Origin: an uncultured delta proteobacterium
GTDB lineage: Bacteria > Desulfobacterota > Desulfobacteria > Desulfobacterales > SG8-13
Reading direction: 5' to 3'
NCBI GenBank assembly: GCA_963848135.1
Contig: CAWKCK010000017.1
Coordinates: 962,538-1,026,537, forward strand
Length of the DNA stretch: 64,000 bases
Shown here: positions 1 through 64,000 of the stretch, one piece after another
Numbering within the stretch: the stretch's first letter is position 1
Layout of the letters: every line of letters starts with the position of its first letter
Translations under genes and position numbers: made by a program
Notes under the pieces: model-generated
Databases searched by the model: none
Told to the model about the DNA's origin: nothing
Seen by the model: the letters and a program-made list of their open reading frames with translations, nothing else

Positions 1-69
1 GGTATTGAACAAAAATAACGCCGCCAGGGAAAAGCAGATAAAAATCAGGGCAGGAATCAGATTACGCAT
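1..69 (-). CDS. N-terminus of an exported protein running off the window; by position possibly MlaA/VacJ
   Basis: ATG at 69 reads MRNLIPALIFICFSLAALFLFNT (signal-peptide-like), directly downstream of mlaC. Identity rests on synteny only. Confidence 0.5.
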   Translation of the reverse strand, partial: MRNLIPALIFICFSLAALFLFNT

Positions 70-130
70 ACTTTAGGCAGTCCTTTGATATGAATCGGGA
101 AATGGGTTATTTGTGGAAGGGCAATCGTCG

Positions 131-757
131 TTACCCACTAATTTCTTTCTGTTGTTCCTGCTCCTTGATCTTCTGCTTGAGGCGATCGATGACCTGCTTT
201 GCTGATTCTTTTTCGAATAGATCCCGAAACTGGATTTGATAGTTTTGGACCAGGCTGACGCCTGCAACATAAACGTCGTAAATTTTCCACTGACCCTCCG
301 TTATACGCATGCTATAATCAACGTCTATATTCCCGTCCGAGGATGGAACTCTGGTTTTGACTTTGGCCCGTTTACGGGCCTGGTCGATATCCTGGTCGAG
401 ATATTCAACGGTCATCCCTTTGTCGTCTCCACTGATCCGGGTCAGATACGTGTTGCCGAGAAAATGGGCAAAGAGTTCCGTAAATTCCTGCCGCTGCTGG
501 GGAGTAAAGCTGTTCTCCCAATGGTAGCGGCCGGTTGCCCTTTTGGCTATCAGGTCGAAGTCAAACATGGGTTTTGTAATCGATCGGATTTTCTCGCGTT
601 GATCACCGCGCCGGGCAGGATCATCATACTGTGGATCATCGAGAATCTCAATCACCTGTTGTATAGGAGCTTTGAGCGCATCGACCGGCTGTCCGATTTC
701 AGCAACCGCTGAAAGTGCGGTCAATAGAATGATCGACAGGCAAATGGTACCTTTCAC
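131..757 (-). CDS. mlaC: MlaC/Ttg2D periplasmic phospholipid-binding protein
   Basis: Signal peptide; FDFDLIAKRATG and WKIYDVYVAGVSLVQNYQIQF motifs; operon with mlaDFE. Confidence 0.9.
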   Translation of the reverse strand: MKGTICLSIILLTALSAVAEIGQPVDALKAPIQQVIEILDDPQYDDPARRGDQREKIRSITKPMFDFDLIAKRATGRYHWENSFTPQQRQEFTELFAHFLGNTYLTRISGDDKGMTVEYLDQDIDQARKRAKVKTRVPSSDGNIDVDYSMRITEGQWKIYDVYVAGVSLVQNYQIQFRDLFEKESAKQVIDRLKQKIKEQEQQKEISG

Positions 758-836
758 ATAAAACTCCTTTGGTAAATTATATTCTTAATTTAAGGCGAAC
801 AAGGCAATCGGTTGACAGTTGATTTCAACCCACCGA

Positions 837-1283
837 CTACACCTGTCCGAAAACAAATTTGCTGATCAACTCCTCGATGTCTACCGCGGATTCGGTTTCT
901 GTTATCATCTCCCCCGGTTTCAAAGGAACATCTGACACCCCCGGAGATATCTTTATGTACTTGTCTCCGATAAGCCCTGTCGATTTGATCGAAGCAATCG
1001 CATCCTCTGTTAGCGTGACGTTCTTTTCAATCTTCATCTTGACCACGGCCATCCAGCGTTCCTGGTCCAGAGCAATTCCTTCCACCTGTCCGATGGGCAC
1101 CCCGGCAACCTCCACCTGCGACCCGGTTTTCAATCCCGCTATCGACTGAAATCGCGCGGAAATTGAATAGTAATTGTCACCGATGATTTCCATTTTCCCG
1201 AGACGTATGGTTAAATACCCTATACAGACAATGCCGATAAGCACGAAGATACCCACAGCAGTCTCCGTCGACAATTTTCTCAT
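837..1283 (-). CDS. mlaD: MlaD MCE-domain protein
   Basis: N-terminal TM; FQSIAGLKTGSQVEVAGVPIGQV and GLIGDKYIKISPG MCE motifs. Confidence 0.95.
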   Translation of the reverse strand: MRKLSTETAVGIFVLIGIVCIGYLTIRLGKMEIIGDNYYSISARFQSIAGLKTGSQVEVAGVPIGQVEGIALDQERWMAVVKMKIEKNVTLTEDAIASIKSTGLIGDKYIKISPGVSDVPLKPGEMITETESAVDIEELISKFVFGQV

Positions 1284-1298
1284 CTTGCCTCCCTTTCT

Positions 1299-2510
1299 TT
1301 AGCACACACGGAACTCGAACAGGCTTTCCTTCTTGGCTTCGGCACTGGCCAAAACCTGTTCGATATTGCTTCCCTTTTGGGCCTCGACAATACCGGCACT
1401 GACCGTAAAACAGGTGTTCGGTTGGGGCAGGATCTCCACGAGATCCTCGGCCTTGATCAACTTGGCTAGCTTGGCACAAAAAGCCCGTGCCTGCGCTTTG
1501 TTCGTATTGGCAAGCACCAGCAGTATTTTGTTCATACCGTAGCGTGAGCAGGTATCGGTGATACGAATATGGTGCTGCAACTGTAGGGCAAAATTTTTCA
1601 ACGCCAACTGGCTGGCTTTGTATCCAATCGATTCAATAACTTCATCGAGATCTTGAACGGTCAACAACACCAGTGAAAATGCTATTTGGTGGCTCTGCAG
1701 GCGCAACATCTCTTCTCGGAATTTTCTATCACCGGCTTGCTGTGATGCCAGCCCCGTGAGGTCGTCGCGACGACTTTCAAGACCAGTGATAAATTGCCGG
1801 ACCAGCGCGTCTTCCGTGTACTGAATCTCTTCGGCTGTACCTTCGAAAAGTATTTTGCCTTCCTCCAGCATGGCAATGCGTTGGGAAATGTAGAAGATAT
1901 TGGGGATGTCGTGACTGACGACAACACCCGTGAATCCGAATTTTTTCTGGTAATCCGAGATCATGCTGTAAACGACACCTTTGCGGATCGGATCCAAGCC
2001 GGTTGTGGGTTCGTCAAAAAGAACGATTTCTGGATCCGTCACTAATGCCCTGGCCAGCGCCACCCGTTTCTTCATACCACCTGAAAGGTGAGAAGGATAT
2101 TCATCGTCGATATTGTGCAGATCGAGTTTCGCCATTTTATCATGTACCCGATCACGAATTTCTTCCCGCGGCAGGGATGATTTTTCCGCCAGCGGCAACG
2201 CAATGTTCTCAAATATCGTCATCGAGTCGAAAAGGGCCGTACCCTGAAACATGTAACTGAACTTGCGTTTAATGTCCGCCCGTTCCTTTTTGGGGGCAGC
2301 GCCCAAAGGTGTACCGTTGAAAAGTATCTCCCCCGAATCCTGCCGGACAAGACCGATGATATGTTTTAACAGAACACTCTTACCGACACCGCTTTTACCG
2401 ATGATCGAGGTGATCAACCCCTTGTAGATACTGAGGTTGAGACCGTCAAGAACCCGGTGGTTGCCGAAACTTTTGGATACATTCTTAAATTCTATTAACG
2501 GCTGGTCCAT
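1299..2510 (-). CDS. mlaF: MlaF-type ABC ATPase fused to a C-terminal degenerate GGDEF domain
   Basis: Walker A GKSGVGKS, LSGGMKKRVALARAL, DEPTTGLDP; then DDLTGL...RITDTCSRYGMNKI...TVSAGI, a GGDEF-fold pattern. Confidence 0.9.
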   Translation of the reverse strand: MDQPLIEFKNVSKSFGNHRVLDGLNLSIYKGLITSIIGKSGVGKSVLLKHIIGLVRQDSGEILFNGTPLGAAPKKERADIKRKFSYMFQGTALFDSMTIFENIALPLAEKSSLPREEIRDRVHDKMAKLDLHNIDDEYPSHLSGGMKKRVALARALVTDPEIVLFDEPTTGLDPIRKGVVYSMISDYQKKFGFTGVVVSHDIPNIFYISQRIAMLEEGKILFEGTAEEIQYTEDALVRQFITGLESRRDDLTGLASQQAGDRKFREEMLRLQSHQIAFSLVLLTVQDLDEVIESIGYKASQLALKNFALQLQHHIRITDTCSRYGMNKILLVLANTNKAQARAFCAKLAKLIKAEDLVEILPQPNTCFTVSAGIVEAQKGSNIEQVLASAEAKKESLFEFRVC

Positions 2511-2516
2511 CAAACC

Positions 2517-3320
2517 TCACAGGAGGAAGGAAGTCAGAACATAATCTGTCACGAGAATCAAGACACAGGATTGAACCACCGCAGAGGTGGTTGATGAGCT
2601 GACACCTTTGGCGCCCTGTCCATTCGATCGACGGTGGGTGTTATATCCATAGTAGCAGCAGATGGTAATGACCACTACGGCAAAAACAATGGATTTGATA
2701 AATCCACCGGTAATATCCGTCATGAGGACGCTCGATTCAACCCGTGAGAAGTAGACCCCCGAGCTGAGTCCCAGCAGAACCGAGCCCGTCAGATACCCGC
2801 CAAAAATACCAATGACATCAAACAGGGCGGTTAAAATCGGAAAGCTGATCAGGGCAGCGGCAATCCTGGGACTGATCAGAAACTGTATCGGATTGATGTT
2901 CATGGTTTCCAGGGCATCGATCTGCTCTGAAATGCGCATGATCCCGATTTCTGCCGACATGGCCGATCCGGCCCGTGCGATGACCATAATGGCCGTTAGA
3001 ACCGGTCCCATTTCGCGAACCAGGGTTAGTGCAACCGCCGAGCCGAGTGAACCGGTAGAGCCGTATTTGACCAGTACGTAATATCCCTGCAGCCCCAGAA
3101 CCATGCCGGTGAATGCCCCGGTCAGACAGATGACGAATATCGACCGCGAACCGATAAAATTTATCTGTTGGAGAGTTTTCGGCACAATGGTGGGCAAGGT
3201 AAAGATCGAGGCGAATCCCTTGGCAAAGAAAATCATGATATAGCCCATCTCCCGCACCAGTGATATGGCAGATCGGCCAAGGGTGGTGATAGGCGAGGCA
3301 ACGGATTCTGATCGGTTCAT
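2517..3320 (-). CDS. mlaE: MlaE ABC permease
   Basis: LVREMGPVLTAIMVIARAGSAMSAEIGIMRISEQIDALETM signature; start set at ATG 3320. Confidence 0.95.
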   Translation of the reverse strand: MNRSESVASPITTLGRSAISLVREMGYIMIFFAKGFASIFTLPTIVPKTLQQINFIGSRSIFVICLTGAFTGMVLGLQGYYVLVKYGSTGSLGSAVALTLVREMGPVLTAIMVIARAGSAMSAEIGIMRISEQIDALETMNINPIQFLISPRIAAALISFPILTALFDVIGIFGGYLTGSVLLGLSSGVYFSRVESSVLMTDITGGFIKSIVFAVVVITICCYYGYNTHRRSNGQGAKGVSSSTTSAVVQSCVLILVTDYVLTSFLL

Positions 3321-3380
3321 GCAGGGTATCCCTATTTGACGATTCTCAATTGTCGTACTGGTGTTTAACACAAAGTATTA

Positions 3381-3410
3381 AATTTATCGCATCAGACTGA
3401 ATAATGTCAA
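3381..3410 (-). promoter_or_regulatory. Putative sigma70 promoter of the mla operon
   Basis: TTGACA-N18-TAAATT on the minus strand. Confidence 0.5.
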
Positions 3411-3507
3411 GAAACCATTGCATCCCTGAAATATGCTCAAAATATTATTAAGATCTTACATTCAACCCGTAGTTGACATTTCTGGTTAAGGCCATTCGAA
3501 GCAAAGC

Positions 3508-3536
3508 TTGAAGACGGGACCGGCACGCGCTAATAT
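3508..3536 (+). promoter_or_regulatory. Putative sigma70 promoter of the ABC-F gene
   Basis: TTGAAG-N17-TAATAT. Confidence 0.4.
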
Positions 3537-3569
3537 AAGAGGTTAGACAAAGACGGCATTTATATAATA

Positions 3570-5444
3570 ATGAGGGCCCCTGAAATGATCAGTATCGAAA
3601 ACTTATCTAAACGATTCGGAGATCATATCATTTTCGACACCGTCGGGTTCCAATTGAACCGTCGGGAACGTCTGGGGCTGGTCGGAAGGAACGGTCACGG
3701 TAAAACCACCCTGTTCAAAATGATCAGCGGCGAGGAACAACCAGATGAAGGCACCATAAATATTCCAAAGAACTACCGTATCGTTCATGTTCACCAAATG
3801 GTTGCCTTTACCGAGGAAACTGTTTTATCGGAGGCCGCGGTCGATTTACCGGAACACGAACGCGATCACCTGTGGAAAGCCGAGAAAATTCTCAGCGGTC
3901 TCGGTTTTTCAGACGAGGATATGCAACAACACCCTGGAATATTCTCAGGCGGATTCCAGGTCCGTCTCAATCTGGCCAAAGCCCTGGTGGCCGAACCCGA
4001 TCTGCTTCTGCTCGATGAACCGACCAACTATTTGGACATCACGTCCATAAGGTGGGTTAAAAGCTTTTTTCTGACCTGGCCGCGGGAGCTCATGCTCATC
4101 ACCCATGACCGCAGTTTCATGGACAGCATCGTGACCCATACCATGGGGATTCACCGTCAAAAATTGCGCAAAATAGCCGGTGGAACGGATAAGTATTATG
4201 CCCAGCTCGCCCAGGACGAGGAGATATACGAAAAAACCAGGCTGAACGACCAGCGCCGCCGCAAGGATATCGAGCAGTTCATCAATCGATTCCGCGCCAA
4301 AGCCAGATTGGCGAACCTTGTTCAATCACGAATCAAAACCCTTCAGAAAATGGAAAAACATGAAAAGCTCGAAAAGATCAAGACGCTAGATTTTTCGTTC
4401 AACAACGAGCCATTTCACGGGAAACATATGCTGAGCGCTGAGAACCTCGGCTTCTCGTACCACCCCCCAAAACCGTTGATTGATAATTTCAGTATGACCA
4501 TTACCGCCAATGACCGGATTTGTATCGTCGGTAAAAACGGTCGCGGTAAGACGACCCTTCTCAGGCTTCTGGGGGCAAGTCTTCGGCCAGGGGTCGGGAA
4601 CATTCGAAAGAACCCGAACCTATCCATGGGAACATTTGAACAGACCAATCTGAAAACACTCGTTGACACCCGTACGGTGGAGGAAGAAATCAATTGCGCC
4701 AATCCGGATATCAGCCGCCAGGCCGCTCGAAATATCTGCGGTGCAATGATGTTCGAAGGCGACAATGCGTTGAAAAAGGTGAGCGTGTTGTCCGGCGGCG
4801 AGAAGAGCCGGGTCATGCTTGGCAAGCTGCTGGTCACCCCGGTCAACCTCCTGCTACTGGACGAACCGACCAATCACCTGGATATGGAATCGTGCGACGC
4901 CCTGCTAGCCGCCCTGGATAATTTCGACGGGGCGGTTGTCATGGTCACGCACAACGAAATGTTTCTGCATCTTCTGGCACGCCGGTTGGTCGTGTTTCAA
5001 CCGGAAGGCATAGAGGTATTCGAAGGCAGCTACCAGCGTTTCCTTGAAAAAGATGGATGGCGGGAAAATGCCTTGCCCATAGCGACAGGATCCGCAGATA
5101 CGATGACCGCAGAAAAACCGGAGAAGGTCAACAGAAAAGAGCTGCGGCGCCAACGATCTGAATTGCTGGCGGAACGCGCCCGCATTCTGCGGCCCCTCGA
5201 GCAGGCCATATCTGCACTTGAAAATGAAATCGACACCAATGAAAAAAAACTCGATCGTCTCACCCAGGATATGCAAAAGGCGACCTCAGCCGGTAACGGG
5301 AATCAGATCGCCGAACTCTCCCAGGCCATTCATGCCTGCCAATCGGCAATAGACCGGCTATTTGACACGCTTGAAGCCCGCACAGAGGATTATGAAAACC
5401 ACAGGCGCGCCGCCGAAGAAAAATTGACAGACTTCGACACCTGA
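3570..5444 (+). CDS. ABC-F family ATPase (ribosome-associated)
   Basis: Two NBDs (GRNGHGKTT, GKNGRGKTT; LLLDEPTNYLD/LLLDEPTNHLD), inter-domain linker, C-terminal coiled coil, no TM segments. Confidence 0.92.
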   Translation: MRAPEMISIENLSKRFGDHIIFDTVGFQLNRRERLGLVGRNGHGKTTLFKMISGEEQPDEGTINIPKNYRIVHVHQMVAFTEETVLSEAAVDLPEHERDHLWKAEKILSGLGFSDEDMQQHPGIFSGGFQVRLNLAKALVAEPDLLLLDEPTNYLDITSIRWVKSFFLTWPRELMLITHDRSFMDSIVTHTMGIHRQKLRKIAGGTDKYYAQLAQDEEIYEKTRLNDQRRRKDIEQFINRFRAKARLANLVQSRIKTLQKMEKHEKLEKIKTLDFSFNNEPFHGKHMLSAENLGFSYHPPKPLIDNFSMTITANDRICIVGKNGRGKTTLLRLLGASLRPGVGNIRKNPNLSMGTFEQTNLKTLVDTRTVEEEINCANPDISRQAARNICGAMMFEGDNALKKVSVLSGGEKSRVMLGKLLVTPVNLLLLDEPTNHLDMESCDALLAALDNFDGAVVMVTHNEMFLHLLARRLVVFQPEGIEVFEGSYQRFLEKDGWRENALPIATGSADTMTAEKPEKVNRKELRRQRSELLAERARILRPLEQAISALENEIDTNEKKLDRLTQDMQKATSAGNGNQIAELSQAIHACQSAIDRLFDTLEARTEDYENHRRAAEEKLTDFDT

Positions 5445-5665
5445 TCAAATAATGCAATAACGGATCATGAACAGCTCCGATAGTGCCCCTGCTCAAATCA
5501 GCGTGGTTGCAAGGGTGCCTATTATATGATTTATATCGCTTTTTTAAAAAATTTTCTCAATATGGAAGTGGTGTCAGTGGTTGGTGAAAAAATGTTCGAA
5601 TAACGGCACGTTTTTTAGCGACCCCAATACAAGGCTGTCGCTGAGACAGACCCGGAAGGAAAATT

Positions 5666-6295
5666 ATGAAAGCCCAACGAATCCTCGTTGTTGAACAAAA
5701 CGGAAGTGGTGAGCAAAAGGTCAAGGGTCTTTTGACCCATGGCAGCGATTCATTTTTGGTTGAACGCTGGAGCATCGACACGCCGTTGGAACCGGTAATC
5801 GATGATGCCTCCGAATATCTACCAAAGAAAATCGACGCCGATCTCGTTCTCGATTTTTTGAAGCATCCGGACCTGACCCAGGATCTGGCGGAAATCTGCC
5901 GGCGTCAGGGAATCCCGGTTGTGGCTTCCGGGAAAAAACTGCGGCTGGAAGGGGTTTTGACACCGCCGACCTGATGTGGCCTTCCCCGGCAGGTGGGCCT
6001 GGGACAATACGGTGAACGATTCGGTGCACCGGAATTTTCGGTGCGATTGTCGGCCGGAAAGATTGCGAGCGTCGAGGTGGTTCGCGGCGCCCCATGCGGG
6101 GCGACATGGGAGGCCGCCCAGCGCATCATCGGCTTGCCGAAGGAGGAGGCGATCGTGCGAATCGGACTCGATGTCCAATATTACTGTACAGCCGACCCGG
6201 CCGGATGGGATCCGATTCACGGAAAGAGCCCCGTCCACTTTGCCGGTAAAGTCCACTCAGCCGCTTTAATGAGGGCCTTGTCAAAGCTTTCCTGA
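5666..6295 (+). CDS. DUF166-like protein, probable selenoprotein (Sec at codon 103)
   Basis: ORFs 5666-5974 and 5993-6295 share a frame and join through TGA 5972-5974 as TPPT-U-CGLPRQ; VVRGAPCGAT and YYCTA motifs; SECIS-like hairpin at 5983-6004. Confidence 0.8.
5983..6004 (+). promoter_or_regulatory. Candidate bacterial SECIS element
   Basis: Stem TCCC(C)GGC/GCC(T)GGGA with loop AGGTGG starting 16 nt after the UGA and a G in the second loop position. Confidence 0.6.
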
Positions 6296-6566
6296 ACCGA
6301 CCGAAGGGCACCCGAATCGGCGCATTGCCCGCATCACCGCATGGCTCGAATCTGTAACCCGTATATTTAAGATCTGACGACTTATTCATCTCCCCCCCCT
6401 CGGCGGCATGGTATCGGTTCACAAGGTTGCAGTGTCCGATGGGCTTAAAACCACAGAATTGTATCCGTTTAAACGGTGCCGTGGATGTGCAAGGCGTCGA
6501 GCGCGCAGACGTACTATTGGGCTTCAAGTGCCCACCAACAAAGTAGATGCGGCGCCCTGTGAAGGC

Positions 6567-7835
6567 TTACACGGCAGGACCCTTTCGCCGCGCAATAACG
6601 TAATACGTCAGCCCGGCAAACAGAATCGAGGGCAATGATCCCCCAAAGGCGGTCATCTTGACCGCCAGCCAGTAAAGGGCGAATCCGGCCGCCCAGGACA
6701 CCAGAGCAACGATATTGTAGCCTCCCGTGTACCAGTACCCCCCCCCGATGGTGTAAAGAGCATCGAGATCCAGTCTTCTCCGACGGATGAAAAAGTAATC
6801 CGTCAGCACGACCCCGAACAAAGGGACAAACATCGAGCCGATGAAAAGCAGAAAATTTTCATACTGCTCCATGGGAAAAACCAGGGCGACCAGGATAGAC
6901 AAGATCCCGGCAGCCCACATGACGGCCCCGGATCCGATCCGCTGCGAGATGTTCAGCATCGAGCATGTGGCTGAGTATACATCGGGGAAATCGGAGGTAA
7001 TGCTGGACAATACCACCATAATCAAGGCCGGCAGGGCCAGCCCGATACTGCCCATGAGCTGCAAAATCAGCAATCCCGGGTCGGCCTCACCAGTGACCAG
7101 CGTGGCTGCCAACCCCAGCAGGTACATCCACGAGGAAACAAGAAAATAGCCCCACCACGTATTCCAGAACGCCGGGGCGGTCTTCCTGGCAAATCTGGCG
7201 TAATCGGCCACCAGCGGCATCCATGAAATCGGCATGGCGATCACGATGTCCATACCGATCATAAAAGGCATTCCCTGGGAGGGCATCCTTAAAATGTCGC
7301 CGCCAAACTCCCTGAAAGATGCCCAGGTCATCAGAACGATAACAAGCAAGAGGGCAACAACGGCCGCGGTTTGTAAAAATTTCCAGATCGGCCGACCCGT
7401 ATGCAACGCCCATAGAAGTGTTCCAATCCCGATAATTACGATCCAGAAACGATCGAGGGCCAATAGGCCACCGACGGATTGGCCAAGCATGGCGCCGGCC
7501 CTGCCTCCGATAATGAGCATGATGGAGGCCCATCCAATGAGCTGGATGATGTTCAACACCGCCGCCAGGTTCGACCCGCGAATGCCAAAGGCCGGCCGCA
7601 CGGACACCATCGACATGATCCCGTGGTCCGACCCGATGATGCCACCCAGAGACATGAAGGTGTTTCCCAGGATGTGCCCCACGACAATCGCCCAGAACCC
7701 TGCCCAGAATCCCATCGGCGCCAGGAAACCGCCGGCCCAGATCTCGGCCAGAGATATGGCCACACCGGCCCACAATAGTAGGTAATCGAATCCGCCGAGG
7801 TTTCTATCGCTTTGAATTATCGGTTTGATGTTCAT
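6567..7835 (-). CDS. cytX: Hydroxymethylpyrimidine transporter CytX (NCS1 family)
   Basis: Polytopic membrane protein with LWAGVAISLAEI and AMPISWMPLVADYARF; upstream TPP riboswitch. Confidence 0.88.
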   Translation of the reverse strand: MNIKPIIQSDRNLGGFDYLLLWAGVAISLAEIWAGGFLAPMGFWAGFWAIVVGHILGNTFMSLGGIIGSDHGIMSMVSVRPAFGIRGSNLAAVLNIIQLIGWASIMLIIGGRAGAMLGQSVGGLLALDRFWIVIIGIGTLLWALHTGRPIWKFLQTAAVVALLLVIVLMTWASFREFGGDILRMPSQGMPFMIGMDIVIAMPISWMPLVADYARFARKTAPAFWNTWWGYFLVSSWMYLLGLAATLVTGEADPGLLILQLMGSIGLALPALIMVVLSSITSDFPDVYSATCSMLNISQRIGSGAVMWAAGILSILVALVFPMEQYENFLLFIGSMFVPLFGVVLTDYFFIRRRRLDLDALYTIGGGYWYTGGYNIVALVSWAAGFALYWLAVKMTAFGGSLPSILFAGLTYYVIARRKGPAV

Positions 7836-7885
7836 CGGATACCTGTGATTATTTTTTTAAGATCCCCGAGTTACCGGATGACCAA

Positions 7886-7916
7886 CAAAAAACCGACCAG
7901 ATGAAGGTCGGTCGGT
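7886..7916 (-). terminator. Intrinsic terminator (expression platform of the TPP riboswitch)
   Basis: Minus strand ACCGACC-(loop)-GGTCGGT followed by a T-run, between the aptamer and the cytX start. Confidence 0.75.
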
Positions 7917-7921
7917 GTTCT

Positions 7922-8025
7922 GCCAGTTCCCTCCACCGGCATTACCCGGATCAGGTTCAGCGGTCGGACCCACGTTTACGCGGCAGGGTCCCTCTCAGCC
8001 CAGTTCAACCGAGCTCCCGCAAAGC
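7922..8025 (-). ncRNA. TPP (THI-box) riboswitch
   Basis: Minus strand GGGAGC...GCTGAGA...GACCGCTGAACCTGATCCGGGTAATGCCGGTGGAGGGAA matches the TPP aptamer consensus. Confidence 0.96.
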
Positions 8026-8046
8026 TTTGATTATCGTCTCGCCTGA

Positions 8047-8075
8047 GGTTTAGGCCATGACTATTCTGCTGTCAA
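8047..8075 (-). promoter_or_regulatory. Putative sigma70 promoter of the riboswitch-cytX unit
   Basis: TTGACA-N17-TAAACC just upstream of the aptamer. Confidence 0.6.
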
Positions 8076-8127
8076 GTTCTTTCATGCCGCCGGGGCTCGC
8101 CGAGCGCATAAAGTTTATATCGGATTG

Positions 8128-9003
8128 TCATTTCTTGGGGAGGATTTCGATCGCCGCACGCTTCACGATCATTTCCGGGTCGTTCAGTCCAGCCTCGATC
8201 TCTTTGCGCAACGGTTTCAGATCGCGGGGGGGAAGAACAGCAAGCGCACGGAAGGCCAACTCCCGGATCCGCGGTTCGGCATCCGTCATGCACTTCCGGT
8301 AGACTTTCAGGTGGTCTCGAACGTCGCTGACCAAACCCAGAAGGACCAGGGCGTCAATACGAAGTTCATCAGTCTTTCGGGCAATAAACCGCAAGTAGAC
8401 CTTGGCTGTCTCGGTGCGCTTGGCACTAAACCGCCATAAGTTATATAGAATACTTCGCCTTTGCTCCAGTTCGGCGTTATCGAGTCGCTCGAGAAGCAAA
8501 CCGAAAATACGATCGTCTTGCAAGTTCACCAGGGCGTTGACAGCTGCCTGCTGCACCTGTGAATCCGGATCATACAACAGCTCGATCAGCGGAATTGCGG
8601 CCTGGACATTACCCTTCCACCCCAGGGCGAAGGCGGCATTGGCGCGCAAATCCGGATCCTCGTCTCTAAGATTCTGCACGAGCCGATCAATGAGCGCCTG
8701 GGGCTGCTTCAGGAAGGGCATGGTAACGCTGAGTTGAATCGATGCATCGTGACGCACCAATTCGTCTTCGGTTGGATCCGTCATCATTTCGTAGAGCGGC
8801 GAGGCAATTTCCTGTTTTGCAAACCCGCCCAGTAGCAGAACGATGCGTTGCTTCAGCTGTCGGTCTGCATGCCGAAGTGATTTAAGCAGGATCGGAACGG
8901 CAAGATCCCGTTCATTCAGAAAGAGCGCCAAGTCATCGATGTAAGAGCGGGATTGCTCCAACAGGCGTTTCTGCGGCTGGAAAGGTATAATCTTTTTTTT
9001 CAT
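8128..9003 (-). CDS. HEAT/PBS-lyase-type repeat protein
   Basis: Repeats such as LRDEDPDLRANAAFALG, LYDPDSQVQQAAVNAL and LNDPEMIVKRAA; start could instead be 9048. Confidence 0.8.
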   Translation of the reverse strand: MKKKIIPFQPQKRLLEQSRSYIDDLALFLNERDLAVPILLKSLRHADRQLKQRIVLLLGGFAKQEIASPLYEMMTDPTEDELVRHDASIQLSVTMPFLKQPQALIDRLVQNLRDEDPDLRANAAFALGWKGNVQAAIPLIELLYDPDSQVQQAAVNALVNLQDDRIFGLLLERLDNAELEQRRSILYNLWRFSAKRTETAKVYLRFIARKTDELRIDALVLLGLVSDVRDHLKVYRKCMTDAEPRIRELAFRALAVLPPRDLKPLRKEIEAGLNDPEMIVKRAAIEILPKK

Positions 9004-9060
9004 TGGTCGTTCGCCTAATACATCTTCCGGTTCACAGATACGCGCCATAATTGGGTCGTA

Positions 9061-10158
9061 TCAATATAAGGACTGGGTCGTTTTCGCATCGAAGATATGA
9101 AGCTGTCCCAGATTTAAGGCCATATCCAGAGTTTCACCCACCCGAACCGGCCGTTGACCGTCACATTTCCCGATAACCCTTATGCCTTGCAAGTCCATGT
9201 GGATATTGGTCTCACTTCCGAGAGGTTCGACAACGGTCACAACCCCGGATACTGTGTAACGGTTTGGCGGACTTTCGTTACCATCGGCCGGGATGATATC
9301 TTCGGTGCGCAGACCCATGATGACCTCGGCGTTGTCTTTTACTGAAACATCCGGCTTCGGAGGCACGGGTATTTGAAGCGAATCGTTGAAGGACAGGTAA
9401 AATCCTTGCTCGGAAAATCTTGTTTTAGCCGGCACCAGATTCATTGGCGGCGATCCGATGAAACCGGCAACGAACGTATTGTTCGGATGTTGAAAAATTT
9501 CGATTGGCTCTCCGATCTGCTCGATTCGCCCGTCGCGCATGACCACGATCCGGTCAGCCAGAGTCATGGCCTCTACCTGATCATGGGTGACGTAGATAAT
9601 CGTCGTGGACACCTTGTGATGGAGCTGTTTAATTTCGGTCCGCATCTGTGTCCGCAGTTTGGCATCCAGATTGGAGAGGGGTTCATCGAAAAGAAAAACA
9701 GAAGGATTTCGAACAATTGCGCGCCCCATCGCCACCCGTTGACGTTGACCGCCGGAGAGCTGGTGTGGTTTTCGCTTCAACAGATCCTGAAGTTCCAGCA
9801 TTTTCGCGGCAACTTGAACCCGGTTTTCGATCTCAGCTCGCGGTTTTTTGGCCAGTGTCAACCCGAAAGCCATGTTCTTGAAAACGTTCATATGGGGGTA
9901 GAGGGCATAATTCTGGAACACCATGGCCGTTTTTCGATCTTTTGGTGCCACGTTGTTGACGATACGATCATCGATCCAAATTTCACCATCGGTAATCTCT
10001 TCCAAACCGGCAATAAGCCGCAGCACGGTCGACTTGCCGCAACCCGAAGGGCCGACCAGCACAACGAACTCCTTGTCTCCGATTTCCAGATCGATGCCAT
10101 GGACGACTTCCGTCCTGCCGAAGCGTTTGACAATATTTTTCAATACGACACTTGCCAT
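9061..10158 (-). CDS. ugpC: sn-glycerol-phosphate/sugar ABC ATPase UgpC
   Basis: [42 protein letters not shown] tail; divergent from ugpBAE. Confidence 0.92.
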   Translation of the reverse strand: MASVVLKNIVKRFGRTEVVHGIDLEIGDKEFVVLVGPSGCGKSTVLRLIAGLEEITDGEIWIDDRIVNNVAPKDRKTAMVFQNYALYPHMNVFKNMAFGLTLAKKPRAEIENRVQVAAKMLELQDLLKRKPHQLSGGQRQRVAMGRAIVRNPSVFLFDEPLSNLDAKLRTQMRTEIKQLHHKVSTTIIYVTHDQVEAMTLADRIVVMRDGRIEQIGEPIEIFQHPNNTFVAGFIGSPPMNLVPAKTRFSEQGFYLSFNDSLQIPVPPKPDVSVKDNAEVIMGLRTEDIIPADGNESPPNRYTVSGVVTVVEPLGSETNIHMDLQGIRVIGKCDGQRPVRVGETLDMALNLGQLHIFDAKTTQSLY

Positions 10159-10507
10159 GGGTCATTCCTGTGGTTAACAACGTGTATGCTGGTCGCCTTT
10201 TGACGACCCATCCAAACCATGTTTCCGGCGCCGACGTCAAGCGTTCATTCGTATTCGCACGCAAACGGCAGTGTCGTATCGCCATTTAAGGACAGCCTTT
10301 AGACGAACGCCCTTATCTTTGGTTTGAGGGTACCCTGCGAGAAATTGAAAAGGCTTGAGAAATCATTTCACTTCGGCTACGGTGACTTTGCCGGACACGC
10401 CTGCCGGCGGCATCGCTCGGTTGCGGGAACCGGGGTGCATTCTATTCACCTTCGAAGTATCCTTTGGAACCGTTTTTAACCGTTTTTGAATCAACGAGGA
10501 GGCAGGT

Positions 10508-11833
10508 ATGAGCAGAAGAAACAAATTTTGGATCATGACAGTCATGGCCGCAATAATGGTTTGGAACGGTAGTGCCCTGGCCGCACCCACCGAAATTCAC
10601 TGGTGGCACGCCATGCGCGGTGCCCGCGGTGAAACACTCAAAAAAATCGTCGATGCGTTCAACGCTTCCCAGACAGAATTTGTCGTTATCGAGACCAACA
10701 AGGGCAACTATGATGAAACTGTCAATGCCGGCGTCGCGGCCTACCGGGCCAAGAAACAACCCCACATACTGCAGTCATTTGAAGTCGGCACCTTAACGAT
10801 GATGCTGTCGGGTGCCATCTACCCGGTCTACAAGCTCATGGCCGACCAGGGCTACAAGATCGACTGGTCCACATATCTACAACCCGTGCTGTCCTACTAC
10901 GTCGATGAAAACAGCAACCTGCTCTCCATGCCGTTCAACTCTTCTACCCCGGTCATGTACTACAATGTCGACCTGTTCAAGAAAGCCGGCATCGATCTGC
11001 TTTCCAAGACCGACCCCATCACTTGGGACCAACTAGGGGAGATCACCGCCAAACTGGTGGCCTCGGGCGTCAAGAAAGGGATGGTCACCTCCTGGCAATC
11101 ATGGGTTCAGGTGGAAAACTACAGTGCCATTCACGACCTGGCCTTCGCCACCAAGGCGGACGGCTACGAGGGGTTGGATTGCGAGCTGGTAATCAACAAC
11201 CCCCAGGTGGTCAACCACCTGCAAAGATTAAAGACCTGGATGGGGGACGGCCGCTTCTCATACGAGGGGCAAAAATACCAGGGGCCCCAAGCCGCTTTCA
11301 TCGCTCAGGATGCCGCCATCTTGATGGAATCGATCAGCGGTATCGGCAACGTCAAGAAAAATGCTAAATTTGCATGGGATCTGGCCCCCCTGCCTGTCGA
11401 ATCGAATATGAAAGCCCCCCAGAACAGCATCATCGGAGGGGCTTCCCTGTGGGTGATGAACGGCCACGACAAGAAAGATTACAAAGGGGTGGCCGCCTTT
11501 CTGGATTTTCTGGCCCAAACCGACATGCAGGAGCTTTGGCACCAGGAGACCGGATATTTCCCCATTACGATCACCGCTTATGAATCCCTTAAAGCCAAAG
11601 GGTATTTCGATGTCAATCCTTACCAGGAAGTGGGCATTAAACAGATGACCCGTCGGAACCCCACCAAAAACTCACGCGGTTTGAGGTTGGGCTATTTCGT
11701 GCAGATCCGCAATATTATCAACGAAGAGATGGAACTGATCTGGAACGGCGGGAAATCGCCCCAGGAAGCAATGGATGCGGCTGTGTCGCGCAGCAACGCG
11801 AAGTTGCGTGAGTTCGAAAAAACGTACAAGTAA
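10508..11833 (+). CDS. ugpB: Glycerol-phosphate ABC substrate-binding protein UgpB
   Basis: Signal peptide; WWHAM, SMPFNSSTPVMYYN, PQNSIIGGASLWV and SRGLRLG motifs typical of UgpB. Confidence 0.92.
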   Translation: MSRRNKFWIMTVMAAIMVWNGSALAAPTEIHWWHAMRGARGETLKKIVDAFNASQTEFVVIETNKGNYDETVNAGVAAYRAKKQPHILQSFEVGTLTMMLSGAIYPVYKLMADQGYKIDWSTYLQPVLSYYVDENSNLLSMPFNSSTPVMYYNVDLFKKAGIDLLSKTDPITWDQLGEITAKLVASGVKKGMVTSWQSWVQVENYSAIHDLAFATKADGYEGLDCELVINNPQVVNHLQRLKTWMGDGRFSYEGQKYQGPQAAFIAQDAAILMESISGIGNVKKNAKFAWDLAPLPVESNMKAPQNSIIGGASLWVMNGHDKKDYKGVAAFLDFLAQTDMQELWHQETGYFPITITAYESLKAKGYFDVNPYQEVGIKQMTRRNPTKNSRGLRLGYFVQIRNIINEEMELIWNGGKSPQEAMDAAVSRSNAKLREFEKTYK

Positions 11834-11995
11834 TCGAATAGACCTTAAGTAAAGGGAGCTTTTCTCTCAAATCAACAACCGGTGTTCCGGAGCGGTGGAC
11901 GACGCCTGCCCGGAGCACCGGCCTGTTTAGATCTCTTTCCCAATCGGATGTGTACCGAGCCCCCGGCAACATCCGGTCGTTCGAATGCGACCACT

Positions 11996-12886
11996 ATGAC
12001 CAAGCGTTCCCTTTTCACATCCCGAACACTGCCCTATCTACTGATCTTGCCCCAGGTGATCGTAACGCTGACCTTTTTCTATTGGCCGGCCGCCCAGGGT
12101 CTGCTTCAATCGGTCATGCTCAGCGATCCGTTCGGGCAACGCAGCCGTTTCGTATGGTTCGATAATTTCATCAGTATTTTCACTGATCCCCTCTACCTGA
12201 AATCCATCGGTATCACCCTGACATTCAGTTTTGCCACCGCCGCCGTTTCCATTTTCTTCGGTCTGTTCATCGCCAGTATGGCCAACCGGGCCTTGAAAGC
12301 CAAGGCGGCGATTCGAACCATGCTGATCTGGCCCTACGCCGTTGCTCCGGCGATTTCCGGCATCCTGTGGCTCTTTCTACTGCACCCGTCATTCGGCGTA
12401 GTGGCCTTTTTTATTCAGCGCCAACTCGGCATCGACTGGAATCCGGTGCTCAGCGGAACAGATGCCTTCATCATGGTGGTGCTGGCCAGCGCCTGGAAGC
12501 AAATCAGTTATAATTTCGTCTTCTTTATGGCCGGTCTCCAGGCGATCCCGCACTCTCTGATCGAAGCCGCAGCCATGGACGGCGCCGGTCCGATCCGCCG
12601 ATTCTGGGCCATCACTTTTCCATTGCTGTCGCCAACTTTCTTCTTTCTCATGGTAATGAATGTCATTTACGCCTTTTTCGAAACCTTCGGTGTCATTCAC
12701 ACGGTAACTCAGGGAGGACCGGGCGGCGCCACCACCACTCTGGTCTATAAGGTCTATCAAGACGGGTTCATCGGGTTGAACCTGGGGTCATCAGCAGCGC
12801 AATCGGTGGTTCTGATGGCCTTGATCGTAATCATCACGGTGCTGCAGTTCCGTTTCGTGGAACGCAGAGTCCAGTATACAATATGA
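11996..12886 (+). CDS. ugpA: ABC permease UgpA
   Basis: LPYLLILPQ, WKQISYNFVFF, EAAAMDGA; start set at ATG 11996. Confidence 0.92.
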   Translation: MTKRSLFTSRTLPYLLILPQVIVTLTFFYWPAAQGLLQSVMLSDPFGQRSRFVWFDNFISIFTDPLYLKSIGITLTFSFATAAVSIFFGLFIASMANRALKAKAAIRTMLIWPYAVAPAISGILWLFLLHPSFGVVAFFIQRQLGIDWNPVLSGTDAFIMVVLASAWKQISYNFVFFMAGLQAIPHSLIEAAAMDGAGPIRRFWAITFPLLSPTFFFLMVMNVIYAFFETFGVIHTVTQGGPGGATTTLVYKVYQDGFIGLNLGSSAAQSVVLMALIVIITVLQFRFVERRVQYTI

Positions 12887-12889
12887 GCC

Positions 12890-13810
12890 ATGGTTGAACG
12901 AACGCCCATTCTCGATACGCTAACCTACGGATTTCTGATGCTGGGAATCTGTATCGTCTGCTTTCCCATCTTCTACACCTTTGTGGCGGCCAGCCTTCCC
13001 CTGGAAGACGTCTCCCAAGTGCCGATGCCTCTATTTCCGGGAGACCAGTTCTGGATGAATACTCGAGCGGCCTGGGAACAGGGCAATCTGGGCCGTCAAC
13101 TCTTAAACTCCTTCGTCATGGCCTCTGGGATCACCATCGGCAAAATCGTGGTCTCCATTCTGGGTGCTTTCTCGATTGTCTATTTCGACTACCGGTTCCG
13201 GAAAGTCGCCTTTGCCACCGTCTTTTGCACCCTGATGCTACCGGTGGAAGTACGCATCCTCCCCACTTACGAAATCGCTGCCAATCTCTTCGGTCCCTTA
13301 CAGTGGCTGATCGACACCCTGCATCTCGACAGCCTCGTTCAATGGTGGGTGGGAAACGATATCGACATCAGCTTGGAATGGAGCCTGTTGGACAGCTACA
13401 CCGGCCTGATCCTGCCCCTGGTGGCCTCAGCCACCTGCACCTTCCTTTTCCGCCAGTTCTTTCTTACTGTTCCAGAAGAGCTGTGTGAGGCGGCTAAATT
13501 GGACGGGGCTTCGGCCATGAAGTTTTTTTACAGGATCCTCTTGCCGCTATCCAAAACCAACATCGCCGCTTTGATCGTGATCGAATTTGTCTACGGCTGG
13601 AACCAATATCTCTGGCCTCTGCTCATCACCACCAACCCGGACATGACCACTGCCGTCATCGGACTGCAGAACCTGATTCCTCAGATCGACGACATTCCCT
13701 ACTGGAATGTAGCAATGGCCGGCGCCCTGTTGGTCATGATGCCGCCCATCCTGGTTGTGTTGTTGATGCAACGCTGGTTCGTCAGGGGTTTGGTGGAAAG
13801 AGAAAAGTAA
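12890..13810 (+). CDS. ugpE: ABC permease UgpE with a ~31-aa loop insertion
   Basis: TLMLPVEVRI, FLFRQFF, EAAKLDGA, YGWNQYLWPLL. Confidence 0.92.
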   Translation: MVERTPILDTLTYGFLMLGICIVCFPIFYTFVAASLPLEDVSQVPMPLFPGDQFWMNTRAAWEQGNLGRQLLNSFVMASGITIGKIVVSILGAFSIVYFDYRFRKVAFATVFCTLMLPVEVRILPTYEIAANLFGPLQWLIDTLHLDSLVQWWVGNDIDISLEWSLLDSYTGLILPLVASATCTFLFRQFFLTVPEELCEAAKLDGASAMKFFYRILLPLSKTNIAALIVIEFVYGWNQYLWPLLITTNPDMTTAVIGLQNLIPQIDDIPYWNVAMAGALLVMMPPILVVLLMQRWFVRGLVEREK

Positions 13811-15144
13811 TGACACATTCTGAAAAGAAAGCGCTTGTCGATCAGGCCCAGTGTGCTGAGCGGTGCAGCTGCGGCGGCTCACATGCCATACCCGATATCC
13901 TCGCTTACACCGGTAAAGATGCCTTCCAAATGCTGGCGACCGACGCCAACCGTTTCCTGGCAGATAAAAAGGCCCTCGTGCTCGATGACGAAAACACCCA
14001 TAGAGCCGCCGGTACCGCCGTGACCGATGCACTGAAAACCGCTGCCGTCGATCACCGGGTCATCACCCTCCCGGGAGATTCCCACTTGACCGATAGGCTT
14101 GCCGCCGATGTCGAGCGCCAGGTCGCCGGATGCCCCTTGATTATCGCCGTGGGGTCCGGTACGGTGAACGACCTCGGAAAATACACGGCCCACCAATTAG
14201 GCATTCCTTACTGGTGCGCTCCCACGGCGCCGTCCATGAACGGTTACACTTCTTCCATTGCAGCCGTGAAGGCGGCCGGGGTGAAAAGAACCCTGCCCTG
14301 CCTGCCTCCAAGGACACTCTACATTCAACCGGAGGTCCTTCGCAAAGCGCCCCTGAAACTGCGCCAAGCCGGATATTGCGATGTAATGGCCAAATCGGTA
14401 TCGGATGTCGACTGGCAAATCGAATCCCTCCTTTTCGGCGGTTCTTACTGCACCCTGCCGTCTGCCATCGTCGCCCCGTCCGAGGTTCTCTACCTTGACC
14501 AACCGGAGAACATCGCCGCCGGGGAAATAGCATCAGTGGATGCCCTGTTTCACGGCCTCTTGATTTCGGGCATCGCCATGAGCCTAGCCGGATCCAGTGC
14601 ACCAGCCTCCGGTGGAGAACATCTCCTGTCCCACTTTTGGGACATGCGCGAAGAGTTGACCGGGCGGGTGGTTGAGTATCACGGCCTCCAGGTCGGTGCC
14701 GGTATCGTCATGTCAGCCGTCTGCTATGAAAAATTGCGGAAAGTAAAAAGAGAAACACTGCGGCCTGAAGCCGAAAAGCGCTTCAAGGCTGATGCTGAAG
14801 AGATACAAGCTGTCTGGAAGCCATTCGCCCCCGGCGTTCGCAAACGCTTCAACATGAAAAAAGCGCTTTTGCTCCAATTCGATGAACTTCTGCCGCGGAA
14901 GTGGATGAAGATCGAACCGCTGTTGGCTACCGTCCCCCCGGCCAGGGTTTTTCTCGAGCGGATTCGACGGACAGGTTACCCGATGAACCTTTCTTCGCTG
15001 AATCTGTCGCCGGACGAGTTTATGCTGGCCGCACACAACGCCCGCACAATCCGGGAGCGGATCACCATTCTCGATCTGGCCGCACATACCGGTGTGCTGG
15101 AAGCCGCCGCCGAAGAGGCCCTGGAATTGCTGCTGGATAATTAA
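13810..15144 (+). CDS. sn-glycerol-1-phosphate dehydrogenase (EgsA/AraM family)
   Basis: IAVGSGTVNDLGKY, PTAPSMNGYTS, ASGGEHLLSHFWDM and HGLQVG motifs; start overlaps the ugpE stop (TAATG). Confidence 0.85.
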   Translation: MTHSEKKALVDQAQCAERCSCGGSHAIPDILAYTGKDAFQMLATDANRFLADKKALVLDDENTHRAAGTAVTDALKTAAVDHRVITLPGDSHLTDRLAADVERQVAGCPLIIAVGSGTVNDLGKYTAHQLGIPYWCAPTAPSMNGYTSSIAAVKAAGVKRTLPCLPPRTLYIQPEVLRKAPLKLRQAGYCDVMAKSVSDVDWQIESLLFGGSYCTLPSAIVAPSEVLYLDQPENIAAGEIASVDALFHGLLISGIAMSLAGSSAPASGGEHLLSHFWDMREELTGRVVEYHGLQVGAGIVMSAVCYEKLRKVKRETLRPEAEKRFKADAEEIQAVWKPFAPGVRKRFNMKKALLLQFDELLPRKWMKIEPLLATVPPARVFLERIRRTGYPMNLSSLNLSPDEFMLAAHNARTIRERITILDLAAHTGVLEAAAEEALELLLDN

Positions 15145-15163
15145 CTCAAAAAGTGAGGTAAGT

Positions 15164-16330
15164 GTGGAACCGAACGATCAGGCCTACATTAAACTACAAA
15201 AGCACTTGGACAACCAGGCGGTTGGATTCCCCGCAACGCGTACAGGGGCTGAGATTAAACTTCTAAAACACATATTCACGCCACAAGAGGCTCAAATAGC
15301 CACTTTTTTAAGCTATAAACCAGAGCCGGTTGAAACCATATGGGATCGGATTCGGCCGCTGGTCGACTCAGCCGAACAACTGGAGCAGCACCTCGATCGA
15401 ATACAGAAAAAAGGGGGAATCGAAACCAAAATAAAGTCAGGCAAAAAACTTTACTGCAACGCACCGCTTGTTGTGGGAATGTTCGAGTTACAGATTGGCC
15501 GACTCACCCCCGAGTTCGTCAAGGATTTCAACGAATATACTTCCAACCGAAAATTCGGTATCGAATTCTTGAGCACCGAGCTTCCCCAGATGCGCACCAT
15601 CCCAGTGGCCAAAAGCATTCAACCGCAACACCAAGCGAGCACGTTCGATGAGGTCACGACCCTGATTCAACAGGCCGATGCGCCCTTTGTCATTATCGAA
15701 TGCATCTGCCGCAAGAAAAAATCGATGGAAGGAAAAACCTGCAAGATAACGGATAGAAAAGAGACCTGCCTGGCTATCGGCAGTACCGCCCAGACTGTCC
15801 TGCTGAGCGGCAATGGCAAAGAGATTTCCAAAGAAGACGCGTTATCGATCATAGAAGAAAACCAGGCACAGGGATTAGTTCTACAACCGTCCAACACGAA
15901 AAAGGCCGAATTCATCTGCTCGTGTTGTGGATGTTGCTGCGGGATGCTCGGCATCTACAAATCCTTGCCCAAACCATTGGAGTTCTGGGCGGCAAACTAC
16001 CAGGCGGTCTTTGACCCTGACACCTGTATCGGATGCGGGGCTTGTGCAGAGCGCTGCCAGGTAAATGCAGTTCGTGTTTCCGAAAAAAAGGCGCGGGCTG
16101 TCGTCGATCAGCACCGATGTCTCGGTTGTGGTGTTTGCATCTCCGACTGCCCGACCGGTTCCATTTCCCTGTTGAAAAACACCACTGAAGTCAAGCCGCC
16201 CCAAACGCGGGAAGATCTTTACGACACCATCATGGCGAGCAAGAAAGGCCGTCTGGAAAAATTAAAGCTGACAGGAAAGCTCATTGGCGATGTGGTTCGA
16301 TCGAAACAAACGAACCTTTTGAAAAAATAA
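15164..16330 (+). CDS. Iron-sulfur protein with a C-terminal 2x[4Fe-4S] ferredoxin domain
   Basis: CICR, CSCCGCCC, CIGCGACAERCQ, CLGCGVCISDCP; GTG start at 15164 after GAGGT. Confidence 0.85.
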   Translation: MEPNDQAYIKLQKHLDNQAVGFPATRTGAEIKLLKHIFTPQEAQIATFLSYKPEPVETIWDRIRPLVDSAEQLEQHLDRIQKKGGIETKIKSGKKLYCNAPLVVGMFELQIGRLTPEFVKDFNEYTSNRKFGIEFLSTELPQMRTIPVAKSIQPQHQASTFDEVTTLIQQADAPFVIIECICRKKKSMEGKTCKITDRKETCLAIGSTAQTVLLSGNGKEISKEDALSIIEENQAQGLVLQPSNTKKAEFICSCCGCCCGMLGIYKSLPKPLEFWAANYQAVFDPDTCIGCGACAERCQVNAVRVSEKKARAVVDQHRCLGCGVCISDCPTGSISLLKNTTEVKPPQTREDLYDTIMASKKGRLEKLKLTGKLIGDVVRSKQTNLLKK

Positions 16331-16366
16331 CAGCGGAACATCTAATATTCAATATGGAGGTAAGAC

Positions 16367-17197
16367 ATGCGTGCAATAATTTTAGGGATGCTGATCGTTC
16401 TACTAACCGCCGATTTTGGCTCGGCTGACATCGTTGCAACCTGGAAGCTCAGTGATGGTGCCACCACCAAGCTGAGCATTCGTGATGACCAGCACGTTCG
16501 TATCGATACCAACGAAAAAGACACTTATATGTTGGTAAAGGACCAAAAAGTATACATGGTGCGCAAAGAGGACGGTCAGTGGACCGCCTTTGATATGGAC
16601 CAGATGGCTGAAATGATGAAAATGTTTAAAAAAAACAACAAGCAGATCAAAGATCAAGATTTCCAGGAGAAGTTTACCGATACCGGCCGATTTGAAACCA
16701 TCGCCGGTTACAAGGGTAAAGTCTTCGAAGTCGAGTACACCGACTATACCGGTAAAAAGAAAACCGATGAAATCGTTCTGAGCAAAGACAAAGATGTTGA
16801 GCGCATACATAAGGGCTGGGTTGTGTTTGCATCGCGTATGGCACAAATGCTTGGCCAGGATTCGGCCCGCAAGCTGGATCAATCCCTCAAATCGGCCAAA
16901 ATGAAGGGTTATGGTGGTATGCTGCGTTATGGAAAAGACATGGTCCTTCAGCGTGTCGAGAAGCCTTCCCTTGACATCGGACATTATCAACTGCCGCCAG
17001 GAGTCAAGATGATGGACATGCCTTCCATGGGCAGCTCGGGGGGATATCAATCCTCACAACCGGTTCAACAAAAACCCGAGAGTTCTGCTGCCGGTAAAAA
17101 TGACAAAACCGGAAATACTTCCGATGATACAGATCAACCATCGGTGGTCGATGGGGTCCGGCAGGGCGTCAAAAGCATTTTCAAGAAGGTGTGGTAA
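16367..17197 (+). CDS. Exported protein, DUF4412-like
   Basis: Signal peptide; TDTGRFETIAGYKG and YQLPPG motifs; low-complexity tail. Confidence 0.65.
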   Translation: MRAIILGMLIVLLTADFGSADIVATWKLSDGATTKLSIRDDQHVRIDTNEKDTYMLVKDQKVYMVRKEDGQWTAFDMDQMAEMMKMFKKNNKQIKDQDFQEKFTDTGRFETIAGYKGKVFEVEYTDYTGKKKTDEIVLSKDKDVERIHKGWVVFASRMAQMLGQDSARKLDQSLKSAKMKGYGGMLRYGKDMVLQRVEKPSLDIGHYQLPPGVKMMDMPSMGSSGGYQSSQPVQQKPESSAAGKNDKTGNTSDDTDQPSVVDGVRQGVKSIFKKVW

Positions 17198-17243
17198 TAA
17201 TCATGTAAACCCCCCAATAAAACTGGGGGGTTTACAGATGATT
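17195..17243. repeat. Palindrome built from IS200-like end sequence; likely bidirectional terminator
   Basis: TGTAAACCCCCCA-ATAAAAC-TGGGGGGTTTACA between convergent genes; flanks match the GATGATTATTA terminus of the repeats at 46.8 and 53.1 kb. Confidence 0.65.
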
Positions 17244-17257
17244 TTCATGGATGGACG

Positions 17258-18625
17258 CTAAAGAACAATCTGATACCAGAGTAATCCCAACAGCCCGGCA
17301 ACGGTAATCACTGTAATCATCCCCGCCTTAAGCCAATAGATCGCGGCAAAGGCTGCGGCACCAATGACGGCGGCAAACCAGCTGAATCCGCCTTCAATGG
17401 GGAAAAGCACCTGCAAACCGAACCAAACCGCAAGATTGAGTACGACGCCGACCACGGCAGCGGTGATGCTCGAAAGGGTCGCCGAGAGCCTGGCATTGTT
17501 GCGGAATTTTTCGATATAGGGCCCACCCAGGAAAATGAATAGAAAACACGGCAGAAACGTAAAATACGTCGCAACCAGCGAGCCGACCAACCCGCCCATC
17601 AACGGGCTCCAGCTTCCGGAATAGTTCCACCCGGCCATGAACCCGACAAACTGCACCACCATGATCAACGGCCCCGGTGTGGTTTCGGCCAATCCCAACC
17701 CGTCAATCATCTGTGGTCCGGTCAACCAGGCGTATTGCTCGACCCCTGCCTGGGCAATATAGGCCAATACGGCATAGGCACCGCCAAAGGTCAAGAATGC
17801 TGCCTTGGTGAAAAAAAGCGCTTCGGTGTAGAAAATCGGAATTGGCAAGAGAGCATAAAGTATTATCACGGGGAATATCCACAACAGAACAAATACCGCC
17901 ATTAGAAGGATATTGCGCCATGTGGAGGGGTTAACGTGACATTCCAGCGGATCTTCGCAAATTTGGACATATCCCGCATCGAAATCCGAGGCGGTCTTCC
18001 CCTTTATGACATCGAATTTCGCAGGCAAAAAATGGCTGCCGACAAGTCCGATGAGACCGGCTCCGAGCACAATAATCGGGAACGGAATTTTGAGGAAATA
18101 GATGGCTATAAACGAGATCACGGCAAGACTCACCATGAGACCGTTCTTGAGAGCCTTTTTGCCGATCTTGATCACTGCCGACACCACAATTGCCATGATA
18201 GCAGCCTTCAGACCGTTGAAAATGGATGCTACCCAAGGGACCGAACCATAGGCAGCATAGGTATAGCTCAAGGCGAATAGAATGAAAATTGACGGGATGA
18301 CGAAAAATGCACCCGCCACGATTCCGCCGGGCATTCGGTGCAATAACCAGCCGATATAGGTGGCCAACTGCTGGGCTTCGGGTCCTGGCAGCAGCATGCA
18401 GTAATTCAAGGCATTTAAAAACCGCTCGTTACTGATCCATTTTTTTCGGTCCACCAATTCCTGATGCATAATCGAGATCTGCCCTGCCGGTCCCCCGAAA
18501 CTAATAAAACCCAGCTTCAGCCAGAATCGGAAGGCTTCGGCAAATGTCGGATGTGGGGTGGGAAGTTTTTTGCGTTCCTTGTTTTCACTTTTTGATATTG
18601 ATTCAGTGGTATTGGGATTTACCAT
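17258..18625 (-). CDS. chrA: Chromate efflux transporter ChrA (long chain)
   Basis: LGFISFGGPAGQI, LPGPEAQQLA, TFGGAYAV, ETTPGPLI. Confidence 0.95.
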   Translation of the reverse strand: MVNPNTTESISKSENKERKKLPTPHPTFAEAFRFWLKLGFISFGGPAGQISIMHQELVDRKKWISNERFLNALNYCMLLPGPEAQQLATYIGWLLHRMPGGIVAGAFFVIPSIFILFALSYTYAAYGSVPWVASIFNGLKAAIMAIVVSAVIKIGKKALKNGLMVSLAVISFIAIYFLKIPFPIIVLGAGLIGLVGSHFLPAKFDVIKGKTASDFDAGYVQICEDPLECHVNPSTWRNILLMAVFVLLWIFPVIILYALLPIPIFYTEALFFTKAAFLTFGGAYAVLAYIAQAGVEQYAWLTGPQMIDGLGLAETTPGPLIMVVQFVGFMAGWNYSGSWSPLMGGLVGSLVATYFTFLPCFLFIFLGGPYIEKFRNNARLSATLSSITAAVVGVVLNLAVWFGLQVLFPIEGGFSWFAAVIGAAAFAAIYWLKAGMITVITVAGLLGLLWYQIVL

Positions 18626-18638
18626 TTGTCTTCAACTT

Positions 18639-19604
18639 TCAAGGTTTACCTTTGAAATAAATATAAAGGTCATCGAGCAGTTTGGCGCCTATTTCAATCC
18701 GATCGGTGTCGTTTTGATGGGCGGCGACAATCCCGGAGAACATGACATACATGCCATCGGCCTCCGGGCGTTGGTATTTCCGGTCTTTCAAGTCGATGTC
18801 ATGGACAATTTCAGCGAGTGGGTGGAGGGCCTTGTCTTTTATCCTGAAACTGTGGGTAATCTCTTCAAATGTGCACCTGTCACTTCGATGGGTATACTCG
18901 GCCTCGTACATGTCAAATCTGACTTCATCTTTTTGAGGGTTGTATTTTTGTGAGCCCACAAATTTGAATCTTGCCTTTTCATCGATAAAACGGGTTATCA
19001 GCCATGCGCTGGCAATTCTGTCCACAAATACGTTTTTACGGGTAACCCACACTTTACCAAGAAATTGTTTTGGGACTGTAAGAGGCTTTGGCTCTCCCTG
19101 AACGCCTGTGTATCTGGACAATAGTCCTGAAAGGGCATTTTCTGCACCAACCCTGCCCGAAGCTGAGAAAAAATCGATCGCGATGATTTCATCGAGCCTC
19201 TTTTGGAGCCTTCCTATCTGATTTCTGGTTTTTGTAACCGTCTCGGTGGCGGCCTTAGAATCCTTGTCGAGTTCATCGCTTATAGTCTTAATGTCTTCGA
19301 AGAGTTTTTCAAAGTCGGCGTTTCGGGCTTCCTGAAACTGGAAAACGATCTGATCGTCCGTCAGCCCTTCGATAAACTGAACCTTGCACAAACTGGCATC
19401 GCCCCCGCCTTCGATGATTTCTTTAATAATCCACCCAAAGTCCTCATAAGCCTGATCGCTTAGAGGCAATACATAGACGGATTGCTTAATCGCCATCGAT
19501 CCGACCTGTTGCAAACGCCGCCAGATTTTCACACGAAAATAATCCGGCTTGGGCGGTATTTGATGGATCAGAAGAAGCCATGTTTTTCTCGAAACGTGTT
19601 TCAT
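18639..19604 (-). CDS. chrB: Chromate resistance regulator ChrB
   Basis: RVKIWRRLQQVG, WVTRKNVFVDRIASAWLITRFID, FDMYEAEYTH..CTFE; upstream of chrA. Confidence 0.92.
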   Translation of the reverse strand: MKHVSRKTWLLLIHQIPPKPDYFRVKIWRRLQQVGSMAIKQSVYVLPLSDQAYEDFGWIIKEIIEGGGDASLCKVQFIEGLTDDQIVFQFQEARNADFEKLFEDIKTISDELDKDSKAATETVTKTRNQIGRLQKRLDEIIAIDFFSASGRVGAENALSGLLSRYTGVQGEPKPLTVPKQFLGKVWVTRKNVFVDRIASAWLITRFIDEKARFKFVGSQKYNPQKDEVRFDMYEAEYTHRSDRCTFEEITHSFRIKDKALHPLAEIVHDIDLKDRKYQRPEADGMYVMFSGIVAAHQNDTDRIEIGAKLLDDLYIYFKGKP

Positions 19605-19621
19605 ATTTTAACCTATCAATC

Positions 19622-19658
19622 GTTACACAACTATTATAACAGCTGTAACTTTTGTCAA
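19622..19658 (-). promoter_or_regulatory. chrB promoter with inverted-repeat operator candidate
   Basis: GTTACA-N16-TGTAAC (19622-19649) overlapping minus-strand TTGACA and TATAAT/TAATAG elements. Confidence 0.5.
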
Positions 19659-20054
19659 CCAAAAGTGTGACTCGTGTAAATCGACAAGAGCTATGAATCC
19701 AGACGCTTTAGACCCGCAGAGCTTAAAGAGCGTCCCCTTTCACCAGCAACCGGGCGTCATCGCGGTTTATAATGCGTCAAATCAACAGCTTGTCGATGCC
19801 ATGAAAGCCAAATTATTGACGTATATATCGCAGATCGCTTGATGAACTCATTCATTATTTGTGCCATATTTCCAATAACATACTGTTATTATTTAACTTA
19901 ATATCATTAAGTTTATTTGGCCCGAATTTTGCTGAAAGTATTTGTGAATGAATGCAAACAAACCACAGCCACATCGATGGACGGCGCCTCGCCGAGTGGC
20001 GGCAGATATTAAAATTGGGAATCGTGACAAGAAAATTCAAACCCGGAGGGACAT

Positions 20055-20402
20055 ATGGCCTTAAGTGAAAAGAGAAGATCTGATCGGAAACCATGCTTTT
20101 TCTATACGGATTATGCCTACAAAGGAAGAGTTTACCGGGATTTCATAAAAAATATCAGTTCTGGTGGGGCTTTCATTGAAACCACCAACGCCATCCCGTT
20201 GGGCCAGGAAGTCGTCTTGACCTATTCGGAACCGGTATCGGTACTTCCGGTAAAAACCTCCCCAATTGGTCAGGAGATCATGGTGCCCCTTACCGAGCCG
20301 GTATCTATTGCACCGGTAAAAAAAATCGGCAATGTGGCCTGGGTCGGTCCGGAAGGATTCGGTGTCGAATTCAGACCGGTAAGAGATCACTATACCATCT
20401 GA
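20055..20402 (+). CDS. PilZ-domain protein with an internal 22-aa duplication
   Basis: RRSDR (RxxxR) and NISSGG (NxSxxG) motifs; GFGVEF at the C-terminus. Confidence 0.85.
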   Translation: MALSEKRRSDRKPCFFYTDYAYKGRVYRDFIKNISSGGAFIETTNAIPLGQEVVLTYSEPVSVLPVKTSPIGQEIMVPLTEPVSIAPVKKIGNVAWVGPEGFGVEFRPVRDHYTI

Positions 20403-20419
20403 AATGTACTGAGTCCTTA

Positions 20420-20842
20420 TTACCAATTGCGCCAAAAAACGTAGCTGCTGACATACAGGGCTGTAGCGATGGAAAAATCGAGCACGGCAACACCGATGAG
20501 AAACGGATAGTTATTCTGGGCCTGATTTGACATAAATGCTCCCGCCAAGATCATGGCCAGCAGAAAAAGGAAGAATCGCGGACTGAAGCATTGCCAGATC
20601 CCGGGATGCTCCAAAGCATCTATTCTCTCCAGGTTTTTCCGACAACTTCTGATAAACAGTAACTTAGCCTTTGTAATCCCGATTAGCACTCCGGCAGCAA
20701 TCGCCAACCACGGCCAAACGAGCGCCGGTTGCATCGTATTTGCTTCTGCCAGCAAAAGCCACCCTTTTAACAACAGAACTATCCCCCCTGCATACCAGAT
20801 GAAGGCCGCAACTATTTTAACCCTGCGAGTTGACATCGGCAT
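20420..20842 (-). CDS. Hypothetical membrane protein
   Basis: About four hydrophobic segments; no recognised motif. Confidence 0.65.
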   Translation of the reverse strand: MPMSTRRVKIVAAFIWYAGGIVLLLKGWLLLAEANTMQPALVWPWLAIAAGVLIGITKAKLLFIRSCRKNLERIDALEHPGIWQCFSPRFFLFLLAMILAGAFMSNQAQNNYPFLIGVAVLDFSIATALYVSSYVFWRNW

Positions 20843-20958
20843 GGAAGAATCTCGTTTTGGGGTCGTTTAATTCAGGCTCGGTCTTATCAGCGGAGAATTC
20901 TGATTTTCCGGTTGTCCTCCCCCAACGGAAGGGTAATTCCTATCGATGTTGCGACGTT

Positions 20959-21618
20959 TTAACCCGGCGATGACACGGAAAACGCCAGCAAAAACTGTCC
21001 GGTATAGTAAAGCGGCAGACCGAGGAGGCGGTTCAAAAACGCCCTATTTATGAACCGGTTTCGGGCCACAAATAAATCCGATATGTAAAAAGCCAACGCT
21101 CCCGCCGGCACCATGATCTGGAGCCGCAGAGGCATCGCGTTCTCTCCCAGCAGCGACACGGCAACAGTGAGCATGAGGGAAATGACAACAATGTAAGCCG
21201 TCACCGGCCCCTTCATCTTTGGTTCCAAATGCGGCTGGAGCCATCGGGAAACGATGGCCGCGTTGACGAAAACAGCCGCCGCCCCGACGGCCGTCCAGCG
21301 ATTAAGGCCAACTATATTGTAAAAGGCGGCCGTATACCACAGGTGCCCTCCAAGAAACGCTACCAATCCGGTCAGAAAGAACGATCGCCGCTCAAAGATT
21401 AGGCAAGCGTCCCCAAGCAGGCAAAACACCAGTCCGGTCAGCATCAATCGATAATAGGTCGGATTTGGATGGGGTTGAACAACGGCAGTCAGCACGAACA
21501 GAGCCGAAAGCGGCAATTTGGTTGCCAGCTTGCCGCCCATGCTGCCGATATTTTCAAATACCAGCAGTCCGGCCAACAAACTCAGCGCGATAACGAGAAT
21601 CAATGTATTTATATGCAT
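20959..21618 (-). CDS. yhhN: Lysoplasmalogenase (YhhN family)
   Basis: GLVFCLLGDACL, FLTGLVAFLGGHLWY, GALAFYISD, LPLYYTGQ; start at ATG 21618 after GGAGG. Confidence 0.85.
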   Translation of the reverse strand: MHINTLILVIALSLLAGLLVFENIGSMGGKLATKLPLSALFVLTAVVQPHPNPTYYRLMLTGLVFCLLGDACLIFERRSFFLTGLVAFLGGHLWYTAAFYNIVGLNRWTAVGAAAVFVNAAIVSRWLQPHLEPKMKGPVTAYIVVISLMLTVAVSLLGENAMPLRLQIMVPAGALAFYISDLFVARNRFINRAFLNRLLGLPLYYTGQFLLAFSVSSPG

Positions 21619-21661
21619 ACACACCCAATACCAGCCCTCCACTATCAAACCACTTAAAACG

Positions 21662-21688
21662 TCAGGGCGGGGTAAAGACCCGCCCTGA
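21662..21688. terminator. Hairpin between gdhA and yhhN
   Basis: TCAGGGCGGG-N7-CCCGCCCTGA perfect 10-bp stem. Confidence 0.5.
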
Positions 21689-21792
21689 TAGAAAAAATGT
21701 TCGTCCTTTAATCCTGCATGAAAGATTATCAAGGGTAAAACTATTTTTGAATAACGACAATTTGAGCGAACGATAGCAATAAACCCAAAAAT

Positions 21793-23142
21793 CTATACGA
21801 GTCCTTGATCCATCATCGCATCCACGACTTTGAGGAACCCGGCGATATTGGCCCCGATCACGTAGTTCCCGGCTTGACCATACTGCTCGGCAGCCGCGAC
21901 ACAGGTCTTATGAATGCTCTTCATGATCATCTGGAGCCGGCTGTCGACCTCTTCGCGGGTCCATGAAAGTCTCATGCTGTTTTGGGTCATCTCCAAACCG
22001 GAGACCGATACGCCACCGGCATTGGCCGCCTTGCCAGGACCGTATAGCAGCTTGTTTTCGAGGAAAATATCGACGCCTTCCGGCACGGTAGGCATGTTGG
22101 CCCCTTCAGAAACCAAATTGACCCCGTTGTCGACCAATGTCTGGGCATCTTTGGCGCTGATTTCGTTCTGCGTCGCGCTGGGAAAGGCACAGTCGGCCTT
22201 GTGACCCCAAAGGGGGTTGACCTCAGGGGAGAGATCAAGGGGGGTGTAAACCGCCTCGTGATATTTCTCGGCATACTCCTTGATACGCCCCCGCCGAACA
22301 TTTTTAAGCAGCTTGATGTAAGCCAGCTTTTTAGCGTCGATACCGCTCTCATCGTAAATGTATCCTGATGAGTCAGACAGCGTCACGATCTTGGCCCCGA
22401 GGTCGATCAGTTTCTCGACCGTAAACTGGGCAACATTTCCGGAACCGGACACCAGGCAGGTTTTGCCCTCAAGCGTCTGGTCTCGGGTGGCCAACATCTC
22501 GGCGGCAAAATAGACCGAACCGTAACCAGTGGCTTCCGGCCGGATAAGGCTGCCGCCCCAGTTGAGGCTTTTACCGGTCAGCACACCGGTGAATTCGTTG
22601 CGGAGTTTTTTGTACATGCCGAACAGAAAGCCGATCTCCCTGGCCCCAACGCCAATGTCACCGGCCGGCACGTCCGTGTTCGGTCCGATATGGCGGGACA
22701 GTTCGCACATGAAACTCTGGCAGAATCGCATCACCTCGTTGTCGGATTTGCCTTTGGGATCGAAATCCGCCCCCCCTTTGCCGCCGCCCATCGGAAGCGT
22801 TGTCAGCGCATTTTTAAACACCTGTTCAAATGCCAAGAATTTCAGGATCCCCAGGTTCACCGATGGGTGAAACCGCAGGCCGCCCTTATAGGGACCGATG
22901 GCGCTGTTCATCTCAATTCGAAATCCCCTGTTCACCTGAGCCTGTCCCTGGTCGTCCAGCCATGGTACCCGGAACATGATCACCCGTTCCGGTTCAGCCA
23001 GTCTTTCAAGGATTTTGGCTTGGCGATATATGGGGTTCTGGTCCAAAACGGGTTTTACCGATTCAAATACTTCGCTCACTGCCTGGTGAAATTCTTTTTC
23101 ATGCGGATCCTTGTTGATGACCAGTTGTAGTACGTCGTCCAT
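21793..23142 (-). CDS. gdhA: NADP-specific glutamate dehydrogenase
   Basis: GPYKGGLRFHPSVN, GGGKGG, DVPAGDIGVG, RPEATGYG, KAANAGGV. Confidence 0.97.
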   Translation of the reverse strand: MDDVLQLVINKDPHEKEFHQAVSEVFESVKPVLDQNPIYRQAKILERLAEPERVIMFRVPWLDDQGQAQVNRGFRIEMNSAIGPYKGGLRFHPSVNLGILKFLAFEQVFKNALTTLPMGGGKGGADFDPKGKSDNEVMRFCQSFMCELSRHIGPNTDVPAGDIGVGAREIGFLFGMYKKLRNEFTGVLTGKSLNWGGSLIRPEATGYGSVYFAAEMLATRDQTLEGKTCLVSGSGNVAQFTVEKLIDLGAKIVTLSDSSGYIYDESGIDAKKLAYIKLLKNVRRGRIKEYAEKYHEAVYTPLDLSPEVNPLWGHKADCAFPSATQNEISAKDAQTLVDNGVNLVSEGANMPTVPEGVDIFLENKLLYGPGKAANAGGVSVSGLEMTQNSMRLSWTREEVDSRLQMIMKSIHKTCVAAAEQYGQAGNYVIGANIAGFLKVVDAMMDQGLV

Positions 23143-23391
23143 GGCCGCCTCCCTGGGTTAAACATCATTAATTAACAATGGATCATGGCAGGCTAATCAA
23201 AAAGTAGATTCAACTACTTAAAGCACCCTGCCATATTTCGGAATCTATTTTTGAATAGCGGTAAAAAAGAATGCGCCTCTAAAGAATTGGTAACAAACTT
23301 GCTACGGGGACACAAGCGAAAACGAATCCCCCGTGTCGCTGGCGATTGTTCCTGTCTGCATCCCCTTCTTAATGCGGATGGCAAATGAAAA

Positions 23392-23420
23392 CCTCACGAG
23401 ATCCTAACACAATCCTAACA
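23392..23420 (+). promoter_or_regulatory. Putative Pho box upstream of pstC
   Basis: CCTCACG/CCTAACA/CCTAACA at 23392, 23403 and 23414 (11-bp period). Confidence 0.75.
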
Positions 23421-23514
23421 GTAGATCCTTAAATACAGATCACGCTTCACGGCAAGCTCGACATCAATCGGCCGCTACACAACCGGGTAACGCAAGGGCA
23501 GAAAATTGAATTCA

Positions 23515-24930
23515 ATGACAAGCAATTATATGGCAGTTTTTATATCGCCATCCACTCTCATTGCCGTTCTCCTGGCACTGTCTTCCGTGGCTTATATCTT
23601 GGGCCGTCGCCGCGCCTTCGCAGTGGCGGGCACCCCTGACAAGGTCAAGACACTCCATTCGCGCCCCACCTATTATGGCGTCCTGACAGCGATCTGGTGC
23701 GGCATTCCAGCACTGATTCTTTTTGGTTTCTGGCTCGCTTTTGAGCAGGCAATCATCACCAACCTGGTGGTGGCTGATTTACCCGAAAATATTCGTAGCC
23801 TGGCGCCGGATCGCCTGAATCTGGTCGTCAACGACATAAAGAACCTTGTCAGCGGAAACATTGTCTCCGGGCGTATCGATCCGTCCATGCAAAAGGCAGC
23901 GGCCCATTTTCGTCACCTGGTCAATGTCAGCCATGGTGCCCTGATGGTCGTTGTCCTTGCTCTTGCGGTCCTGGCCACCTTGATCGTCCGGCTTAAAATC
24001 ACCCCGAAGATGCGCGCCCGGAATCATGTCGAAAACATTACCATGGTCATTTTGATAGGCTGTTCGACTGTTGCCATATTTACGACGATTGGCATCATCC
24101 TATCGGTATTGTATGAGGCCATACGTTTTTTTAACAAAATATCGATCTGGGAATTTCTGTTCGGCTTGACCTGGAGTCCCCAGATGGCCATACGTGCCGA
24201 CCAGGTCGGCTCTTCCGGTGCCTTCGGTTCTGTGCCGGTTTTTGTCGGCACGCTTCTGATTTCGGCCATCGCCATGACTGTCGCCGTTCCGATCGGCCTG
24301 ATGTCGGCCATTTATCTTTCTGAATATGCCAATCCCCGGTTTCGTTCGACGGCCAAGCCATTACTGGAAATCCTGGCCGGAATTCCAACGGTGGTTTACG
24401 GTTTCTTTGCCGCCCTTGTGGTGGCACCAATGATCCGAAACGCGGGTACGCTCGTTGGTCTCGACGTGTCATCCGAGAGCGCCCTGGCAGCGGGTCTGGT
24501 CATGGGCATCATGATCATACCGTTCGTTTCTTCGATCTCAGATGACGTCATTAATGCCGTACCGCAGGCGATGAGAGACGGTTCTTACAGCCTCGGTGCC
24601 ACCAAATCAGAGACCATCAAACAGGTTGTGATCCCAGCTGCGCTGCCCGGCATCGTCGGCGGTGTCCTTCTGGCCATATCCAGAGCCATTGGGGAAACCA
24701 TGATCGTTGTCATGGCCGCCGGGCTGGCAGCCAATCTGACCCTCAATCCCTTAAGCGCCGTCACGACGGTGACCGTCCAGATTGTCACGCTGCTGGTGGG
24801 AGACCAGGAATTCGACAGCCCAAAAACTCTGGCTGCTTTTGCCTTGGGCCTCCTGCTGTTTGTCATCACCTTGGTCCTCAACATCATCGCTCTTTATGTC
24901 GTGCGCAGATACCGTGAACAATATGAATAA
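23515..24930 (+). CDS. pstC: Phosphate ABC permease PstC with N-terminal extension
   Basis: LHSRPTYYG, EILAGIPTVVYG, SRAIGETMIV; start uncertain between 23506, 23515 and 23530. Confidence 0.95.
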   Translation: MTSNYMAVFISPSTLIAVLLALSSVAYILGRRRAFAVAGTPDKVKTLHSRPTYYGVLTAIWCGIPALILFGFWLAFEQAIITNLVVADLPENIRSLAPDRLNLVVNDIKNLVSGNIVSGRIDPSMQKAAAHFRHLVNVSHGALMVVVLALAVLATLIVRLKITPKMRARNHVENITMVILIGCSTVAIFTTIGIILSVLYEAIRFFNKISIWEFLFGLTWSPQMAIRADQVGSSGAFGSVPVFVGTLLISAIAMTVAVPIGLMSAIYLSEYANPRFRSTAKPLLEILAGIPTVVYGFFAALVVAPMIRNAGTLVGLDVSSESALAAGLVMGIMIIPFVSSISDDVINAVPQAMRDGSYSLGATKSETIKQVVIPAALPGIVGGVLLAISRAIGETMIVVMAAGLAANLTLNPLSAVTTVTVQIVTLLVGDQEFDSPKTLAAFALGLLLFVITLVLNIIALYVVRRYREQYE

Positions 24931-26224
24931 GTCTTCCCATAACAATTCTTCGAATACCAAGAGTTCAACCCGCACCATCGATATCGTCAACCGGAGTCTT
25001 TCCCGCCGCTACAAGGCTGAACGGAGATTCCGGTTCTACGGCCTTTCGGCTATCATTCTTAGCCTGGTTTTTCTGTCTTTCCTCTTTTTCAGCATCATCA
25101 GTAAGGGCTATCCGGCCTTTCAGAAGACATACGTCAAACTGGACATTTTTTATGATTCCGATGTGCTGCGCCAGGACGCGCTTTCCACGGCCGATTACTC
25201 TGCATTGGTCAAGGCATCTCTTCGAAGCCTGTTTCCGGAAGTATCGAGCCGCAGGGACAAGCGAAACCTTTATCGTTTGGTCAGTTCGGGGGCGGCCTTC
25301 CAATTGCGCGCAATGGTTCTCAGTGACCCGGACGTCATCGGCCGGACCCAACCGGTGTGGGTCCCGGCCGATGATGACCTGGATATGCTGATAAAAGGTC
25401 ATTCTGATCGCAGTGCAGCGGAAAGCGACCGCCGGCTCAATGATAAACAACTGTCCTGGATCGAGACTCTCGAAGGCGATCACCGGATCGAACACCGCTT
25501 CAACCGTACGTTTTTCACTGCCGGCGACTCCCGCGAACCGGAACTCGCCGGCGTCTGGGGTGCTGTGATGGGGTCTTTCCTGACCTTGGTGATCACCCTT
25601 TTGTTGTCATTTCCCATCGGGGTCGCCGCTGCGATTTACCTGGAGGAGTTTGCGCCCAAGAACCGTTGGACCGACCTGATAGAGGTCAACATCAACAACC
25701 TGGCGGCCGTGCCGTCGATAGTTTTCGGGCTGCTGGGGCTGTCCGTTTTTCTCAATTTCTTCGGCCTTCCCCGCTCCGCACCACTTGTGGGGGGCCTGGT
25801 ACTCACCTTGATGACCCTGCCGACCATCATCATTGCCAGCCGGGTGTCCCTACAGTCGGTTCCGCCCTCTATTCGCGAAGCGGCATTAGGTGTGGGTGCT
25901 TCCAAGATGCAGATGGTCACCCACCATGTCCTGCCGTTGGCCTTGCCCGGTATGCTGACCGGAACGATCATCGGCATGGCCCGGGCACTGGGCGAATCCG
26001 CCCCCCTGCTGATGATCGGTATGGTGGCTTTTATCGTGGACATTCCGCGGGGATTCACAGACCCGGCCACAGTTCTACCGGTTCAGATTTACTTGTGGGC
26101 CGACAGCCCGGAACGTGCATTTGTTGAACTCACCTCCGCCGCTACTATCGTTCTGCTGGCATTCTTAATTGCCATGAACGCGACAGCCGTTATCCTGCGC
26201 AAACGATTCGAGCGCCGCTGGTAA
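24923..26224 (+). CDS. pstA: Phosphate ABC permease PstA
   Basis: NINNLAAVPSIVFGLLG, ARALGESAPL; start at ATG 24923 overlapping pstC. Confidence 0.95.
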   Translation: MNKSSHNNSSNTKSSTRTIDIVNRSLSRRYKAERRFRFYGLSAIILSLVFLSFLFFSIISKGYPAFQKTYVKLDIFYDSDVLRQDALSTADYSALVKASLRSLFPEVSSRRDKRNLYRLVSSGAAFQLRAMVLSDPDVIGRTQPVWVPADDDLDMLIKGHSDRSAAESDRRLNDKQLSWIETLEGDHRIEHRFNRTFFTAGDSREPELAGVWGAVMGSFLTLVITLLLSFPIGVAAAIYLEEFAPKNRWTDLIEVNINNLAAVPSIVFGLLGLSVFLNFFGLPRSAPLVGGLVLTLMTLPTIIIASRVSLQSVPPSIREAALGVGASKMQMVTHHVLPLALPGMLTGTIIGMARALGESAPLLMIGMVAFIVDIPRGFTDPATVLPVQIYLWADSPERAFVELTSAATIVLLAFLIAMNATAVILRKRFERRW

Positions 26225-26233
26225 GGCAATCAT

Positions 26234-26272
26234 CTAACAAAAAACTAACGTTCCTCTCATGCCGACTTAACG
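26234..26272 (+). promoter_or_regulatory. Putative Pho box upstream of pstS
   Basis: CTAACA/CTAACG/CTCATG/TTAACG at 26234, 26245, 26256 and 26267. Confidence 0.8.
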
Positions 26273-26450
26273 ATGGTTCTTCATATTCAGTCGAGGTTGA
26301 GATGCACGCTCATTGGAAAGAACGCAAAATGAACAAACATAATCTTAGCAATCCACCATCGAACGCCAGTGGTCGTTTACATTTAACCAAAAAGTTAGGT
26401 CCTTTCGGAATTAACCATCTAACTCACTAAGTCATTTCAAGGAGGATGTA

Positions 26451-27506
26451 ATGTTCAAGAAAGCTATTTTATTCACCATCGTCCTTTTAATTGCCGTGGC
26501 CGGTTTTAGCGGCGCGGCCTCTGCCCAATCCGCCAGAGACTACATCAGCATCGTCGGCTCTTCCACGGTGTACCCGTTCGCGACGGTTGTCGCCGAGCGG
26601 TTCGGTAAAACCACCCAGTTCAAGACCCCTAAAATCGAATCGACCGGTTCCGGCGGCGGGCTCAAACTCTTTTGCGCCGGTGTCGGCACCGAGCATCCCG
26701 ACATCACCAATGCCTCACGGGCAATTAAGAAGTCCGAATATGAAAAATGTATGGCCAATGGTGTGAAGGAAGTAGTGGAAGTCAAGATCGGCTATGACGG
26801 CATCGTGGTGGCCAACGCTAAAAAAGCCAAGCCGCTGAACCTTACCCGCAAGGATCTTTTCCTGGCCCTGGCAAAAGACGTCCCCGACCCCAGTGGCGCT
26901 GAAAACACTGTTCCCAATCCCTATAAAACCTGGAAAGACGTGAATTTTTCTCTGCCCAACGTCAAGATCGAGGTTCTCGGTCCGCCGCCGACCTCCGGCA
27001 CGAGAGATGCTTTCGTCGAACTGGCCATGGAAGCCGGCGCCAAGGAGTTTGGCTGGCTCAAGGCACTCAGAAAAAGTGACAAGAAAAAATTTAAGGGGAT
27101 CGCGCACACAGTTCGCGAAGATGGCGCCTATGTCGAGGCTGGCGAAAATGATAACCTGATCATTCAAAAGCTCGAGGCTAACCCCAATGCCTTGGGGATT
27201 TTCGGCTTCAGTTTCCTGGACCAGAACACGGATAAGATCCAGGGTTCTTATATCGATGGTGAGAAGCCGACCTTTGAAAACATCGCCGATGGCAAGTACC
27301 CGGTCTCCCGCCCGCTGTTCTTTTACGTCAAGAAAGCGCACGTGGATGCCATCCCGGGTATGAAGGACTACCTTGTTGAGTTCACCAGCGAGAAGTGCTG
27401 GGGTGACGATGGTTACCTGGCAGAAAAAGGGTTGATTCCGATGCCGAAGGCGGAACGGGAACAATTCAGTAAAGACGTCGCGAGCCTGAAACCGCTCTCT
27501 ATGTAA
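26451..27506 (+). CDS. pstS: Phosphate ABC substrate-binding protein PstS
   Basis: Signal peptide; IVGSSTVYPF, ESTGSGGG, GPPPTSGTRDAF, YPVSRPLF. Confidence 0.95.
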   Translation: MFKKAILFTIVLLIAVAGFSGAASAQSARDYISIVGSSTVYPFATVVAERFGKTTQFKTPKIESTGSGGGLKLFCAGVGTEHPDITNASRAIKKSEYEKCMANGVKEVVEVKIGYDGIVVANAKKAKPLNLTRKDLFLALAKDVPDPSGAENTVPNPYKTWKDVNFSLPNVKIEVLGPPPTSGTRDAFVELAMEAGAKEFGWLKALRKSDKKKFKGIAHTVREDGAYVEAGENDNLIIQKLEANPNALGIFGFSFLDQNTDKIQGSYIDGEKPTFENIADGKYPVSRPLFFYVKKAHVDAIPGMKDYLVEFTSEKCWGDDGYLAEKGLIPMPKAEREQFSKDVASLKPLSM

Positions 27507-27514
27507 ATTGATAC

Positions 27515-27781
27515 CTACCCCTGGAAATTTCATCAATTGGAGGCTTTTATGGCCAAGGCATTTCGAGGTGATGCTGTAGTCAGTCTACCGCGATCCTCGA
27601 ATAACGCCGGCCATGGGAGCCTCCGGTTGACCCGAAGGGTGCAATCTTTTCAGCTCTTTCATTAGATCTTGGGGAGGTACAAAGTGTCCCATGTTTATGC
27701 GGTTCATAAATTTGACCAATGCACCGATATGGCTTCCTTTTTTTCTACTCGGTGAAAAGATTTCATGAAATATTCGGGCTA
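27515..27781. mobile_element. MITE family A, copy 1 (267 bp)
   Basis: Imperfect TIRs CTACCCCTGGAAATTTCAT...ATGAAATATTCGGGCTA; colinear with and the same length as 45575-45841. Confidence 0.75.
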
Positions 27782-27908
27782 AGGAAGCGAATGCTGCAGG
27801 CAGGCAGGGTCATCCAGCCGGCCTGTTTTACCATCTTGCTTGCTCAGGTTGTCATCGTTTTCAAAATTAGATGAACGGATTGACAGTTTGGCCCTATCGG
27901 TTTTATGT

Positions 27909-29089
27909 TAAAACTAAAGTGAGCGTTTCAAAATTTAAAGGATCACATGGGCATTCGCAGCAAAGTCTCAAAAAGCACATTAGCAGATGCGAATGAAAAA
28001 CGTGACTGGCGCATTTACAGAGACTTTGCCAAAATTCTGATCGATGAAGCCCGCAGACTCTATGCCGGTGAAGATTTTGGTCTGCAATTGCAAGAGACCA
28101 TCTATGCTTTGGATGCGACCATCATAGATCTATGTCTTTCCGTATTCCCATGGGCGCAATTTCGGAAAACAAAAGCGGCAATCAAGTTACATACCCTGCT
28201 TGACTTGCGCGGCAATATTCCCTCTATGATTGCCATTACCGATGGCAAGGTGCATGAGGTAAACATCCTTGACCGGCTGGAGGCTGAAATCGGTTCGATT
28301 TATATCATGGATCGCGGCTATCTGGATTTTAAAAGGCTCTATACGCTCCATCAGGTGCCGGCCTTCTTCATCATTCGTTCAAAATCGAACCTGGCCTTCC
28401 GTCGCATTTACTCGCGGCCGATCGATAAAAGCTGCGGTCTGCGCTGTGACCAAATCATTGTGTTGGCGAATTACTACGCCAAAAAAGATTATCCGGAGCA
28501 GATCAGGCGAATCAAATACCACGATGCGCTTACCGACAACCGGTTGACTTTTTTGACCAATCACTTTCGCCTTCCGGCGATAACGATTGCCGATCTTTAC
28601 AAGTGCCGATGGCAAGTGGAATTGTTCTTCAAGTGGATCAAACAGCATCTGCGAATTAAAAAGTTCTATGGTACGTCTGAAAATGCCGTAAAAACCCAAA
28701 TCTGGATTGCCATCAGTGTCTATGTGCTGGTTGCCATTATGAAAAAAAAGATGAAAATCGACCTGAGCCTCTACACAATGTTACAGATTTTTAGCATCAC
28801 TCTTTTCGAGAAAATCCCCATTTTACAAACGCTCACAGAGACCAATTACAAAAACAAAATGACTAGCAACTGTATCCAATTGAAATTATTCGATAGTTAA
28901 CCGGACACTAATGGGGGAACTGCTTTTTTATAAGGAATTCTATCAAAGTTTGATTTTAAAATTTGAATCCCCATCGGGATTGCCGATCTTGCCGCATCTA
29001 CGGCGTCATATGCCATCCCGCATAGCCTGACTATAGCGGAATGACATCATCCTTGTAGCTGCGGCACGACAATCGCTCAAATTAGATTA
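27909..29089. mobile_element. MITE family B, copy 1, interrupted by an IS4 fragment
   Basis: 27909-27942 joined to 28914-29089 reconstitutes a copy of 41401-41644. Confidence 0.75.
27943..28913 (+). mobile_element. 5'-truncated IS4-family element (transposase ORF 27947-28900)
   Basis: DDE motifs ALDATIIDL, IMDRGY and YKCRWQVELFFKWIKQHL; right end ACCGGACACTAATG present; left end and N-terminal domain absent. Confidence 0.9.
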
Positions 29090-29118
29090 AAGGCTCTTTA
29101 TAACCAAAGAATTCGGCA

Positions 29119-30048
29119 ATGGACACTCTCATGCAAGAAATAGATGTACCAGATTCAAGGCATAACCGGTCGTTCGACGAAAAGTTGGAAAGCAGCGGCG
29201 GGATCGATGTCGCGATGCGGGCGAATATTAAATCCGGCCACAGACTGATCGGTCGCAACGACCGGAGAACTGTGGGAGACATCACGGTTGAAAATCCCCG
29301 GATGACCTGCCGAGAAGTCAATGTCCATTACGGAGACAAACAGGCAATCAATAATGTCTCTCTCGACATTGGGCGCAACGAGGTTATCGCCATGATCGGT
29401 CCATCAGGCTGCGGTAAATCAACTTTTCTGCGCTGTCTGAACCGGATGAACGATACCATCGAGGGTTGCCGGGTAACCGGAGAAATTACTTTGGACGGTG
29501 TCGATATCTACGGTAAGAACATTGATGTGGTGCCCTTAAGAGCTCAGGTGGGCATGGTGTTCCAAAAACCGAACCCCTTCCCCAAATCAGTTTACGATAA
29601 CGTCGCTTACGGGCCGAAGATCCACGGCCTGGCGCAAAACAAAGCCGAGTTGGATGGCGTCGTTGAAACCTCTTTGCGTAAAGCCGGCCTGTGGGACGAA
29701 GTCAAGGACCGTCTCGATCAGCCGGGAACCGGCCTCTCCGGTGGCCAACAGCAGCGCCTTTGCATCGCCCGAACCATCGCTGTCGGCCCTGAAGTTATTC
29801 TAATGGATGAACCCTGCTCGGCCCTCGATCCAATTGCGACTTCGGTGATCGAAGATCTGATCAATGAGCTCCGCAAACAGTATTCCATCGCCATCGTAAC
29901 CCATTCCATGCAACAGGCAGCGCGCGTTTCTCAACGCACAGCCTACTTCCACTTGGGTGATCTCATTGAAGTCGGCCCGACGAAGATGATTTTTACTAGA
30001 CCCAGTCACCAATTGACACAAGATTACATCACCGGCCGATTCGGCTAA
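29119..30048 (+). CDS. pstB: Phosphate ABC ATPase PstB
   Basis: [52 protein letters not shown]. Confidence 0.97.
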
Positions 30049-30083
30049 TCCCAACCGACAAATCCTTAGAACGGGAAAACGCG

Positions 30084-30641
30084 CTATCTCTTTTCACGAT
30101 GGCACGCATCCCGCACCCTCTTAATGTCCGCGTACCGGTCCCGCAAGGCATCGAAGTCCTCATTTTCAAAAGCGTGGTGCAGACCATCACAGGCTTCTTT
30201 GAAATCGGAATAACGAGCACCGCATTGATCGGGAAATCGGGCCATGCGATCGACATCCACCAGAAAACTGTCAACAGCCTCTCTATCCGGAAAACGTTCG
30301 GCCGCAAGATCTTCGTTGATCGACTTGAATAAGGATTTCATTCTTTTTTTCAAGTGCTTGAAGGTCATTGCAACATCTGCGGGACCTAATACATCGGACA
30401 CTGGGGGCGTCTCTTTGCTATTAGCCGTTTCTTTTTTTTCTGATTTCAGCCTCAACTTAACTGAATATCCGGTGGGGTGGCGTTTGATTTTTAATTTGGC
30501 AGACTTGAAGTTACCAATGGGGATTCCCAAATCATTCGCGCTTCGATCGGTTGTACCATCGATAAAAGCAGCCAACTGTTTCAAAAAACCGGCCAACTGA
30601 ACAGCTGAATAGGTCTTTTTAAACTTCTTCTCCAAAGTCAT
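30084..30641 (-). CDS. GAK-system XXXCH domain protein
   Basis: N-terminal amphipathic LAGFLKQLA segment; C-terminal FKHLKKRMKSLFKSI...RDACHREKR with xxxCH in place of CxxCH; start at ATG 30641. Confidence 0.75.
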   Translation of the reverse strand: MTLEKKFKKTYSAVQLAGFLKQLAAFIDGTTDRSANDLGIPIGNFKSAKLKIKRHPTGYSVKLRLKSEKKETANSKETPPVSDVLGPADVAMTFKHLKKRMKSLFKSINEDLAAERFPDREAVDSFLVDVDRMARFPDQCGARYSDFKEACDGLHHAFENEDFDALRDRYADIKRVRDACHREKR

Positions 30642-30717
30642 TTTTCGTATCTCTCCTCCATCAATAACCGATTTTCCGGCCATCTTCTGAAGGCTCTCCG
30701 GCTTATGGAAATCGGTT

Positions 30718-31374
30718 TTAATAGTTGCCGTGACGGATAATTTCACCTTCGATTAAATAAATAACCTCTTCGGCGATATTGGTGGCGTGGTCCGCCAGAC
30801 GCTCCAAGTGGCGGGAGACAAGTAACAGATTAATCAGGTATCCTGTCATACCGGGATTTTCTTTCATAGCGTTTTTAATACGATCGTAGGCCTCTCTCTG
30901 GATTTTGTCCACCTCATCATCCATTTTCACCACTTTTAAGGCGATATCCTCATCAAGGTTAACGAGTGCATCCAGGCTCATCCGCAGCATACTCTCTGCC
31001 TTCTCAGCCATAAGAGTGTAATCAAAATCGAAAACCGGATTGTGGTGTTTTGCCAATACGCCGACCCTCTGGGCGATATTAACGGCCTGATCGCCGATGC
31101 GCTCCAAATCGTTATTAATCTTTATTACAGCGATAAGAAAACGTAAATCAACGGCCACGGGTTGGTGCAAGGCCAAGACCTTCAAACACTCCTCTTCGAC
31201 TTCAACCTCCATCTCGTCGATTTCGAAGTCAGTTTTAATGATTTTTTGTGCAGCCTGGGAGTCGCGGTTGACCACGGCTTCGACGGCCAATCGAACGCGC
31301 TCTTCCACCATGGCGCCAAGTGACACAACCATCTTTTTTATATTGTCAAGTTCACGAATGAATATTTTCGCCAT
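30718..31374 (-). CDS. phoU: Phosphate signalling complex protein PhoU
   Basis: QPVAVDLR, DLERIGD, HLERLADHATNIAE. Confidence 0.97.
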   Translation of the reverse strand: MAKIFIRELDNIKKMVVSLGAMVEERVRLAVEAVVNRDSQAAQKIIKTDFEIDEMEVEVEEECLKVLALHQPVAVDLRFLIAVIKINNDLERIGDQAVNIAQRVGVLAKHHNPVFDFDYTLMAEKAESMLRMSLDALVNLDEDIALKVVKMDDEVDKIQREAYDRIKNAMKENPGMTGYLINLLLVSRHLERLADHATNIAEEVIYLIEGEIIRHGNY

Positions 31375-31492
31375 ACGCGCCCCCTCATATTCTATCCACC
31401 GTAATGATAAAAGGACCCAACCAAATGAGGACCATCTTCACACCAGGCCGCCATTTTGGTCACCGCAATACGGTTTGATACTGGTATATAAA

Positions 31493-31531
31493 TGTTAAAA
31501 TTCAGTTAGATCTGGGTTAGTGTTTTGTTAT
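31493..31531 (-). promoter_or_regulatory. Putative Pho box upstream of phoU
   Basis: Plus-strand GTTAA/GTTAG/GTTAG/GTTAT at 31494, 31505, 31516 and 31527. Confidence 0.8.
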
Positions 31532-31786
31532 GCAGCCGGAAAAACCGTATAACTACCTGAAGAGTCAGAGTGTCTTTCTCTTATAGCCTTAACCGAAGCA
31601 GAAAGGGTTTGATGGTTATGGCTTTATGGAAAACCTCAGAGATTAGCTAAAGACACAGGCATCAATAAAACATTGGCGCATCCTCCCAACAGTGTCAATG
31701 GTCGATTTATAATCTCCACCTTTTGATGGCGACTTTTTTTAAAATACTTCAAAAATAATCGCTCCTGCAATGAGGAGTTACTCCGC

Positions 31787-31942
31787 ATGATCGATGACCG
31801 TTCTCTTGGCGATCAGATGAGAGTATCCGCTCGTCGATATGCTGAATCACTCGCCATCGATACCGCCGCTTTCAAAGTATCCGTTCTGAAGATCCCCCCT
31901 ATCGCATTGGATGAGAACTTACAGATGGCCGAAGCCGATTAA
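31787..31942 (+). other. Short ORF (51 aa), possibly a glycosyltransferase C-terminal remnant
   Basis: MIDDRSLGDQMRVSARRYAES resembles the last helix of GT4 enzymes; GAGGAG lies upstream. Confidence 0.25.
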
Positions 31943-32211
31943 CCAAGACACGGATATAACTCTTTTCCATTACATTTTTTTCGTTTTATTTCGATGATAT
32001 CGGGGGGTCACATGGTGGTCCACTACCATACGGACACATCGTATATGTACGCCGCGTCTGCGAGGCTATATACATTTTGTTGTATATTTTTATCGTGATG
32101 AATGCTATATATAGTGTATTGAGTATATCGTCGGTTCAGATCTCATGTCTGCGAAACCACATACGATTTCGGAATGGCTCTTTAAAATTTCGTTTCAAGA
32201 AAGGCATGTAC

Positions 32212-33405
32212 ATGGAAAACGCCAAACTCTATGTTGTTGACACCAATGTCTTGCTGGAAGATCCCAATGCGCTTTTCAAGCTTCGGAATGGAAACGAAAA
32301 TCTCGTCTATATCCCATACCATGTTCTCCTTGAACTCAATAAATTCAAAAAAGACCCCCGCCTGGGTCACATCGCTTCCAAGGCCATCCACAACATCTCC
32401 GATTATCCCGATCAGTTCAAACTATTAAAATCTGATCGTGTTGCCGATTCATTCTCAAACCAGGTCGACAACCATATACTGGAGGAAATCCGCTTCAACG
32501 GTCTGGTAGAGCCGATCCTGGTGACCAATGACAAGGTATTCCAACTCCAGGCTGGCCTCTTCGGGATCAGAAGTGAAAACTACAAAGAATCGGTACCGTC
32601 GAAATCCGAAGCTGAACGATTTTCAGGATTTGTCTCCCCGGGTGACGATATCGCCCCCAACTGTTTTATGTGGAATGACAAGGGTAAACCGGTTTTTTAC
32701 GGACCGAACGGAGAGAAAGTTATCGACTACCAGCTAAAGACCTGGAACGTCATACCGCGCAATGTATACCAGAACCTGGCCCTGGAACTGATGAACAATC
32801 CCGACATCCCTATTGTTACCATACAAAGCGCTGCCGGCTACGGCAAGAGTTACCTGGCGTTGGCAACGGCCTTATATCATGCCTTAGAAAAAAAGAGCCA
32901 CCAGAAGATCTTCGTGGTTAAACCGATGATTGAAATCGGTCAAAAACTGGGCTATCTGCCCGGCCGAATCGAAGAAAAAATGGAACCCTACACCCGCTAT
33001 GTGTCTGACCTTATTCTCAAGCTCCACCGCTTGCGCCCGGCTAACCGGATTTTCTTCGACCCCAACGAAGTCCCGCCGAAATACAATCCGAAAAAGTTCG
33101 AACTCCTCCCCCTGGCCTATATCAGGGGAATGAACATCGAAAACGCCGTGGTAATTATTGACGAAATGCAGAACATGTCCCGCAGTGAATGCCGATCGCT
33201 CCTATCCAGGATGGGTGAAGGGGTCAAATGCATCGGCCTGGGAGATATCCACCAGGTGGATAACCCCTATCTAAACCAGGACAACAATGGAATGAACTGG
33301 GTGGTAAACAAGTTTAAGGGGAGTAAAATCTACGCCCACATGGTATTGAAGGGAGACAAATCGCGGGGCCCAATAACTGATCTGGTGATACGTTCCGGTC
33401 TATAG
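32212..33405 (+). CDS. PIN-PhoH family protein (PhoH2/YlaK-like)
   Basis: PIN motif YVVDTNVLL; Walker A SAAGYGKS; LGYLPG, YIRG, IIDEMQN, GDIHQVD. Confidence 0.9.
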   Translation: MENAKLYVVDTNVLLEDPNALFKLRNGNENLVYIPYHVLLELNKFKKDPRLGHIASKAIHNISDYPDQFKLLKSDRVADSFSNQVDNHILEEIRFNGLVEPILVTNDKVFQLQAGLFGIRSENYKESVPSKSEAERFSGFVSPGDDIAPNCFMWNDKGKPVFYGPNGEKVIDYQLKTWNVIPRNVYQNLALELMNNPDIPIVTIQSAAGYGKSYLALATALYHALEKKSHQKIFVVKPMIEIGQKLGYLPGRIEEKMEPYTRYVSDLILKLHRLRPANRIFFDPNEVPPKYNPKKFELLPLAYIRGMNIENAVVIIDEMQNMSRSECRSLLSRMGEGVKCIGLGDIHQVDNPYLNQDNNGMNWVVNKFKGSKIYAHMVLKGDKSRGPITDLVIRSGL

Positions 33406-33470
33406 CCCGAATATTTCATAAACATTTTTCACTGTGCAAACGAAACGCGTGGAATAAGCATATCGGTTTA
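33403..33470. repeat. MITE family A terminal fragment
   Basis: TAGCCCGAATATTTCAT...CATATCGGT is the reverse complement of the right end of 27515-27781 and begins at the PhoH TAG stop. Confidence 0.6.
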
Positions 33471-33565
33471 TAATATACAAAAGGGTTAAGAATTAAAATT
33501 TGACAATACCAAAGACATAATTATCGTTTGCTTTCACAATGTTGAAATCAAGACGGGAGCAAATT

Positions 33566-33739
33566 ATGGAATTTACCTGTTACAAAAAAGAATGCCCTTT
33601 CGAAGGTAAGGGATCATATATACTAACGATTCCATCGGAAGCGTGTGTTGATGAACACAACTGTGCAACGTTTTTTTGCCCACACTGCAATAGTGAATTA
33701 ATAAAAATGGAACCAAATGGAAATAATGTGACTCAATGA
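33566..33739 (+). CDS. Small Cys-rich (zinc-ribbon-like) protein, 57 aa
   Basis: CYKKEC...CVDEHNC...CPHC; SD GGGAG; TTGACA at 33500. Confidence 0.65.
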   Translation: MEFTCYKKECPFEGKGSYILTIPSEACVDEHNCATFFCPHCNSELIKMEPNGNNVTQ

Positions 33740-33917
33740 GAGGTCTACATCCGCTTGCCTTTCCAACGGGGCAGTTGCAGCCATTGGGACGTTACAAAGA
33801 GATGACATTTTTTCAAGGTATTTCGTCGGATTTTACCTTGTCTTGCCGGTGCTCATGACGTTTTTCAACACCCTGTTAAACTTGTTACCCTTTTTGCAAG
33901 AATTCCCATTGCCGACC

Positions 33918-34586
33918 CTACTTCGCCACCATGGCCCGCATCATGTCACCGGCATTTTCAGCGTGATCCGCTATTGCCCCGATGGTTTCAGCCAAGCGGA
34001 CCATATGAAAAATGGTGACCGGATCCAAATCTGAATTGAACATCCTTCGTTTGAGTTGATCTTCCAGTTGATCCGCTTCATGTTCGTGCTTGCGTAAGTT
34101 TCGTATAATATCCTTGACCACCACCCGCTGTTTTTCCGAGAAATTCTGAAAGAACGTCCGTGCTTCACTCACCATGGTGCTCAGCTCTTCAATCGGTTCG
34201 ATCACCGCATCCACCAGGAGAGCAAAATCTTTCTGGAAATCTTCCGGAATCCCGGGTTCGTCGCGATAGGAAATCCAATCCAGGGTTTCTTCGACAGAAT
34301 CAAGCACACGGTCCTGTTCTCGCAGGTAGCGGAAGAGCTGAAACTTGTCCATCTGCAGCAGGGTGCCCTTGGGCAGGTGCCCCCGGATCCGTCTTTTGAC
34401 GGCGTCGGCGTCGTGTTCGAGCCGGTGTACGTCCTGCCGGAACTCCTCGAATCTCGTGCAGTCTTTGGATACGTGGCACTCGATGGCTTGCTGAAAGATC
34501 CAGGTGCACTCTTTGATAATCTCGGCGTGCTCATGCAGACCATCAAAGGGCGAGGTTATGAACATGGAAATAAATGGTATCCGCAT
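33918..34586 (-). CDS. DUF47/TIGR00153 phosphate transport regulator (Pit accessory protein)
   Basis: LEHDADAVKRRIR and HEHEADQLE motifs; downstream of pit. Confidence 0.9.
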   Translation of the reverse strand: MRIPFISMFITSPFDGLHEHAEIIKECTWIFQQAIECHVSKDCTRFEEFRQDVHRLEHDADAVKRRIRGHLPKGTLLQMDKFQLFRYLREQDRVLDSVEETLDWISYRDEPGIPEDFQKDFALLVDAVIEPIEELSTMVSEARTFFQNFSEKQRVVVKDIIRNLRKHEHEADQLEDQLKRRMFNSDLDPVTIFHMVRLAETIGAIADHAENAGDMMRAMVAK

Positions 34587-34600
34587 AAGCCTGATCTCCT

Positions 34601-35827
34601 TTACAAAAAATACTCCAGAATCTTGAAGATAATGACACTGGTAATCGCTGCTGCTGGAACGGTCAGCACCCAGTAGATGACGATTTGAAATATAATGCGG
34701 AAATTGACCGCCTCCAAGCCGCGGGCCAGTCCGACACCCATGACACCCCCCACAGCCGCGTGGGTGGTCGAGACCGGCAACCCCAGTTTGGACGCGACCA
34801 GCACCGTGGTGGCAGCTGCAAATTCGACTGAGAAACCGCGGGTATTGGTCAGGGTGGTAATTTTGGTGCCGATGGTCTCCATGACGCGGTGGCCGGCCAT
34901 CCCGATGCCGCAGGCGATGCCGACACCGCCGAAAAGGAGAAGGAATGTCGGCACCGGGACCTGGGTCCCGATTCCACCGGTCTTGACTAGAAAATAGATT
35001 ACCGCCAGAGGACCGATGGCATTGGCCACGTCATTGGCCCCCTGGGCCAGGGCTACGTAACAGGCAGTGGCAATCTGGATTCTTTTAAAAATAACCTCTT
35101 CTCCATGCGGACCTTTGGGTCGGATGAGGCGTTTCAGCATCTTCTTTCCGGCCATCCCAATAATGGCGGCAATCAATATGGCCAGCAGCAGCGCACTGGG
35201 AGTTCCCAAAGACAATTTTTTGCCCAGGGGTGTTTTGAACAGGAATGAGAGCACCATTACAAATGCCGTCGTACCAACAAACCACGGTGAAAGACGCAGG
35301 GCCCGGTCAAAAGGATCACTTCGTACCAAAATCAACTTGACGATGAGTTTGAAAATAAGAAACCCCATCGCCAAACTGAATACCGGTGAAATGATCCAGC
35401 TCAGGACGACGGCCCCAAGTTGGCCCCAATTTATGACCGAAAAACCGCCAGCCATGATACCAAACCCGATCATGGCCCCGACAATGGAATGGGTAGTTGA
35501 AACCGGCAGGGAACGCCATGTGGCAAAAGATACCCACAAGGCCGCGGCCAGCAGAGCGGAGAGCGCTCCGATCAACGCCAGATGAGGATCGGTTAAGACA
35601 TCGGTCGATACGATGCCTTTGCGTATAGTATCCGTAACGTGCGATCCGATAAAAACGGCACCAACTACGTTTAATATGCCGGCTATGAATAAAGCCTGGC
35701 GAATGGTGATCGCCTTGGCGCCCACGGCTGAGGCCATTGAATTGGCGACATCGTTGGCGCCGATGTTCCAGGCCATGTAAAAACCGAATATATACCCGAT
35801 AATCAGGACGGTGTATTCAGAGGTCAT
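34601..35827 (-). CDS. pit: Inorganic phosphate transporter, PiT family
   Basis: Two GANDVAN and two LPVSTTH motifs. Confidence 0.95.
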   Translation of the reverse strand: MTSEYTVLIIGYIFGFYMAWNIGANDVANSMASAVGAKAITIRQALFIAGILNVVGAVFIGSHVTDTIRKGIVSTDVLTDPHLALIGALSALLAAALWVSFATWRSLPVSTTHSIVGAMIGFGIMAGGFSVINWGQLGAVVLSWIISPVFSLAMGFLIFKLIVKLILVRSDPFDRALRLSPWFVGTTAFVMVLSFLFKTPLGKKLSLGTPSALLLAILIAAIIGMAGKKMLKRLIRPKGPHGEEVIFKRIQIATACYVALAQGANDVANAIGPLAVIYFLVKTGGIGTQVPVPTFLLLFGGVGIACGIGMAGHRVMETIGTKITTLTNTRGFSVEFAAATTVLVASKLGLPVSTTHAAVGGVMGVGLARGLEAVNFRIIFQIVIYWVLTVPAAAITSVIIFKILEYFL

Positions 35828-35986
35828 CGTGCTTCAAATGTAAAATATTATTTGGTTTGGTAATTTGACGGGCAATTTCTGAAAATCCGACTGTTTCCCG
35901 GATTTGAGTTCTGAGAAATCCGCTACCAAATTCCGGCCAGCTTCTATCTGAACCATTCAGGCTGGATAACAGATTTCCTTATCGTT

Positions 35987-36025
35987 CGTTAAGGAATTGT
36001 CAGGTATTCATGAGAATACTGTTCG
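35987..36025 (-). promoter_or_regulatory. Putative degenerate Pho box upstream of pit
   Basis: Plus-strand GTTAA/GTCAG/ATGAG/GTTCG at 35988, 35999, 36010 and 36021. Confidence 0.55.
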
Positions 36026-36207
36026 GAAAGACTGGCGACCTATAGCATGAAGGTTCTGTTTTATCAACGGTTAACTGGGAATAACCGGGTGAGTGGATAT
36101 TTGAGGTTTTGTTGTCAAACTCGAATAGAGCGCTCGAGGGGAGGGCAGGGTTTTCCGAATACCTGGTACCAATCCAAATTTGGATGATAGCCCATTGAGA
36201 GTTTCAA

Positions 36208-38007
36208 TTATGAATGGGACACGATCTCATTTTGTTGGCGCGGCAATTGGATAATAAAAGTACTCCCCTGCCCCAAAGTACTTTCAACACTGATGTGGCC
36301 GCCGTGGGCTTGAACGATGTGCTTGACGATGGCCAGGCCGAGGCCAGTACCGCCCAATTTACGGCTGCGAGCCTTGTCGACCCGGTAGAACCTTTCGAAA
36401 AGTCGAGGCAAATGCTTCTGGGGGATACCAGCGCCCCGGTCGGTAATTTTTATGTTGACTTCCTTTGCTTGGCTCTCGGCGGCAATACTGACCCGACTTC
36501 CCTGGTCACTGTATTTGATGGCATTATCGATCAGGTTGACAAGGGCCTGTTCCAGCAAGGTTGCATCCAAGCTGGCCATGATGTCATCCGCAACATCGAG
36601 ATCGATGGTGATGTTCTTGGCCGCCGCTTTCGGTTGACAGATTTGAACGGCCGTTTGGATGACGTCCCTGATCCGATTTTCAGCCAAGTGTATGCCCGTA
36701 TTGCCGTTTTCCTGTTCCATGCGCGAAAGTACCAGCAAATCCTCGAGAATGGCGTTGAGCCGGTTGACGTGTTTGAGGATGATACCCAAGAATCGATCCT
36801 GCTCCTGCAGGCTTTGCCCTGTTCCCTGTTGAAGAGTCTCCACAAACCCTTTGATGGCTGTCAGGGGGGTTTTGATTTCGTGGGACACGTTGGCCACGAA
36901 ATCGCTCCTGACATTCTCCAGATGACGAAGACGGGTGACATCATTGAATACCAGTAGCGTCCCGATCTGCTGGTTGCCCGCATCATAGAGTGGCGAGCTG
37001 TGAACGTTGAGAACACTCTCTTCTCCTCGATAAAGGACAAAGTCGTCTTCTATGGTTTCGATTGTCTTGAGGGCGCGAAGAGCAAACCGCTGAAGGGCAA
37101 GGTTACGGATCACCTCCTGGAGGTTACGCCCCGACACTTGCAGTGGATCACAGTCAAACATCCAACCGGCGGCAGGATTCATGCTAATAATACGCTCATT
37201 GAGATCGACGGCGACCACACCCTCGAGCATGCTGGAAAGCACGGCTTCGAGTTCATTACGCTGCTGGAGCACGGTCTTCATCCGGTTGTCCAGTTGAACG
37301 GCCATGCGATTCATGGCTTCGGCCAGACCGGCCATTTCTTCTGTATCCGGCACCGGAAGACGATGCGAAAGATCTCCCTCGAAAAAGCGAACGGCGCCCT
37401 GCCTTATTTTTTCAATCGGTTGACTGATGCGACGTGCAACCACCAGACTCACAAAAGCCGCCAATGCAGCAATCACCAGGCCACCAAATGCGATTTGCAA
37501 CTGCACCGAATGCAGGGTCTGATCAAGTGAGGCAACCGATACGGCGGTACGGAGGACAGCTTCGACCCGCTGATCCTCTATCAACGGAACAGCCACATAC
37601 ATCATTTTCTGATGCAGGGTGCCACTAAAGCGAACAGATCGCGACACCGCACCGGCCAAGGCACCGGCAACTTCTTCCCGCTCGGCATGGTTGTCCATAA
37701 ACCGGGGCGTTTCTCTGGAATCACCAATGACTTTGCCGTCAGGCAAAATAGCGGTGATTCGTGTGGCGGAAGCTTTCCCGGTCTCTTTGCAAATGACATC
37801 GACAGCGACAGAATCGAGAGGGTTGAGCAAACCGGCAATCTGCTTTTGGGTTAGGTAGGCCCGGGCTTCGAGATCCCTGGCGGTCTGGTCGAGATAAAAT
37901 CGTGCCAGCAAATCGGATGCATACCAGGTAACGGCGACAACAGACAATATCGTGATGATCAGATAGGGCGGATAGAGCTGCCATATCAACCGCCGTCTGC
38001 GTTTCAT
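36208..38007 (-). CDS. phoR: Phosphate regulon sensor kinase PhoR (HAMP-PAS-HisKA-HATPase)
   Basis: DFVANVSHEIKTPLTAIKG, NLIDNAIKYS, FERFYRVDKARSRKLGGTGLGL. Confidence 0.92.
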   Translation of the reverse strand: MKRRRRLIWQLYPPYLIITILSVVAVTWYASDLLARFYLDQTARDLEARAYLTQKQIAGLLNPLDSVAVDVICKETGKASATRITAILPDGKVIGDSRETPRFMDNHAEREEVAGALAGAVSRSVRFSGTLHQKMMYVAVPLIEDQRVEAVLRTAVSVASLDQTLHSVQLQIAFGGLVIAALAAFVSLVVARRISQPIEKIRQGAVRFFEGDLSHRLPVPDTEEMAGLAEAMNRMAVQLDNRMKTVLQQRNELEAVLSSMLEGVVAVDLNERIISMNPAAGWMFDCDPLQVSGRNLQEVIRNLALQRFALRALKTIETIEDDFVLYRGEESVLNVHSSPLYDAGNQQIGTLLVFNDVTRLRHLENVRSDFVANVSHEIKTPLTAIKGFVETLQQGTGQSLQEQDRFLGIILKHVNRLNAILEDLLVLSRMEQENGNTGIHLAENRIRDVIQTAVQICQPKAAAKNITIDLDVADDIMASLDATLLEQALVNLIDNAIKYSDQGSRVSIAAESQAKEVNIKITDRGAGIPQKHLPRLFERFYRVDKARSRKLGGTGLGLAIVKHIVQAHGGHISVESTLGQGSTFIIQLPRQQNEIVSHS

Positions 38008-38696
38008 TCTTTCTCCCTGAAACGGTACCCGACACCGCGAACCGTCTCTATGTATTCGCCGTGGTTACCGAGCTTTTTTCGAAGGCCGACGATTTGGACA
38101 TCGACACTGCGGTCGGTTACGGGATAGTCGTCGCCACGAACGGCATCGACGATTTGGGAGCGGGTAAAAACCCATCCCGGTCTGCGGGCCAGGTTCCAGA
38201 GAACCTGGAATTCAGTGTAAGTCAACTCAACTGACTGATTATCAACCATAACACTCCGTTTTCCGGGATCGATGTTAAAACCGTGAATCCGGATAATTGT
38301 GGTGTCGTCTTCGGGATCGGCTGTTTTGCGACGCAACACCGCTCGCACGCGTGCGGTCAGAATTCGGGGGCTGAACGGCTTGGTGATGTAATCGTCCGCG
38401 CCGAGTTCCAAACCGGCAACGACATCCGACTCCTCGCCCTTGGCCGTCAGCATGACCACCGGCACACTGCGGGTCTTTGGATTGTCTTTGAGTTTGCGTG
38501 TCACCTCGAGCCCGTCGATGCCCGGAAGCATCAGGTCGAGAATGATCAGATCAAATGTCTCCGCTCGGGCCTTTTTCAGGGCATCTTCTCCGGTCAGTGC
38601 GCAAGTGATTTTATAACCGTCCTTATTGAGATTATAGCGCACCAACTCTAGAATGTCTTCTTCATCATCGACCACGAGAATCGTTTCTTTTGCCAT
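38004..38696 (-). CDS. phoB: OmpR-family response regulator PhoB/PhoP
   Basis: VVDDE, LDLMLPG, KPFS, RSVDVQI, ETVRGVGY; overlaps the phoR start. Confidence 0.92.
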   Translation of the reverse strand: MAKETILVVDDEEDILELVRYNLNKDGYKITCALTGEDALKKARAETFDLIILDLMLPGIDGLEVTRKLKDNPKTRSVPVVMLTAKGEESDVVAGLELGADDYITKPFSPRILTARVRAVLRRKTADPEDDTTIIRIHGFNIDPGKRSVMVDNQSVELTYTEFQVLWNLARRPGWVFTRSQIVDAVRGDDYPVTDRSVDVQIVGLRKKLGNHGEYIETVRGVGYRFREKE

Positions 38697-38780
38697 GTCA
38701 ATCTATCCTGGTTGATTTACCAGAAAGGCACCAAATATTAGAATCATACAAAGTCGTGGATGCAGGATCTACAACAAGAT

Positions 38781-38808
38781 TGTTAAATTAAAGTTAGCGC
38801 CAAGTTAG
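38781..38808 (-). promoter_or_regulatory. Putative Pho box upstream of phoB (autoregulation)
   Basis: Plus-strand GTTAA/GTTAG/GTTAG at 38782, 38793 and 38804. Confidence 0.75.
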
Positions 38809-38887
38809 AATCGTATTGCGGATAGATCCATTAATTTAATATTTCCGATGGTTAACGACAACCGGCCATCCAAACGGCCCGTTTCAC

Positions 38888-40546
38888 CTAATCACTATTT
38901 TCCAAACCACCCTGCAGCTGTCGCCGGCATGCGATTGCAAAATCTTCCGGATAGTGCCCGCAGATCCAGCGCATCTGGGCTTCGCTGAAGGCCCCGGGCG
39001 ACTCGGGGAGGCGCGGTAGAAACGCGTAAAGAAGCCGTTGATCGCTATCTTCCTCGTCAAATCGCTTGGCATACTCGATGACGGTAACCATCCTGGCACC
39101 CAGGGATGACAGAATTTTCATGGCGATCAACATGGCTCGATCCAGGGCCGCACGCGTGAACCTGTCGGCTTCTATGATGTTACCGACAGCGTCTTTTACC
39201 ACCAACTGGAGCTCCCACTGGGAAGTCTGGGCCTTGGGTACGAAAAGCATGACCTGGTCATCTTCGGAGACGATCAGGCTGTTTTCCAAATCCCGGCGCC
39301 CATCCAGGCGCTGATTGCTGCGAATCGCCGTCAAGTAGGCGTCGAAAAACGGCCGGCCCGCATTGAGCCGGTATTGCGCAGTAAATTCTTGAATCATATC
39401 GCCGCAGCAGAAAGTGTTCAGTGTTCCCTCGTTGGATTCGCCGGTGGTGCCGGATGTCATTTTCCGCGGTACCAAGGCATACTGCTGGTGCGCTTGCTGG
39501 TGAGACGCATGCAGGCGGTAGCCGCTGGGAGAATAGTCAAACCCGAAGTTCCAGCCCCAAAGGGTGCCGTTGAACCGGAGCTGTGATGCTCTGCCCGGGG
39601 TATCGAGTGCCTTTCGGATCTTTCGGCGCAATTCTTCCAGTTTCTCTGGATTCACAAACGTGCGGGCCGGCGGGGGATGCATCCCCAGTTCGTGGGCCAC
39701 GCGTACGTAGGTCCGCTGGTAATACAAGTGGCGCATCCCGGCGATATCGGTTGCGCTCAGATCGTCCAGCCGATAGCGAATGGCATCATCGGCCATATTG
39801 GCGGCAAAGTGTCCCCATGGGATATAACTGTTGCGACGCAGATACTCGAACACATGGCTGCCGCCGAAGGCCTGATCCTGAGAATCACCGACAATCTCAC
39901 TGCCGCCCTGAGCACCGGGACGCAGCACCATCACGCTCTTGTAGTCATCTGGCAAAAGGGCATTGTTGGCCAAAGCCTCAAACAAGGGCATGTTTGTGAT
40001 GATCGCCCGGGGATGACCATTATCATCGATTCTATATTCCAATCCGACCGGCCGGCCGGATTTTGGATCACGAACAAAATCACAGCACTGTTCTGCCAAG
40101 CATCTGAGGTCCTCAGGGTCGGTGGACGTCGTGGCCAGCGCCAATTTCAGAGCATCTGGGAGCGAGCATAGCATCCGGGTAAACCGGTTTTCCGGCAATG
40201 CAATCCCGCCACACCATTCTTTGATAAATTCAGAGAAAGAACACGCCTGCAGGCTGGGTAGCTTGATAACCGTTGGGTCAGCGGCTTTGACCTCTGCCCA
40301 TCTTTTGAGGATATAGGTCACCCCGCGGAAGGCAAACGGATTGGGGATTTCATAGATGACCTCCGTCTCTCGTTCCTCGATATCACCGGGTGGGAAATTG
40401 ATATGATTGTCTACCGGACGGGATTCCCTATCAGCACCGAGCGATTGTATATGTTCACCGGACCTTAGATTCCTGACAGAATAGGATGGTTTGTGAATTC
40501 CATATACAAACCGGCCGGATGGTGCGACGCAACTCCTCGGTATCAT
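38888..40546 (-). CDS. Conserved hypothetical protein with GalT/HIT-like C-terminal half
   Basis: WNFG...HASHQQAHQQ, MLFVPKAQ...WELQL and FLPRL...PEDFA parallel GalT-family motifs. Confidence 0.6.
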   Translation of the reverse strand: MIPRSCVAPSGRFVYGIHKPSYSVRNLRSGEHIQSLGADRESRPVDNHINFPPGDIEERETEVIYEIPNPFAFRGVTYILKRWAEVKAADPTVIKLPSLQACSFSEFIKEWCGGIALPENRFTRMLCSLPDALKLALATTSTDPEDLRCLAEQCCDFVRDPKSGRPVGLEYRIDDNGHPRAIITNMPLFEALANNALLPDDYKSVMVLRPGAQGGSEIVGDSQDQAFGGSHVFEYLRRNSYIPWGHFAANMADDAIRYRLDDLSATDIAGMRHLYYQRTYVRVAHELGMHPPPARTFVNPEKLEELRRKIRKALDTPGRASQLRFNGTLWGWNFGFDYSPSGYRLHASHQQAHQQYALVPRKMTSGTTGESNEGTLNTFCCGDMIQEFTAQYRLNAGRPFFDAYLTAIRSNQRLDGRRDLENSLIVSEDDQVMLFVPKAQTSQWELQLVVKDAVGNIIEADRFTRAALDRAMLIAMKILSSLGARMVTVIEYAKRFDEEDSDQRLLYAFLPRLPESPGAFSEAQMRWICGHYPEDFAIACRRQLQGGLENSD

Positions 40547-40768
40547 ATCTTAATCTTCCTCCACCTTCTTCACTGATCAACCCCTGTTCGATTCGTCTCA
40601 TTATAGCCGAGCGCATGTCAATGGAATATTCAAAATCAACGCTCAAATTAGGTAAAACCTTCACAGGTGGTAAATCAATAGAAAAATTCGAGTGAATTTG
40701 AGAATGGGAGGAAAGTCCGAAGATATGTCTGAAAGGGGTGTTAATTCTGGGAAGAGTTCAGAAGCGGT

Positions 40769-40981
40769 TTAACCGTCCTCTTCGCTCATTTGTTCTTGAC
40801 CTTGATAGAGTTCCTGGTACGCGTCTCTTCTTTCCAGATCTTTACGGATACGCATCAACAGTGCTGTTCGACGATCCGTGCCGCTTCTGCGATACCGTTG
40901 CCAACGGCGCTCAGGAAATCGATAGGCAGACGAGCGCTTGCGCCTGTCCGCCAACCGGCGCCGGCCGCCATTGTCTGTCAT
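40769..40981 (-). CDS. Small Arg-rich [D/E]RR-repeat protein
   Basis: DNGGRR, DRR, PERR, YRRSGTDRR and ERR within 70 aa. Confidence 0.65.
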   Translation of the reverse strand: MTDNGGRRRLADRRKRSSAYRFPERRWQRYRRSGTDRRTALLMRIRKDLERRDAYQELYQGQEQMSEEDG

Positions 40982-41400
40982 GTCCGTTCGTCTCGCCACC
41001 CTTGTTGCGCCCCTCTATCGACATGCCATGGTAACCAGTGCATGCCCGTTGTCACTGCCTTATCGTGATGCTGCACGTTCAGCCTTGAAAAGTATGGTTC
41101 CCAATTGTTTCTGCGGCGTCCACGATCTGAAATCGAAATCCGTTTTGTAACCAAGCGTCAAGTTATGGGTAGTATAACATTAAACGGTGGTTAAGACCAG
41201 CACAGGATTATAATTCCTGGCTTATTTTATGCAAAAAACATGCAATCACCCGTAATTATATTAATATAATAATTACAGCATAGTAAGATTGTATAGGTGT
41301 TTAAACAGACCTAAAATATGAAATTAATTACCCTATAAGTATGGTGTTTTCTTCTTTATCCCCCTCTCAATTGCCCGAAAATAGTCGTCACGACAGGATA

Positions 41401-41644
41401 ATACCTAAAATGAGCGTTTCAAATTTTAAATGGAGGGGGAACTGCTTTATTTATAAGGCATTCTATCATAGTTTGATTCTAAAATTTGAAACCCTTTGGG
41501 TTTGCCGATCTTTATCCGCCTCTGGAGGGTTGCCGCATCAATAGTGTCATATGCCGTCCCACATAGCTGATCCCGCCAGCGGCGGGACTGTACGACATCT
41601 TCCTTGTAGCTGCGGCAAATTCGACAATCGCTTAAATTAGGTAA
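41401..41644. mobile_element. MITE family B, copy 2, carrying two extra mini-hairpins
   Basis: TIRs TACCTAAAATGAGCG...CGCTTAAATTAGGTA; colinear with 28914-29089. Confidence 0.75.
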
Positions 41645-41962
41645 TAGACAGGTTAACGGTACAATTTGACAAATATCTTTCCATTCTTAGTCTAGTGTCC
41701 ATCCTAAATAGCCTTTTTTACGCCGGATCCTGCCATAGGCGGGATTATCCGCAGGTTTCCGGCTGCGACTTACATACAGTACGCCTCACCGCAGATCCCG
41801 CCTTGGCGGGATGCGGCCCCCGTAAAACAACAACGGGATTTCGTGTCCATTTGAGGGCTTAATTGTACTCAACTTGCCGGCGGCATAAATTCTCAATCAT
41901 GGAAAATACTCTCATGGTAGCCACCTGCGACTCATGGAAGGGCACTCGCCTGATTTGTCGCC

Positions 41963-43684
41963 ATGGAAACCGGTAACGCCGACATTGCCGATTTGTTCAA
42001 GAAGACGGCCGATCTTCTCGAGATTGCCGGGAACAACCCTTTCCGGGTGCGTGCCTACCGTAATGCCGCCAGGCTTATCGAGTCTTTGGCCCGCACGGTC
42101 ACCGATATTCTGGCCGAAGACCCCGATTTGACAAGACTTTCCGGTATCGGAAAGGAACTCGATGAAAAGATCAAGGAAATTGTTCGGACCGGAAATCTGG
42201 CCAAGCTCGAAGAGCTTGAAGAACGCGTGCCGGCCGGTCTTCACCAGGTCCTTAAGATACCCGGCCTCGGGCCTCGCAAGGTAAAAACCCTATACGACAA
42301 TCTGGGAATTCGAAACATCGAAGATCTCAGGCAAGCGGCCCGGAAAGAACAGATACGGGCACTGGCAGGTTTTGGAATTAAGTCCGAGAAACGGATCCTA
42401 AGGGATCTCGATCGAGTGGACAGCCTCGAAAAGCGAATCTTATGGATCTCAGCCGAATATATCGCTCGCGTGCTGGTGGAATATCTGGGTCATGACCTTC
42501 CAGACGAGGACCTCGCTGTAACTGGCAGTTTCCGACGCCGGAAAGAAACCGTACGGGATCTCGATGTTCTGGTCGATGGCCAGAATGCGGAAACGATTAT
42601 GGATCGTTTCGTAAATTTCGATCAGGTCGATCATGTGCTCGCACGTGGTCATACGCGTGCTTCGATTCGGCTGCGTTCGGGTCTCCAAGTCGATCTGCGG
42701 GTCGTCGACCACGAATGTTTCGGTGCGGCAATGCATTATTTCACGGGATCTCAAGCCCATAACATCGCCATCCGGCGCCTCGGCCGACAGAATGGCTTGA
42801 AAATAAACGAGTATGGGGTTTTCGAGGGCAACCGACGGGTTGGCGGTCAAACGGAAGAAGAGATCTTTGCCAGGGTGGGACTACCCTACATCGAACCGGA
42901 ACTGCGCGAAGACTGCGGAGAAATTCAGGCCGGTCGCGAAAACCGCCTGCCCTCTCTGATTACCTTGAATGACATTCGCGGAGACCTTCACTGCCACACC
43001 GACGATAGCGATGGGCGCAACAGTCTGGAAGAAATGGTTCGTATGGCTGAACTTAAAGGGTATGCCTATATCGCCGTCACCAATCACACGGGCAGCCTGA
43101 AGATCGCCCGCGGCCTTCAGACAGCCGACGTTAAACGCCTAATCAATAGGATCGACCGCCTCAATCAGAAGTTAAGCCATTTGGTTGTATTGAAATCGAT
43201 GGAAGTCGATATCTTGAAAGATGGCGCTTTAGACCTGCCAAATGACATCCTGAAAGAACTCGACTTTACGGTCTGCTCGATCCATTCACATTTCGGTCTG
43301 TCACGCGCCCAGCAAACCGAACGCATTCTGCGGGCGATGGATAACCCTCATTTCAACATTTTGGGTCACCCGACCGGCCGATTGATCAACCGGCGGCCGG
43401 CCTATCGCGTGGATCTCGATCGCCTGATCGCAGCAGCGGCTGAAAGAGGCTGTTTCATGGAACTCAACGCCCACCCCGAGCGTCTCGATGTCGATGATGT
43501 TCACTGCCGGACAGCCAAAGATAAAAATGTCCGGGTCGCCATTTCAACCGATGCCCACAGTATCGGCGACCTCGACTTCATGCGCCTTGGTGTCGCCCAG
43601 GCCCGCCGCGGCTGGCTTGAACCGCAAGATGTTCTCAATACCCGCGGCCTGGACCGACTGATGAAACTGTTTCAGCGCTCCTAA
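41963..43684 (+). CDS. polX: DNA polymerase/3'-5' exonuclease PolX (PolX-PHP)
   Basis: NPFRVRAY, GSFRRRKETVRDLD, HYFTGS, DLHCHT, HPTGR, STDAH. Confidence 0.95.
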   Translation: METGNADIADLFKKTADLLEIAGNNPFRVRAYRNAARLIESLARTVTDILAEDPDLTRLSGIGKELDEKIKEIVRTGNLAKLEELEERVPAGLHQVLKIPGLGPRKVKTLYDNLGIRNIEDLRQAARKEQIRALAGFGIKSEKRILRDLDRVDSLEKRILWISAEYIARVLVEYLGHDLPDEDLAVTGSFRRRKETVRDLDVLVDGQNAETIMDRFVNFDQVDHVLARGHTRASIRLRSGLQVDLRVVDHECFGAAMHYFTGSQAHNIAIRRLGRQNGLKINEYGVFEGNRRVGGQTEEEIFARVGLPYIEPELREDCGEIQAGRENRLPSLITLNDIRGDLHCHTDDSDGRNSLEEMVRMAELKGYAYIAVTNHTGSLKIARGLQTADVKRLINRIDRLNQKLSHLVVLKSMEVDILKDGALDLPNDILKELDFTVCSIHSHFGLSRAQQTERILRAMDNPHFNILGHPTGRLINRRPAYRVDLDRLIAAAAERGCFMELNAHPERLDVDDVHCRTAKDKNVRVAISTDAHSIGDLDFMRLGVAQARRGWLEPQDVLNTRGLDRLMKLFQRS

Positions 43685-43754
43685 TATCCCGATACCGGTA
43701 AGACCGGCAATACCCGTTATTCCTCAAATGTAATTGTCCGATTTATATCATTGC

Positions 43755-43968
43755 TAACCCAAATTGAGCGATTTTCAAGTTTGCCGCAGGTACAAGGAAA
43801 ATGACGTTCCGGTATAGTGAACTATGCGGAACGTCATTTGACGTCGTAGATGCGGCGAAATTGGAAATCCCTTAGGGTTTTATATTTTCGAAATTCCGAT
43901 GGGTAGAATGCCTTTTTTTTATTGTTTATTTTCATATTTCGAAAATATGAAACGCTCACCTTGGGTCT
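43755..43968. mobile_element. MITE family B, copy 3 (inverted, diverged)
   Basis: TAACCCAAATTGAGCG...CGCTCACCTTGGGT; core GCCGCAGGTACAAGG...TGACGTCGTAGATGCGGC matches the reverse complement of 28990-29066. Confidence 0.7.
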
Positions 43969-44031
43969 AATTAAATTTCGGCCTTAAAAGAGTCTGCCTG
44001 AAGGGTCTGTCTTCCGCTTCAACCACCGCCG

Positions 44032-44060
44032 TTGACAGTTATTAGTTCGGTTTATATATT
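44032..44060 (+). promoter_or_regulatory. Near-consensus sigma70 promoter
   Basis: TTGACA-N17-TATATT. Confidence 0.6.
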
Positions 44061-44418
44061 TAGATACTGGTTGCAATCCGGTTTACCCTTCGCTTCCTGT
44101 TGAGGATTCGCCGCATCGATCTAAAAATGCCCCTCTCTTGCTTCAGCTGCTAAAACGCATTCAGCCACCTGTTTTGTTCTCAGTGTGAGCGCCCGATGAA
44201 AACCCCATTGCCCGGATACTCCGGATACGGTACCAGAGCTTCCAGATGCCACTTTCCGCTTCTTAGAAACCAGTTCCTATCGGAGTGAGACGGATGTGTT
44301 GAACCTCCGACGGCACCCGAAAGTCCGCTCGTACTCCCACCGGGCGGGTCTGAAGAAGATGTGTGTTTCCCGGTCGACATTACCGGATACTCTCAACCCC
44401 GTGTGAAAGGAGGACGAC

Positions 44419-44718
44419 ATGGCAGTCAAGGTTTTGATCAAACGTCGCTTTAAGGAGAAGTATTTCAATGAGATTAACGAAATGATCAAAAAACTGCGCT
44501 ACGGCGCCATGGACCAGGAGGGCTATATCTCCTCGGAGACTCTTTGGGACATCAAGGATCCATACCTCGTGGTGGTAGCGTCGAACTGGCGATCGATGAA
44601 GGAATGGAATATCTGGAAAAACAGCGATCTGAGACGAATGGAAGGTGACAACATCGAGAAGTACCTCGACGGTGAAAGCGAATACGAAATCTATGAAATG
44701 GGTTTATATCCCCATTAA
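44419..44718 (+). CDS. Antibiotic-biosynthesis-monooxygenase (ABM) domain protein
   Basis: VKVLIKRR, QEGYISSETL, W.S...W..W..S..R pattern; strong SD AGGAGG. Confidence 0.85.
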   Translation: MAVKVLIKRRFKEKYFNEINEMIKKLRYGAMDQEGYISSETLWDIKDPYLVVVASNWRSMKEWNIWKNSDLRRMEGDNIEKYLDGESEYEIYEMGLYPH

Positions 44719-44810
44719 CCCACCCCGTCCAGGCTCGGGCTGGACGCCGGAGACGGGGATCGCGCCCCCGGAAACGGGAGTCGGCCCGAGCCGAGAATCG
44801 AAAACGGGGT

Positions 44811-44873
44811 AACTCCTGAAATTTTAAAATTTTGGGTACCTCCCCGGCAAAGCGGGGTATTTAGCTGTGATTA
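44811..44873. repeat. IS200/IS605-like end remnant
   Basis: AACTCCTGAAATTTTAAAATTTTGGG...CCCCGGCAAAGCGGGG...GTGATTA aligns with 46826-46888. Confidence 0.55.
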
Positions 44874-44885
44874 CACTATTGAGCC

Positions 44886-45524
44886 TCATTTCTCTTTTTT
44901 AATATTTTCCAATTTGTCTAAGAGGGTCTGGATGTTTTTTTGCTTCTCTTTTTCTCTCAATTTTTTCTGGGATCCAGTATAATATTGGTGGTTTCTTATA
45001 ATATCGAGAGTCCCTTTGTACCATTTTTCGTCATCACTGACATCTACTCCCCTCGCCCGCCGTCCTTCCCTTAATTTTCCATCCAATATGAGAAAATCTT
45101 CTCTGCCCAAATGGTCGAGATCGGCATCACAAAGGATCTTTTCAACATGTGTTTCCGGTTCGCGCTCAAGATCGGTTACCAGTATCATATTTTGAATCTT
45201 TTCAATTTCGGATGGATTATAACCGATAAGTTTAAGTATTCTGCCGGCCATTCGGGCAGCAATCGGTTCATTCTTATCATATTCTCTAATGTAACCCGTG
45301 TCGTGAAAATAGGCCGCGGCAATTAACAATTCTCTATCATGTTCGGAGATATTCTCAGCGATTGCAATGCTGTTGGCAACAGCAACGACGCCTTTGGTCG
45401 GATGAAGTGTATGATCGGCATCATGATATTTGATGCCATCTGGCAACTCGTCTCTAAACAATTCCGTTATATATTGGTCTACGATTTTCAACCGTGGCGT
45501 ATGGGCCTTATATCTTCGTTCCAT
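44886..45524 (-). CDS. HD-domain metal-dependent phosphohydrolase
   Basis: YHDADHT, AAYFHDTG, EKILCDADLDHLG. Confidence 0.88.
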   Translation of the reverse strand: MERRYKAHTPRLKIVDQYITELFRDELPDGIKYHDADHTLHPTKGVVAVANSIAIAENISEHDRELLIAAAYFHDTGYIREYDKNEPIAARMAGRILKLIGYNPSEIEKIQNMILVTDLEREPETHVEKILCDADLDHLGREDFLILDGKLREGRRARGVDVSDDEKWYKGTLDIIRNHQYYTGSQKKLREKEKQKNIQTLLDKLENIKKEK

Positions 45525-45574
45525 ATCATGACCTGCTAACTCAATTTAAATGTTATGACTAACCAATGTTATGA

Positions 45575-45841
45575 CTAACCCGGACATTTCACGTCCCTGA
45601 GGGATTCAAAGGCAAGGCAATCAAGGGTGCCGCCGTAGTCAACCTACTGCAAGTCCTCGATAGCGCAGCCAATGGATGCCTCAGGGAGAGCGCCCAAGGG
45701 GTGAAAACTTTTCGGCTTTTCTCTAAATTTCATAAGTTGCAAATTGTACTCTGACCAAAATACGTCCATTTCATGTCAGGTATCTAAAATTAGATTAATT
45801 TATTCCTAGTGGCGAAAAGATTTCATGAAATATTCCGGCTA
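45575..45841. mobile_element. MITE family A, copy 2 (267 bp)
   Basis: CTAACCCGGACATTTCAC...ATGAAATATTCCGGCTA; colinear with 27515-27781. Confidence 0.75.
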
Positions 45842-46208
45842 ACTGTTGTTCGAAACGATAGCTGATATCGAGGCTACTTCTCAAAGATAAGGGGATCTAG
45901 AAGTGACGCAAGTCGTTTGGTCATGAATACCGGCAGCACGAAGGCGGCCCGGGTGACAATCTCGGACATTTTCACCCGCTGTGGGTCTAAATCCGCCAAT
46001 GGACAGCGACCCTGACTGGCAGATCCAAAAGCGTAAAGGGCACCGGGATAAGAAAGGGTCGTGTCTGATCTATGCCCGTCGAATTTCAATGGTTAAACCG
46101 TATCGCTTGCATTTTCCAAGTCGAATTAATTCGATGATGCTTAATAATTATCTAACCAATCCCTCATCCGATATTGATCATCAATCTTTAGAAAAAGGAT
46201 GCATTTAT

Positions 46209-46655
46209 ATGCAAAATTTAACCTCGCTTCTCATAGTTAGCCTTATCTGCTTCTGGTCTCCAAGTGCACCGGTTTACGCATTAGAGCGTCATCAATATGT
46301 CGAGAAGACAGGCGCCTCCAGATCCGTTTTTTCGTGAGAAGCGAACGCGTCACGTGAAACGATGATTCGCGTCAGGCAGAGCAATACTCTTTTCGTAAAT
46401 TACTGCGACCAATCCGGGGCCACTTTGAAATGGCATTACCAGAGTGCCAGTGCTGGCATCCGTGTCAATCGCCTGGGAAACAGACTCCATATGACCGGCA
46501 CAAACAAAGGGAAGAAAGTTAACCGATATCTTCAGGTGAACGATTCCCCCTGGTAACAACCATTAAGTTATTCCTTGCAGCATTTTCTGGCATCCGATCG
46601 ATCATCGGTGTTGTTTTGGATCGTTCGGTCGAGTAATCTCAAAGCGGTCTTTTAA
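46209..46655 (+). pseudogene. Pseudogene of an exported protein (two in-frame stops)
   Basis: One frame reads signal peptide...VFS*(46335-46337)EANAS...DSPW*(46554-46556)QPLSYSL...FWIVR. Confidence 0.55.
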
Positions 46656-46800
46656 AACCACTATTTCGGACAATCAACCGGTCATTGAATGTAATTTTTT
46701 GTAGGAATGAATTATCGACCTTGCCGCAATTAAACTCTTTTTTACTACGCTGGATCTGCTCCATCAACACTAGATATCTATCTGTTTTTATTTTTTCATA

Positions 46801-46891
46801 ATAATCATCGTCTCAGGTTTTGGTTAACTCCTGGAATTGTCAAACTTTGGGAGGCCCCCTAGTTAAGCTGGGGGTTTATCGATGATTATTA
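46801..46891. repeat. IS200/IS605-like end remnant
   Basis: ATAATCATCGTCT...CAAACTTTGGGAGGCCCCCTAGTTAAGCTGGGGGTTTATCGATGATTATTA is homologous to 53099-53186. Confidence 0.65.
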
Positions 46892-49800
46892 TTCCGACAG
46901 CCGCTTCATGACTTCGAGGTATTCAGGAGAACGTGAGAGGTAAAAGGAAAGGGCGCGGGCAAAGTCTTTCCCGAGAACGCCGTCGATAAACATCTGGCTG
47001 ATTTCCCGGTTGCGGTCCAGGGCGAATTGAGATGTCACCAGTAACTGGCGGTCCTCTTCACTGATCGTATTGAGCAAATGCAGCAGGGCCGTTTGGGCAC
47101 GCGGCTGGTACATCCAGAAATAGAGCATGTCCAGGACATGAACCATAACGATCTTCTCTAGATCGCGTGCCTCGGCATTGTTCCGGACGGCATACCGACA
47201 GGATTTATCGAGAATCTCCCGGGTAGCGGTCTCAGGATACATGACCTCCAACTGGGCGTAGACTTTGAAAAGCCCGGAGAGTTTCTTGCGATATTCCCGG
47301 AAGCGGGACTTAATGTTGGAATAGCGATCACTCAGCCCCTCGATGATACCAGCGACAAAATCCGAAGCCGCCTTCGATATGACAGCTGCCCAGCGTTGCA
47401 AAACACTGTCGACACCGGGAACACCGGCGATGTGTAACAAAGACCCGGCAGCCGCATTGAAAATGATGGCAATCGGAATCGACAGCACGCTGCGGAAAAA
47501 ATTGCCCACGATGACGCTCCGGGGAAATCCGCGAAAAGCATTGTGACTGGAGAGGTAAATCCCATTGGCCAGCGCCATGAACGTGTACAGGGCCATCGGG
47601 CGGTGGGCGGTTGTAATACCGAACCCTTTGTCCAGAATAAGTGTTTTTACCACCAGGTCCAACAATGGTACCGAAAACCCAGTGTAAAGCAGTGAATCGG
47701 TCAGACGATCCCAGCTCACATAGTCGTTCCATCGCAACAGGGGCGAGCGCCTGAGTCCTCCCCCCCCGAGAACGGACTGCAGGATATTACGCAATCCGGT
47801 AATACCGAACCAGATGAAGGCACCACCGTATGCCAATACCCACCAGTCTTTTGTAAGGGCAAAGGTGGTGAAAGCAGGGACGAAGCCGATAAACACCTTG
47901 AGGGTGTTTTTGAGACGGGTATTCATGTATCGCCAGGAAAGGCGTTTGTGGTTTTGATCCAACCGCTGTGGTTTCAGGTACAGCTCGTTGGCCAGGTCCT
48001 TCTGTACACCACCGAGGGTGACGATGTCACCGGGTTGTTTCATCCGGATTGTCTTTTCTTCCACATACCAGTCTTCGATGCACCGATGTCCCAATCGGCG
48101 AAAAACCGGCAGGCGTCCTGCCGCACGAATGAAAGCTCTGAAAAGACGACCGGATCCCTCGTATGGTACGAAAGTCAGCCGCCGCAAAACCGTCATGGTC
48201 ATTGGAATGATTTCACGATTCTTGCCGCCCTGTTGGGCCACTTCTTTTCTGGCCCGGGGGGCCAGTGTTTCGATAACGGCCAACCCCATTCCGTGCACCC
48301 GCGGAGAGCGACCGGTGGAATCGCTCCCGATTCTGGCTTTCAACGGTGTTCCTTCATAAAGGGCCTTTAAATGGAGTATATCGTGCAGAATTATCTTCAG
48401 CTTCCAAATCCGTTCGGTTCGGTCGGACAAATCCGAAGCCTCAAGGTTGGTAATAATCTTACGTATGATTCGTTTCAGACTGATGACACTGCCTTCATTG
48501 AGGGCCTGCTGCAGCAGGTTGATATCGGCTAGGTGGGCGGTGTGACCGTCGGCATAGTCTTTGAGGTTGAATATTTCGAGTCGGGTGATTGTCCCCTCAC
48601 AATCATAGAGCAGCTCCAAGACATCTTCCACTTTTAGATTACTGAGATTCAGCGTGATGCGATGTCCGGAATGCAGGTTTGTCAGCCGTTTAATCAACTC
48701 GCAAGGGCTCAGACGCAGCAAGTCGGGAACCTCCGGACCGTCGCTGGGAAGACCCGGATTGGGGAGATTCGGGTTCTTTTCAGGCCGCAGAAAATCTTCT
48801 AAAAATTGCTCGATATCAATGCGGTTGAGGGTCTCGATCTCACCTCGTATTTCGGGCTGTTCTCTTGTATCTGCACTGTTGTATCGCTCACGCAAAGCAA
48901 CGACACGGTCTTTCAGGGCTTCCAGCACTTTTTGATGTATAAACTTGGAAAGATGCAGTGTGGACTTTTGTCCGAGAGCAACAAATTTCAGAAACGCAGT
49001 TTCATCCAGTGGAGCCAGTTCGATCCGAAAAGACTCGGCAATCTCCTGGCGGTGGGTTTTATTGAATTCTCGAAGCAATGCCAGCACATGTTCCTGCTGG
49101 TATGCCGAAACAACCCGCCCCTCATCCATGATTTCCATGACCGGGTCTTCCGCCAGGAAGCAGAGAAATGCCTGCGCGTCGGGAAAACCCCTTGGCACCC
49201 AGATTACCTGCACATATTTGTCGCGAAATCGCGCCGATAACTCGATGCCGATGCGAAGATCGACACCCATGATGGCGGCCGCCTCCAACAGCTCGGCGGC
49301 AAAACGCGGTTCAATATAATTGTAGTGGATGACCCGCAACCGTCGAATACCCTTTATCCAGGCATCCATGATCAGGTGAGTGGATGATTTGCGCCCCTTG
49401 GTGTTGGCGTCGTGCACATGGTCGTCAAAAGCGATCTGATTCCATTCCTCCGGCATTTCCAGCAAATGGTATCGTCGGAGTTGCTCCCTAACAAACCGTG
49501 GTTTTCCGGTGGCCGTCATTCGGAAATCATGGGCCAGTTCGAGCTGGCGGCGATAGTTGCCGTGAGACCTGACCAGCTCTTTCATAATTTCCATTAATAC
49601 CCGAGCGGTGTTCTTGGGCATGGTTCCGGCAGCGGTGTCGAGGATTTCGTCCCGAAGTGATCGCAGGGCACTAAGACGCTCTTCCACTGCTCCGACTTCA
49701 AGGGAACTGAGAAGGTGGACCACGGCATAGGCGATGCGCAATCCCTTCGATTCAGCCATTTCCTTGATGCCGTTGGGATGAAAATACGGGTAATAGATTC

Positions 49801-49984
49801 TGCGGGTATACTCGAAGGTGCGGTCACGGTTCAGGACACTGGAAACGATGCGCAGCAATTCATGGTCGCGTCGGTCAAACAGTATCCTGGAAACTCGATC
49901 TTGTTTCCTTTCACGTGGCAAAGTCCGTTGGCGTGTTTCTTTCCTGCATGTTTTCATCAGCATAACAGTATGAAATTTATACAA
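46889..49984 (-). CDS. Large hypothetical protein with a split PHP-like domain and a C-terminal membrane region
   Basis: DDHVHDANTKG, GIELS and IGSDSTG motifs; hydrophobic segments in the last third; start uncertain. Confidence 0.7.
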   Translation of the reverse strand: MYKFHTVMLMKTCRKETRQRTLPRERKQDRVSRILFDRRDHELLRIVSSVLNRDRTFEYTRRIYYPYFHPNGIKEMAESKGLRIAYAVVHLLSSLEVGAVEERLSALRSLRDEILDTAAGTMPKNTARVLMEIMKELVRSHGNYRRQLELAHDFRMTATGKPRFVREQLRRYHLLEMPEEWNQIAFDDHVHDANTKGRKSSTHLIMDAWIKGIRRLRVIHYNYIEPRFAAELLEAAAIMGVDLRIGIELSARFRDKYVQVIWVPRGFPDAQAFLCFLAEDPVMEIMDEGRVVSAYQQEHVLALLREFNKTHRQEIAESFRIELAPLDETAFLKFVALGQKSTLHLSKFIHQKVLEALKDRVVALRERYNSADTREQPEIRGEIETLNRIDIEQFLEDFLRPEKNPNLPNPGLPSDGPEVPDLLRLSPCELIKRLTNLHSGHRITLNLSNLKVEDVLELLYDCEGTITRLEIFNLKDYADGHTAHLADINLLQQALNEGSVISLKRIIRKIITNLEASDLSDRTERIWKLKIILHDILHLKALYEGTPLKARIGSDSTGRSPRVHGMGLAVIETLAPRARKEVAQQGGKNREIIPMTMTVLRRLTFVPYEGSGRLFRAFIRAAGRLPVFRRLGHRCIEDWYVEEKTIRMKQPGDIVTLGGVQKDLANELYLKPQRLDQNHKRLSWRYMNTRLKNTLKVFIGFVPAFTTFALTKDWWVLAYGGAFIWFGITGLRNILQSVLGGGGLRRSPLLRWNDYVSWDRLTDSLLYTGFSVPLLDLVVKTLILDKGFGITTAHRPMALYTFMALANGIYLSSHNAFRGFPRSVIVGNFFRSVLSIPIAIIFNAAAGSLLHIAGVPGVDSVLQRWAAVISKAASDFVAGIIEGLSDRYSNIKSRFREYRKKLSGLFKVYAQLEVMYPETATREILDKSCRYAVRNNAEARDLEKIVMVHVLDMLYFWMYQPRAQTALLHLLNTISEEDRQLLVTSQFALDRNREISQMFIDGVLGKDFARALSFYLSRSPEYLEVMKRLSE

Positions 49985-50130
49985 AAATGTAAAGAAAAAG
50001 ATGTTGACAGTCGCCCCTTTTATGAATCATGATGCATTGGACCAGGTTGCAACCTGCAAATTTCACCTGTTATCGCGATAAGGAATCCGTGATTGGTGAT
50101 TGATCTAGAGACGAACCGGAAAGGTTATGA

Positions 50131-50739
50131 ATGCCGAGAATCACCATGATTGCCTGTCACGAATGTGACCTGCTGCATCGGCTGGGACCACTCCGGAAGG
50201 GAACAATAGCGCGTTGTACCCGTTGCGGCGCTGTATTGTTACGTCACCGGCGCAAAAGCCTCGAACGAACCCTGGCTCTGAATATCACCGGTCTGATTCT
50301 TTTCGCTCTGGCCAATTCATTTCCTTTTTTGGCGATGACATTTGAAGGCCAGTACCGGCAGATCGTCTTGCTGACCGGCATTAAGGAACTCTATCTTCAG
50401 GGGATGCCCGGAGTCGCTGTGCTGGTGCTAATAACCACAATCGTATCGCCAGCCCTGCACCTGGCCGGGTTGCTGTATGTTTTGCTGACACTCAAATTGA
50501 ACCTGTTGGCCCCCGCCGTTTGGCGCGTATTCCGTTGGGTTCGACACCTGCAGCCGTGGAGCATGCTGGAAGTTTTCATGCTTGGCATTCTGGTGGCCCT
50601 GGTCAAGCTCACCGATGTGGCAGACGTCGTTCCAGGGATTTCGCTCTACTGTTTTCTGGCTCTCATTTATGTTCTGGCGGCCATCACTGTCTCCCTTGAC
50701 CCGAACAGCGTGTGGGAAAAATGGTGGGACCGCCGATGA
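50131..50739 (+). CDS. pqiA: Paraquat-inducible protein A, N-terminal half
   Basis: CHECD, CTRCG, PWSMLEVFMLGILVALVKL. Confidence 0.9.
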   Translation: MPRITMIACHECDLLHRLGPLRKGTIARCTRCGAVLLRHRRKSLERTLALNITGLILFALANSFPFLAMTFEGQYRQIVLLTGIKELYLQGMPGVAVLVLITTIVSPALHLAGLLYVLLTLKLNLLAPAVWRVFRWVRHLQPWSMLEVFMLGILVALVKLTDVADVVPGISLYCFLALIYVLAAITVSLDPNSVWEKWWDRR

Positions 50740-51356
50740 CATCAGCGAGCATCACCTCAAAAGACGCCGACCTGATCAGCTGTCACAGCTGTCACCTCCT
50801 TTGCCGACCCGCTGCACCTCAAGGCCACCGCCCCGGTCAATGTCCGCGCTGCAGCGCCACCCTGCATTTACGCAAACCCCGCAGCATCAAACGGACTTGG
50901 GCACTGCTGAGCGCCGCCGCGATCTGTTATATCCCGGCGAACGTATTGCCCGTTACAAAAGCCACCTCTTTGGGAGACGTTCAGATCGACACTATTATGA
51001 GCGGGGTGATTTATTTCATCAATACCGGTATGTGGCCGATCGCAATAGTTATTTTTGTCGCCAGTATCCTTGTCCCCTTATTGAAAATCGTTATACTTTC
51101 CGGCCTGCTGGTTTCAGTTCAACGCCGTTCGATATGGCGTTCGAGGGATCGCGCCCGTTTTTACCGCCTGACCGAGATTATCGGGCGCTGGTCCATGGTC
51201 GATGTCTATGTCATTACGATTTCAGTCGCCCTGGTCAAAATGGGGGCCGTCGCTTCGTTTGAGGCCGGTCCGGGACTGGTATTCTTTGCAGCGGTGGTGG
51301 TATTGACCATGATTGCCGCAATGAGTTTCGATCCCAGGCTGATATGGGATAAATAA
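50736..51356 (+). CDS. pqiA: Paraquat-inducible protein A, C-terminal half
   Basis: CHSC, CPRC, YIPAN, GRWSMVDVYV, SFDPRLIWD; ATGA overlap with the first half. Confidence 0.9.
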   Translation: MTSASITSKDADLISCHSCHLLCRPAAPQGHRPGQCPRCSATLHLRKPRSIKRTWALLSAAAICYIPANVLPVTKATSLGDVQIDTIMSGVIYFINTGMWPIAIVIFVASILVPLLKIVILSGLLVSVQRRSIWRSRDRARFYRLTEIIGRWSMVDVYVITISVALVKMGAVASFEAGPGLVFFAAVVVLTMIAAMSFDPRLIWDK

Positions 51357-51367
51357 GGAGCCCCGCA

Positions 51368-53047
51368 ATGGAAGAGAAGAATAGAGAGGAATTCCAACCT
51401 GACGATATACCGGAAGCGATTGTCCAGTCCCGCTTCAGGCAATTCTCGATCGTGTGGATCGTTCCATTGGTTGCTGCCCTTATCGGCGCATGGCTGATAT
51501 ATAAGGCCCAATCGGAAAAGGGCCCGATCATAACCATCACCTTCCAAACCGCCGAGGGCCTCGAGGCCGGTAAAACCAAAATCAAATACAAGGACGTCGA
51601 TCTCGGCCAGGTCCAGAAAATCAGTCTCAGCCGAGATCTATCTCAAGTGGTTGTCACCGCCAAACTTCTTAAGCAGGCCGAAGATCTGGTTTCTGAAAAC
51701 ACGCGCTTCTGGGTTGTACGGGCCCGGGTTAATGTCAGTGGGGTTTCGGGAATTGGCACCCTATTCTCAGGGGTTTACATCGGCATGGATCCGGGCAAAC
51801 CCGGCAAACCATCCCGGCATTTCACCGGTCTGGAAGAGCCCCCGATTGTAACTGCTGATCTGCCGGGCCGCCACTTCGTGCTGAAAGCTGAAAGACGCGG
51901 TTCGCTCGACACGGGATCACCGGTCTATTTTCGGCAAATCAGAGTGGGTCAAGTTGTCGGCTATCAGCTGGCCGAAGATGGTCAGAGCGTAACGATTAAG
52001 GTTTTTATCAACAGCCCTTACCACAGATTCGTATACAAAAATTCACGGTTCTGGAACGCCAGCGGCTTGGACCTTTCGATTGGTACCGAGGGCGTTCAAC
52101 TCAATACGGAATCAATGGTAACCATGTTGATTGGCGGCATATCCTTTGACGTTCCCAGTTACCTTGAAACCGAAGGTCCGGCTGCAGCGGATCAGGTATT
52201 CAACCTCTATGAAAATTATACCGCCAGCCAGGAGAAAACGTACCTGGCGAAGAATTACTGGGTGCTCTATTTCGCAGGATCCGTAAGAGGTCTTTCACCG
52301 GGTGCGCCGGTAGAATTCAGAGGCATTAGGATCGGCAAAGTGGTTGACATCACGCTCGAGTTCGATGCCAAAGGAAAGGATTTTCGCATACCGATTCTGG
52401 TGGAAATGGAAGCGGAGCGATTTATCCCCTCCACAGAATTGCCCCGGGAAGAGGAGCGCCGGACGATCCTCGATTTTCTGGTGGAAAAAGGCCTGCGGGC
52501 TCAGCTTAAGATCGGCAACCTGATCACCGGGCAGCAATTGGTTTCGTTTGACATCTTCCCCAAGGCCTCACCCCGGCAGATTCACTGGAATGACCCCTAT
52601 CCGGAATTTCCCACTGTGCCAGCACCGATTGAGGAAATAAGCAGCCAGGTAAGCCGCATCCTTACCAAATTGGACAAGTTGCCCTTGGAGCAGATCGGCA
52701 ATGACCTTCGCGACACCGTCAAGAGCACTAAGGAACTGATGGGCGGCCCTGAATTACATGAAGCCGCTCGCAATCTGAACGGGATCCTAATGGAAATGCA
52801 GCAACTGATCGGTGATTTGAGAACGGGAGTAACTCCGGACATTGCGGCCACCCTGTCGCAGGCAAAACGATCCCTCGCCGCCGTCGAAACGATTCTGAAC
52901 GAAGACGCTCCTTTGCAGGTCAATATCAATAATGCTTTAGTGGAGCTTACTGCCGCGGCCCGGTCACTGCGCGCCCTGACCGATTACCTCGAGCGCCATC
53001 CGGAGGCACTTATCTATGGCAAGAAAAAAGATAAGTCGATTCAATGA
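51368..53047 (+). CDS. pqiB: PqiB, three MCE domains
   Basis: SIVWIVPLVA, AEGLEAGKTKIKYKDV, SVRGLSPGAPVEFRGI, YLERHPEALIYGK. Confidence 0.93.
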   Translation: MEEKNREEFQPDDIPEAIVQSRFRQFSIVWIVPLVAALIGAWLIYKAQSEKGPIITITFQTAEGLEAGKTKIKYKDVDLGQVQKISLSRDLSQVVVTAKLLKQAEDLVSENTRFWVVRARVNVSGVSGIGTLFSGVYIGMDPGKPGKPSRHFTGLEEPPIVTADLPGRHFVLKAERRGSLDTGSPVYFRQIRVGQVVGYQLAEDGQSVTIKVFINSPYHRFVYKNSRFWNASGLDLSIGTEGVQLNTESMVTMLIGGISFDVPSYLETEGPAAADQVFNLYENYTASQEKTYLAKNYWVLYFAGSVRGLSPGAPVEFRGIRIGKVVDITLEFDAKGKDFRIPILVEMEAERFIPSTELPREEERRTILDFLVEKGLRAQLKIGNLITGQQLVSFDIFPKASPRQIHWNDPYPEFPTVPAPIEEISSQVSRILTKLDKLPLEQIGNDLRDTVKSTKELMGGPELHEAARNLNGILMEMQQLIGDLRTGVTPDIAATLSQAKRSLAAVETILNEDAPLQVNINNALVELTAAARSLRALTDYLERHPEALIYGKKKDKSIQ

Positions 53048-53186
53048 CCTCCGCTAAAGCCGGAGGAATGGCTTGTGAACCGCTCACTATAGGTGATAAT
53101 AATCTTCGTCTGGACGTTGTGTTCTTCTGGGGCAGCCAAACTTTGGAAGTTTCCCGGTAAAGCTGGGGATTTAGCGATGGTTATTA
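53045..53186. mobile_element. Internally deleted IS200/IS605-like element (both ends, no tnpA)
   Basis: TGACCTCCGCTAAAGCCGGAGG...TGTGAACCGCTCA at one end and CAAACTTTGGAAG...CCCGGTAAAGCTGGGG...GATGGTTATTA at the other. Confidence 0.6.
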
Positions 53187-55036
53187 GAAATGCCGGGCAT
53201 TAATGACAAGATGACACAATATGCTCAGCCCATAACCCAAGGCAATGGCCGGCGTCCATTTCAGATGGGCACCGAAGGTGTATATACCCCATGCCGTGCC
53301 GAGTAACCCCACTCCGGCGGCCGAACCGATGGCCAGTAAGCAACCACCGACGCCGGCGGTTAATGTGACTAGAAGCCATTGTCCATGCGACATGCTGGGG
53401 TCCATGGTCAGCACGGCAAACATGACCGGAATGTTGTCGCCAATCGCAGAAAGCACGCCGACAGCCGTGTTGGCTGCCGTCGGACCCAGGTCGACATACA
53501 TGTAATTGGATACCAACGCCAGGTAGCCGAACTGCGAAATACCACCGACGCACAAAATCACGCCGTAAAAAAACAGCAAGGTATCCCACTCCGCGCGGGC
53601 GATCCGTTTCATCAGATCGAAATGTGAGGTCCTGCGTTTCATATTCGTATAATCGTGCAGCGTTTCCACAACCCCGATCACCTTTCCCTGGTCATCTTTG
53701 ACCGGTGCCGCGGCAATGGAGAGCCATTTGCCTTTCTTTCCGACAGTGGGGAAAAAGGCGGCGGTTTCGTATGCGTGTTCGATAGAATGAACCTGTTTGT
53801 GGTGGCCGCCGTAGTGCCGACCGATTTCTTCCTTGGGAAAGTTTTCCAGCACCAGATCGGCCAAAATAAGCCTTTCCTTTTCATAGAAGGGATACCAGTG
53901 ACGACGTGTGCCGATGACCTCGCCGGCCGGTACGCCGCTGAGCTTCTCCATGGCCGGGTTCCAATACGTGACAATGTGATCGTTATCGATCATAAAGGTG
54001 GGTTCGGAATACTCCCGGATGAATTCCGACAGGTTGCTGCGCCTCTGGATCAACGCCTCCAGGGGGTGAAGCGTTTCATGCGGGCGTTGGCCGAGGATGC
54101 TGTCATACCTGTCTTCACGACCCTCGCGTATCTTGATGTAATAGGAAAACACACCAAGGTACCCCAACCCCAGCATCATTCCTGCCGCTGGCGGCAGGTG
54201 AAGGAAATTGTGGAATGACACCGCGGTGGCAATTGTCAACAGAAACAGGCCAATCATCCGGTGGGCACCCAGTTTCATGGTGGCAGCTTCCTCATTATTT
54301 TTAACCTTCGGCACTTTTTTCTCTATCGCCAGGCTCATGAGGACGGCAGGTACCAACCAGTTAACGAGTGAGGAAATATATCGAAAAATTCGAGGAACGA
54401 CACCTTACCCTTCTGCCACACCATGAGGGTGGTAATATCACCGAACGGTGAAAAGGCACCGCCGGCATTGGCGGCGACAACGATGTTAATGCAGGCCAGT
54501 GTAACGAACTTCTTGTTGTCGCCACCGACAGCCATGACCGCGGCACCCATGAGCAGTGCGGTCGTCAGATTGTCTGCTATCGGGGATATGAAAAATGCCA
54601 GCAAACCGGTGATCCAGAAGATCCTTCGCAGGGAATAGCCTTTGGAAACGAGGTATGACCTCAGGGCCTGAAAGACGTTCCTTTCTTCGAGGGCGTTGAT
54701 ATAGGTCATGGCCACCAGCAGGAAAAGAAAAAGCTCGGCGTATTCGAGCAGACTGTGCCTGATCGCCTCGTGAGGTGTGTGCGTATCACCCACGGACGCA
54801 TAACCGAGCGCCACCAAAACCCAGATGATCCCTGCGGCCAGTAAGACCGGTTTGCTTTTGCGCAGATGGATTTTGTTTTCGAGCGGAACCAGGGCGTAGG
54901 CGCAGACGAACAGCAGCAGTCCTACGATGCCTTAACCACTGGCGGTGAAATCGATGACGGTGGCAGTTCCAGATTCAGACGCCAGTGATAATGCCGGCAC
55001 GAATATCAAGATTACAAAAAGCAGGCAGGATTTCAT
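53184..55036 (-). pseudogene. nhaD: NhaD Na+/H+ antiporter with a PAS-PAC insertion; premature stop and frameshift
   Basis: HLRKSKP, SPIADNLTTAL, ANAGGAFSPFGDITTLMVW, EWDTLLFFYG, GSAAGV; TAA at 54932-54934; frameshift near 54370-54378. Confidence 0.88.
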
Positions 55037-55042
55037 CTTACG

Positions 55043-55774
55043 TTATTTTTTCCTCCTTAGTATGAAGGATGTCGCTTTTTCGAAAGTACGGTTTTTCTGA
55101 GCCCCCAGGATAGTGCCGATGGCCGTTTCAATAGCAGCATCCAGGTCGAGACGCGCAGTATTTATGATAAGGTCATAGTGTTTCCAGTCAGCGATATCTT
55201 CACGAAAGCTGTCCTTGATAAAAGCCTTTCGTTTGGAGTTACGGTGTCTAATCCTCTTTCTCGCTTCAACCAGAGACACGCCGAAATGAAAGGCCACATT
55301 TTTCTCGCGCACCTCTTCTGGAGCGACAACGCGAATGGCGAAGCGTTTATCAACAGGAAGGATAAAATTGGCACCGCGCCCCACGATCACGGCCCGACCG
55401 ATCATTCCCAGAGCATTGACAACCTTGGTAAGATGATGGAAATAGTCGCCGGAATAAACATATTCGCCGGTGAGTAATGAGGAAACGAAATCCTGTAATT
55501 TAGAAAACCGTTCTTTTTCGATTAAATCGAGGGCATTGCTACTGACATCGGCGCTGTGGGAGACCGCATTGAGAATGTTTTTCGAATACAACTCGAAACC
55601 CAGCCTTTTGGCCAGCCCTTCTGCGATGAGATACCCACCGCTGCCGGCTTCCATGCTGAGGGTGATCACCGGCACGGAGATCTTTTTTCCCAAGTCTTCT
55701 TCCGTCAGGCGATTATCAAACTTGGCCCGCTGTTCGGCCACGAATTTTTCTACAGTCATGCTTGATGAGCCCAT
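55043..55774 (-). CDS. Cytidylate-kinase-like family protein
   Basis: VITLSMEAGSGG, VIVGRGANFIL, YDLIINT. Confidence 0.85.
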   Translation of the reverse strand: MGSSSMTVEKFVAEQRAKFDNRLTEEDLGKKISVPVITLSMEAGSGGYLIAEGLAKRLGFELYSKNILNAVSHSADVSSNALDLIEKERFSKLQDFVSSLLTGEYVYSGDYFHHLTKVVNALGMIGRAVIVGRGANFILPVDKRFAIRVVAPEEVREKNVAFHFGVSLVEARKRIRHRNSKRKAFIKDSFREDIADWKHYDLIINTARLDLDAAIETAIGTILGAQKNRTFEKATSFILRRKK

Positions 55775-55969
55775 TTTAACTCCTTTCAAGAATTTATTAT
55801 ATAATTCTGGGTCGTGGATTTACTGGTGCTCGGCCTCGAATAGCGCGAATTAAATATCCGCATATCATCGGGTCACCTTTTGAAAGATTCACGAGGCGTT
55901 GGAGTAATGAGGTAGAATATTTACGTGCTTCGTGAGTAAGCTAAAGGATATTTTAGATTATCTCAGGGG

Positions 55970-56233
55970 TCGGGGAGTTTTTCCCGCAAATGCTGAACCA
56001 GAGCGGAGGGAGTGATCAGCAGCGAAAGCGTGCACTGTCCGAATGCATTAGGCAACTTTGGGAAAGAACAGCGGGAACCCCGATTATCAGATTCGGATCA
56101 CAACAAGTGAACTAAGCTCAACAGTTTTATATAATTATGAAATCTTCTCTTTCCTTAGGTTGCCTTACGCATGAGTTTGCGCGCTGAAGTCGCTGAGTAT
56201 TTCATCCGCTACCGGATAGTGAAAACTCCCCGA
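55970..56233 (+). ncRNA. Candidate ~265-nt rod-like structured RNA of unknown family
   Basis: Nested helices 55970-55981/56222-56233, 56002-56007/56205-56210, 56028-56034/56178-56184 and 56050-56067/56148-56165; G-U pairs favour the plus strand. Confidence 0.5.
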
Positions 56234-56398
56234 GGGCTCAATTATCTATTTGTTTTATATTGGTTTCTCGGATATTCTCCTACGAACCCTTCGCCATGGG
56301 CCGTCCGATTATTGGCAAGTTAATCATGTCACTCTCCTAAAAAACACCCCACCACCATTCAAAATTTAGTGAATTCCGATATTCGACGGCTATAGTGA

Positions 56399-56439
56399 TT
56401 GTCAAAAGAACGTTCCGTTATTCGAACTTTTTTTGACAA
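56399..56439. terminator. Hairpin downstream of pdxT
   Basis: TTGTCAAAAG...GTTC...GAAC...TTTTGACAA inverted repeat. Confidence 0.35.
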
Positions 56440-56581
56440 CCACTTATACCATCCTATCGAATTTCGAAATATATTTTTGAAAAGCAGTATAAAGGCGCGC
56501 AAACTATTCCCAATCGGGAGGTATGTCAACCAGAATCGAGCAACTGAATCACTTTATTAGAATCGTACATGGGGATAGGCT

Positions 56582-57157
56582 TCAGGATTGGACCAATTTC
56601 AAGAAATATCGATGCAGGCGCGGATCAGCCGTCAATTCTGGATGAAACGCGGTTGCCAGGTGCTTCTGCTGTCGGACAGCAACGGCGGTTTGAGTATCCA
56701 GCCGGGCAATGACGTTGGCCTCACCCCATGTCTCGATAACCTTGGGCGCACGGATAAAAACAGCTGGAAAAGGGTCACATGTGTCGTCGCCAAGACCGTC
56801 CACCGTCACGCCGATTTCAAAGCTGTCGACCTGGCGGCCGAACGCATTACGAGACACAGCCATGTCCATAATTCCTAACCGTGGCTGATCGCCGTCGATA
56901 CGTTTGGCCATCAGGATCATCCCGGCACAGATCCCCCACACCGCTTTGCTTTCGGCAAAGCGGCGTAGCGGTGCCACAAGGTCATAAAGCACTGCCAGTT
57001 TGCCGATCGTCGTACTTTCCCCGCCGGGAATGACCAGGCCATCGAGCCCCCCAAGATCTTTGCCAAGCCTCACCTCGATCACTTCAGCACCAAGCCGCGT
57101 CATAATATCGATGTGTTCTTTAAAGGCCCCCTGGAGAGCCAATACGCCGATTTTCAT
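56582..57157 (-). CDS. pdxT: PLP synthase glutaminase subunit
   Basis: GVLALQGAF, IPGGESTT, GICAG, RNAFGRQVDSF, FHPEL. Confidence 0.97.
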   Translation of the reverse strand: MKIGVLALQGAFKEHIDIMTRLGAEVIEVRLGKDLGGLDGLVIPGGESTTIGKLAVLYDLVAPLRRFAESKAVWGICAGMILMAKRIDGDQPRLGIMDMAVSRNAFGRQVDSFEIGVTVDGLGDDTCDPFPAVFIRAPKVIETWGEANVIARLDTQTAVAVRQQKHLATAFHPELTADPRLHRYFLKLVQS

Positions 57158-57167
57158 TGATACTCCC

Positions 57168-57340
57168 TTAACAGGCTATTGAAAAACGTCAAAAGCGCCG
57201 GCAAGACAAGGCAAAATCCGACGAAAAAGCGGAGTTTATGTATGATAAATGAGCATTTTCGCTGAAGCGGGGGTAGGGCCCCCCGGTTCAGCCATTAACG
57301 CCGTATTGTCAAGCGCAATCGTTTTTCAACTGCCTGTTAA
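57168..57340. mobile_element. MITE family C between pdxS and pdxT
   Basis: 21-bp imperfect TIRs TTAACAGGCTATTGAAAAACG / CGTTTTTCAACTGCCTGTTAA; no ORF. Confidence 0.75.
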
Positions 57341-57344
57341 TGCA

Positions 57345-57400
57345 ATAAACTTTCACCAAAGCCGGAAGAATGGATAACGAATCGCTCAAAGCGGTAAAAG
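57345..57400. repeat. Degenerate IS200-like end remnant
   Basis: CAAAGCCGGAAGAATGGATAACGAATCGCTCAAAGCGGT resembles 53055-53086. Confidence 0.45.
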
Positions 57401-58309
57401 TTACCAACCGCGCCCGGCGAGAAGTTCATTTTCGGGTATGTCACGAACGCTGATTCCCGACATCGGTTTTCCAAGGTTTTCACTCACCCGGGCAAGGATC
57501 TCCGGGTTGTCAAAATGGGTTGTGGCTTCGACAATCGCCTTGGCGCGTTCTGCCGGATTGTCGCTTTTAAAAATACCGGAGCCGACAAACACCCCGTCCA
57601 AGCCCAATTGCATCATCATCGCCGCATCGGCCGGTGTCGCAAGTCCACCGGCAGCAAAATTAACGACCGGCAGCCGGCCCAGTTCCCGGGTCTGCTTCAC
57701 CAGGTCATAAGGCGCCCCAATGGTTTTGGCATACGCCATTAATTCCTCTTCAGGCAACTGGTGGAGTTGCCTGATTTCACTCATGAGGGTTCGAGCGTGT
57801 TTTACAGCTTCCACCACGTCACCGGTGCCGGCCTCACCTTTGGTTCGTATCATGGCCGCCCCTTCCCCGATGCGACGCAGGGCCTCGCCCAGGCCCCGAC
57901 ATCCACAAACAAATGGGACCGTAAACACATGTTTATCGATGTGAAAGCGATCATCCGCCGGGGTGAGCACCTCGCTCTCATCAACGTAATCCACACCAAT
58001 GCTTTGCAACACCTGGGCTTCGACGAAATGCCCGATTCGACATTTTGCCATCACCGGAATACTGACCGCGGCCATGATTTCGCGAATCATACCCGGATCT
58101 GACATGCGGGCCACCCCTCCGGTACGGCGGATATCCGCCGGTACCCGTTCCAGTGCCATCACAGCCACCGCACCGGCCGTCTCGGCGATAATGGCATGCT
58201 CGGGGGATACGACATCCATGATGACCCCCCCTTTAAGCATCTTTGCCATACCGCTCTTTACAGTGAATCCTCCGGTTTCTCTTAAACCACTATTTTGGAT
58301 CTCTTCCAT
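57401..58309 (-). CDS. pdxS: PLP synthase lyase subunit
   Basis: [39 protein letters not shown]; start at ATG 58309 after AGGAGG. Confidence 0.97.
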
Positions 58310-58426
58310 TTTAACGCCCCTCCTTCCGGGCGGCCGCTTCTCGAAAGCCCGATCAATGCCCTGGACCGCCACTATATTTACGTTCTTGGATCATTTGTAG
58401 ATTAATACGCCAGGAAATGGTATTAA

Positions 58427-58464
58427 AACAGATACAGAATTCTATAAATTTTATCATAACAGAT
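58427..58464. promoter_or_regulatory. Candidate MocR-regulator binding repeats
   Basis: AACAGAT direct repeat at 58427 and 58458 between the divergent pdxS and regulator genes. Confidence 0.4.
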
Positions 58465-58467
58465 GGC

Positions 58468-59937
58468 GTGAGTATCAACCCGGAACCAAAGGAGAGCGAT
58501 TACTTGAAACCGTCGGGAAAGGAATTTCGTTACCGCCAATTGGCCAAGGAAATCGAACGGGAAATCCTCAGTGGGAACTACCTGGCAGGGGCGCGGCTTC
58601 CGTCTATCCGCCGACTTCACCGCCGCACCAACCTGAGCATCTCGACAATTTACCAGGCATTCGTGGAACTCGAAAAAATGGGGTTGGTGGAGGCCAGACC
58701 CCGGTCCGGATATTTCGTCAGCCCTGTGACTCTAAAGCAGATTAAAGCGCCGTTTCATCGCAAACGCTCAATACCACCCCGGGAAATCCAGCTGTCATCG
58801 GTCATCAATTCTGTGGTCACTGCGATCAACGATACCACTCTTCTGCCGCTGGGAATGACGGTCATCGATGCCGAAATGCTACCGTTTAAAGCCTTGTCTC
58901 GAATTTTAAAGGCGACAACACAGCGACAACTGAAGGACCTTTTGTCCTATGCGCTATCGGAAGGATCATTGGAATTGAAACAACGGATGGCCCATCGTTA
59001 CCTGGGGGTCGTCGAAGGAATCACCGAGGAGGATATCATCATCACCAACGGCTGCATGGAAGCGGTAGCCCTCTGCCTTCTGGCGACTGTGACGCCCGGG
59101 GGTACAGTGGCCGTCGAAGCCCCGACCAATTTCACATTCCTGCAAATGTTAAAGGAACTCGGCCTGATGGTAGCCGAAGTACCAACCGACCCACAGACGG
59201 GATTGGAAATTCAGGCTCTTGAGCGCTTGATTCACCGCACACGAATAGATGCCTGCCTTTTCATGCCCAACTTTCACAACCCCCTGGGGGCGTTGATGCC
59301 GGACCTCCATAAAAAATCGCTCGTGCGACTATTAAACGGCCATGGGATTCCCTTAATCGAAGACGACATCAGCGCCGAACTCCATTTTGGTCATCAGCGC
59401 CCTTTACCCCTTAAGGCATATGACCGCAACAATCTCGTCCTGACGTGCTCTTCTTTTTCCAAAACTCTGGCCCCGGGATTGCGGATTGGTTGGGTATTGC
59501 CCGGCAGCCGTTTCCGGGAAAAGATCCAGAATCTGAAAGCCGGAACCACCGTATCCACATCTTCCCTTGATCAGCATGTCATCGCTCAGTTCATCGGAAC
59601 CGGCAGCTACGAGAGGCACCTGCGCCGGCTGCGGGCGGCTCTGGGGCAGAATATGATTCGGACCGCAATGGCGGTTCAGAAGCATTTCCCGGATGACACC
59701 CGGTTATCGGTACCGGAGGGAGGGTCTCTCCTGTGGGTGCAGTTGCCGCCGGGTATGGACGGACTGGACGTCCACCAGAAAGCCCTTATGCGTCATATCG
59801 CAGTCATACCGGGAGTGGTGTGCTCCAATTCCGGACTTTTCAGGAATCACATCCAGATTAGCTTCGGAATGCCTTTTACTCCGACTGTAGAGGAAGGAAT
59901 CGTAACTTTAGGAAAAATGCTAACCGAGATGCGCTGA
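58468..59937 (+). CDS. MocR/GabR-family PLP-dependent transcriptional regulator
   Basis: GntR wHTH (RLPSIR, RPRSGYFV) plus aminotransferase domain (NFHNPLG, IEDD, SFSKTLAPGLRIGW); start uncertain (58417 possible). Confidence 0.92.
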   Translation: MSINPEPKESDYLKPSGKEFRYRQLAKEIEREILSGNYLAGARLPSIRRLHRRTNLSISTIYQAFVELEKMGLVEARPRSGYFVSPVTLKQIKAPFHRKRSIPPREIQLSSVINSVVTAINDTTLLPLGMTVIDAEMLPFKALSRILKATTQRQLKDLLSYALSEGSLELKQRMAHRYLGVVEGITEEDIIITNGCMEAVALCLLATVTPGGTVAVEAPTNFTFLQMLKELGLMVAEVPTDPQTGLEIQALERLIHRTRIDACLFMPNFHNPLGALMPDLHKKSLVRLLNGHGIPLIEDDISAELHFGHQRPLPLKAYDRNNLVLTCSSFSKTLAPGLRIGWVLPGSRFREKIQNLKAGTTVSTSSLDQHVIAQFIGTGSYERHLRRLRAALGQNMIRTAMAVQKHFPDDTRLSVPEGGSLLWVQLPPGMDGLDVHQKALMRHIAVIPGVVCSNSGLFRNHIQISFGMPFTPTVEEGIVTLGKMLTEMR

Positions 59938-60307
59938 TAGAATTGGCCAATCCCAAGTTTCTCTCGAATTAGAAAAGATTTGCTTCAGGGTACGGAAGGC
60001 AAAACTTATTAAATGATGAAATTTTATATTTTTGTTATTTTGCAATATTTGAATTGATCAAACCTATCAAATCGCAGAATGTTGGTGATTGGCAAATCAT
60101 AGCTTCATCTGCGATGCAATTCCTGGCGGTTGGTTTACTGGCAAGAAAACATTAGCCGGATACAACTCACAGTACTGATATGATATCACTACCCTCACGG
60201 AATTCCTCCCGACCACAATATGCTGCAGTACCCTGAATCAAACCTCATTCAAGCTATTGGCAAGCAGCACAATAACCAATATTGTCGCTCCGAATATACC
60301 TTTTGAC

Positions 60308-61702
60308 TCAGGATTTATACTCCTTTTTATCTAAACCGTGTTTGATTGCCAGCCTGCTAAATTGCCTTGTTGTGATTTTGGCTTCTTTGGCTGAGGTTTT
60401 GATTTTTCCATTGTGTTTTTTCAACAGTTTGGCAAGGTATGTACGTTCAAATTCATCGATGGCAATTTGTCTGGCCTCTGAGAGAGGCAGATCCTTTGCG
60501 CAATCAATCACCTCCATGCATAGCGAGCCAATGACCAATGTCTCTGGAAAACTCTCTTGTTTAAGTGTGTCGCCAGATCCAAGAATACAAGCCCGTTCCA
60601 ATACGTTCTCCAGTTCCCTTACATTTCCGGGCCAACTATAAGATTGCAGCGCCTCAAAAAGTCCATGTTGCAGCCTGTCAAAATTTTTTCCATATTTCTT
60701 ATTCAACTTTCCTAAACATCGATTGATCAAATGGGGTAGGTCTTCCAAGCGCTTTCTCAGTGGAGGTAGTTCTATCGGAAATACATTCAATCGGTAGTAC
60801 AGGTCATTTCGGAAATTGCCTGACGCCACCAATTGTTGCAAATCAATGTTGGTTGCGGCGATGATCCGGGTGTTGGTTTGTAGTTGTTCCGTGCCCCCAA
60901 TGCGGTCGAAGGTACCATCCTGCAATACGTGTAACAATTTGACTTGCATGGCCGGACTGATTGTCCCAATTTCGTCGAGGAAAAGCGTACCGTTATGTGC
61001 CGTCTCGAATTTACCTATTTTTCTGCGTTCAGCACCGGTAAAAGCTCCCTTTTCATGGCCAAATAATTCGCTTTCTACAAGCGTTTCAGGAATGGCACCG
61101 CAATGGACCGAGACAAATGGTCCTTCCGATCGATGGCTGTGTCGGTGAATCAACTTTGCCATCAATCCTTTGCCGGTTCCTGTTTCACCTAAAAGCAGGA
61201 CCGTGGCTATGGTAGGGGCAACACTGCGAACTTGCCGCAAAATGTATAACATATTAAGATTATTTGTATGGACGATGTCCAGCCATTCCGATTTCCAGAA
61301 TTTATCCCGCAAATATTCTAATTCCAGTTTATTAGACAGCCTTTGTCGGACAGCCTCAAGAACCAAATCGATCTCATCCCCAACGATTGGGTATATGAGA
61401 TGATCGTCGGCTCCCTGCCTAACGGCTTTAATAGCTCTCCTGACCATATTTTTTGGGGATAGTACAACCAACTGCACCTGTGGATTGAGACTTCTGAAAT
61501 GATTGGTGATTTTTTTAAAAAAGTCTGAAAAATTTTCACTTTTCAGGGTGACATCGAGAAAGACTATATCAAAGGGGTTGTCAGGAGGATCGACAGCGGT
61601 AGAAGGATCAGGAGCAATGCGCACGTTAGCCGTTTCACTGACCTTGGTTTTAATTAGTTCACAGACATCGACGTCATTGCAGAAAATCAGAACATCTTTC
61701 AT
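60308..61702 (-). CDS. Sigma54-dependent response regulator (NtrC family)
   Basis: Receiver-like N-terminus; GETGTGK, ESELFGHEKGAFTGA, LFLDEI, WPGNVREL. Confidence 0.93.
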   Translation of the reverse strand: MKDVLIFCNDVDVCELIKTKVSETANVRIAPDPSTAVDPPDNPFDIVFLDVTLKSENFSDFFKKITNHFRSLNPQVQLVVLSPKNMVRRAIKAVRQGADDHLIYPIVGDEIDLVLEAVRQRLSNKLELEYLRDKFWKSEWLDIVHTNNLNMLYILRQVRSVAPTIATVLLLGETGTGKGLMAKLIHRHSHRSEGPFVSVHCGAIPETLVESELFGHEKGAFTGAERRKIGKFETAHNGTLFLDEIGTISPAMQVKLLHVLQDGTFDRIGGTEQLQTNTRIIAATNIDLQQLVASGNFRNDLYYRLNVFPIELPPLRKRLEDLPHLINRCLGKLNKKYGKNFDRLQHGLFEALQSYSWPGNVRELENVLERACILGSGDTLKQESFPETLVIGSLCMEVIDCAKDLPLSEARQIAIDEFERTYLAKLLKKHNGKIKTSAKEAKITTRQFSRLAIKHGLDKKEYKS

Positions 61703-61862
61703 TTTTTAAACCGTATTATTGATTCACATGGATATTTTTGCAGCGTTGAGTATTAAACTATTAATCTCCATTACTTAAGTCCAAGTACCTCAAAATTAAT
61801 GATTTATCAATAAATTCATTTGGAAAATGAGAAGGATGATTTAACGAGGAAGGAAGTATTTG

Positions 61863-62141
61863 CTAAGGATATATTTTATCTGCATTGCTTATCGAATCTG
61901 AACAATCGAATCGAAAACCTTTAACATAAATAATTATCCCATTTGTTGTATTTTCAATTATACCATCTACAATAACCTTCTTATGAACAATTTGTCTCAA
62001 TCTTATACCCATAAGATCATCGGCGATCCGATACCTCCTTTCATCATATCCAGCTATTTCCACCGCAGATACTTCGCCATTTTTCCCCCAGTCAGCAGCA
62101 ATGACAATGCCTTTTAAAGTGATTGGAGTTTGTTTTTCCAT
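61863..62141 (-). CDS. Small hypothetical protein (possible OB-like fold)
   Basis: 92 aa, GIVIAADW..NG motif; preceded by a sigma54 promoter. Confidence 0.65.
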   Translation of the reverse strand: MEKQTPITLKGIVIAADWGKNGEVSAVEIAGYDERRYRIADDLMGIRLRQIVHKKVIVDGIIENTTNGIIIYVKGFRFDCSDSISNADKIYP

Positions 62142-62197
62142 CAAGTCACACCAATTGGTTTGGTAAAAGGATTACACCCCATAAAACCCAACCTTTC

Positions 62198-62213
62198 AGC
62201 AAACATCATGCCC
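62198..62213 (-). promoter_or_regulatory. Sigma54 promoter
   Basis: Minus-strand GGGCATGATGTTTGCT (GG-N10-GC). Confidence 0.65.
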
Positions 62214-62489
62214 GATTCAAACCTATGCAGCTTGATTTGTCATTTATTTGTAACCGTTTTGCCAGAAGAAGGATTCTTAAGGATCGGGGAGGGGGTGTTT
62301 GAGGATACCATCGTCAGTCCAGAAATTACCCGCGACCCCGTTTAACCGAAATGCGGCGAGAGAGCGTCAGCTAAAGTCGCTAACCATTCGGTCAGGATCA
62401 ATCGATTAATATCATCATAGAATGAAATCTGAATTGGGTGGGTATAATTACAAAACTCGATTTGAGAACCAATTTCAGCAACCCGTAAA

Positions 62490-62538
62490 CGGACATTTCG
62501 TGTCAAAATGCAAAACCGAAATCGGACATCTCATATCG
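62490..62538. promoter_or_regulatory. Tandem enhancer (UAS) candidates
   Basis: CGGACATTTCGTGTC and CGGACATCTCATATC, 33 bp apart. Confidence 0.5.
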
Positions 62539-62686
62539 CATTTTTCGTTGAAATGGTGCCCCTTAAAGACAACCGAAGATAATTAGAAACGCATTTTATT
62601 CAAAATATCGCTGCAAAGGAATAAAATTTAGAAAATATCCTAAAATTCTAAATACTTATAGGGCAACCAATTAATAGCATCGATTT

Positions 62687-62702
62687 TGGCTCGTTGTTTG
62701 CT
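62687..62702 (+). promoter_or_regulatory. Sigma54 promoter
   Basis: TGGCTCGTTGTTTGCT (GG-N10-GC), about 100 bp upstream of the kinase start. Confidence 0.65.
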
Positions 62703-62801
62703 AACTTCTGCTCAATAAACGCCGGGCAATACAATGAACCTGAACGGCAAAGTATTGATCGGACGAGACGGCAAACTTCTCAAATTTATGGACATCATTC
62801 C

Positions 62802-64000
62802 ATGGCGAACAACGGCACCTATACCCGAAGCGAGACCGCTACCGGCAAACCTTTATTCGGCAAACTGGATCGTCGGCTTCAAATTGGACTGTTAACGGCC
62901 TTCTTCATCCCAATGGCGGTGTTGTCCGCCTATTTCCATTTTCAGTTTCAACACACCTTAACCGCCATCGGCAAAAACCGTCTTATAGTGGTTGCCGAAA
63001 GCCAGAGAAATACCGTCGATCTTTTTCTTCAGGAGCGTGTGTCCAACATCATCACACTCTTTCATCACAGTGGTTTCAAGTTGTCACCCACCGAACACGA
63101 CATGATGTCGTTGTATCAAAACCTCAGACAGGCCAGCGATGCGTTTATCGATCTTGGCTTTCTTGACGAGCGTGGTATTCAAATCGGATATGCTGGCCCA
63201 TTCCCTTATCTGCAGGATAAAGAGTACAGTGGGCAGGAGTGGTATACTCGACTTATGGATCGGCAGGTCCAACATTATATTAGCGACATCTATCTGGGTT
63301 TTCGAAACAAACTGCACTTTACCATTGCCGTCAAACAAATCATCAACGGAAAGCCGTATGTTTTCAAATCCACCCTAGACCCAGACAAATTCGACCTCTA
63401 TCTTAAAACAATTTATCAGGGAGATGGTATTCAAACCTCCATCATCAACGAATCAGGAGAATATCAGGTCGTTGATCCCGCCCAAAGGCTACATCTGAAA
63501 AAGAGTGCCTATATACCGCCAGCAAATGTGCCATCAGGTGCAATTGAATATAGGCAAAAGGACCGTTCCGTGCTGATGGCACATGCTTGGTTGACCGAAA
63601 CTCGCTGGGCGCTTTTGGTTGCCGAACCGTTTGAGATCGCTTATGCCCAGCTCTATCTCGTCCGGCGAATCATGCTCATCAGCTCGGCGTTGACGATCGT
63701 CGCTGCCATTTTCCTGATCCGATTTTCCACACGGTATCTGATCAAAAAGCTTCGCGAAACAGAGGGGCAGCGAGAAGATACCTATCACCTTCTCTTACAC
63801 GCCTCAAAACTGGCTTCATTGGGTGAACTTGCCACCGGTGTTGCCCATGAGATAAACAACCCTTTGGCGATCATCATGGCTACCACCGGTGTGCTTCGCG
63901 ATATGCACAACCAGGAGTTCAAACTAGACCCTTCGCCAGAAGACGTGCTTGCAGAATTGAAAATTATCGATGAGGCCGTGTTGCGGGCCAAGCTCATCAC
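62802..64000 (+). CDS. Membrane sensor histidine kinase (Cache-like domain, NtrB-type H box), partial; absent from the ORF track
   Basis: Manual translation from ATG 62802 is open to the window end: TM, YAGPFPYL, ISDIYLGFR, TM, HASKLASLGELATGVAHEINNPL. Confidence 0.9.
   Translation, partial: MANNGTYTRSETATGKPLFGKLDRRLQIGLLTAFFIPMAVLSAYFHFQFQHTLTAIGKNRLIVVAESQRNTVDLFLQERVSNIITLFHHSGFKLSPTEHDMMSLYQNLRQASDAFIDLGFLDERGIQIGYAGPFPYLQDKEYSGQEWYTRLMDRQVQHYISDIYLGFRNKLHFTIAVKQIINGKPYVFKSTLDPDKFDLYLKTIYQGDGIQTSIINESGEYQVVDPAQRLHLKKSAYIPPANVPSGAIEYRQKDRSVLMAHAWLTETRWALLVAEPFEIAYAQLYLVRRIMLISSALTIVAAIFLIRFSTRYLIKKLRETEGQREDTYHLLLHASKLASLGELATGVAHEINNPLAIIMATTGVLRDMHNQEFKLDPSPEDVLAELKIIDEAVLRAKLI

Follow-up and report, generated by a model that had tools for sequence, protein, structure and literature searches.

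The lipid transporter MlaFEDB of Escherichia coli is driven by the ATPase MlaF, which dimerises through a C-terminal tail of 25 residues, the "handshake", while MlaB contacts the MlaF helical subdomain. An MlaF lacking the tail is described as largely rescued by a fused GCN4 zipper, and how Mla transport is regulated post-translationally is presented as an open question (PMC7367683). MlaB is sparsely distributed, and MlaABC is sparse outside the Proteobacteria (PMC10665443). In the transporter OpuA, c-di-AMP dimerises the C-terminal CBS domains of the ATPase and inhibits transport (PMC7673798). Among diguanylate cyclases, the I-site of PleD comprises an RxxD motif, R390 and, from the other domain, R313, and that of WspR is R242–D245 (PMC7288161). 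DgcR forms the same cross-link using another arginine of helix alpha0, with the third arginine out of contact, and a back-to-back geometry joining primary to secondary I-site is described for both DgcR and PleD (PMC8041772).

Here we examine a 64,000-nucleotide stretch of a desulfobacterial genome (hereafter the window), in which the ATPase gene of an mla operon encodes a single protein, P0001, consisting of an MlaF ATPase followed by a C-terminal GGDEF domain (Table 1). The first-pass annotation of this DNA had recognised the fusion, and its length is corrected here to 403 residues, counted from the ATG.

Table 1. Features of the mla operon and of the fusion protein P0001, in window positions.
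Feature	Position	Strand	Basis or remark
mlaE permease	2517..3320	-	Pfam MlaE E 4e-78; TIGR00056 over cut-off
mlaF::degenerate GGDEF fusion gene	1299..2510	-	403 aa, P0001, ATG at 2510; ORF, Pfam/NCBIfam and homologue family
MlaF-type ABC ATPase domain	1779..2510	-	residues 1-244; Pfam, NCBIfam, motifs, Foldseek
Walker A GKSGVGKS	2376-2399	-	intact
Signature LSGGM	2073-2087	-	intact
Walker B LFDE	2010-2021	-	intact
H-switch	1908-1916	-	intact
Degenerate GGDEF domain	1335..1769	-	residues 248-392; Pfam PF00990 E 3e-16, fold search, dN/dS
R270, helix alpha0, candidate secondary I-site Arg	1701..1703	-	WspR R195 alignment; predicted dimer interface
Q301 (place of guanine-binding Asp, PleD D344)	1608..1610	-	conserved in both subfamilies
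RITD, primary I-site RxxD, R316 and D319	1554..1565	-	aligned with WspR RSSD (R242-D245)
RYGMNKI (for RYGGEEF), destroyed active-site motif	1524..1544	-	WspR alignment
K347, third primary I-site position	1470..1472	-	Lys at same place in WspR
mlaD, short MCE protein	837..1283	-	TIGR04430 over cut-off
mlaC periplasmic shuttle	131..757	-	Pfam MlaC E 1e-40
mlaA 5' end	1..69	-	runs past window, C17:962606-961752

Both halves of P0001 were identified by profiles and by structure. Pfam places ABC_tran at residues 21–170 (E 5e-35), and its GGDEF match scores 60 bits against a cut-off of 23.8. The best NCBIfam family is PRK11831 (MlaF, E 5e-62), although the score lies below the cut-off of the E. coli-type equivalog (210 vs 441 bits), and TIGR00254 GGDEF passes its own cut-off. 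Foldseek with a model of the whole protein put E. coli MlaF on top (6xgz/6xbd/6xgy, about 39% identity). P0001 is an ABC ATPase closest to MlaF, with all its Walker, signature and H-switch motifs in place. For the AlphaFold model of the GGDEF domain (pLDDT 77.9), the top matches of a structure search were GGDEF folds alone, with Foldseek concordant, including 5llw (Z 18.0, rmsd 5.2, 161 aligned) and PleD 1w25 (Z 17.2, rmsd 2.9, 158 aligned). Profile and structure checks of the C-terminus thus bear out the initial reading of a GGDEF fold on MlaF, and GMNKI in place of the active-site motif marks it as dead.

The gene order is mlaE-mlaF-mlaD-mlaC-mlaA with intergenic gaps of 6, 15, 79 and 61 nt; the mlaE-F-D-C operon first reported stands but runs on into mlaA beyond the left end of the window. 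Its mlaD has a single match genome-wide by tblastn, to itself. The fusion is best explained as the ATPase that drives the housekeeping lipid transporter MlaFED-C-A, for which homology suggests phospholipid as the substrate and a retrograde direction. A hopanoid substrate is not favoured: the squalene-hopene cyclase gene lies on another contig (G000 C8:8648-10456) about 7 kb from a separate MlaC-like gene (C8:18283-17726), likely a hopanoid cluster, and the MlaC of the operon falls far below the HpnM cut-off. A promoter scan gave 7 sites against 4.9 ± 2.1 in shuffled sequence, i.e. no excess. Divergent to mlaE is a gene for an ABC-F family ATPase (window 3585-5444, +), which adjoins in close relatives too (loci L001-L012 and L029). 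Beyond it, two apparent DUF166 ORFs (window 5666-6295, +) are one selenoprotein gene, in which an in-frame TGA is codon 103, followed by Cys; when read through, the product matches NCBIfam DfsP with 322.6 bits (cut-off 200).

The first-pass annotation had also noted that mlaB is missing among mlaE-F-D-C and had let the GGDEF domain fill the position of MlaB. The absence is confirmed, because the intergenic gaps are too small for such a gene, and the whole genome (98.65% complete) yielded no MlaB above the NF033618 cut-off. All six STAS matches in the genome lie away from the operon, one of them as part of an MlaE-like gene that belongs to a second MCE system. Besides this operon the genome has two MCE-type mlaE/mlaF pairs, at G000 C2:175333-173491 and C2:571698-569935, the MlaE-like gene of the former having an N-terminal STAS domain. 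A missing mlaB is uninformative, however, because unfused relatives are also without it. No ORF in 20 unfused mlaF loci of relatives matched a STAS query by BLAST, none of 42 ORFs chosen from these loci matched Pfam STAS, and five genomes with unfused mlaF operons had no MlaB over the cut-off and no STAS_2 match at those operons. We therefore reject the absence of mlaB as a sign of replacement. Moreover, the GGDEF domain occupies the place of the C-terminal dimerising tail of E. coli MlaF, whereas MlaB sits on the helical subdomain, and replacement of MlaB is thus unsupported by position as well as by gene content.

Homologue searches from P0001 returned 27 clusters and later 220, of which the best 120 were all ATPase-GGDEF fusions, and among the matches listed the length of the fusion is near-constant (402–420 aa). 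In one locus, L018, a second and divergent fusion lies beside the first, and a search from it gave 1257 clusters (best 120 listed). We refer to the group of P0001 as subfamily A and to the sister group, delineated from the divergent fusion, as subfamily B; their GGDEF domains share about 21% identity, and with A and B fusions in one locus heterodimers are therefore possible. Of 301 genomes sampled from the host's phylum, 24 have a full-length fusion. In its order at least 99 of 201 genomes do, with 132 copies between them, two contig-end partials and 22 weaker matches being left out. Named relatives with the fusion include Desulfobacterales, Syntrophobacterales and similar groups, and the Atlas also holds clusters with Nitrospirota members. 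Both mlaE and mlaD flank the fusion in 79 of 88 subfamily-A copies. Across eight pairs, dN/dS was 0.06–0.21 in the GGDEF domain vs 0.04–0.11 in the ATPase; the fusions form a conserved family on which purifying selection acts. In a quick tree of the ATPase portion, all fusions fell in one branch (SH-aLRT 99) together with four long-branched unfused rows. An AU test on 65 of the 84 rows did not reject the fusions as one clade (p-AU 0.645), therefore neither domain loss nor a single origin is established: a single origin is plausible, and secondary loss in the four nested unfused rows gains no support from this test.

Some relatives do not have the GGDEF domain, and in the unfused loci L111, L112, L124 and L126 the protein stops just after the ATPase domain, without a tail. 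In two of these unfused operons, both from one family, a PilZ-domain gene lies directly 3' of mlaA (L124:8850-9290 and L126:3116-3547), which hints faintly, and separately from the fusion, that c-di-GMP may feed into Mla. Seven subfamily-B operons have at the corresponding place, after mlaA, a gene of about 250–280 aa without a Pfam match (L091:7190-8026, L092:9383-10117, L093:3049-3846, L094:9377-10180, L095:3208-3951, L096:6265-7062 and L101:9429-10181), and two of the seven gave no match in NCBIfam. Extra subfamily-B paralogues at L160, L162, L165, L166 and L168 have Leu for Pro after the Walker B Glu.

Alignment of RYGMNKI with RYGGEEF upholds the original observation of a destroyed active-site motif. 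The positions of the metal-binding Asp, the catalytic Lys and the guanine-binding Asn/Asp are taken by T284, D289, I292 and Q301, therefore diguanylate cyclase activity is, judging by sequence, excluded; together, GMNKI, T284, I292 and Q301 leave P0001 outside the active cyclases. The same is seen throughout the family, as none of 126 parsed copies has GG[DE]E and the catalytic and metal positions are lost in all copies. The I-site presents a different picture. RITD aligns with the WspR RSSD and has the canonical I-site spacing that the first reading noted, and the I-site is complete beyond RxxD, all four of the positions named in PleD being occupied by suitable residues (R316, D319, K347 and R270). 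WspR R195, which faces R270, we take from the numbering to be the equivalent of PleD R313, and K347 presumably stands at the PleD R390 position, going by its offset. P0001 therefore has the hallmark of PelD-type proteins, an RxxD placed five residues ahead of the dead motif together with further basic I-site residues. PopA is likewise a degenerate GGDEF receptor for c-di-GMP with a dead site and a kept RxxD.

Conservation of RxxD was counted in a taxon-even genome sample of the host's order, and residue frequencies were taken from one copy per genus (51 genera, 40% mean domain identity). RxxD occurs in 61 of 88 subfamily-A copies (by genus, 37 of 51) and in one of three unclassed copies, but in none of the 35 subfamily-B copies, all of which keep the GGDEF domain, and in none of six further B-like copies inspected by eye. 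The 27 subfamily-A copies without RxxD also keep the domain, and the full set of I-site residues is found in 40 of the 88. The expectation that fusions combine a dead active site with a conserved RxxD hence stands in its first half, for 126 of 126 copies, and in its second for the majority of subfamily A, where R316 also changes slowly, but fails for the remainder of subfamily A and for subfamily B, i.e. RxxD is not family-wide. A higher count from similarity-seeded matches (31/36, 86%) was biased upward and is superseded by 61/88.

Residue by residue, D319 never changes (51/51 genera), R316 is kept in 37/51 and R270 in 43/51, and position 347 is K or R in 41/51; position 273, facing WspR R198, is Arg in 32/51 and Ser in P0001. 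On the tree R316 needed 8 changes (with at least 7 changes of state) and R270 7, compared with 18.5 for the median domain column and a range of 17–31 in 13 of 18 basic columns; R316 ranks 33rd of 156 columns. Its substitutes are Y, S, N, G, D, A or E, the E/D cases being charge reversals. Slow change yet repeated replacement indicates that R316 is constrained but dispensable. The subfamily-A copies with E/D316 (L013-L014, L016-L020, L024 and L026) are separated from mlaE. Most are found immediately upstream of a gene for an RsbW-like kinase, and those at L013, L017 and L020 have a gene for a STAS anti-anti-sigma factor as neighbour.

The mere presence of RxxD says little, since it is the inherited default of the donor family, occurring in 112 of the 155 nearest intact GGDEF domains and in six of seven from the host genome. 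Equally or better conserved are C321 (48/51) and T318 (37/51), which have no c-di-GMP-binding role, and the old active-site residues Q301 (44/51) and R323 (49/51). K/R347 is kept in 50/61 copies with R316 and in 22/27 without, and in subfamily A loss of R316 is uncoupled from loss of either K/R347 or R270. This counts against a shared ligand, because a shared ligand would predict coupling. A coupled R316-K347 loss was seen in similarity-seeded homologues but was gone in a word-independent search and in the taxon-even sample, with just two independent pairs on supported branches. Subfamily-A copies without R316 make up 14/19 of those in genomes that also have a B copy vs 13/69 otherwise, in few lineages, and five RxxD copies each share their genome with an RxxD-less sister paralogue. 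Loss of RxxD through loss of c-di-GMP signalling is rejected for three genomes with RxxD-less copies (G139, G247 and G172), each with 11–20 GGDEF matches.

To model the dimer we used two copies of residues 236-403, i.e. the isolated domain, with four c-di-GMP molecules and three controls. The model scored 0.51 vs 0.00 for the best control, the ligand itself being outside the score; of 30 solved homodimers 20 attain the mark applied, as does one of 23 single chains, and the mark is approximate here, given an alignment of our own and the ligand carried in the run. Contact agreement between runs was at least 64% and pLDDT at least 74. The predicted interface is symmetric, with residues 262–276 (helix alpha0, 262–274) against 316–318 and 334–335 of the partner, so that the R270 helix packs on the partner's RITD loop, and direct contacts run via I317, T318, E266 and L269. 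T318 and E266 are conserved in the fusions and variable in ordinary GGDEF domains, whereas the polar residues of the interface, taken together, show no clear excess of conservation over the remaining polar columns (P 0.11). The modelled geometry resembles cross-linked PleD/DgcR and may reflect memorised solved complexes. As the ligand was included unscored and solved look-alikes exist, the model therefore speaks for compatibility, not for binding, and as a prediction it does not tell a dimer bridged by ligand from one in direct contact.

The best explanation for the added domain is a regulatory domain derived from a diguanylate cyclase. The host genome encodes 17 GGDEF domains, nine with canonical or near-canonical active-site motifs, besides 2 EAL and 28 PilZ matches. 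Our preferred reading, which we hold at nearly even chances, is a c-di-GMP-cross-linked regulatory dimer below the ATPase, similar to OpuA. Two dead GGDEF domains would pair back to back under the MlaF ATPase dimer, in the manner of ABC ATPases of the OpuA and MetN type with their dimeric C-terminal regulatory domains, replacing the E. coli handshake tail, and dimeric c-di-GMP would bridge R316/D319/K347 of one subunit to R270 of the other. This cross-link would tie the ATPase domains together, and high c-di-GMP would then most likely brake the transport cycle, a sign proposed by analogy with OpuA, while in lineages without RxxD the domain would be retained as a ligand-independent module. The full claim, that an ABC lipid transporter is directly gated by c-di-GMP via a cyclase-derived domain on its ATPase, we put forward tentatively and consider rather doubtful as yet. 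If true, outer-membrane lipid homeostasis would be tied to the motile/sessile switch in Desulfobacterales and their kin, and the I-site-less sister paralogues would be c-di-GMP-blind versions of the same machine, sometimes in the same genome.

The retention of the domain throughout the family, despite repeated loss of RxxD, is best accounted for if the dead GGDEF domain acts without a ligand, as a clamp that dimerises or stabilises MlaF and so does the job of the E. coli handshake, with RITD kept for the dimer interface or the fold and not for c-di-GMP. We regard this explanation as a substantial possibility, somewhat short of even. It agrees with genomes that have RxxD-less copies being still rich in cyclases, with the conserved direct contacts T318 and E266 of the dimer model, and with the GCN4 rescue of tail-less MlaF, which indicates that plain dimerisation is useful in E. 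coli (PMC7367683). However, the need for a clamp is not obvious when many unfused relatives manage with no tail at all, the slow change of R316 and R270 is left unaccounted for, and the polar interface as a set does not stand out. The c-di-GMP-cross-linked dimer and a ligand-free clamp can also both hold, in different lineages.

The conserved residues of the old active-site face could instead mean that it takes another nucleotide (such as GTP, ATP or ppGpp) or interacts with a partner protein, or that the cysteines form a redox or metal sensor. Polar residues common to the subfamilies lie on this face (H297, Q301, R323 and N327), Q301 replaces a guanine-reading Asp kept by 138 control domains, and degenerate GGDEF domains with other ligands have precedents in CC3396/PdeA, a GTP sensor, and YybT, an ATPase (PMC7288161). 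The cysteines 321, 345, 367 and 403 of P0001 fall within window 1302-1550, C321 and C345 flanking the I-site as a possible metal or redox site; this pair is found in 43/51 genera, and Cys near 367 together with Cys near 403 in 40/51, as well as in 11/20 of the sister subfamily. Nevertheless we think such a role improbable, given that the metal ligands and the phosphate-binding loop are gone (positions 284, 289 and 327), that Y297 and I292 stand in P0001 for the usual H and N, and that R323 and G296 are general fold residues. It is hardly credible that the domain is a relic devoid of function, or that assembly or annotation created it as an artefact, even though some relatives manage without it: 132 copies in 99 genomes of the order have a single continuous frame, dN/dS is low and length steady, and these same observations refute the artefact reading outright.

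We found no description of an MlaF-GGDEF fusion in the full-text literature; subscription journals and supplements (e.g. the PMC10665443 dataset) lie outside this scope and may list the architecture. The main texts of two studies that treat MlaF in the context of this group (10.1101/2025.07.29.667474 and PMC10686091) contain no GGDEF. The database entries seen label the fusion generically as "ATP-binding protein", and automatic Pfam calls show both domains. The fusion is real, conserved and apparently undescribed, and the family is a candidate built-in regulatory domain for Mla. Should c-di-GMP be bound, ABC ATPases would become a new effector class, and c-di-GMP would be linked directly to lipid traffic at the outer membrane in a major group comprising sulfate reducers and syntrophs; should it not, a transporter has still taken on the fold of a signalling enzyme as a structural component, in about half of the order's sampled genomes. 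The natural variants with and without RxxD are ready-made controls.

The closest described transporter, MlaFEDB of E. coli (6xgy, 6xgz, 6xbd; Kolich et al. 2020, PMC7367683), shares with this locus the ATPase fold, at about 39% identity, and the partners MlaE, short MlaD, MlaC and MlaA. It differs in that the 25-aa handshake tail gives way here to a folded GGDEF domain of 150 aa, MlaB is absent and mlaA lies inside the operon. OpuA (PMC7673798) offers a parallel to the proposed mechanism, as a cyclic dinucleotide dimerises the C-terminal domains of its ATPase, but it combines a CBS fold, c-di-AMP and an osmolyte importer where we have a GGDEF fold, putative c-di-GMP and an MCE lipid transporter, and the two regulatory domains are not homologous. 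PelD (PMC7288161, 4dmz) has a dead active site and a kept RxxD as seen here; it is, however, a membrane protein regulating a polysaccharide synthase, in which c-di-GMP binding is shown whereas here it is predicted, and the fold match to PelD (Z 10.3, rmsd 4.3, 122 aligned) is weaker than to active cyclases (Z 16–18). PleD, DgcR and WspR share both I-site positions (primary and secondary) and the back-to-back geometry with the predicted dimer (PMC8041772, PMC7288161), yet are active cyclases behind receiver domains, and the proposed input/output logic would be reversed here, an ATPase being under the control of a GGDEF domain. LtmA of Mycobacterium smegmatis likewise couples c-di-GMP to lipid transport, but as a transcription factor acting on genes, whereas here the domain sits on the transporter itself (PMC3526308).

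Follow-up and report, generated by a model that had tools for sequence, protein, structure and literature searches.

We analysed a window of 64,000 nucleotides from an uncultured delta proteobacterium of the Desulfobacterales type, which carries a glycerol-phosphate import cluster adjoined by a gene for an AraM-like dehydrogenase (Table 1). All four Ugp subunits exceeded the curated NCBIfam cut-offs, and two CUT1 permeases and a MalK-type ATPase are encoded together with the binding protein, which is the UgpAEC composition. The ugpA frame is open from a GTG at 11882, and the ATG at 11996 is the likely start, as it fits homologues of 296 aa. The ugpC gene is divergent from ugpB-ugpA-ugpE, as it also is in the related loci L002-L006 and L139 and in the majority of the ugp clusters examined from the same order. 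The initial annotation had described ugpBAE running through TAATG into the dehydrogenase gene, followed 19 nt later by an Fe-S gene, with neither ugpQ nor a G3P dehydrogenase in the cluster. Our results confirmed this order in the sequence, and scanning between 6.5 and 19.6 kb of the window revealed no GDPD (ugpQ) or G3P dehydrogenase gene; both are present elsewhere in the genome.

Table 1. Features of the ugp cluster and its neighbours (positions in the window)
Feature	Coordinates	Strand	Evidence
HEAT-repeat protein	8128-9048	-	HEAT_2 79.6 bits; 12 nt downstream of ugpC
ugpC, MalK-type ABC ATPase	9061-10158	-	NF008653 502 bits vs cut-off 432; ABC_tran + OB_MalK + TOBE_2
ugpC-ugpB intergenic region	10159-10507	.	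alignment of 5 loci
ugpB, periplasmic glycerol-phosphate-binding protein, signal peptide	10508-11833	+	NF008211 464.6 bits vs cut-off 411
ugpA permease	11996-12886	+	NF007852 351 bits vs cut-off 335
ugpE permease	12890-13810	+	NF008210 340 bits vs cut-off 297
AraM-like (Fe-ADH_2) dehydrogenase, 444 aa	13810-15144	+	PF13685 91.5 bits
Fe-S protein, 388 aa	15164-16330	+	2x[4Fe-4S] plus Cys-rich CSCCGCCCG run
Secreted protein, 276 aa, no known family	16367-17197	+	no Pfam or NCBIfam match

The stop codon of ugpE and the start codon of the dehydrogenase gene overlap by one base (TAATG). The overlap takes the form TGATG in five related loci (L002-L006), and a 4-nt gap separates the two genes in L012. 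Because the overlap recurs in related loci, these comparisons indicate that the translational coupling is more than chance. The arrangement of ugp genes and dehydrogenase gene also persists at enzyme identities of 51-58% (L012, L021, and L139). The 276-aa secreted-protein gene, which has a strong bidirectional hairpin 3' of it at 17204-17236, was kept in L002 and L003 only, and the HEAT-repeat gene was found in L002 and L003 and was absent from L004-L006. The Fe-S gene, which starts with a GTG behind a GAGG, was located beside the dehydrogenase gene in three of the nine Ugp-linked loci, at a distance of 19 nt in the window, 85 nt in L002, and 332 nt in L003, and was absent 3' of the dehydrogenase gene in L004-L006, L012, L021, and L139. 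Its product, with the ferredoxin domain at the C-terminus, gave 4081 family matches at E<=1e-10, and the best 120 of these 4081 were at least 69% identical. By comparison of these loci, what is conserved is ugpC/ugpBAE together with the dehydrogenase gene, and the Fe-S, secreted-protein, and HEAT-repeat genes are lineage-only neighbours outside the proposed mechanism.

The initial annotation had noted the Fe-S protein after the dehydrogenase. It is not a conserved member of the module, since only the window and its two nearest relatives carry the gene at this place; the protein belongs to a large independent family. A role as redox partner of the dehydrogenase, accepting electrons and so pulling an unfavourable oxidation, is accordingly one that we regard as very unlikely. 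The short spacer, the lack of an above-background terminator-like site between the two genes, and the fact that in L004-L006 this place, 13 nt behind the dehydrogenase gene, is taken by another redox protein (Flavin_Reduct) would fit such a role. However, the adjacency is confined to three Ugp-linked loci and is loose in L002 and L003, unrelated genes lie 3' elsewhere (a PLP enzyme, a chromate transporter, and an ORF without known family), and the Fe-S family is far larger and more conserved than the dehydrogenase clade. We also considered a GlpC-type Fe-S subunit and rejected it: the protein has Fer4-type domains only, with no CCG match, and the cluster lacks glpA and glpB.

When the UgpB of the window, the only UgpB in the genome, was compared with the PDB, it matched 9lff (E 1.2e-122) and the E. 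coli protein 4aq4 (E 6e-117). It has been documented that UgpB of Phaeobacter sp. MED193 binds both G1P (Kd 2.36 uM) and G3P (0.80 uM) and supports growth on G1P, with two Tyr and two Ser contacting the phosphate, Glu, Gly, and Arg contacting the hydroxyls, and a Trp-Trp clamp (PMC12718374). We mapped this contact list by hand onto the 9lff alignment, with chain numbers taken as the paper's numbers plus 20, an offset inferred because all nine positions fall on the named residue types. The results showed that all nine contacts, including the Trp-Trp clamp, are identical in the window's UgpB (Y68, E92, S146, W196, W199, S275, G311, Y350, and R401). The Ugp transporter probably does not select for G1P, which would leave any selectivity to the candidate dehydrogenase. 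The cluster thus resembles Ugp of E. coli and Phaeobacter in its subunits and ligand contacts, but it differs in that ugpC is divergent rather than last in the operon, ugpQ and a host-type Pho box are missing, and the dehydrogenase gene overlaps ugpE.

We then compared the dehydrogenase with solved and curated relatives. Its best sequence match in the PDB was B. subtilis AraM (9h4x, E 4.8e-37), and AraM also ranked first when an AF2 model (pLDDT 93.3) was searched with Foldseek (E 3.6e-22, TM 0.77/0.86). The top ten Foldseek hits included 4rgq, 4rfl, and 5fb3, but glycerol dehydrogenases as well. The model predicts the two-domain Fe-ADH_2/DHQS-like fold, nearest to the solved G1PDHs and including the long C-terminal helical domain of AraM. 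D191, H271, and H291, which we take to be the metal ligands, align with AraM and M. jannaschii G1PDH in this comparison and are invariant in 38 clade members, as is the nucleotide-binding glycine motif G115-x-G117-T118..D121. Asp/His/His Zn ligands are named, in another numbering, in the available part of PMC6737245. The GGEHxxSH and C-terminal RxR motifs are common to all three proteins, and Cys19, Cys21, and His25 near the N-terminus are invariant within the dehydrogenase's own clade (clade A). The identity to AraM over the fold alignment is only 26%, and the Arg of the SSRPASG motif in AraM and in the M. jannaschii and Pyrobaculum G1PDHs is replaced by Ala264 (SSAPASG); Ala is invariant here in clade A, and the wider bacterial family has Ala or Ser.

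The initial annotation had assigned the enzyme to the EgsA/AraM family. AraM as the best fold match bears this out in part, but the curated G1PDH equivalog NF002022, a model built on archaeal EgsA, gave 158.1 bits, below its cut-off of 413. Archaeal EgsA (G1PDH, EC 1.1.1.261; PDB 4rgq, 5fb3) shares the superfamily and catalytic motifs, whereas the window's enzyme is about 100 residues longer and is proposed to run oxidatively. We regard the dehydrogenase as a candidate sn-glycerol-1-phosphate:NAD(P)+ oxidoreductase. The same fold could instead act on another imported organophosphate, such as sn-G3P under anoxia or a polyol or keto phosphate, or on a phosphodiester that has yet to be cleaved, in which case it would strictly speaking be no G1P dehydrogenase. 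The NF002022 score, the lost Arg, and the long stem separating clade A from other homologues all point that way. We nevertheless judge another substrate unlikely, as the candidate metal-ligand positions and active-site motifs are those of AraM, archaeal G1PDH, and the wider family, the best fold match is AraM, and G3P is already served by a GlpD-like enzyme.

We surveyed the loci of related dehydrogenases, and in a quick tree the enzyme fell in clade A (17 rows, SH-aLRT 100, stem 1.63). An organophosphate-type importer adjoins the clade-A gene in 16 of 22 loci, comprising nine Ugp systems, six AfuA/PhnS-like ABC systems (SBP_bac_6 plus a fused permease), and one TRAP system. The linkage that the initial annotation had proposed to look for in other genomes does recur there. 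Among distant homologues (30-38% identity), 2 of 57 loci contained CUT1 permease ORFs. A scan of 125 proteins encoded around such loci gave an unrelated mix (e.g., tRNA synthetases, guanylate kinase, and efflux pumps), many of them without a Pfam match. No importer was visible in the remaining six clade-A loci, all of which run into the end of a contig on one side or both; in one of them, L015, 1.9 kb upstream is free of an importer. Clade A is also rare and patchy: close matches occurred in 1 of the 401 genomes sampled from the phylum and in 2 of 95 of another class. Among 20 other ugp loci from the same order, only one carries the dehydrogenase gene, and a same-genus genome has none within 570 nt after ugpE. 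A Cof-type HAD hydrolase adjoins ugpE in 7 of these 20 loci, indicating that other lineages have a phosphate-ester enzyme in the position behind ugpE. As judged from these neighbourhoods, the linkage between ugp and the dehydrogenase is conserved and specific to one dehydrogenase clade, and is a minority state among ugp loci.

The second importer type bears on the substrate as well. Its SBP_bac_6 binding protein is nearest to solved organophosphate and phosphonate binders (P5PA 6wce, E 3e-25; 4r72, E 4e-22) and is also near 4r6y, a putative 2-AEP binder. Pairing of clade A with AfuA/PhnS/P5PA-like and TRAP importers, and the occurrence in L008 of a sulfatase-family hydrolase and a second paralogue beside the clade-A gene, would suit a substrate other than G1P, but the commonest partner is a bona fide UgpB with its glycerol-phosphate contacts intact. 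A PhnD-family importer of G1P and G3P, GpxBCD, has been described (PMC12718374). It offers a parallel in taking up these two ligands by a system unrelated to Ugp, just as clade A has partners from more than one family of importers, but it is of the PhnD type, whereas the second importer of clade A is of the SBP_bac_6/PhnS2/AfuA/P5PA type with a fused double permease.

The genome, rated 98.65% complete, contains glpK, a GlpD-like gene, gpsA, and two plsY copies elsewhere. PF01884 (PcrB/GGGPS) had no match in it, while the control matched 7 of 14 named genomes. According to the available part of PMC4244643, AraM together with PcrB makes ether lipid. We considered this AraM-PcrB pathway of Bacillales for the present genome and set it aside on the PF01884 result. 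The dehydrogenase gene also differs from araM in lying in importer operons. A more general biosynthetic role, in which the enzyme would form G1P from DHAP to supply a lipid or polymer built on G1P and would sit behind ugpE for the sake of co-regulation only, seems improbable to us. In its favour, AraM, the sole characterised bacterial member, is biosynthetic (PMC4244643 and the available part of PMC13400652), bacterial PlsY and PlsC can use G1P according to that same part of PMC13400652, and distant homologues have no adjoining importer. These points are countered by the lack of a detected PcrB/GGGPS, by the rarity and patchiness of the clade, and by its tie to three unrelated importer kinds at either operon end, for which a biosynthetic enzyme has no evident need.

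The region between ugpC and ugpB was next examined in an alignment of five loci. Two blocks are conserved in it, the first spanning about 10207-10250 and the second about 10350-10460, and AACCGTTTTT occurs twice in tandem immediately 5' of the ugpB ribosome-binding site. A 14-nt core of the first block reappears in the ugpC-ugpB intergenic region of L126. No Rfam family matched in this region, and RNAalifold predicted 45 pairs, four of them with compensatory change. From four pst/phoU/phoB promoter regions 10-25 kb downstream, we derived a host Pho box, YTAAC-N6-YTAAC. It had six exact matches against 0.12 expected, all at the pstC, pstS, phoU, and phoB promoters, and 13 matches when one mismatch was allowed, including sites upstream of pstB and PHO4. 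The pattern was absent from 10159-10507, either exact or with one mismatch, in agreement with the initial annotation, which had seen no Pho box 5' of ugpB.

These results bear on the purpose of the proposed reaction. The same conversion of G1P to DHAP might serve to acquire phosphorus when phosphate is limiting, in parallel with ugp of E. coli, instead of supplying the carbon or energy that the initial annotation had favoured. Phosphate would then reach glycolysis and ATP with no phosphatase involved. We consider this purpose possible, though on the unlikely side. A complete Pho island lies about 10 kb from the ugp cluster (pstCAS-pstB, phoU, a phoH-like gene, PhoU_div+PHO4, and phoRB, at 4-25 kb), PhoU_div+PHO4 stands directly 3' of the importer in the sister loci L014 and L016, and a HAD phosphatase often adjoins ugpE in related ugp clusters. 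However, the host Pho-box pattern, which marks pst, phoU, and phoB, is missing from the ugp promoter region.

Our preferred reading, to which we give about an even chance, is non-selective import of glycerol phosphate followed by oxidation of sn-G1P to DHAP. UgpBAE(C) would import both enantiomers alike, and the dehydrogenase from the same transcript would use NAD(P)+ and a bound divalent metal to oxidise the sn-glycerol-1-phosphate part of the uptake to dihydroxyacetone phosphate. DHAP would then enter glycolysis or be reduced by GpsA to sn-G3P, a route that would convert the 'wrong-handed' enantiomer into its mirror image and leave the redox balance unchanged, while G3P itself would go to the GlpD-like dehydrogenase and PlsY, whose genes lie elsewhere. 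Here we infer the substrate, the oxidative direction, the cofactor, and the physiological purpose. The G1P import and oxidation that the initial annotation had put forward is partly supported, by the conserved linkage, the UgpB contacts, the AraM-like fold, and a genome with its G3P route elsewhere and no PcrB/GGGPS match; the Fe-S gene falls outside the module, and transport is probably not selective for G1P.

The proposed route resembles GlpD/GlpABC in that imported glycerol phosphate would be oxidised to DHAP. It differs in that the candidate dehydrogenase is non-homologous and would take the opposite enantiomer with pyridine nucleotide instead of quinone; moreover, the window's Fe-S protein lacks the GlpC-type CCG domain, and the GlpD-like gene lies elsewhere. 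Under standard conditions, glycerol-phosphate oxidation linked to NAD is energetically unfavourable, which may explain the usual reliance of G3P catabolism on quinone-linked enzymes. This unfavourable reaction counts against the G1P reading, together with the NF002022 score, the low identity to AraM, the replacement of Arg by Ala, the minority state of the linkage, and the six clade-A loci in which no importer was seen.

As to the source of G1P, no evidence ties it to archaeal lipids over bacterial sources. Phosphatidylglycerol head groups are a bacterial source of G1P. Lipoteichoic acid is another, according to the available part of PMC7086022. The operon offers a testable candidate for the still-unnamed bacterial step that uses imported 'archaeal-handed' glycerol phosphate.

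The Ugp genes begin with a divergent ugpC-ugpB pair separated by 349 nt, and ugpE runs into the 444-aa AraM-like dehydrogenase, a candidate sn-glycerol-1-phosphate (G1P) dehydrogenase. The initial annotation had described a TAATG overlap between ugpE and the dehydrogenase gene and a 19-nt spacer before the Fe-S gene, and both are present in the sequence. It had also stated that the cluster lacks ugpQ and a G3P (sn-glycerol-3-phosphate) dehydrogenase; in agreement, profile searches found neither a GDPD protein nor a G3P dehydrogenase between 6.5 and 19.6 kb of the window. The window also holds an ABC ATPase with a C-terminal GGDEF (diguanylate cyclase) fusion in an mlaFEDC-like cluster, and a CitMHS-family transporter split over two ORFs, the second with PAS domains, a possible frameshift or unusual fusion.

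Features of the window, with profile scores where available
Feature	Position	Strand	Profile, score and cut-off
ABC ATPase-GGDEF fusion	1299-2513	-	
ugpC	9061-10158	-	NF008653, 502 bits, cut-off 432
Conserved intergenic block 1	10207-10250		
Conserved intergenic block 2	10350-10460		
Tandem AACCGTTTTT	10467-10492		
ugpB	10508-11833	+	NF008211, 464.6 bits, cut-off 411
ugpA	ORF open from 11882, likely ATG 11996, end 12886	+	351 bits, cut-off 335
ugpE	12890-13810	+	340 bits, cut-off 297
Fe-ADH_2 dehydrogenase, 444 aa	13810-15144	+	PF13685, 91.5 bits
Residues 19-25 of the dehydrogenase	13864-13884	+	
Fe-S protein, 388 aa	GTG 15164 to 16330	+	
Phosphate-acquisition island	23143-38887		
IS element (DDE transposase)	27947-28900		
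Pho-box-like site before pstB, one mismatch	28897-28912		
CitMHS-family transporter, two ORFs	53184-54817	-	

We compared the cluster with related loci. The results showed that ugpC, divergent from a ugpB-ugpA-ugpE-dehydrogenase run, is kept in five related loci (L002-L006), with dehydrogenases 74-80% identical and a TGATG stop/start overlap. The same arrangement was found in L012 (dehydrogenase 58% identical, 4-nt gap), in L021 (56% identical) and in L139, from another family of the same order (51% identical, 18-nt gap).

The gene after the dehydrogenase varied. The Fe-S gene and the following gene for a 276-aa secreted protein occurred there in only two relatives, L002 and L003, with gaps of 85 and 332 nt. 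The position holds a Flavin_Reduct protein in L004, a 200-aa ORF in L006, a PLP enzyme in L139, a chromate-transporter fragment in L021 and an unrelated ORF in L012; the last was considered as a counterpart of the Fe-S protein or the 276-aa protein and rejected, being related to neither. The Fe-S family is very large (4081 matches at E ≤ 1e-10), and the best 120 of the 4081 matches in a large protein collection were all at least 69% identical to the window's protein; the few family records with an organism name came from Desulfobacterales or Deltaproteobacteria. Its invariant elements CICRKK, C193, C202 and CSCCGCCCG precede the two ferredoxin clusters. Sources name the protein only generically and inconsistently (PreA, RnfB, PorD), an Atlas search returned only unnamed 4Fe-4S families, and AF2, given a 22-row alignment, produced only a poor model of it (pLDDT 52.9). 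Because different genes follow the dehydrogenase elsewhere and the family is large and highly conserved, we regard the Fe-S gene as a neighbour and not as part of the module.

A search of a 5.8-billion-protein collection yielded 753 relatives of the dehydrogenase among 8000 candidates scored, the best 120 being 436-462 aa long and 52-97% identical. A quick maximum-likelihood tree was built of 68 homologues taken across all the loci fetched; a more careful search did not complete, and the quick tree was used. The window's protein fell in a distinct 17-row clade, clade A (SH-aLRT 100, stem 1.63 substitutions per site). We then examined 22 clade-A loci (the window, L002-L009, L012-L021, L028, L073 and L139); 13 of 80 metagenome loci had no ORF-level match and were excluded from the context counts. 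A Ugp system lay beside the clade-A gene in 9 of the 22, and in 6 the neighbour was an ABC system with a 430-aa SBP_bac_6 binding protein, a fused double permease of 558-600 aa and a TOBE_2 ATPase, the dehydrogenase being the first or last gene of the run. One locus had a TRAP system within 3 kb, plus a sulfatase-family hydrolase and a second paralogue. The remaining six showed no importer in view, and a contig end truncates each of them on one side or both. The nearest solved structures to the SBP_bac_6-type binding protein were a pyridoxal-5'-phosphate binder (6wce, E 3e-25) and 4r72 (E 4e-22), which we take to be the sugar-phosphate binder AfuA; a putative 2-aminoethylphosphonate binder was also near. 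Among distant homologues (30-38% identity), CUT1 permease ORFs appeared in only 2 of 57 loci, and the 125 proteins scanned around them were an unrelated mix (tRNA synthetases, guanylate kinase, efflux pumps), many without a Pfam match. The conserved importer-dehydrogenase module is real. The clade-A gene is rare in genomes: among a 401-genome sample of the phylum a close match was found in G000 only, with two others at 32-33% identity, and it occurred in 2 of 95 genomes of another class.

Individual clade-A loci had further features. In L008, from a Desulfarculaceae genome (6170-10728), a sulfatase-family hydrolase and a divergent TRAP transporter lie before the clade-A gene, and after it comes a divergent paralogue (30% identity) that retains the SSRPASG motif. 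In L014 and L016, a PhoU_div (DUF47) and PHO4 phosphate-transporter pair directly follows the dehydrogenase-importer run (type-2 ABC), and a monomeric isocitrate dehydrogenase lies upstream.

Of the 201 genomes of the order, 43 carried UgpB homologues (E ≤ 1e-60). The dehydrogenase was found in one of 20 fetched same-order ugp loci (L139), and a same-genus genome had none in the 570 nt remaining after ugpE. A Cof-type HAD hydrolase (Hydrolase_3, 262-302 aa) adjoins ugpE in seven of the 20 (L126, L128, L131, L133, L136, L137 and L138), pointing the same way after a 7-nt gap in one locus and convergent in the other six, and may be an alternative means of processing imported glycerol phosphate. 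Phospholipase A1 adjoins ugpE in one further locus and an FGGY kinase in another. Thus, the slot after ugpE tends to hold a phosphate-ester or lipid enzyme, with the dehydrogenase as one minority solution.

Bacterial uptake of G1P through UgpB and GpxB was described in December 2025, together with growth of Phaeobacter sp. MED193 on G1P (Wang et al., PNAS 2025, PMC12718374). Phaeobacter UgpB binds G1P with a Kd of 2.36 uM and G3P with a Kd of 0.80 uM, through Tyr64, Glu88, Ser143, Trp188, Trp191, Ser266, Gly303, Tyr342 and Arg393; the Results and Conclusions of that article name no intracellular enzyme that handles G1P (PMC12718374). In the PDB, the window's UgpB matched 9lff best (E 1.2e-122). 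Contacts were mapped as chain number equal to paper number plus 20, an offset deduced because all nine positions then coincide with the named residue types. The window's protein has the same residue at all nine (Y68, E92, S146, W196, W199, S275, G311, Y350 and R401), so the importer should accept both enantiomers rather than select G1P. Any G1P selectivity would rest on the enzyme, not the transporter.

The dehydrogenase scored only 158 bits against the curated G1P dehydrogenase equivalog NF002022, whose cut-off is 413. Its AF2 model was confident (pLDDT 93.3), and a fold search placed B. subtilis AraM first (9h4x; TM 0.77/0.86, 26% identity), followed by a Clostridium homologue, archaeal G1P dehydrogenases and glycerol dehydrogenases; a literature search returned no paper on the AraM structure. 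The dehydrogenase, AraM and the M. jannaschii enzyme share D191, H271, H291, the glycine-rich nucleotide motif, GGEHxxSH and a C-terminal RxR, all invariant within clade A. Ala264 replaces the Arg of SSRPASG found in AraM and in the M. jannaschii and Pyrobaculum enzymes, and this position is A or S in nearly all bacterial homologues of about 440 aa. Judged from sequence, this substitution and the sub-cut-off NCBIfam score speak against simple membership of the G1P dehydrogenases. Near the N-terminus, Cys19, Cys21 and His25 do not vary among 38 clade members and may form an extra metal site; a C-x-C-G-x-x-H motif is widespread in the bacterial family at large, and the three residues lie ahead of the stretches aligned by HMMER with solved G1P dehydrogenases.

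We also searched the organism's own genome (98.65% complete). UgpB is single-copy, and four GDPD matches lie outside the window. Because a GlpD-like dehydrogenase (DAO_C 74.8 bits; NF008899 298.6 bits against a cut-off of 360), glpK, gpsA and two copies of plsY are present, G3P is served by the usual routes. The dehydrogenase could instead make G1P for biosynthesis, as in the AraM-PcrB pairing. However, no PcrB/GGGPS, the known G1P consumer, was found in this nearly complete genome, which argues against such a role.

Regulation was assessed from the window's own, complete phosphate-acquisition island, which comprises pstC, pstA, pstS, pstB, phoU, a phoH-like gene, PhoU_div plus PHO4, phoR and phoB; an IS element between pstS and pstB splits the pst operon. 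The organism-specific Pho box consists of YTAAC repeats in 11-bp phase, and pstC, pstS, phoU and phoB are each preceded by two or three of these units in tandem. The pattern YTAAC-N6-YTAAC, derived from these promoters, gave six exact matches against 0.12 expected, all upstream of one of these four genes; one mismatch added sites upstream of PHO4 and pstB, the latter at the IS boundary. The ugpC-ugpB intergenic region gave no match even with one mismatch, bearing out the initial remark that ugpB lacks a Pho box. That the cluster serves carbon, not phosphorus, as initially proposed, is only a possibility, and so is an archaeal source of the G1P. A phosphorus role is a possible alternative, favoured by the Pho island in the same window and, in L014 and L016, by the PhoU_div and PHO4 genes next to the importer, whereas the missing Pho box counts against it.

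Five loci keep two blocks of the intergenic region nearly unchanged, and the rest of that region has diverged among them. Block 1 includes the palindrome CGGCGCCG, and a 14-nt core of this block also turns up in L126, a more distantly related ugp cluster. Block 2 could contain a weak promoter (TTGAGA-17-TACGGT) plus a hairpin-bearing leader of roughly 115 nt; the region was scanned for sigma-70 promoters and terminators, and nothing was found. The leader matched no Rfam family (best E 0.95), RNAalifold on five close sequences gave little covariation, and blastn at E ≤ 1e-3 did not detect it in any of 20 same-order loci, giving short words only at E ≤ 5. Two copies of AACCGTTTTT with a 10-bp period directly precede the ugpB ribosome-binding site; they resemble half a Pho-box word (TTAACC), although their phase and position do not fit. 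The 10-mer CCATCCAAAC, common to this region and the phoB upstream sequence, was dropped because its frequency equals chance expectation (7 matches against 6.7).

Oxidation of G1P to DHAP by the dehydrogenase is the best-supported mechanism, and we give it about an even chance. The importer plus G1P-oxidising module proposed initially stands in its conserved linkage of importer and dehydrogenase, but the Fe-S protein falls outside it and the transporter is expected to be non-selective. A further reading, which we consider unlikely, makes the clade-A enzyme a "chirality gate" on importers blind to glycerol-phosphate handedness. It would remove G1P on entry and, with GpsA, invert it to G3P without net redox change, so that the archaeal-handed (or PG/LTA-derived) enantiomer would be salvaged and PlsY/PlsC kept from making wrong-handed phospholipids. 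If so, the enzyme that is the archaeal hallmark of the "lipid divide" would have been taken over by bacteria for the reverse task, erasing G1P, and the intracellular step unnamed in the Results and Conclusions of the 2025 transporter description (PMC12718374) would be supplied. The literature searched, which excludes most subscription journals, held no description of an importer-linked or catabolic G1P dehydrogenase.

An AraM-like dehydrogenase translationally coupled to ugpE and, across a distinct clade, tied to organophosphate importers is a concrete, cheaply testable candidate for the intracellular G1P step. If confirmed, bacterial G1P dehydrogenase homologues would serve in catabolism or salvage as well as in biosynthesis, with a bearing on the upkeep of membrane homochirality in bacteria, and the gene would be a marker for G1P recycling in anoxic sediments. 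If the substrate differs, clade A would still mark a new importer-linked oxidoreductase.
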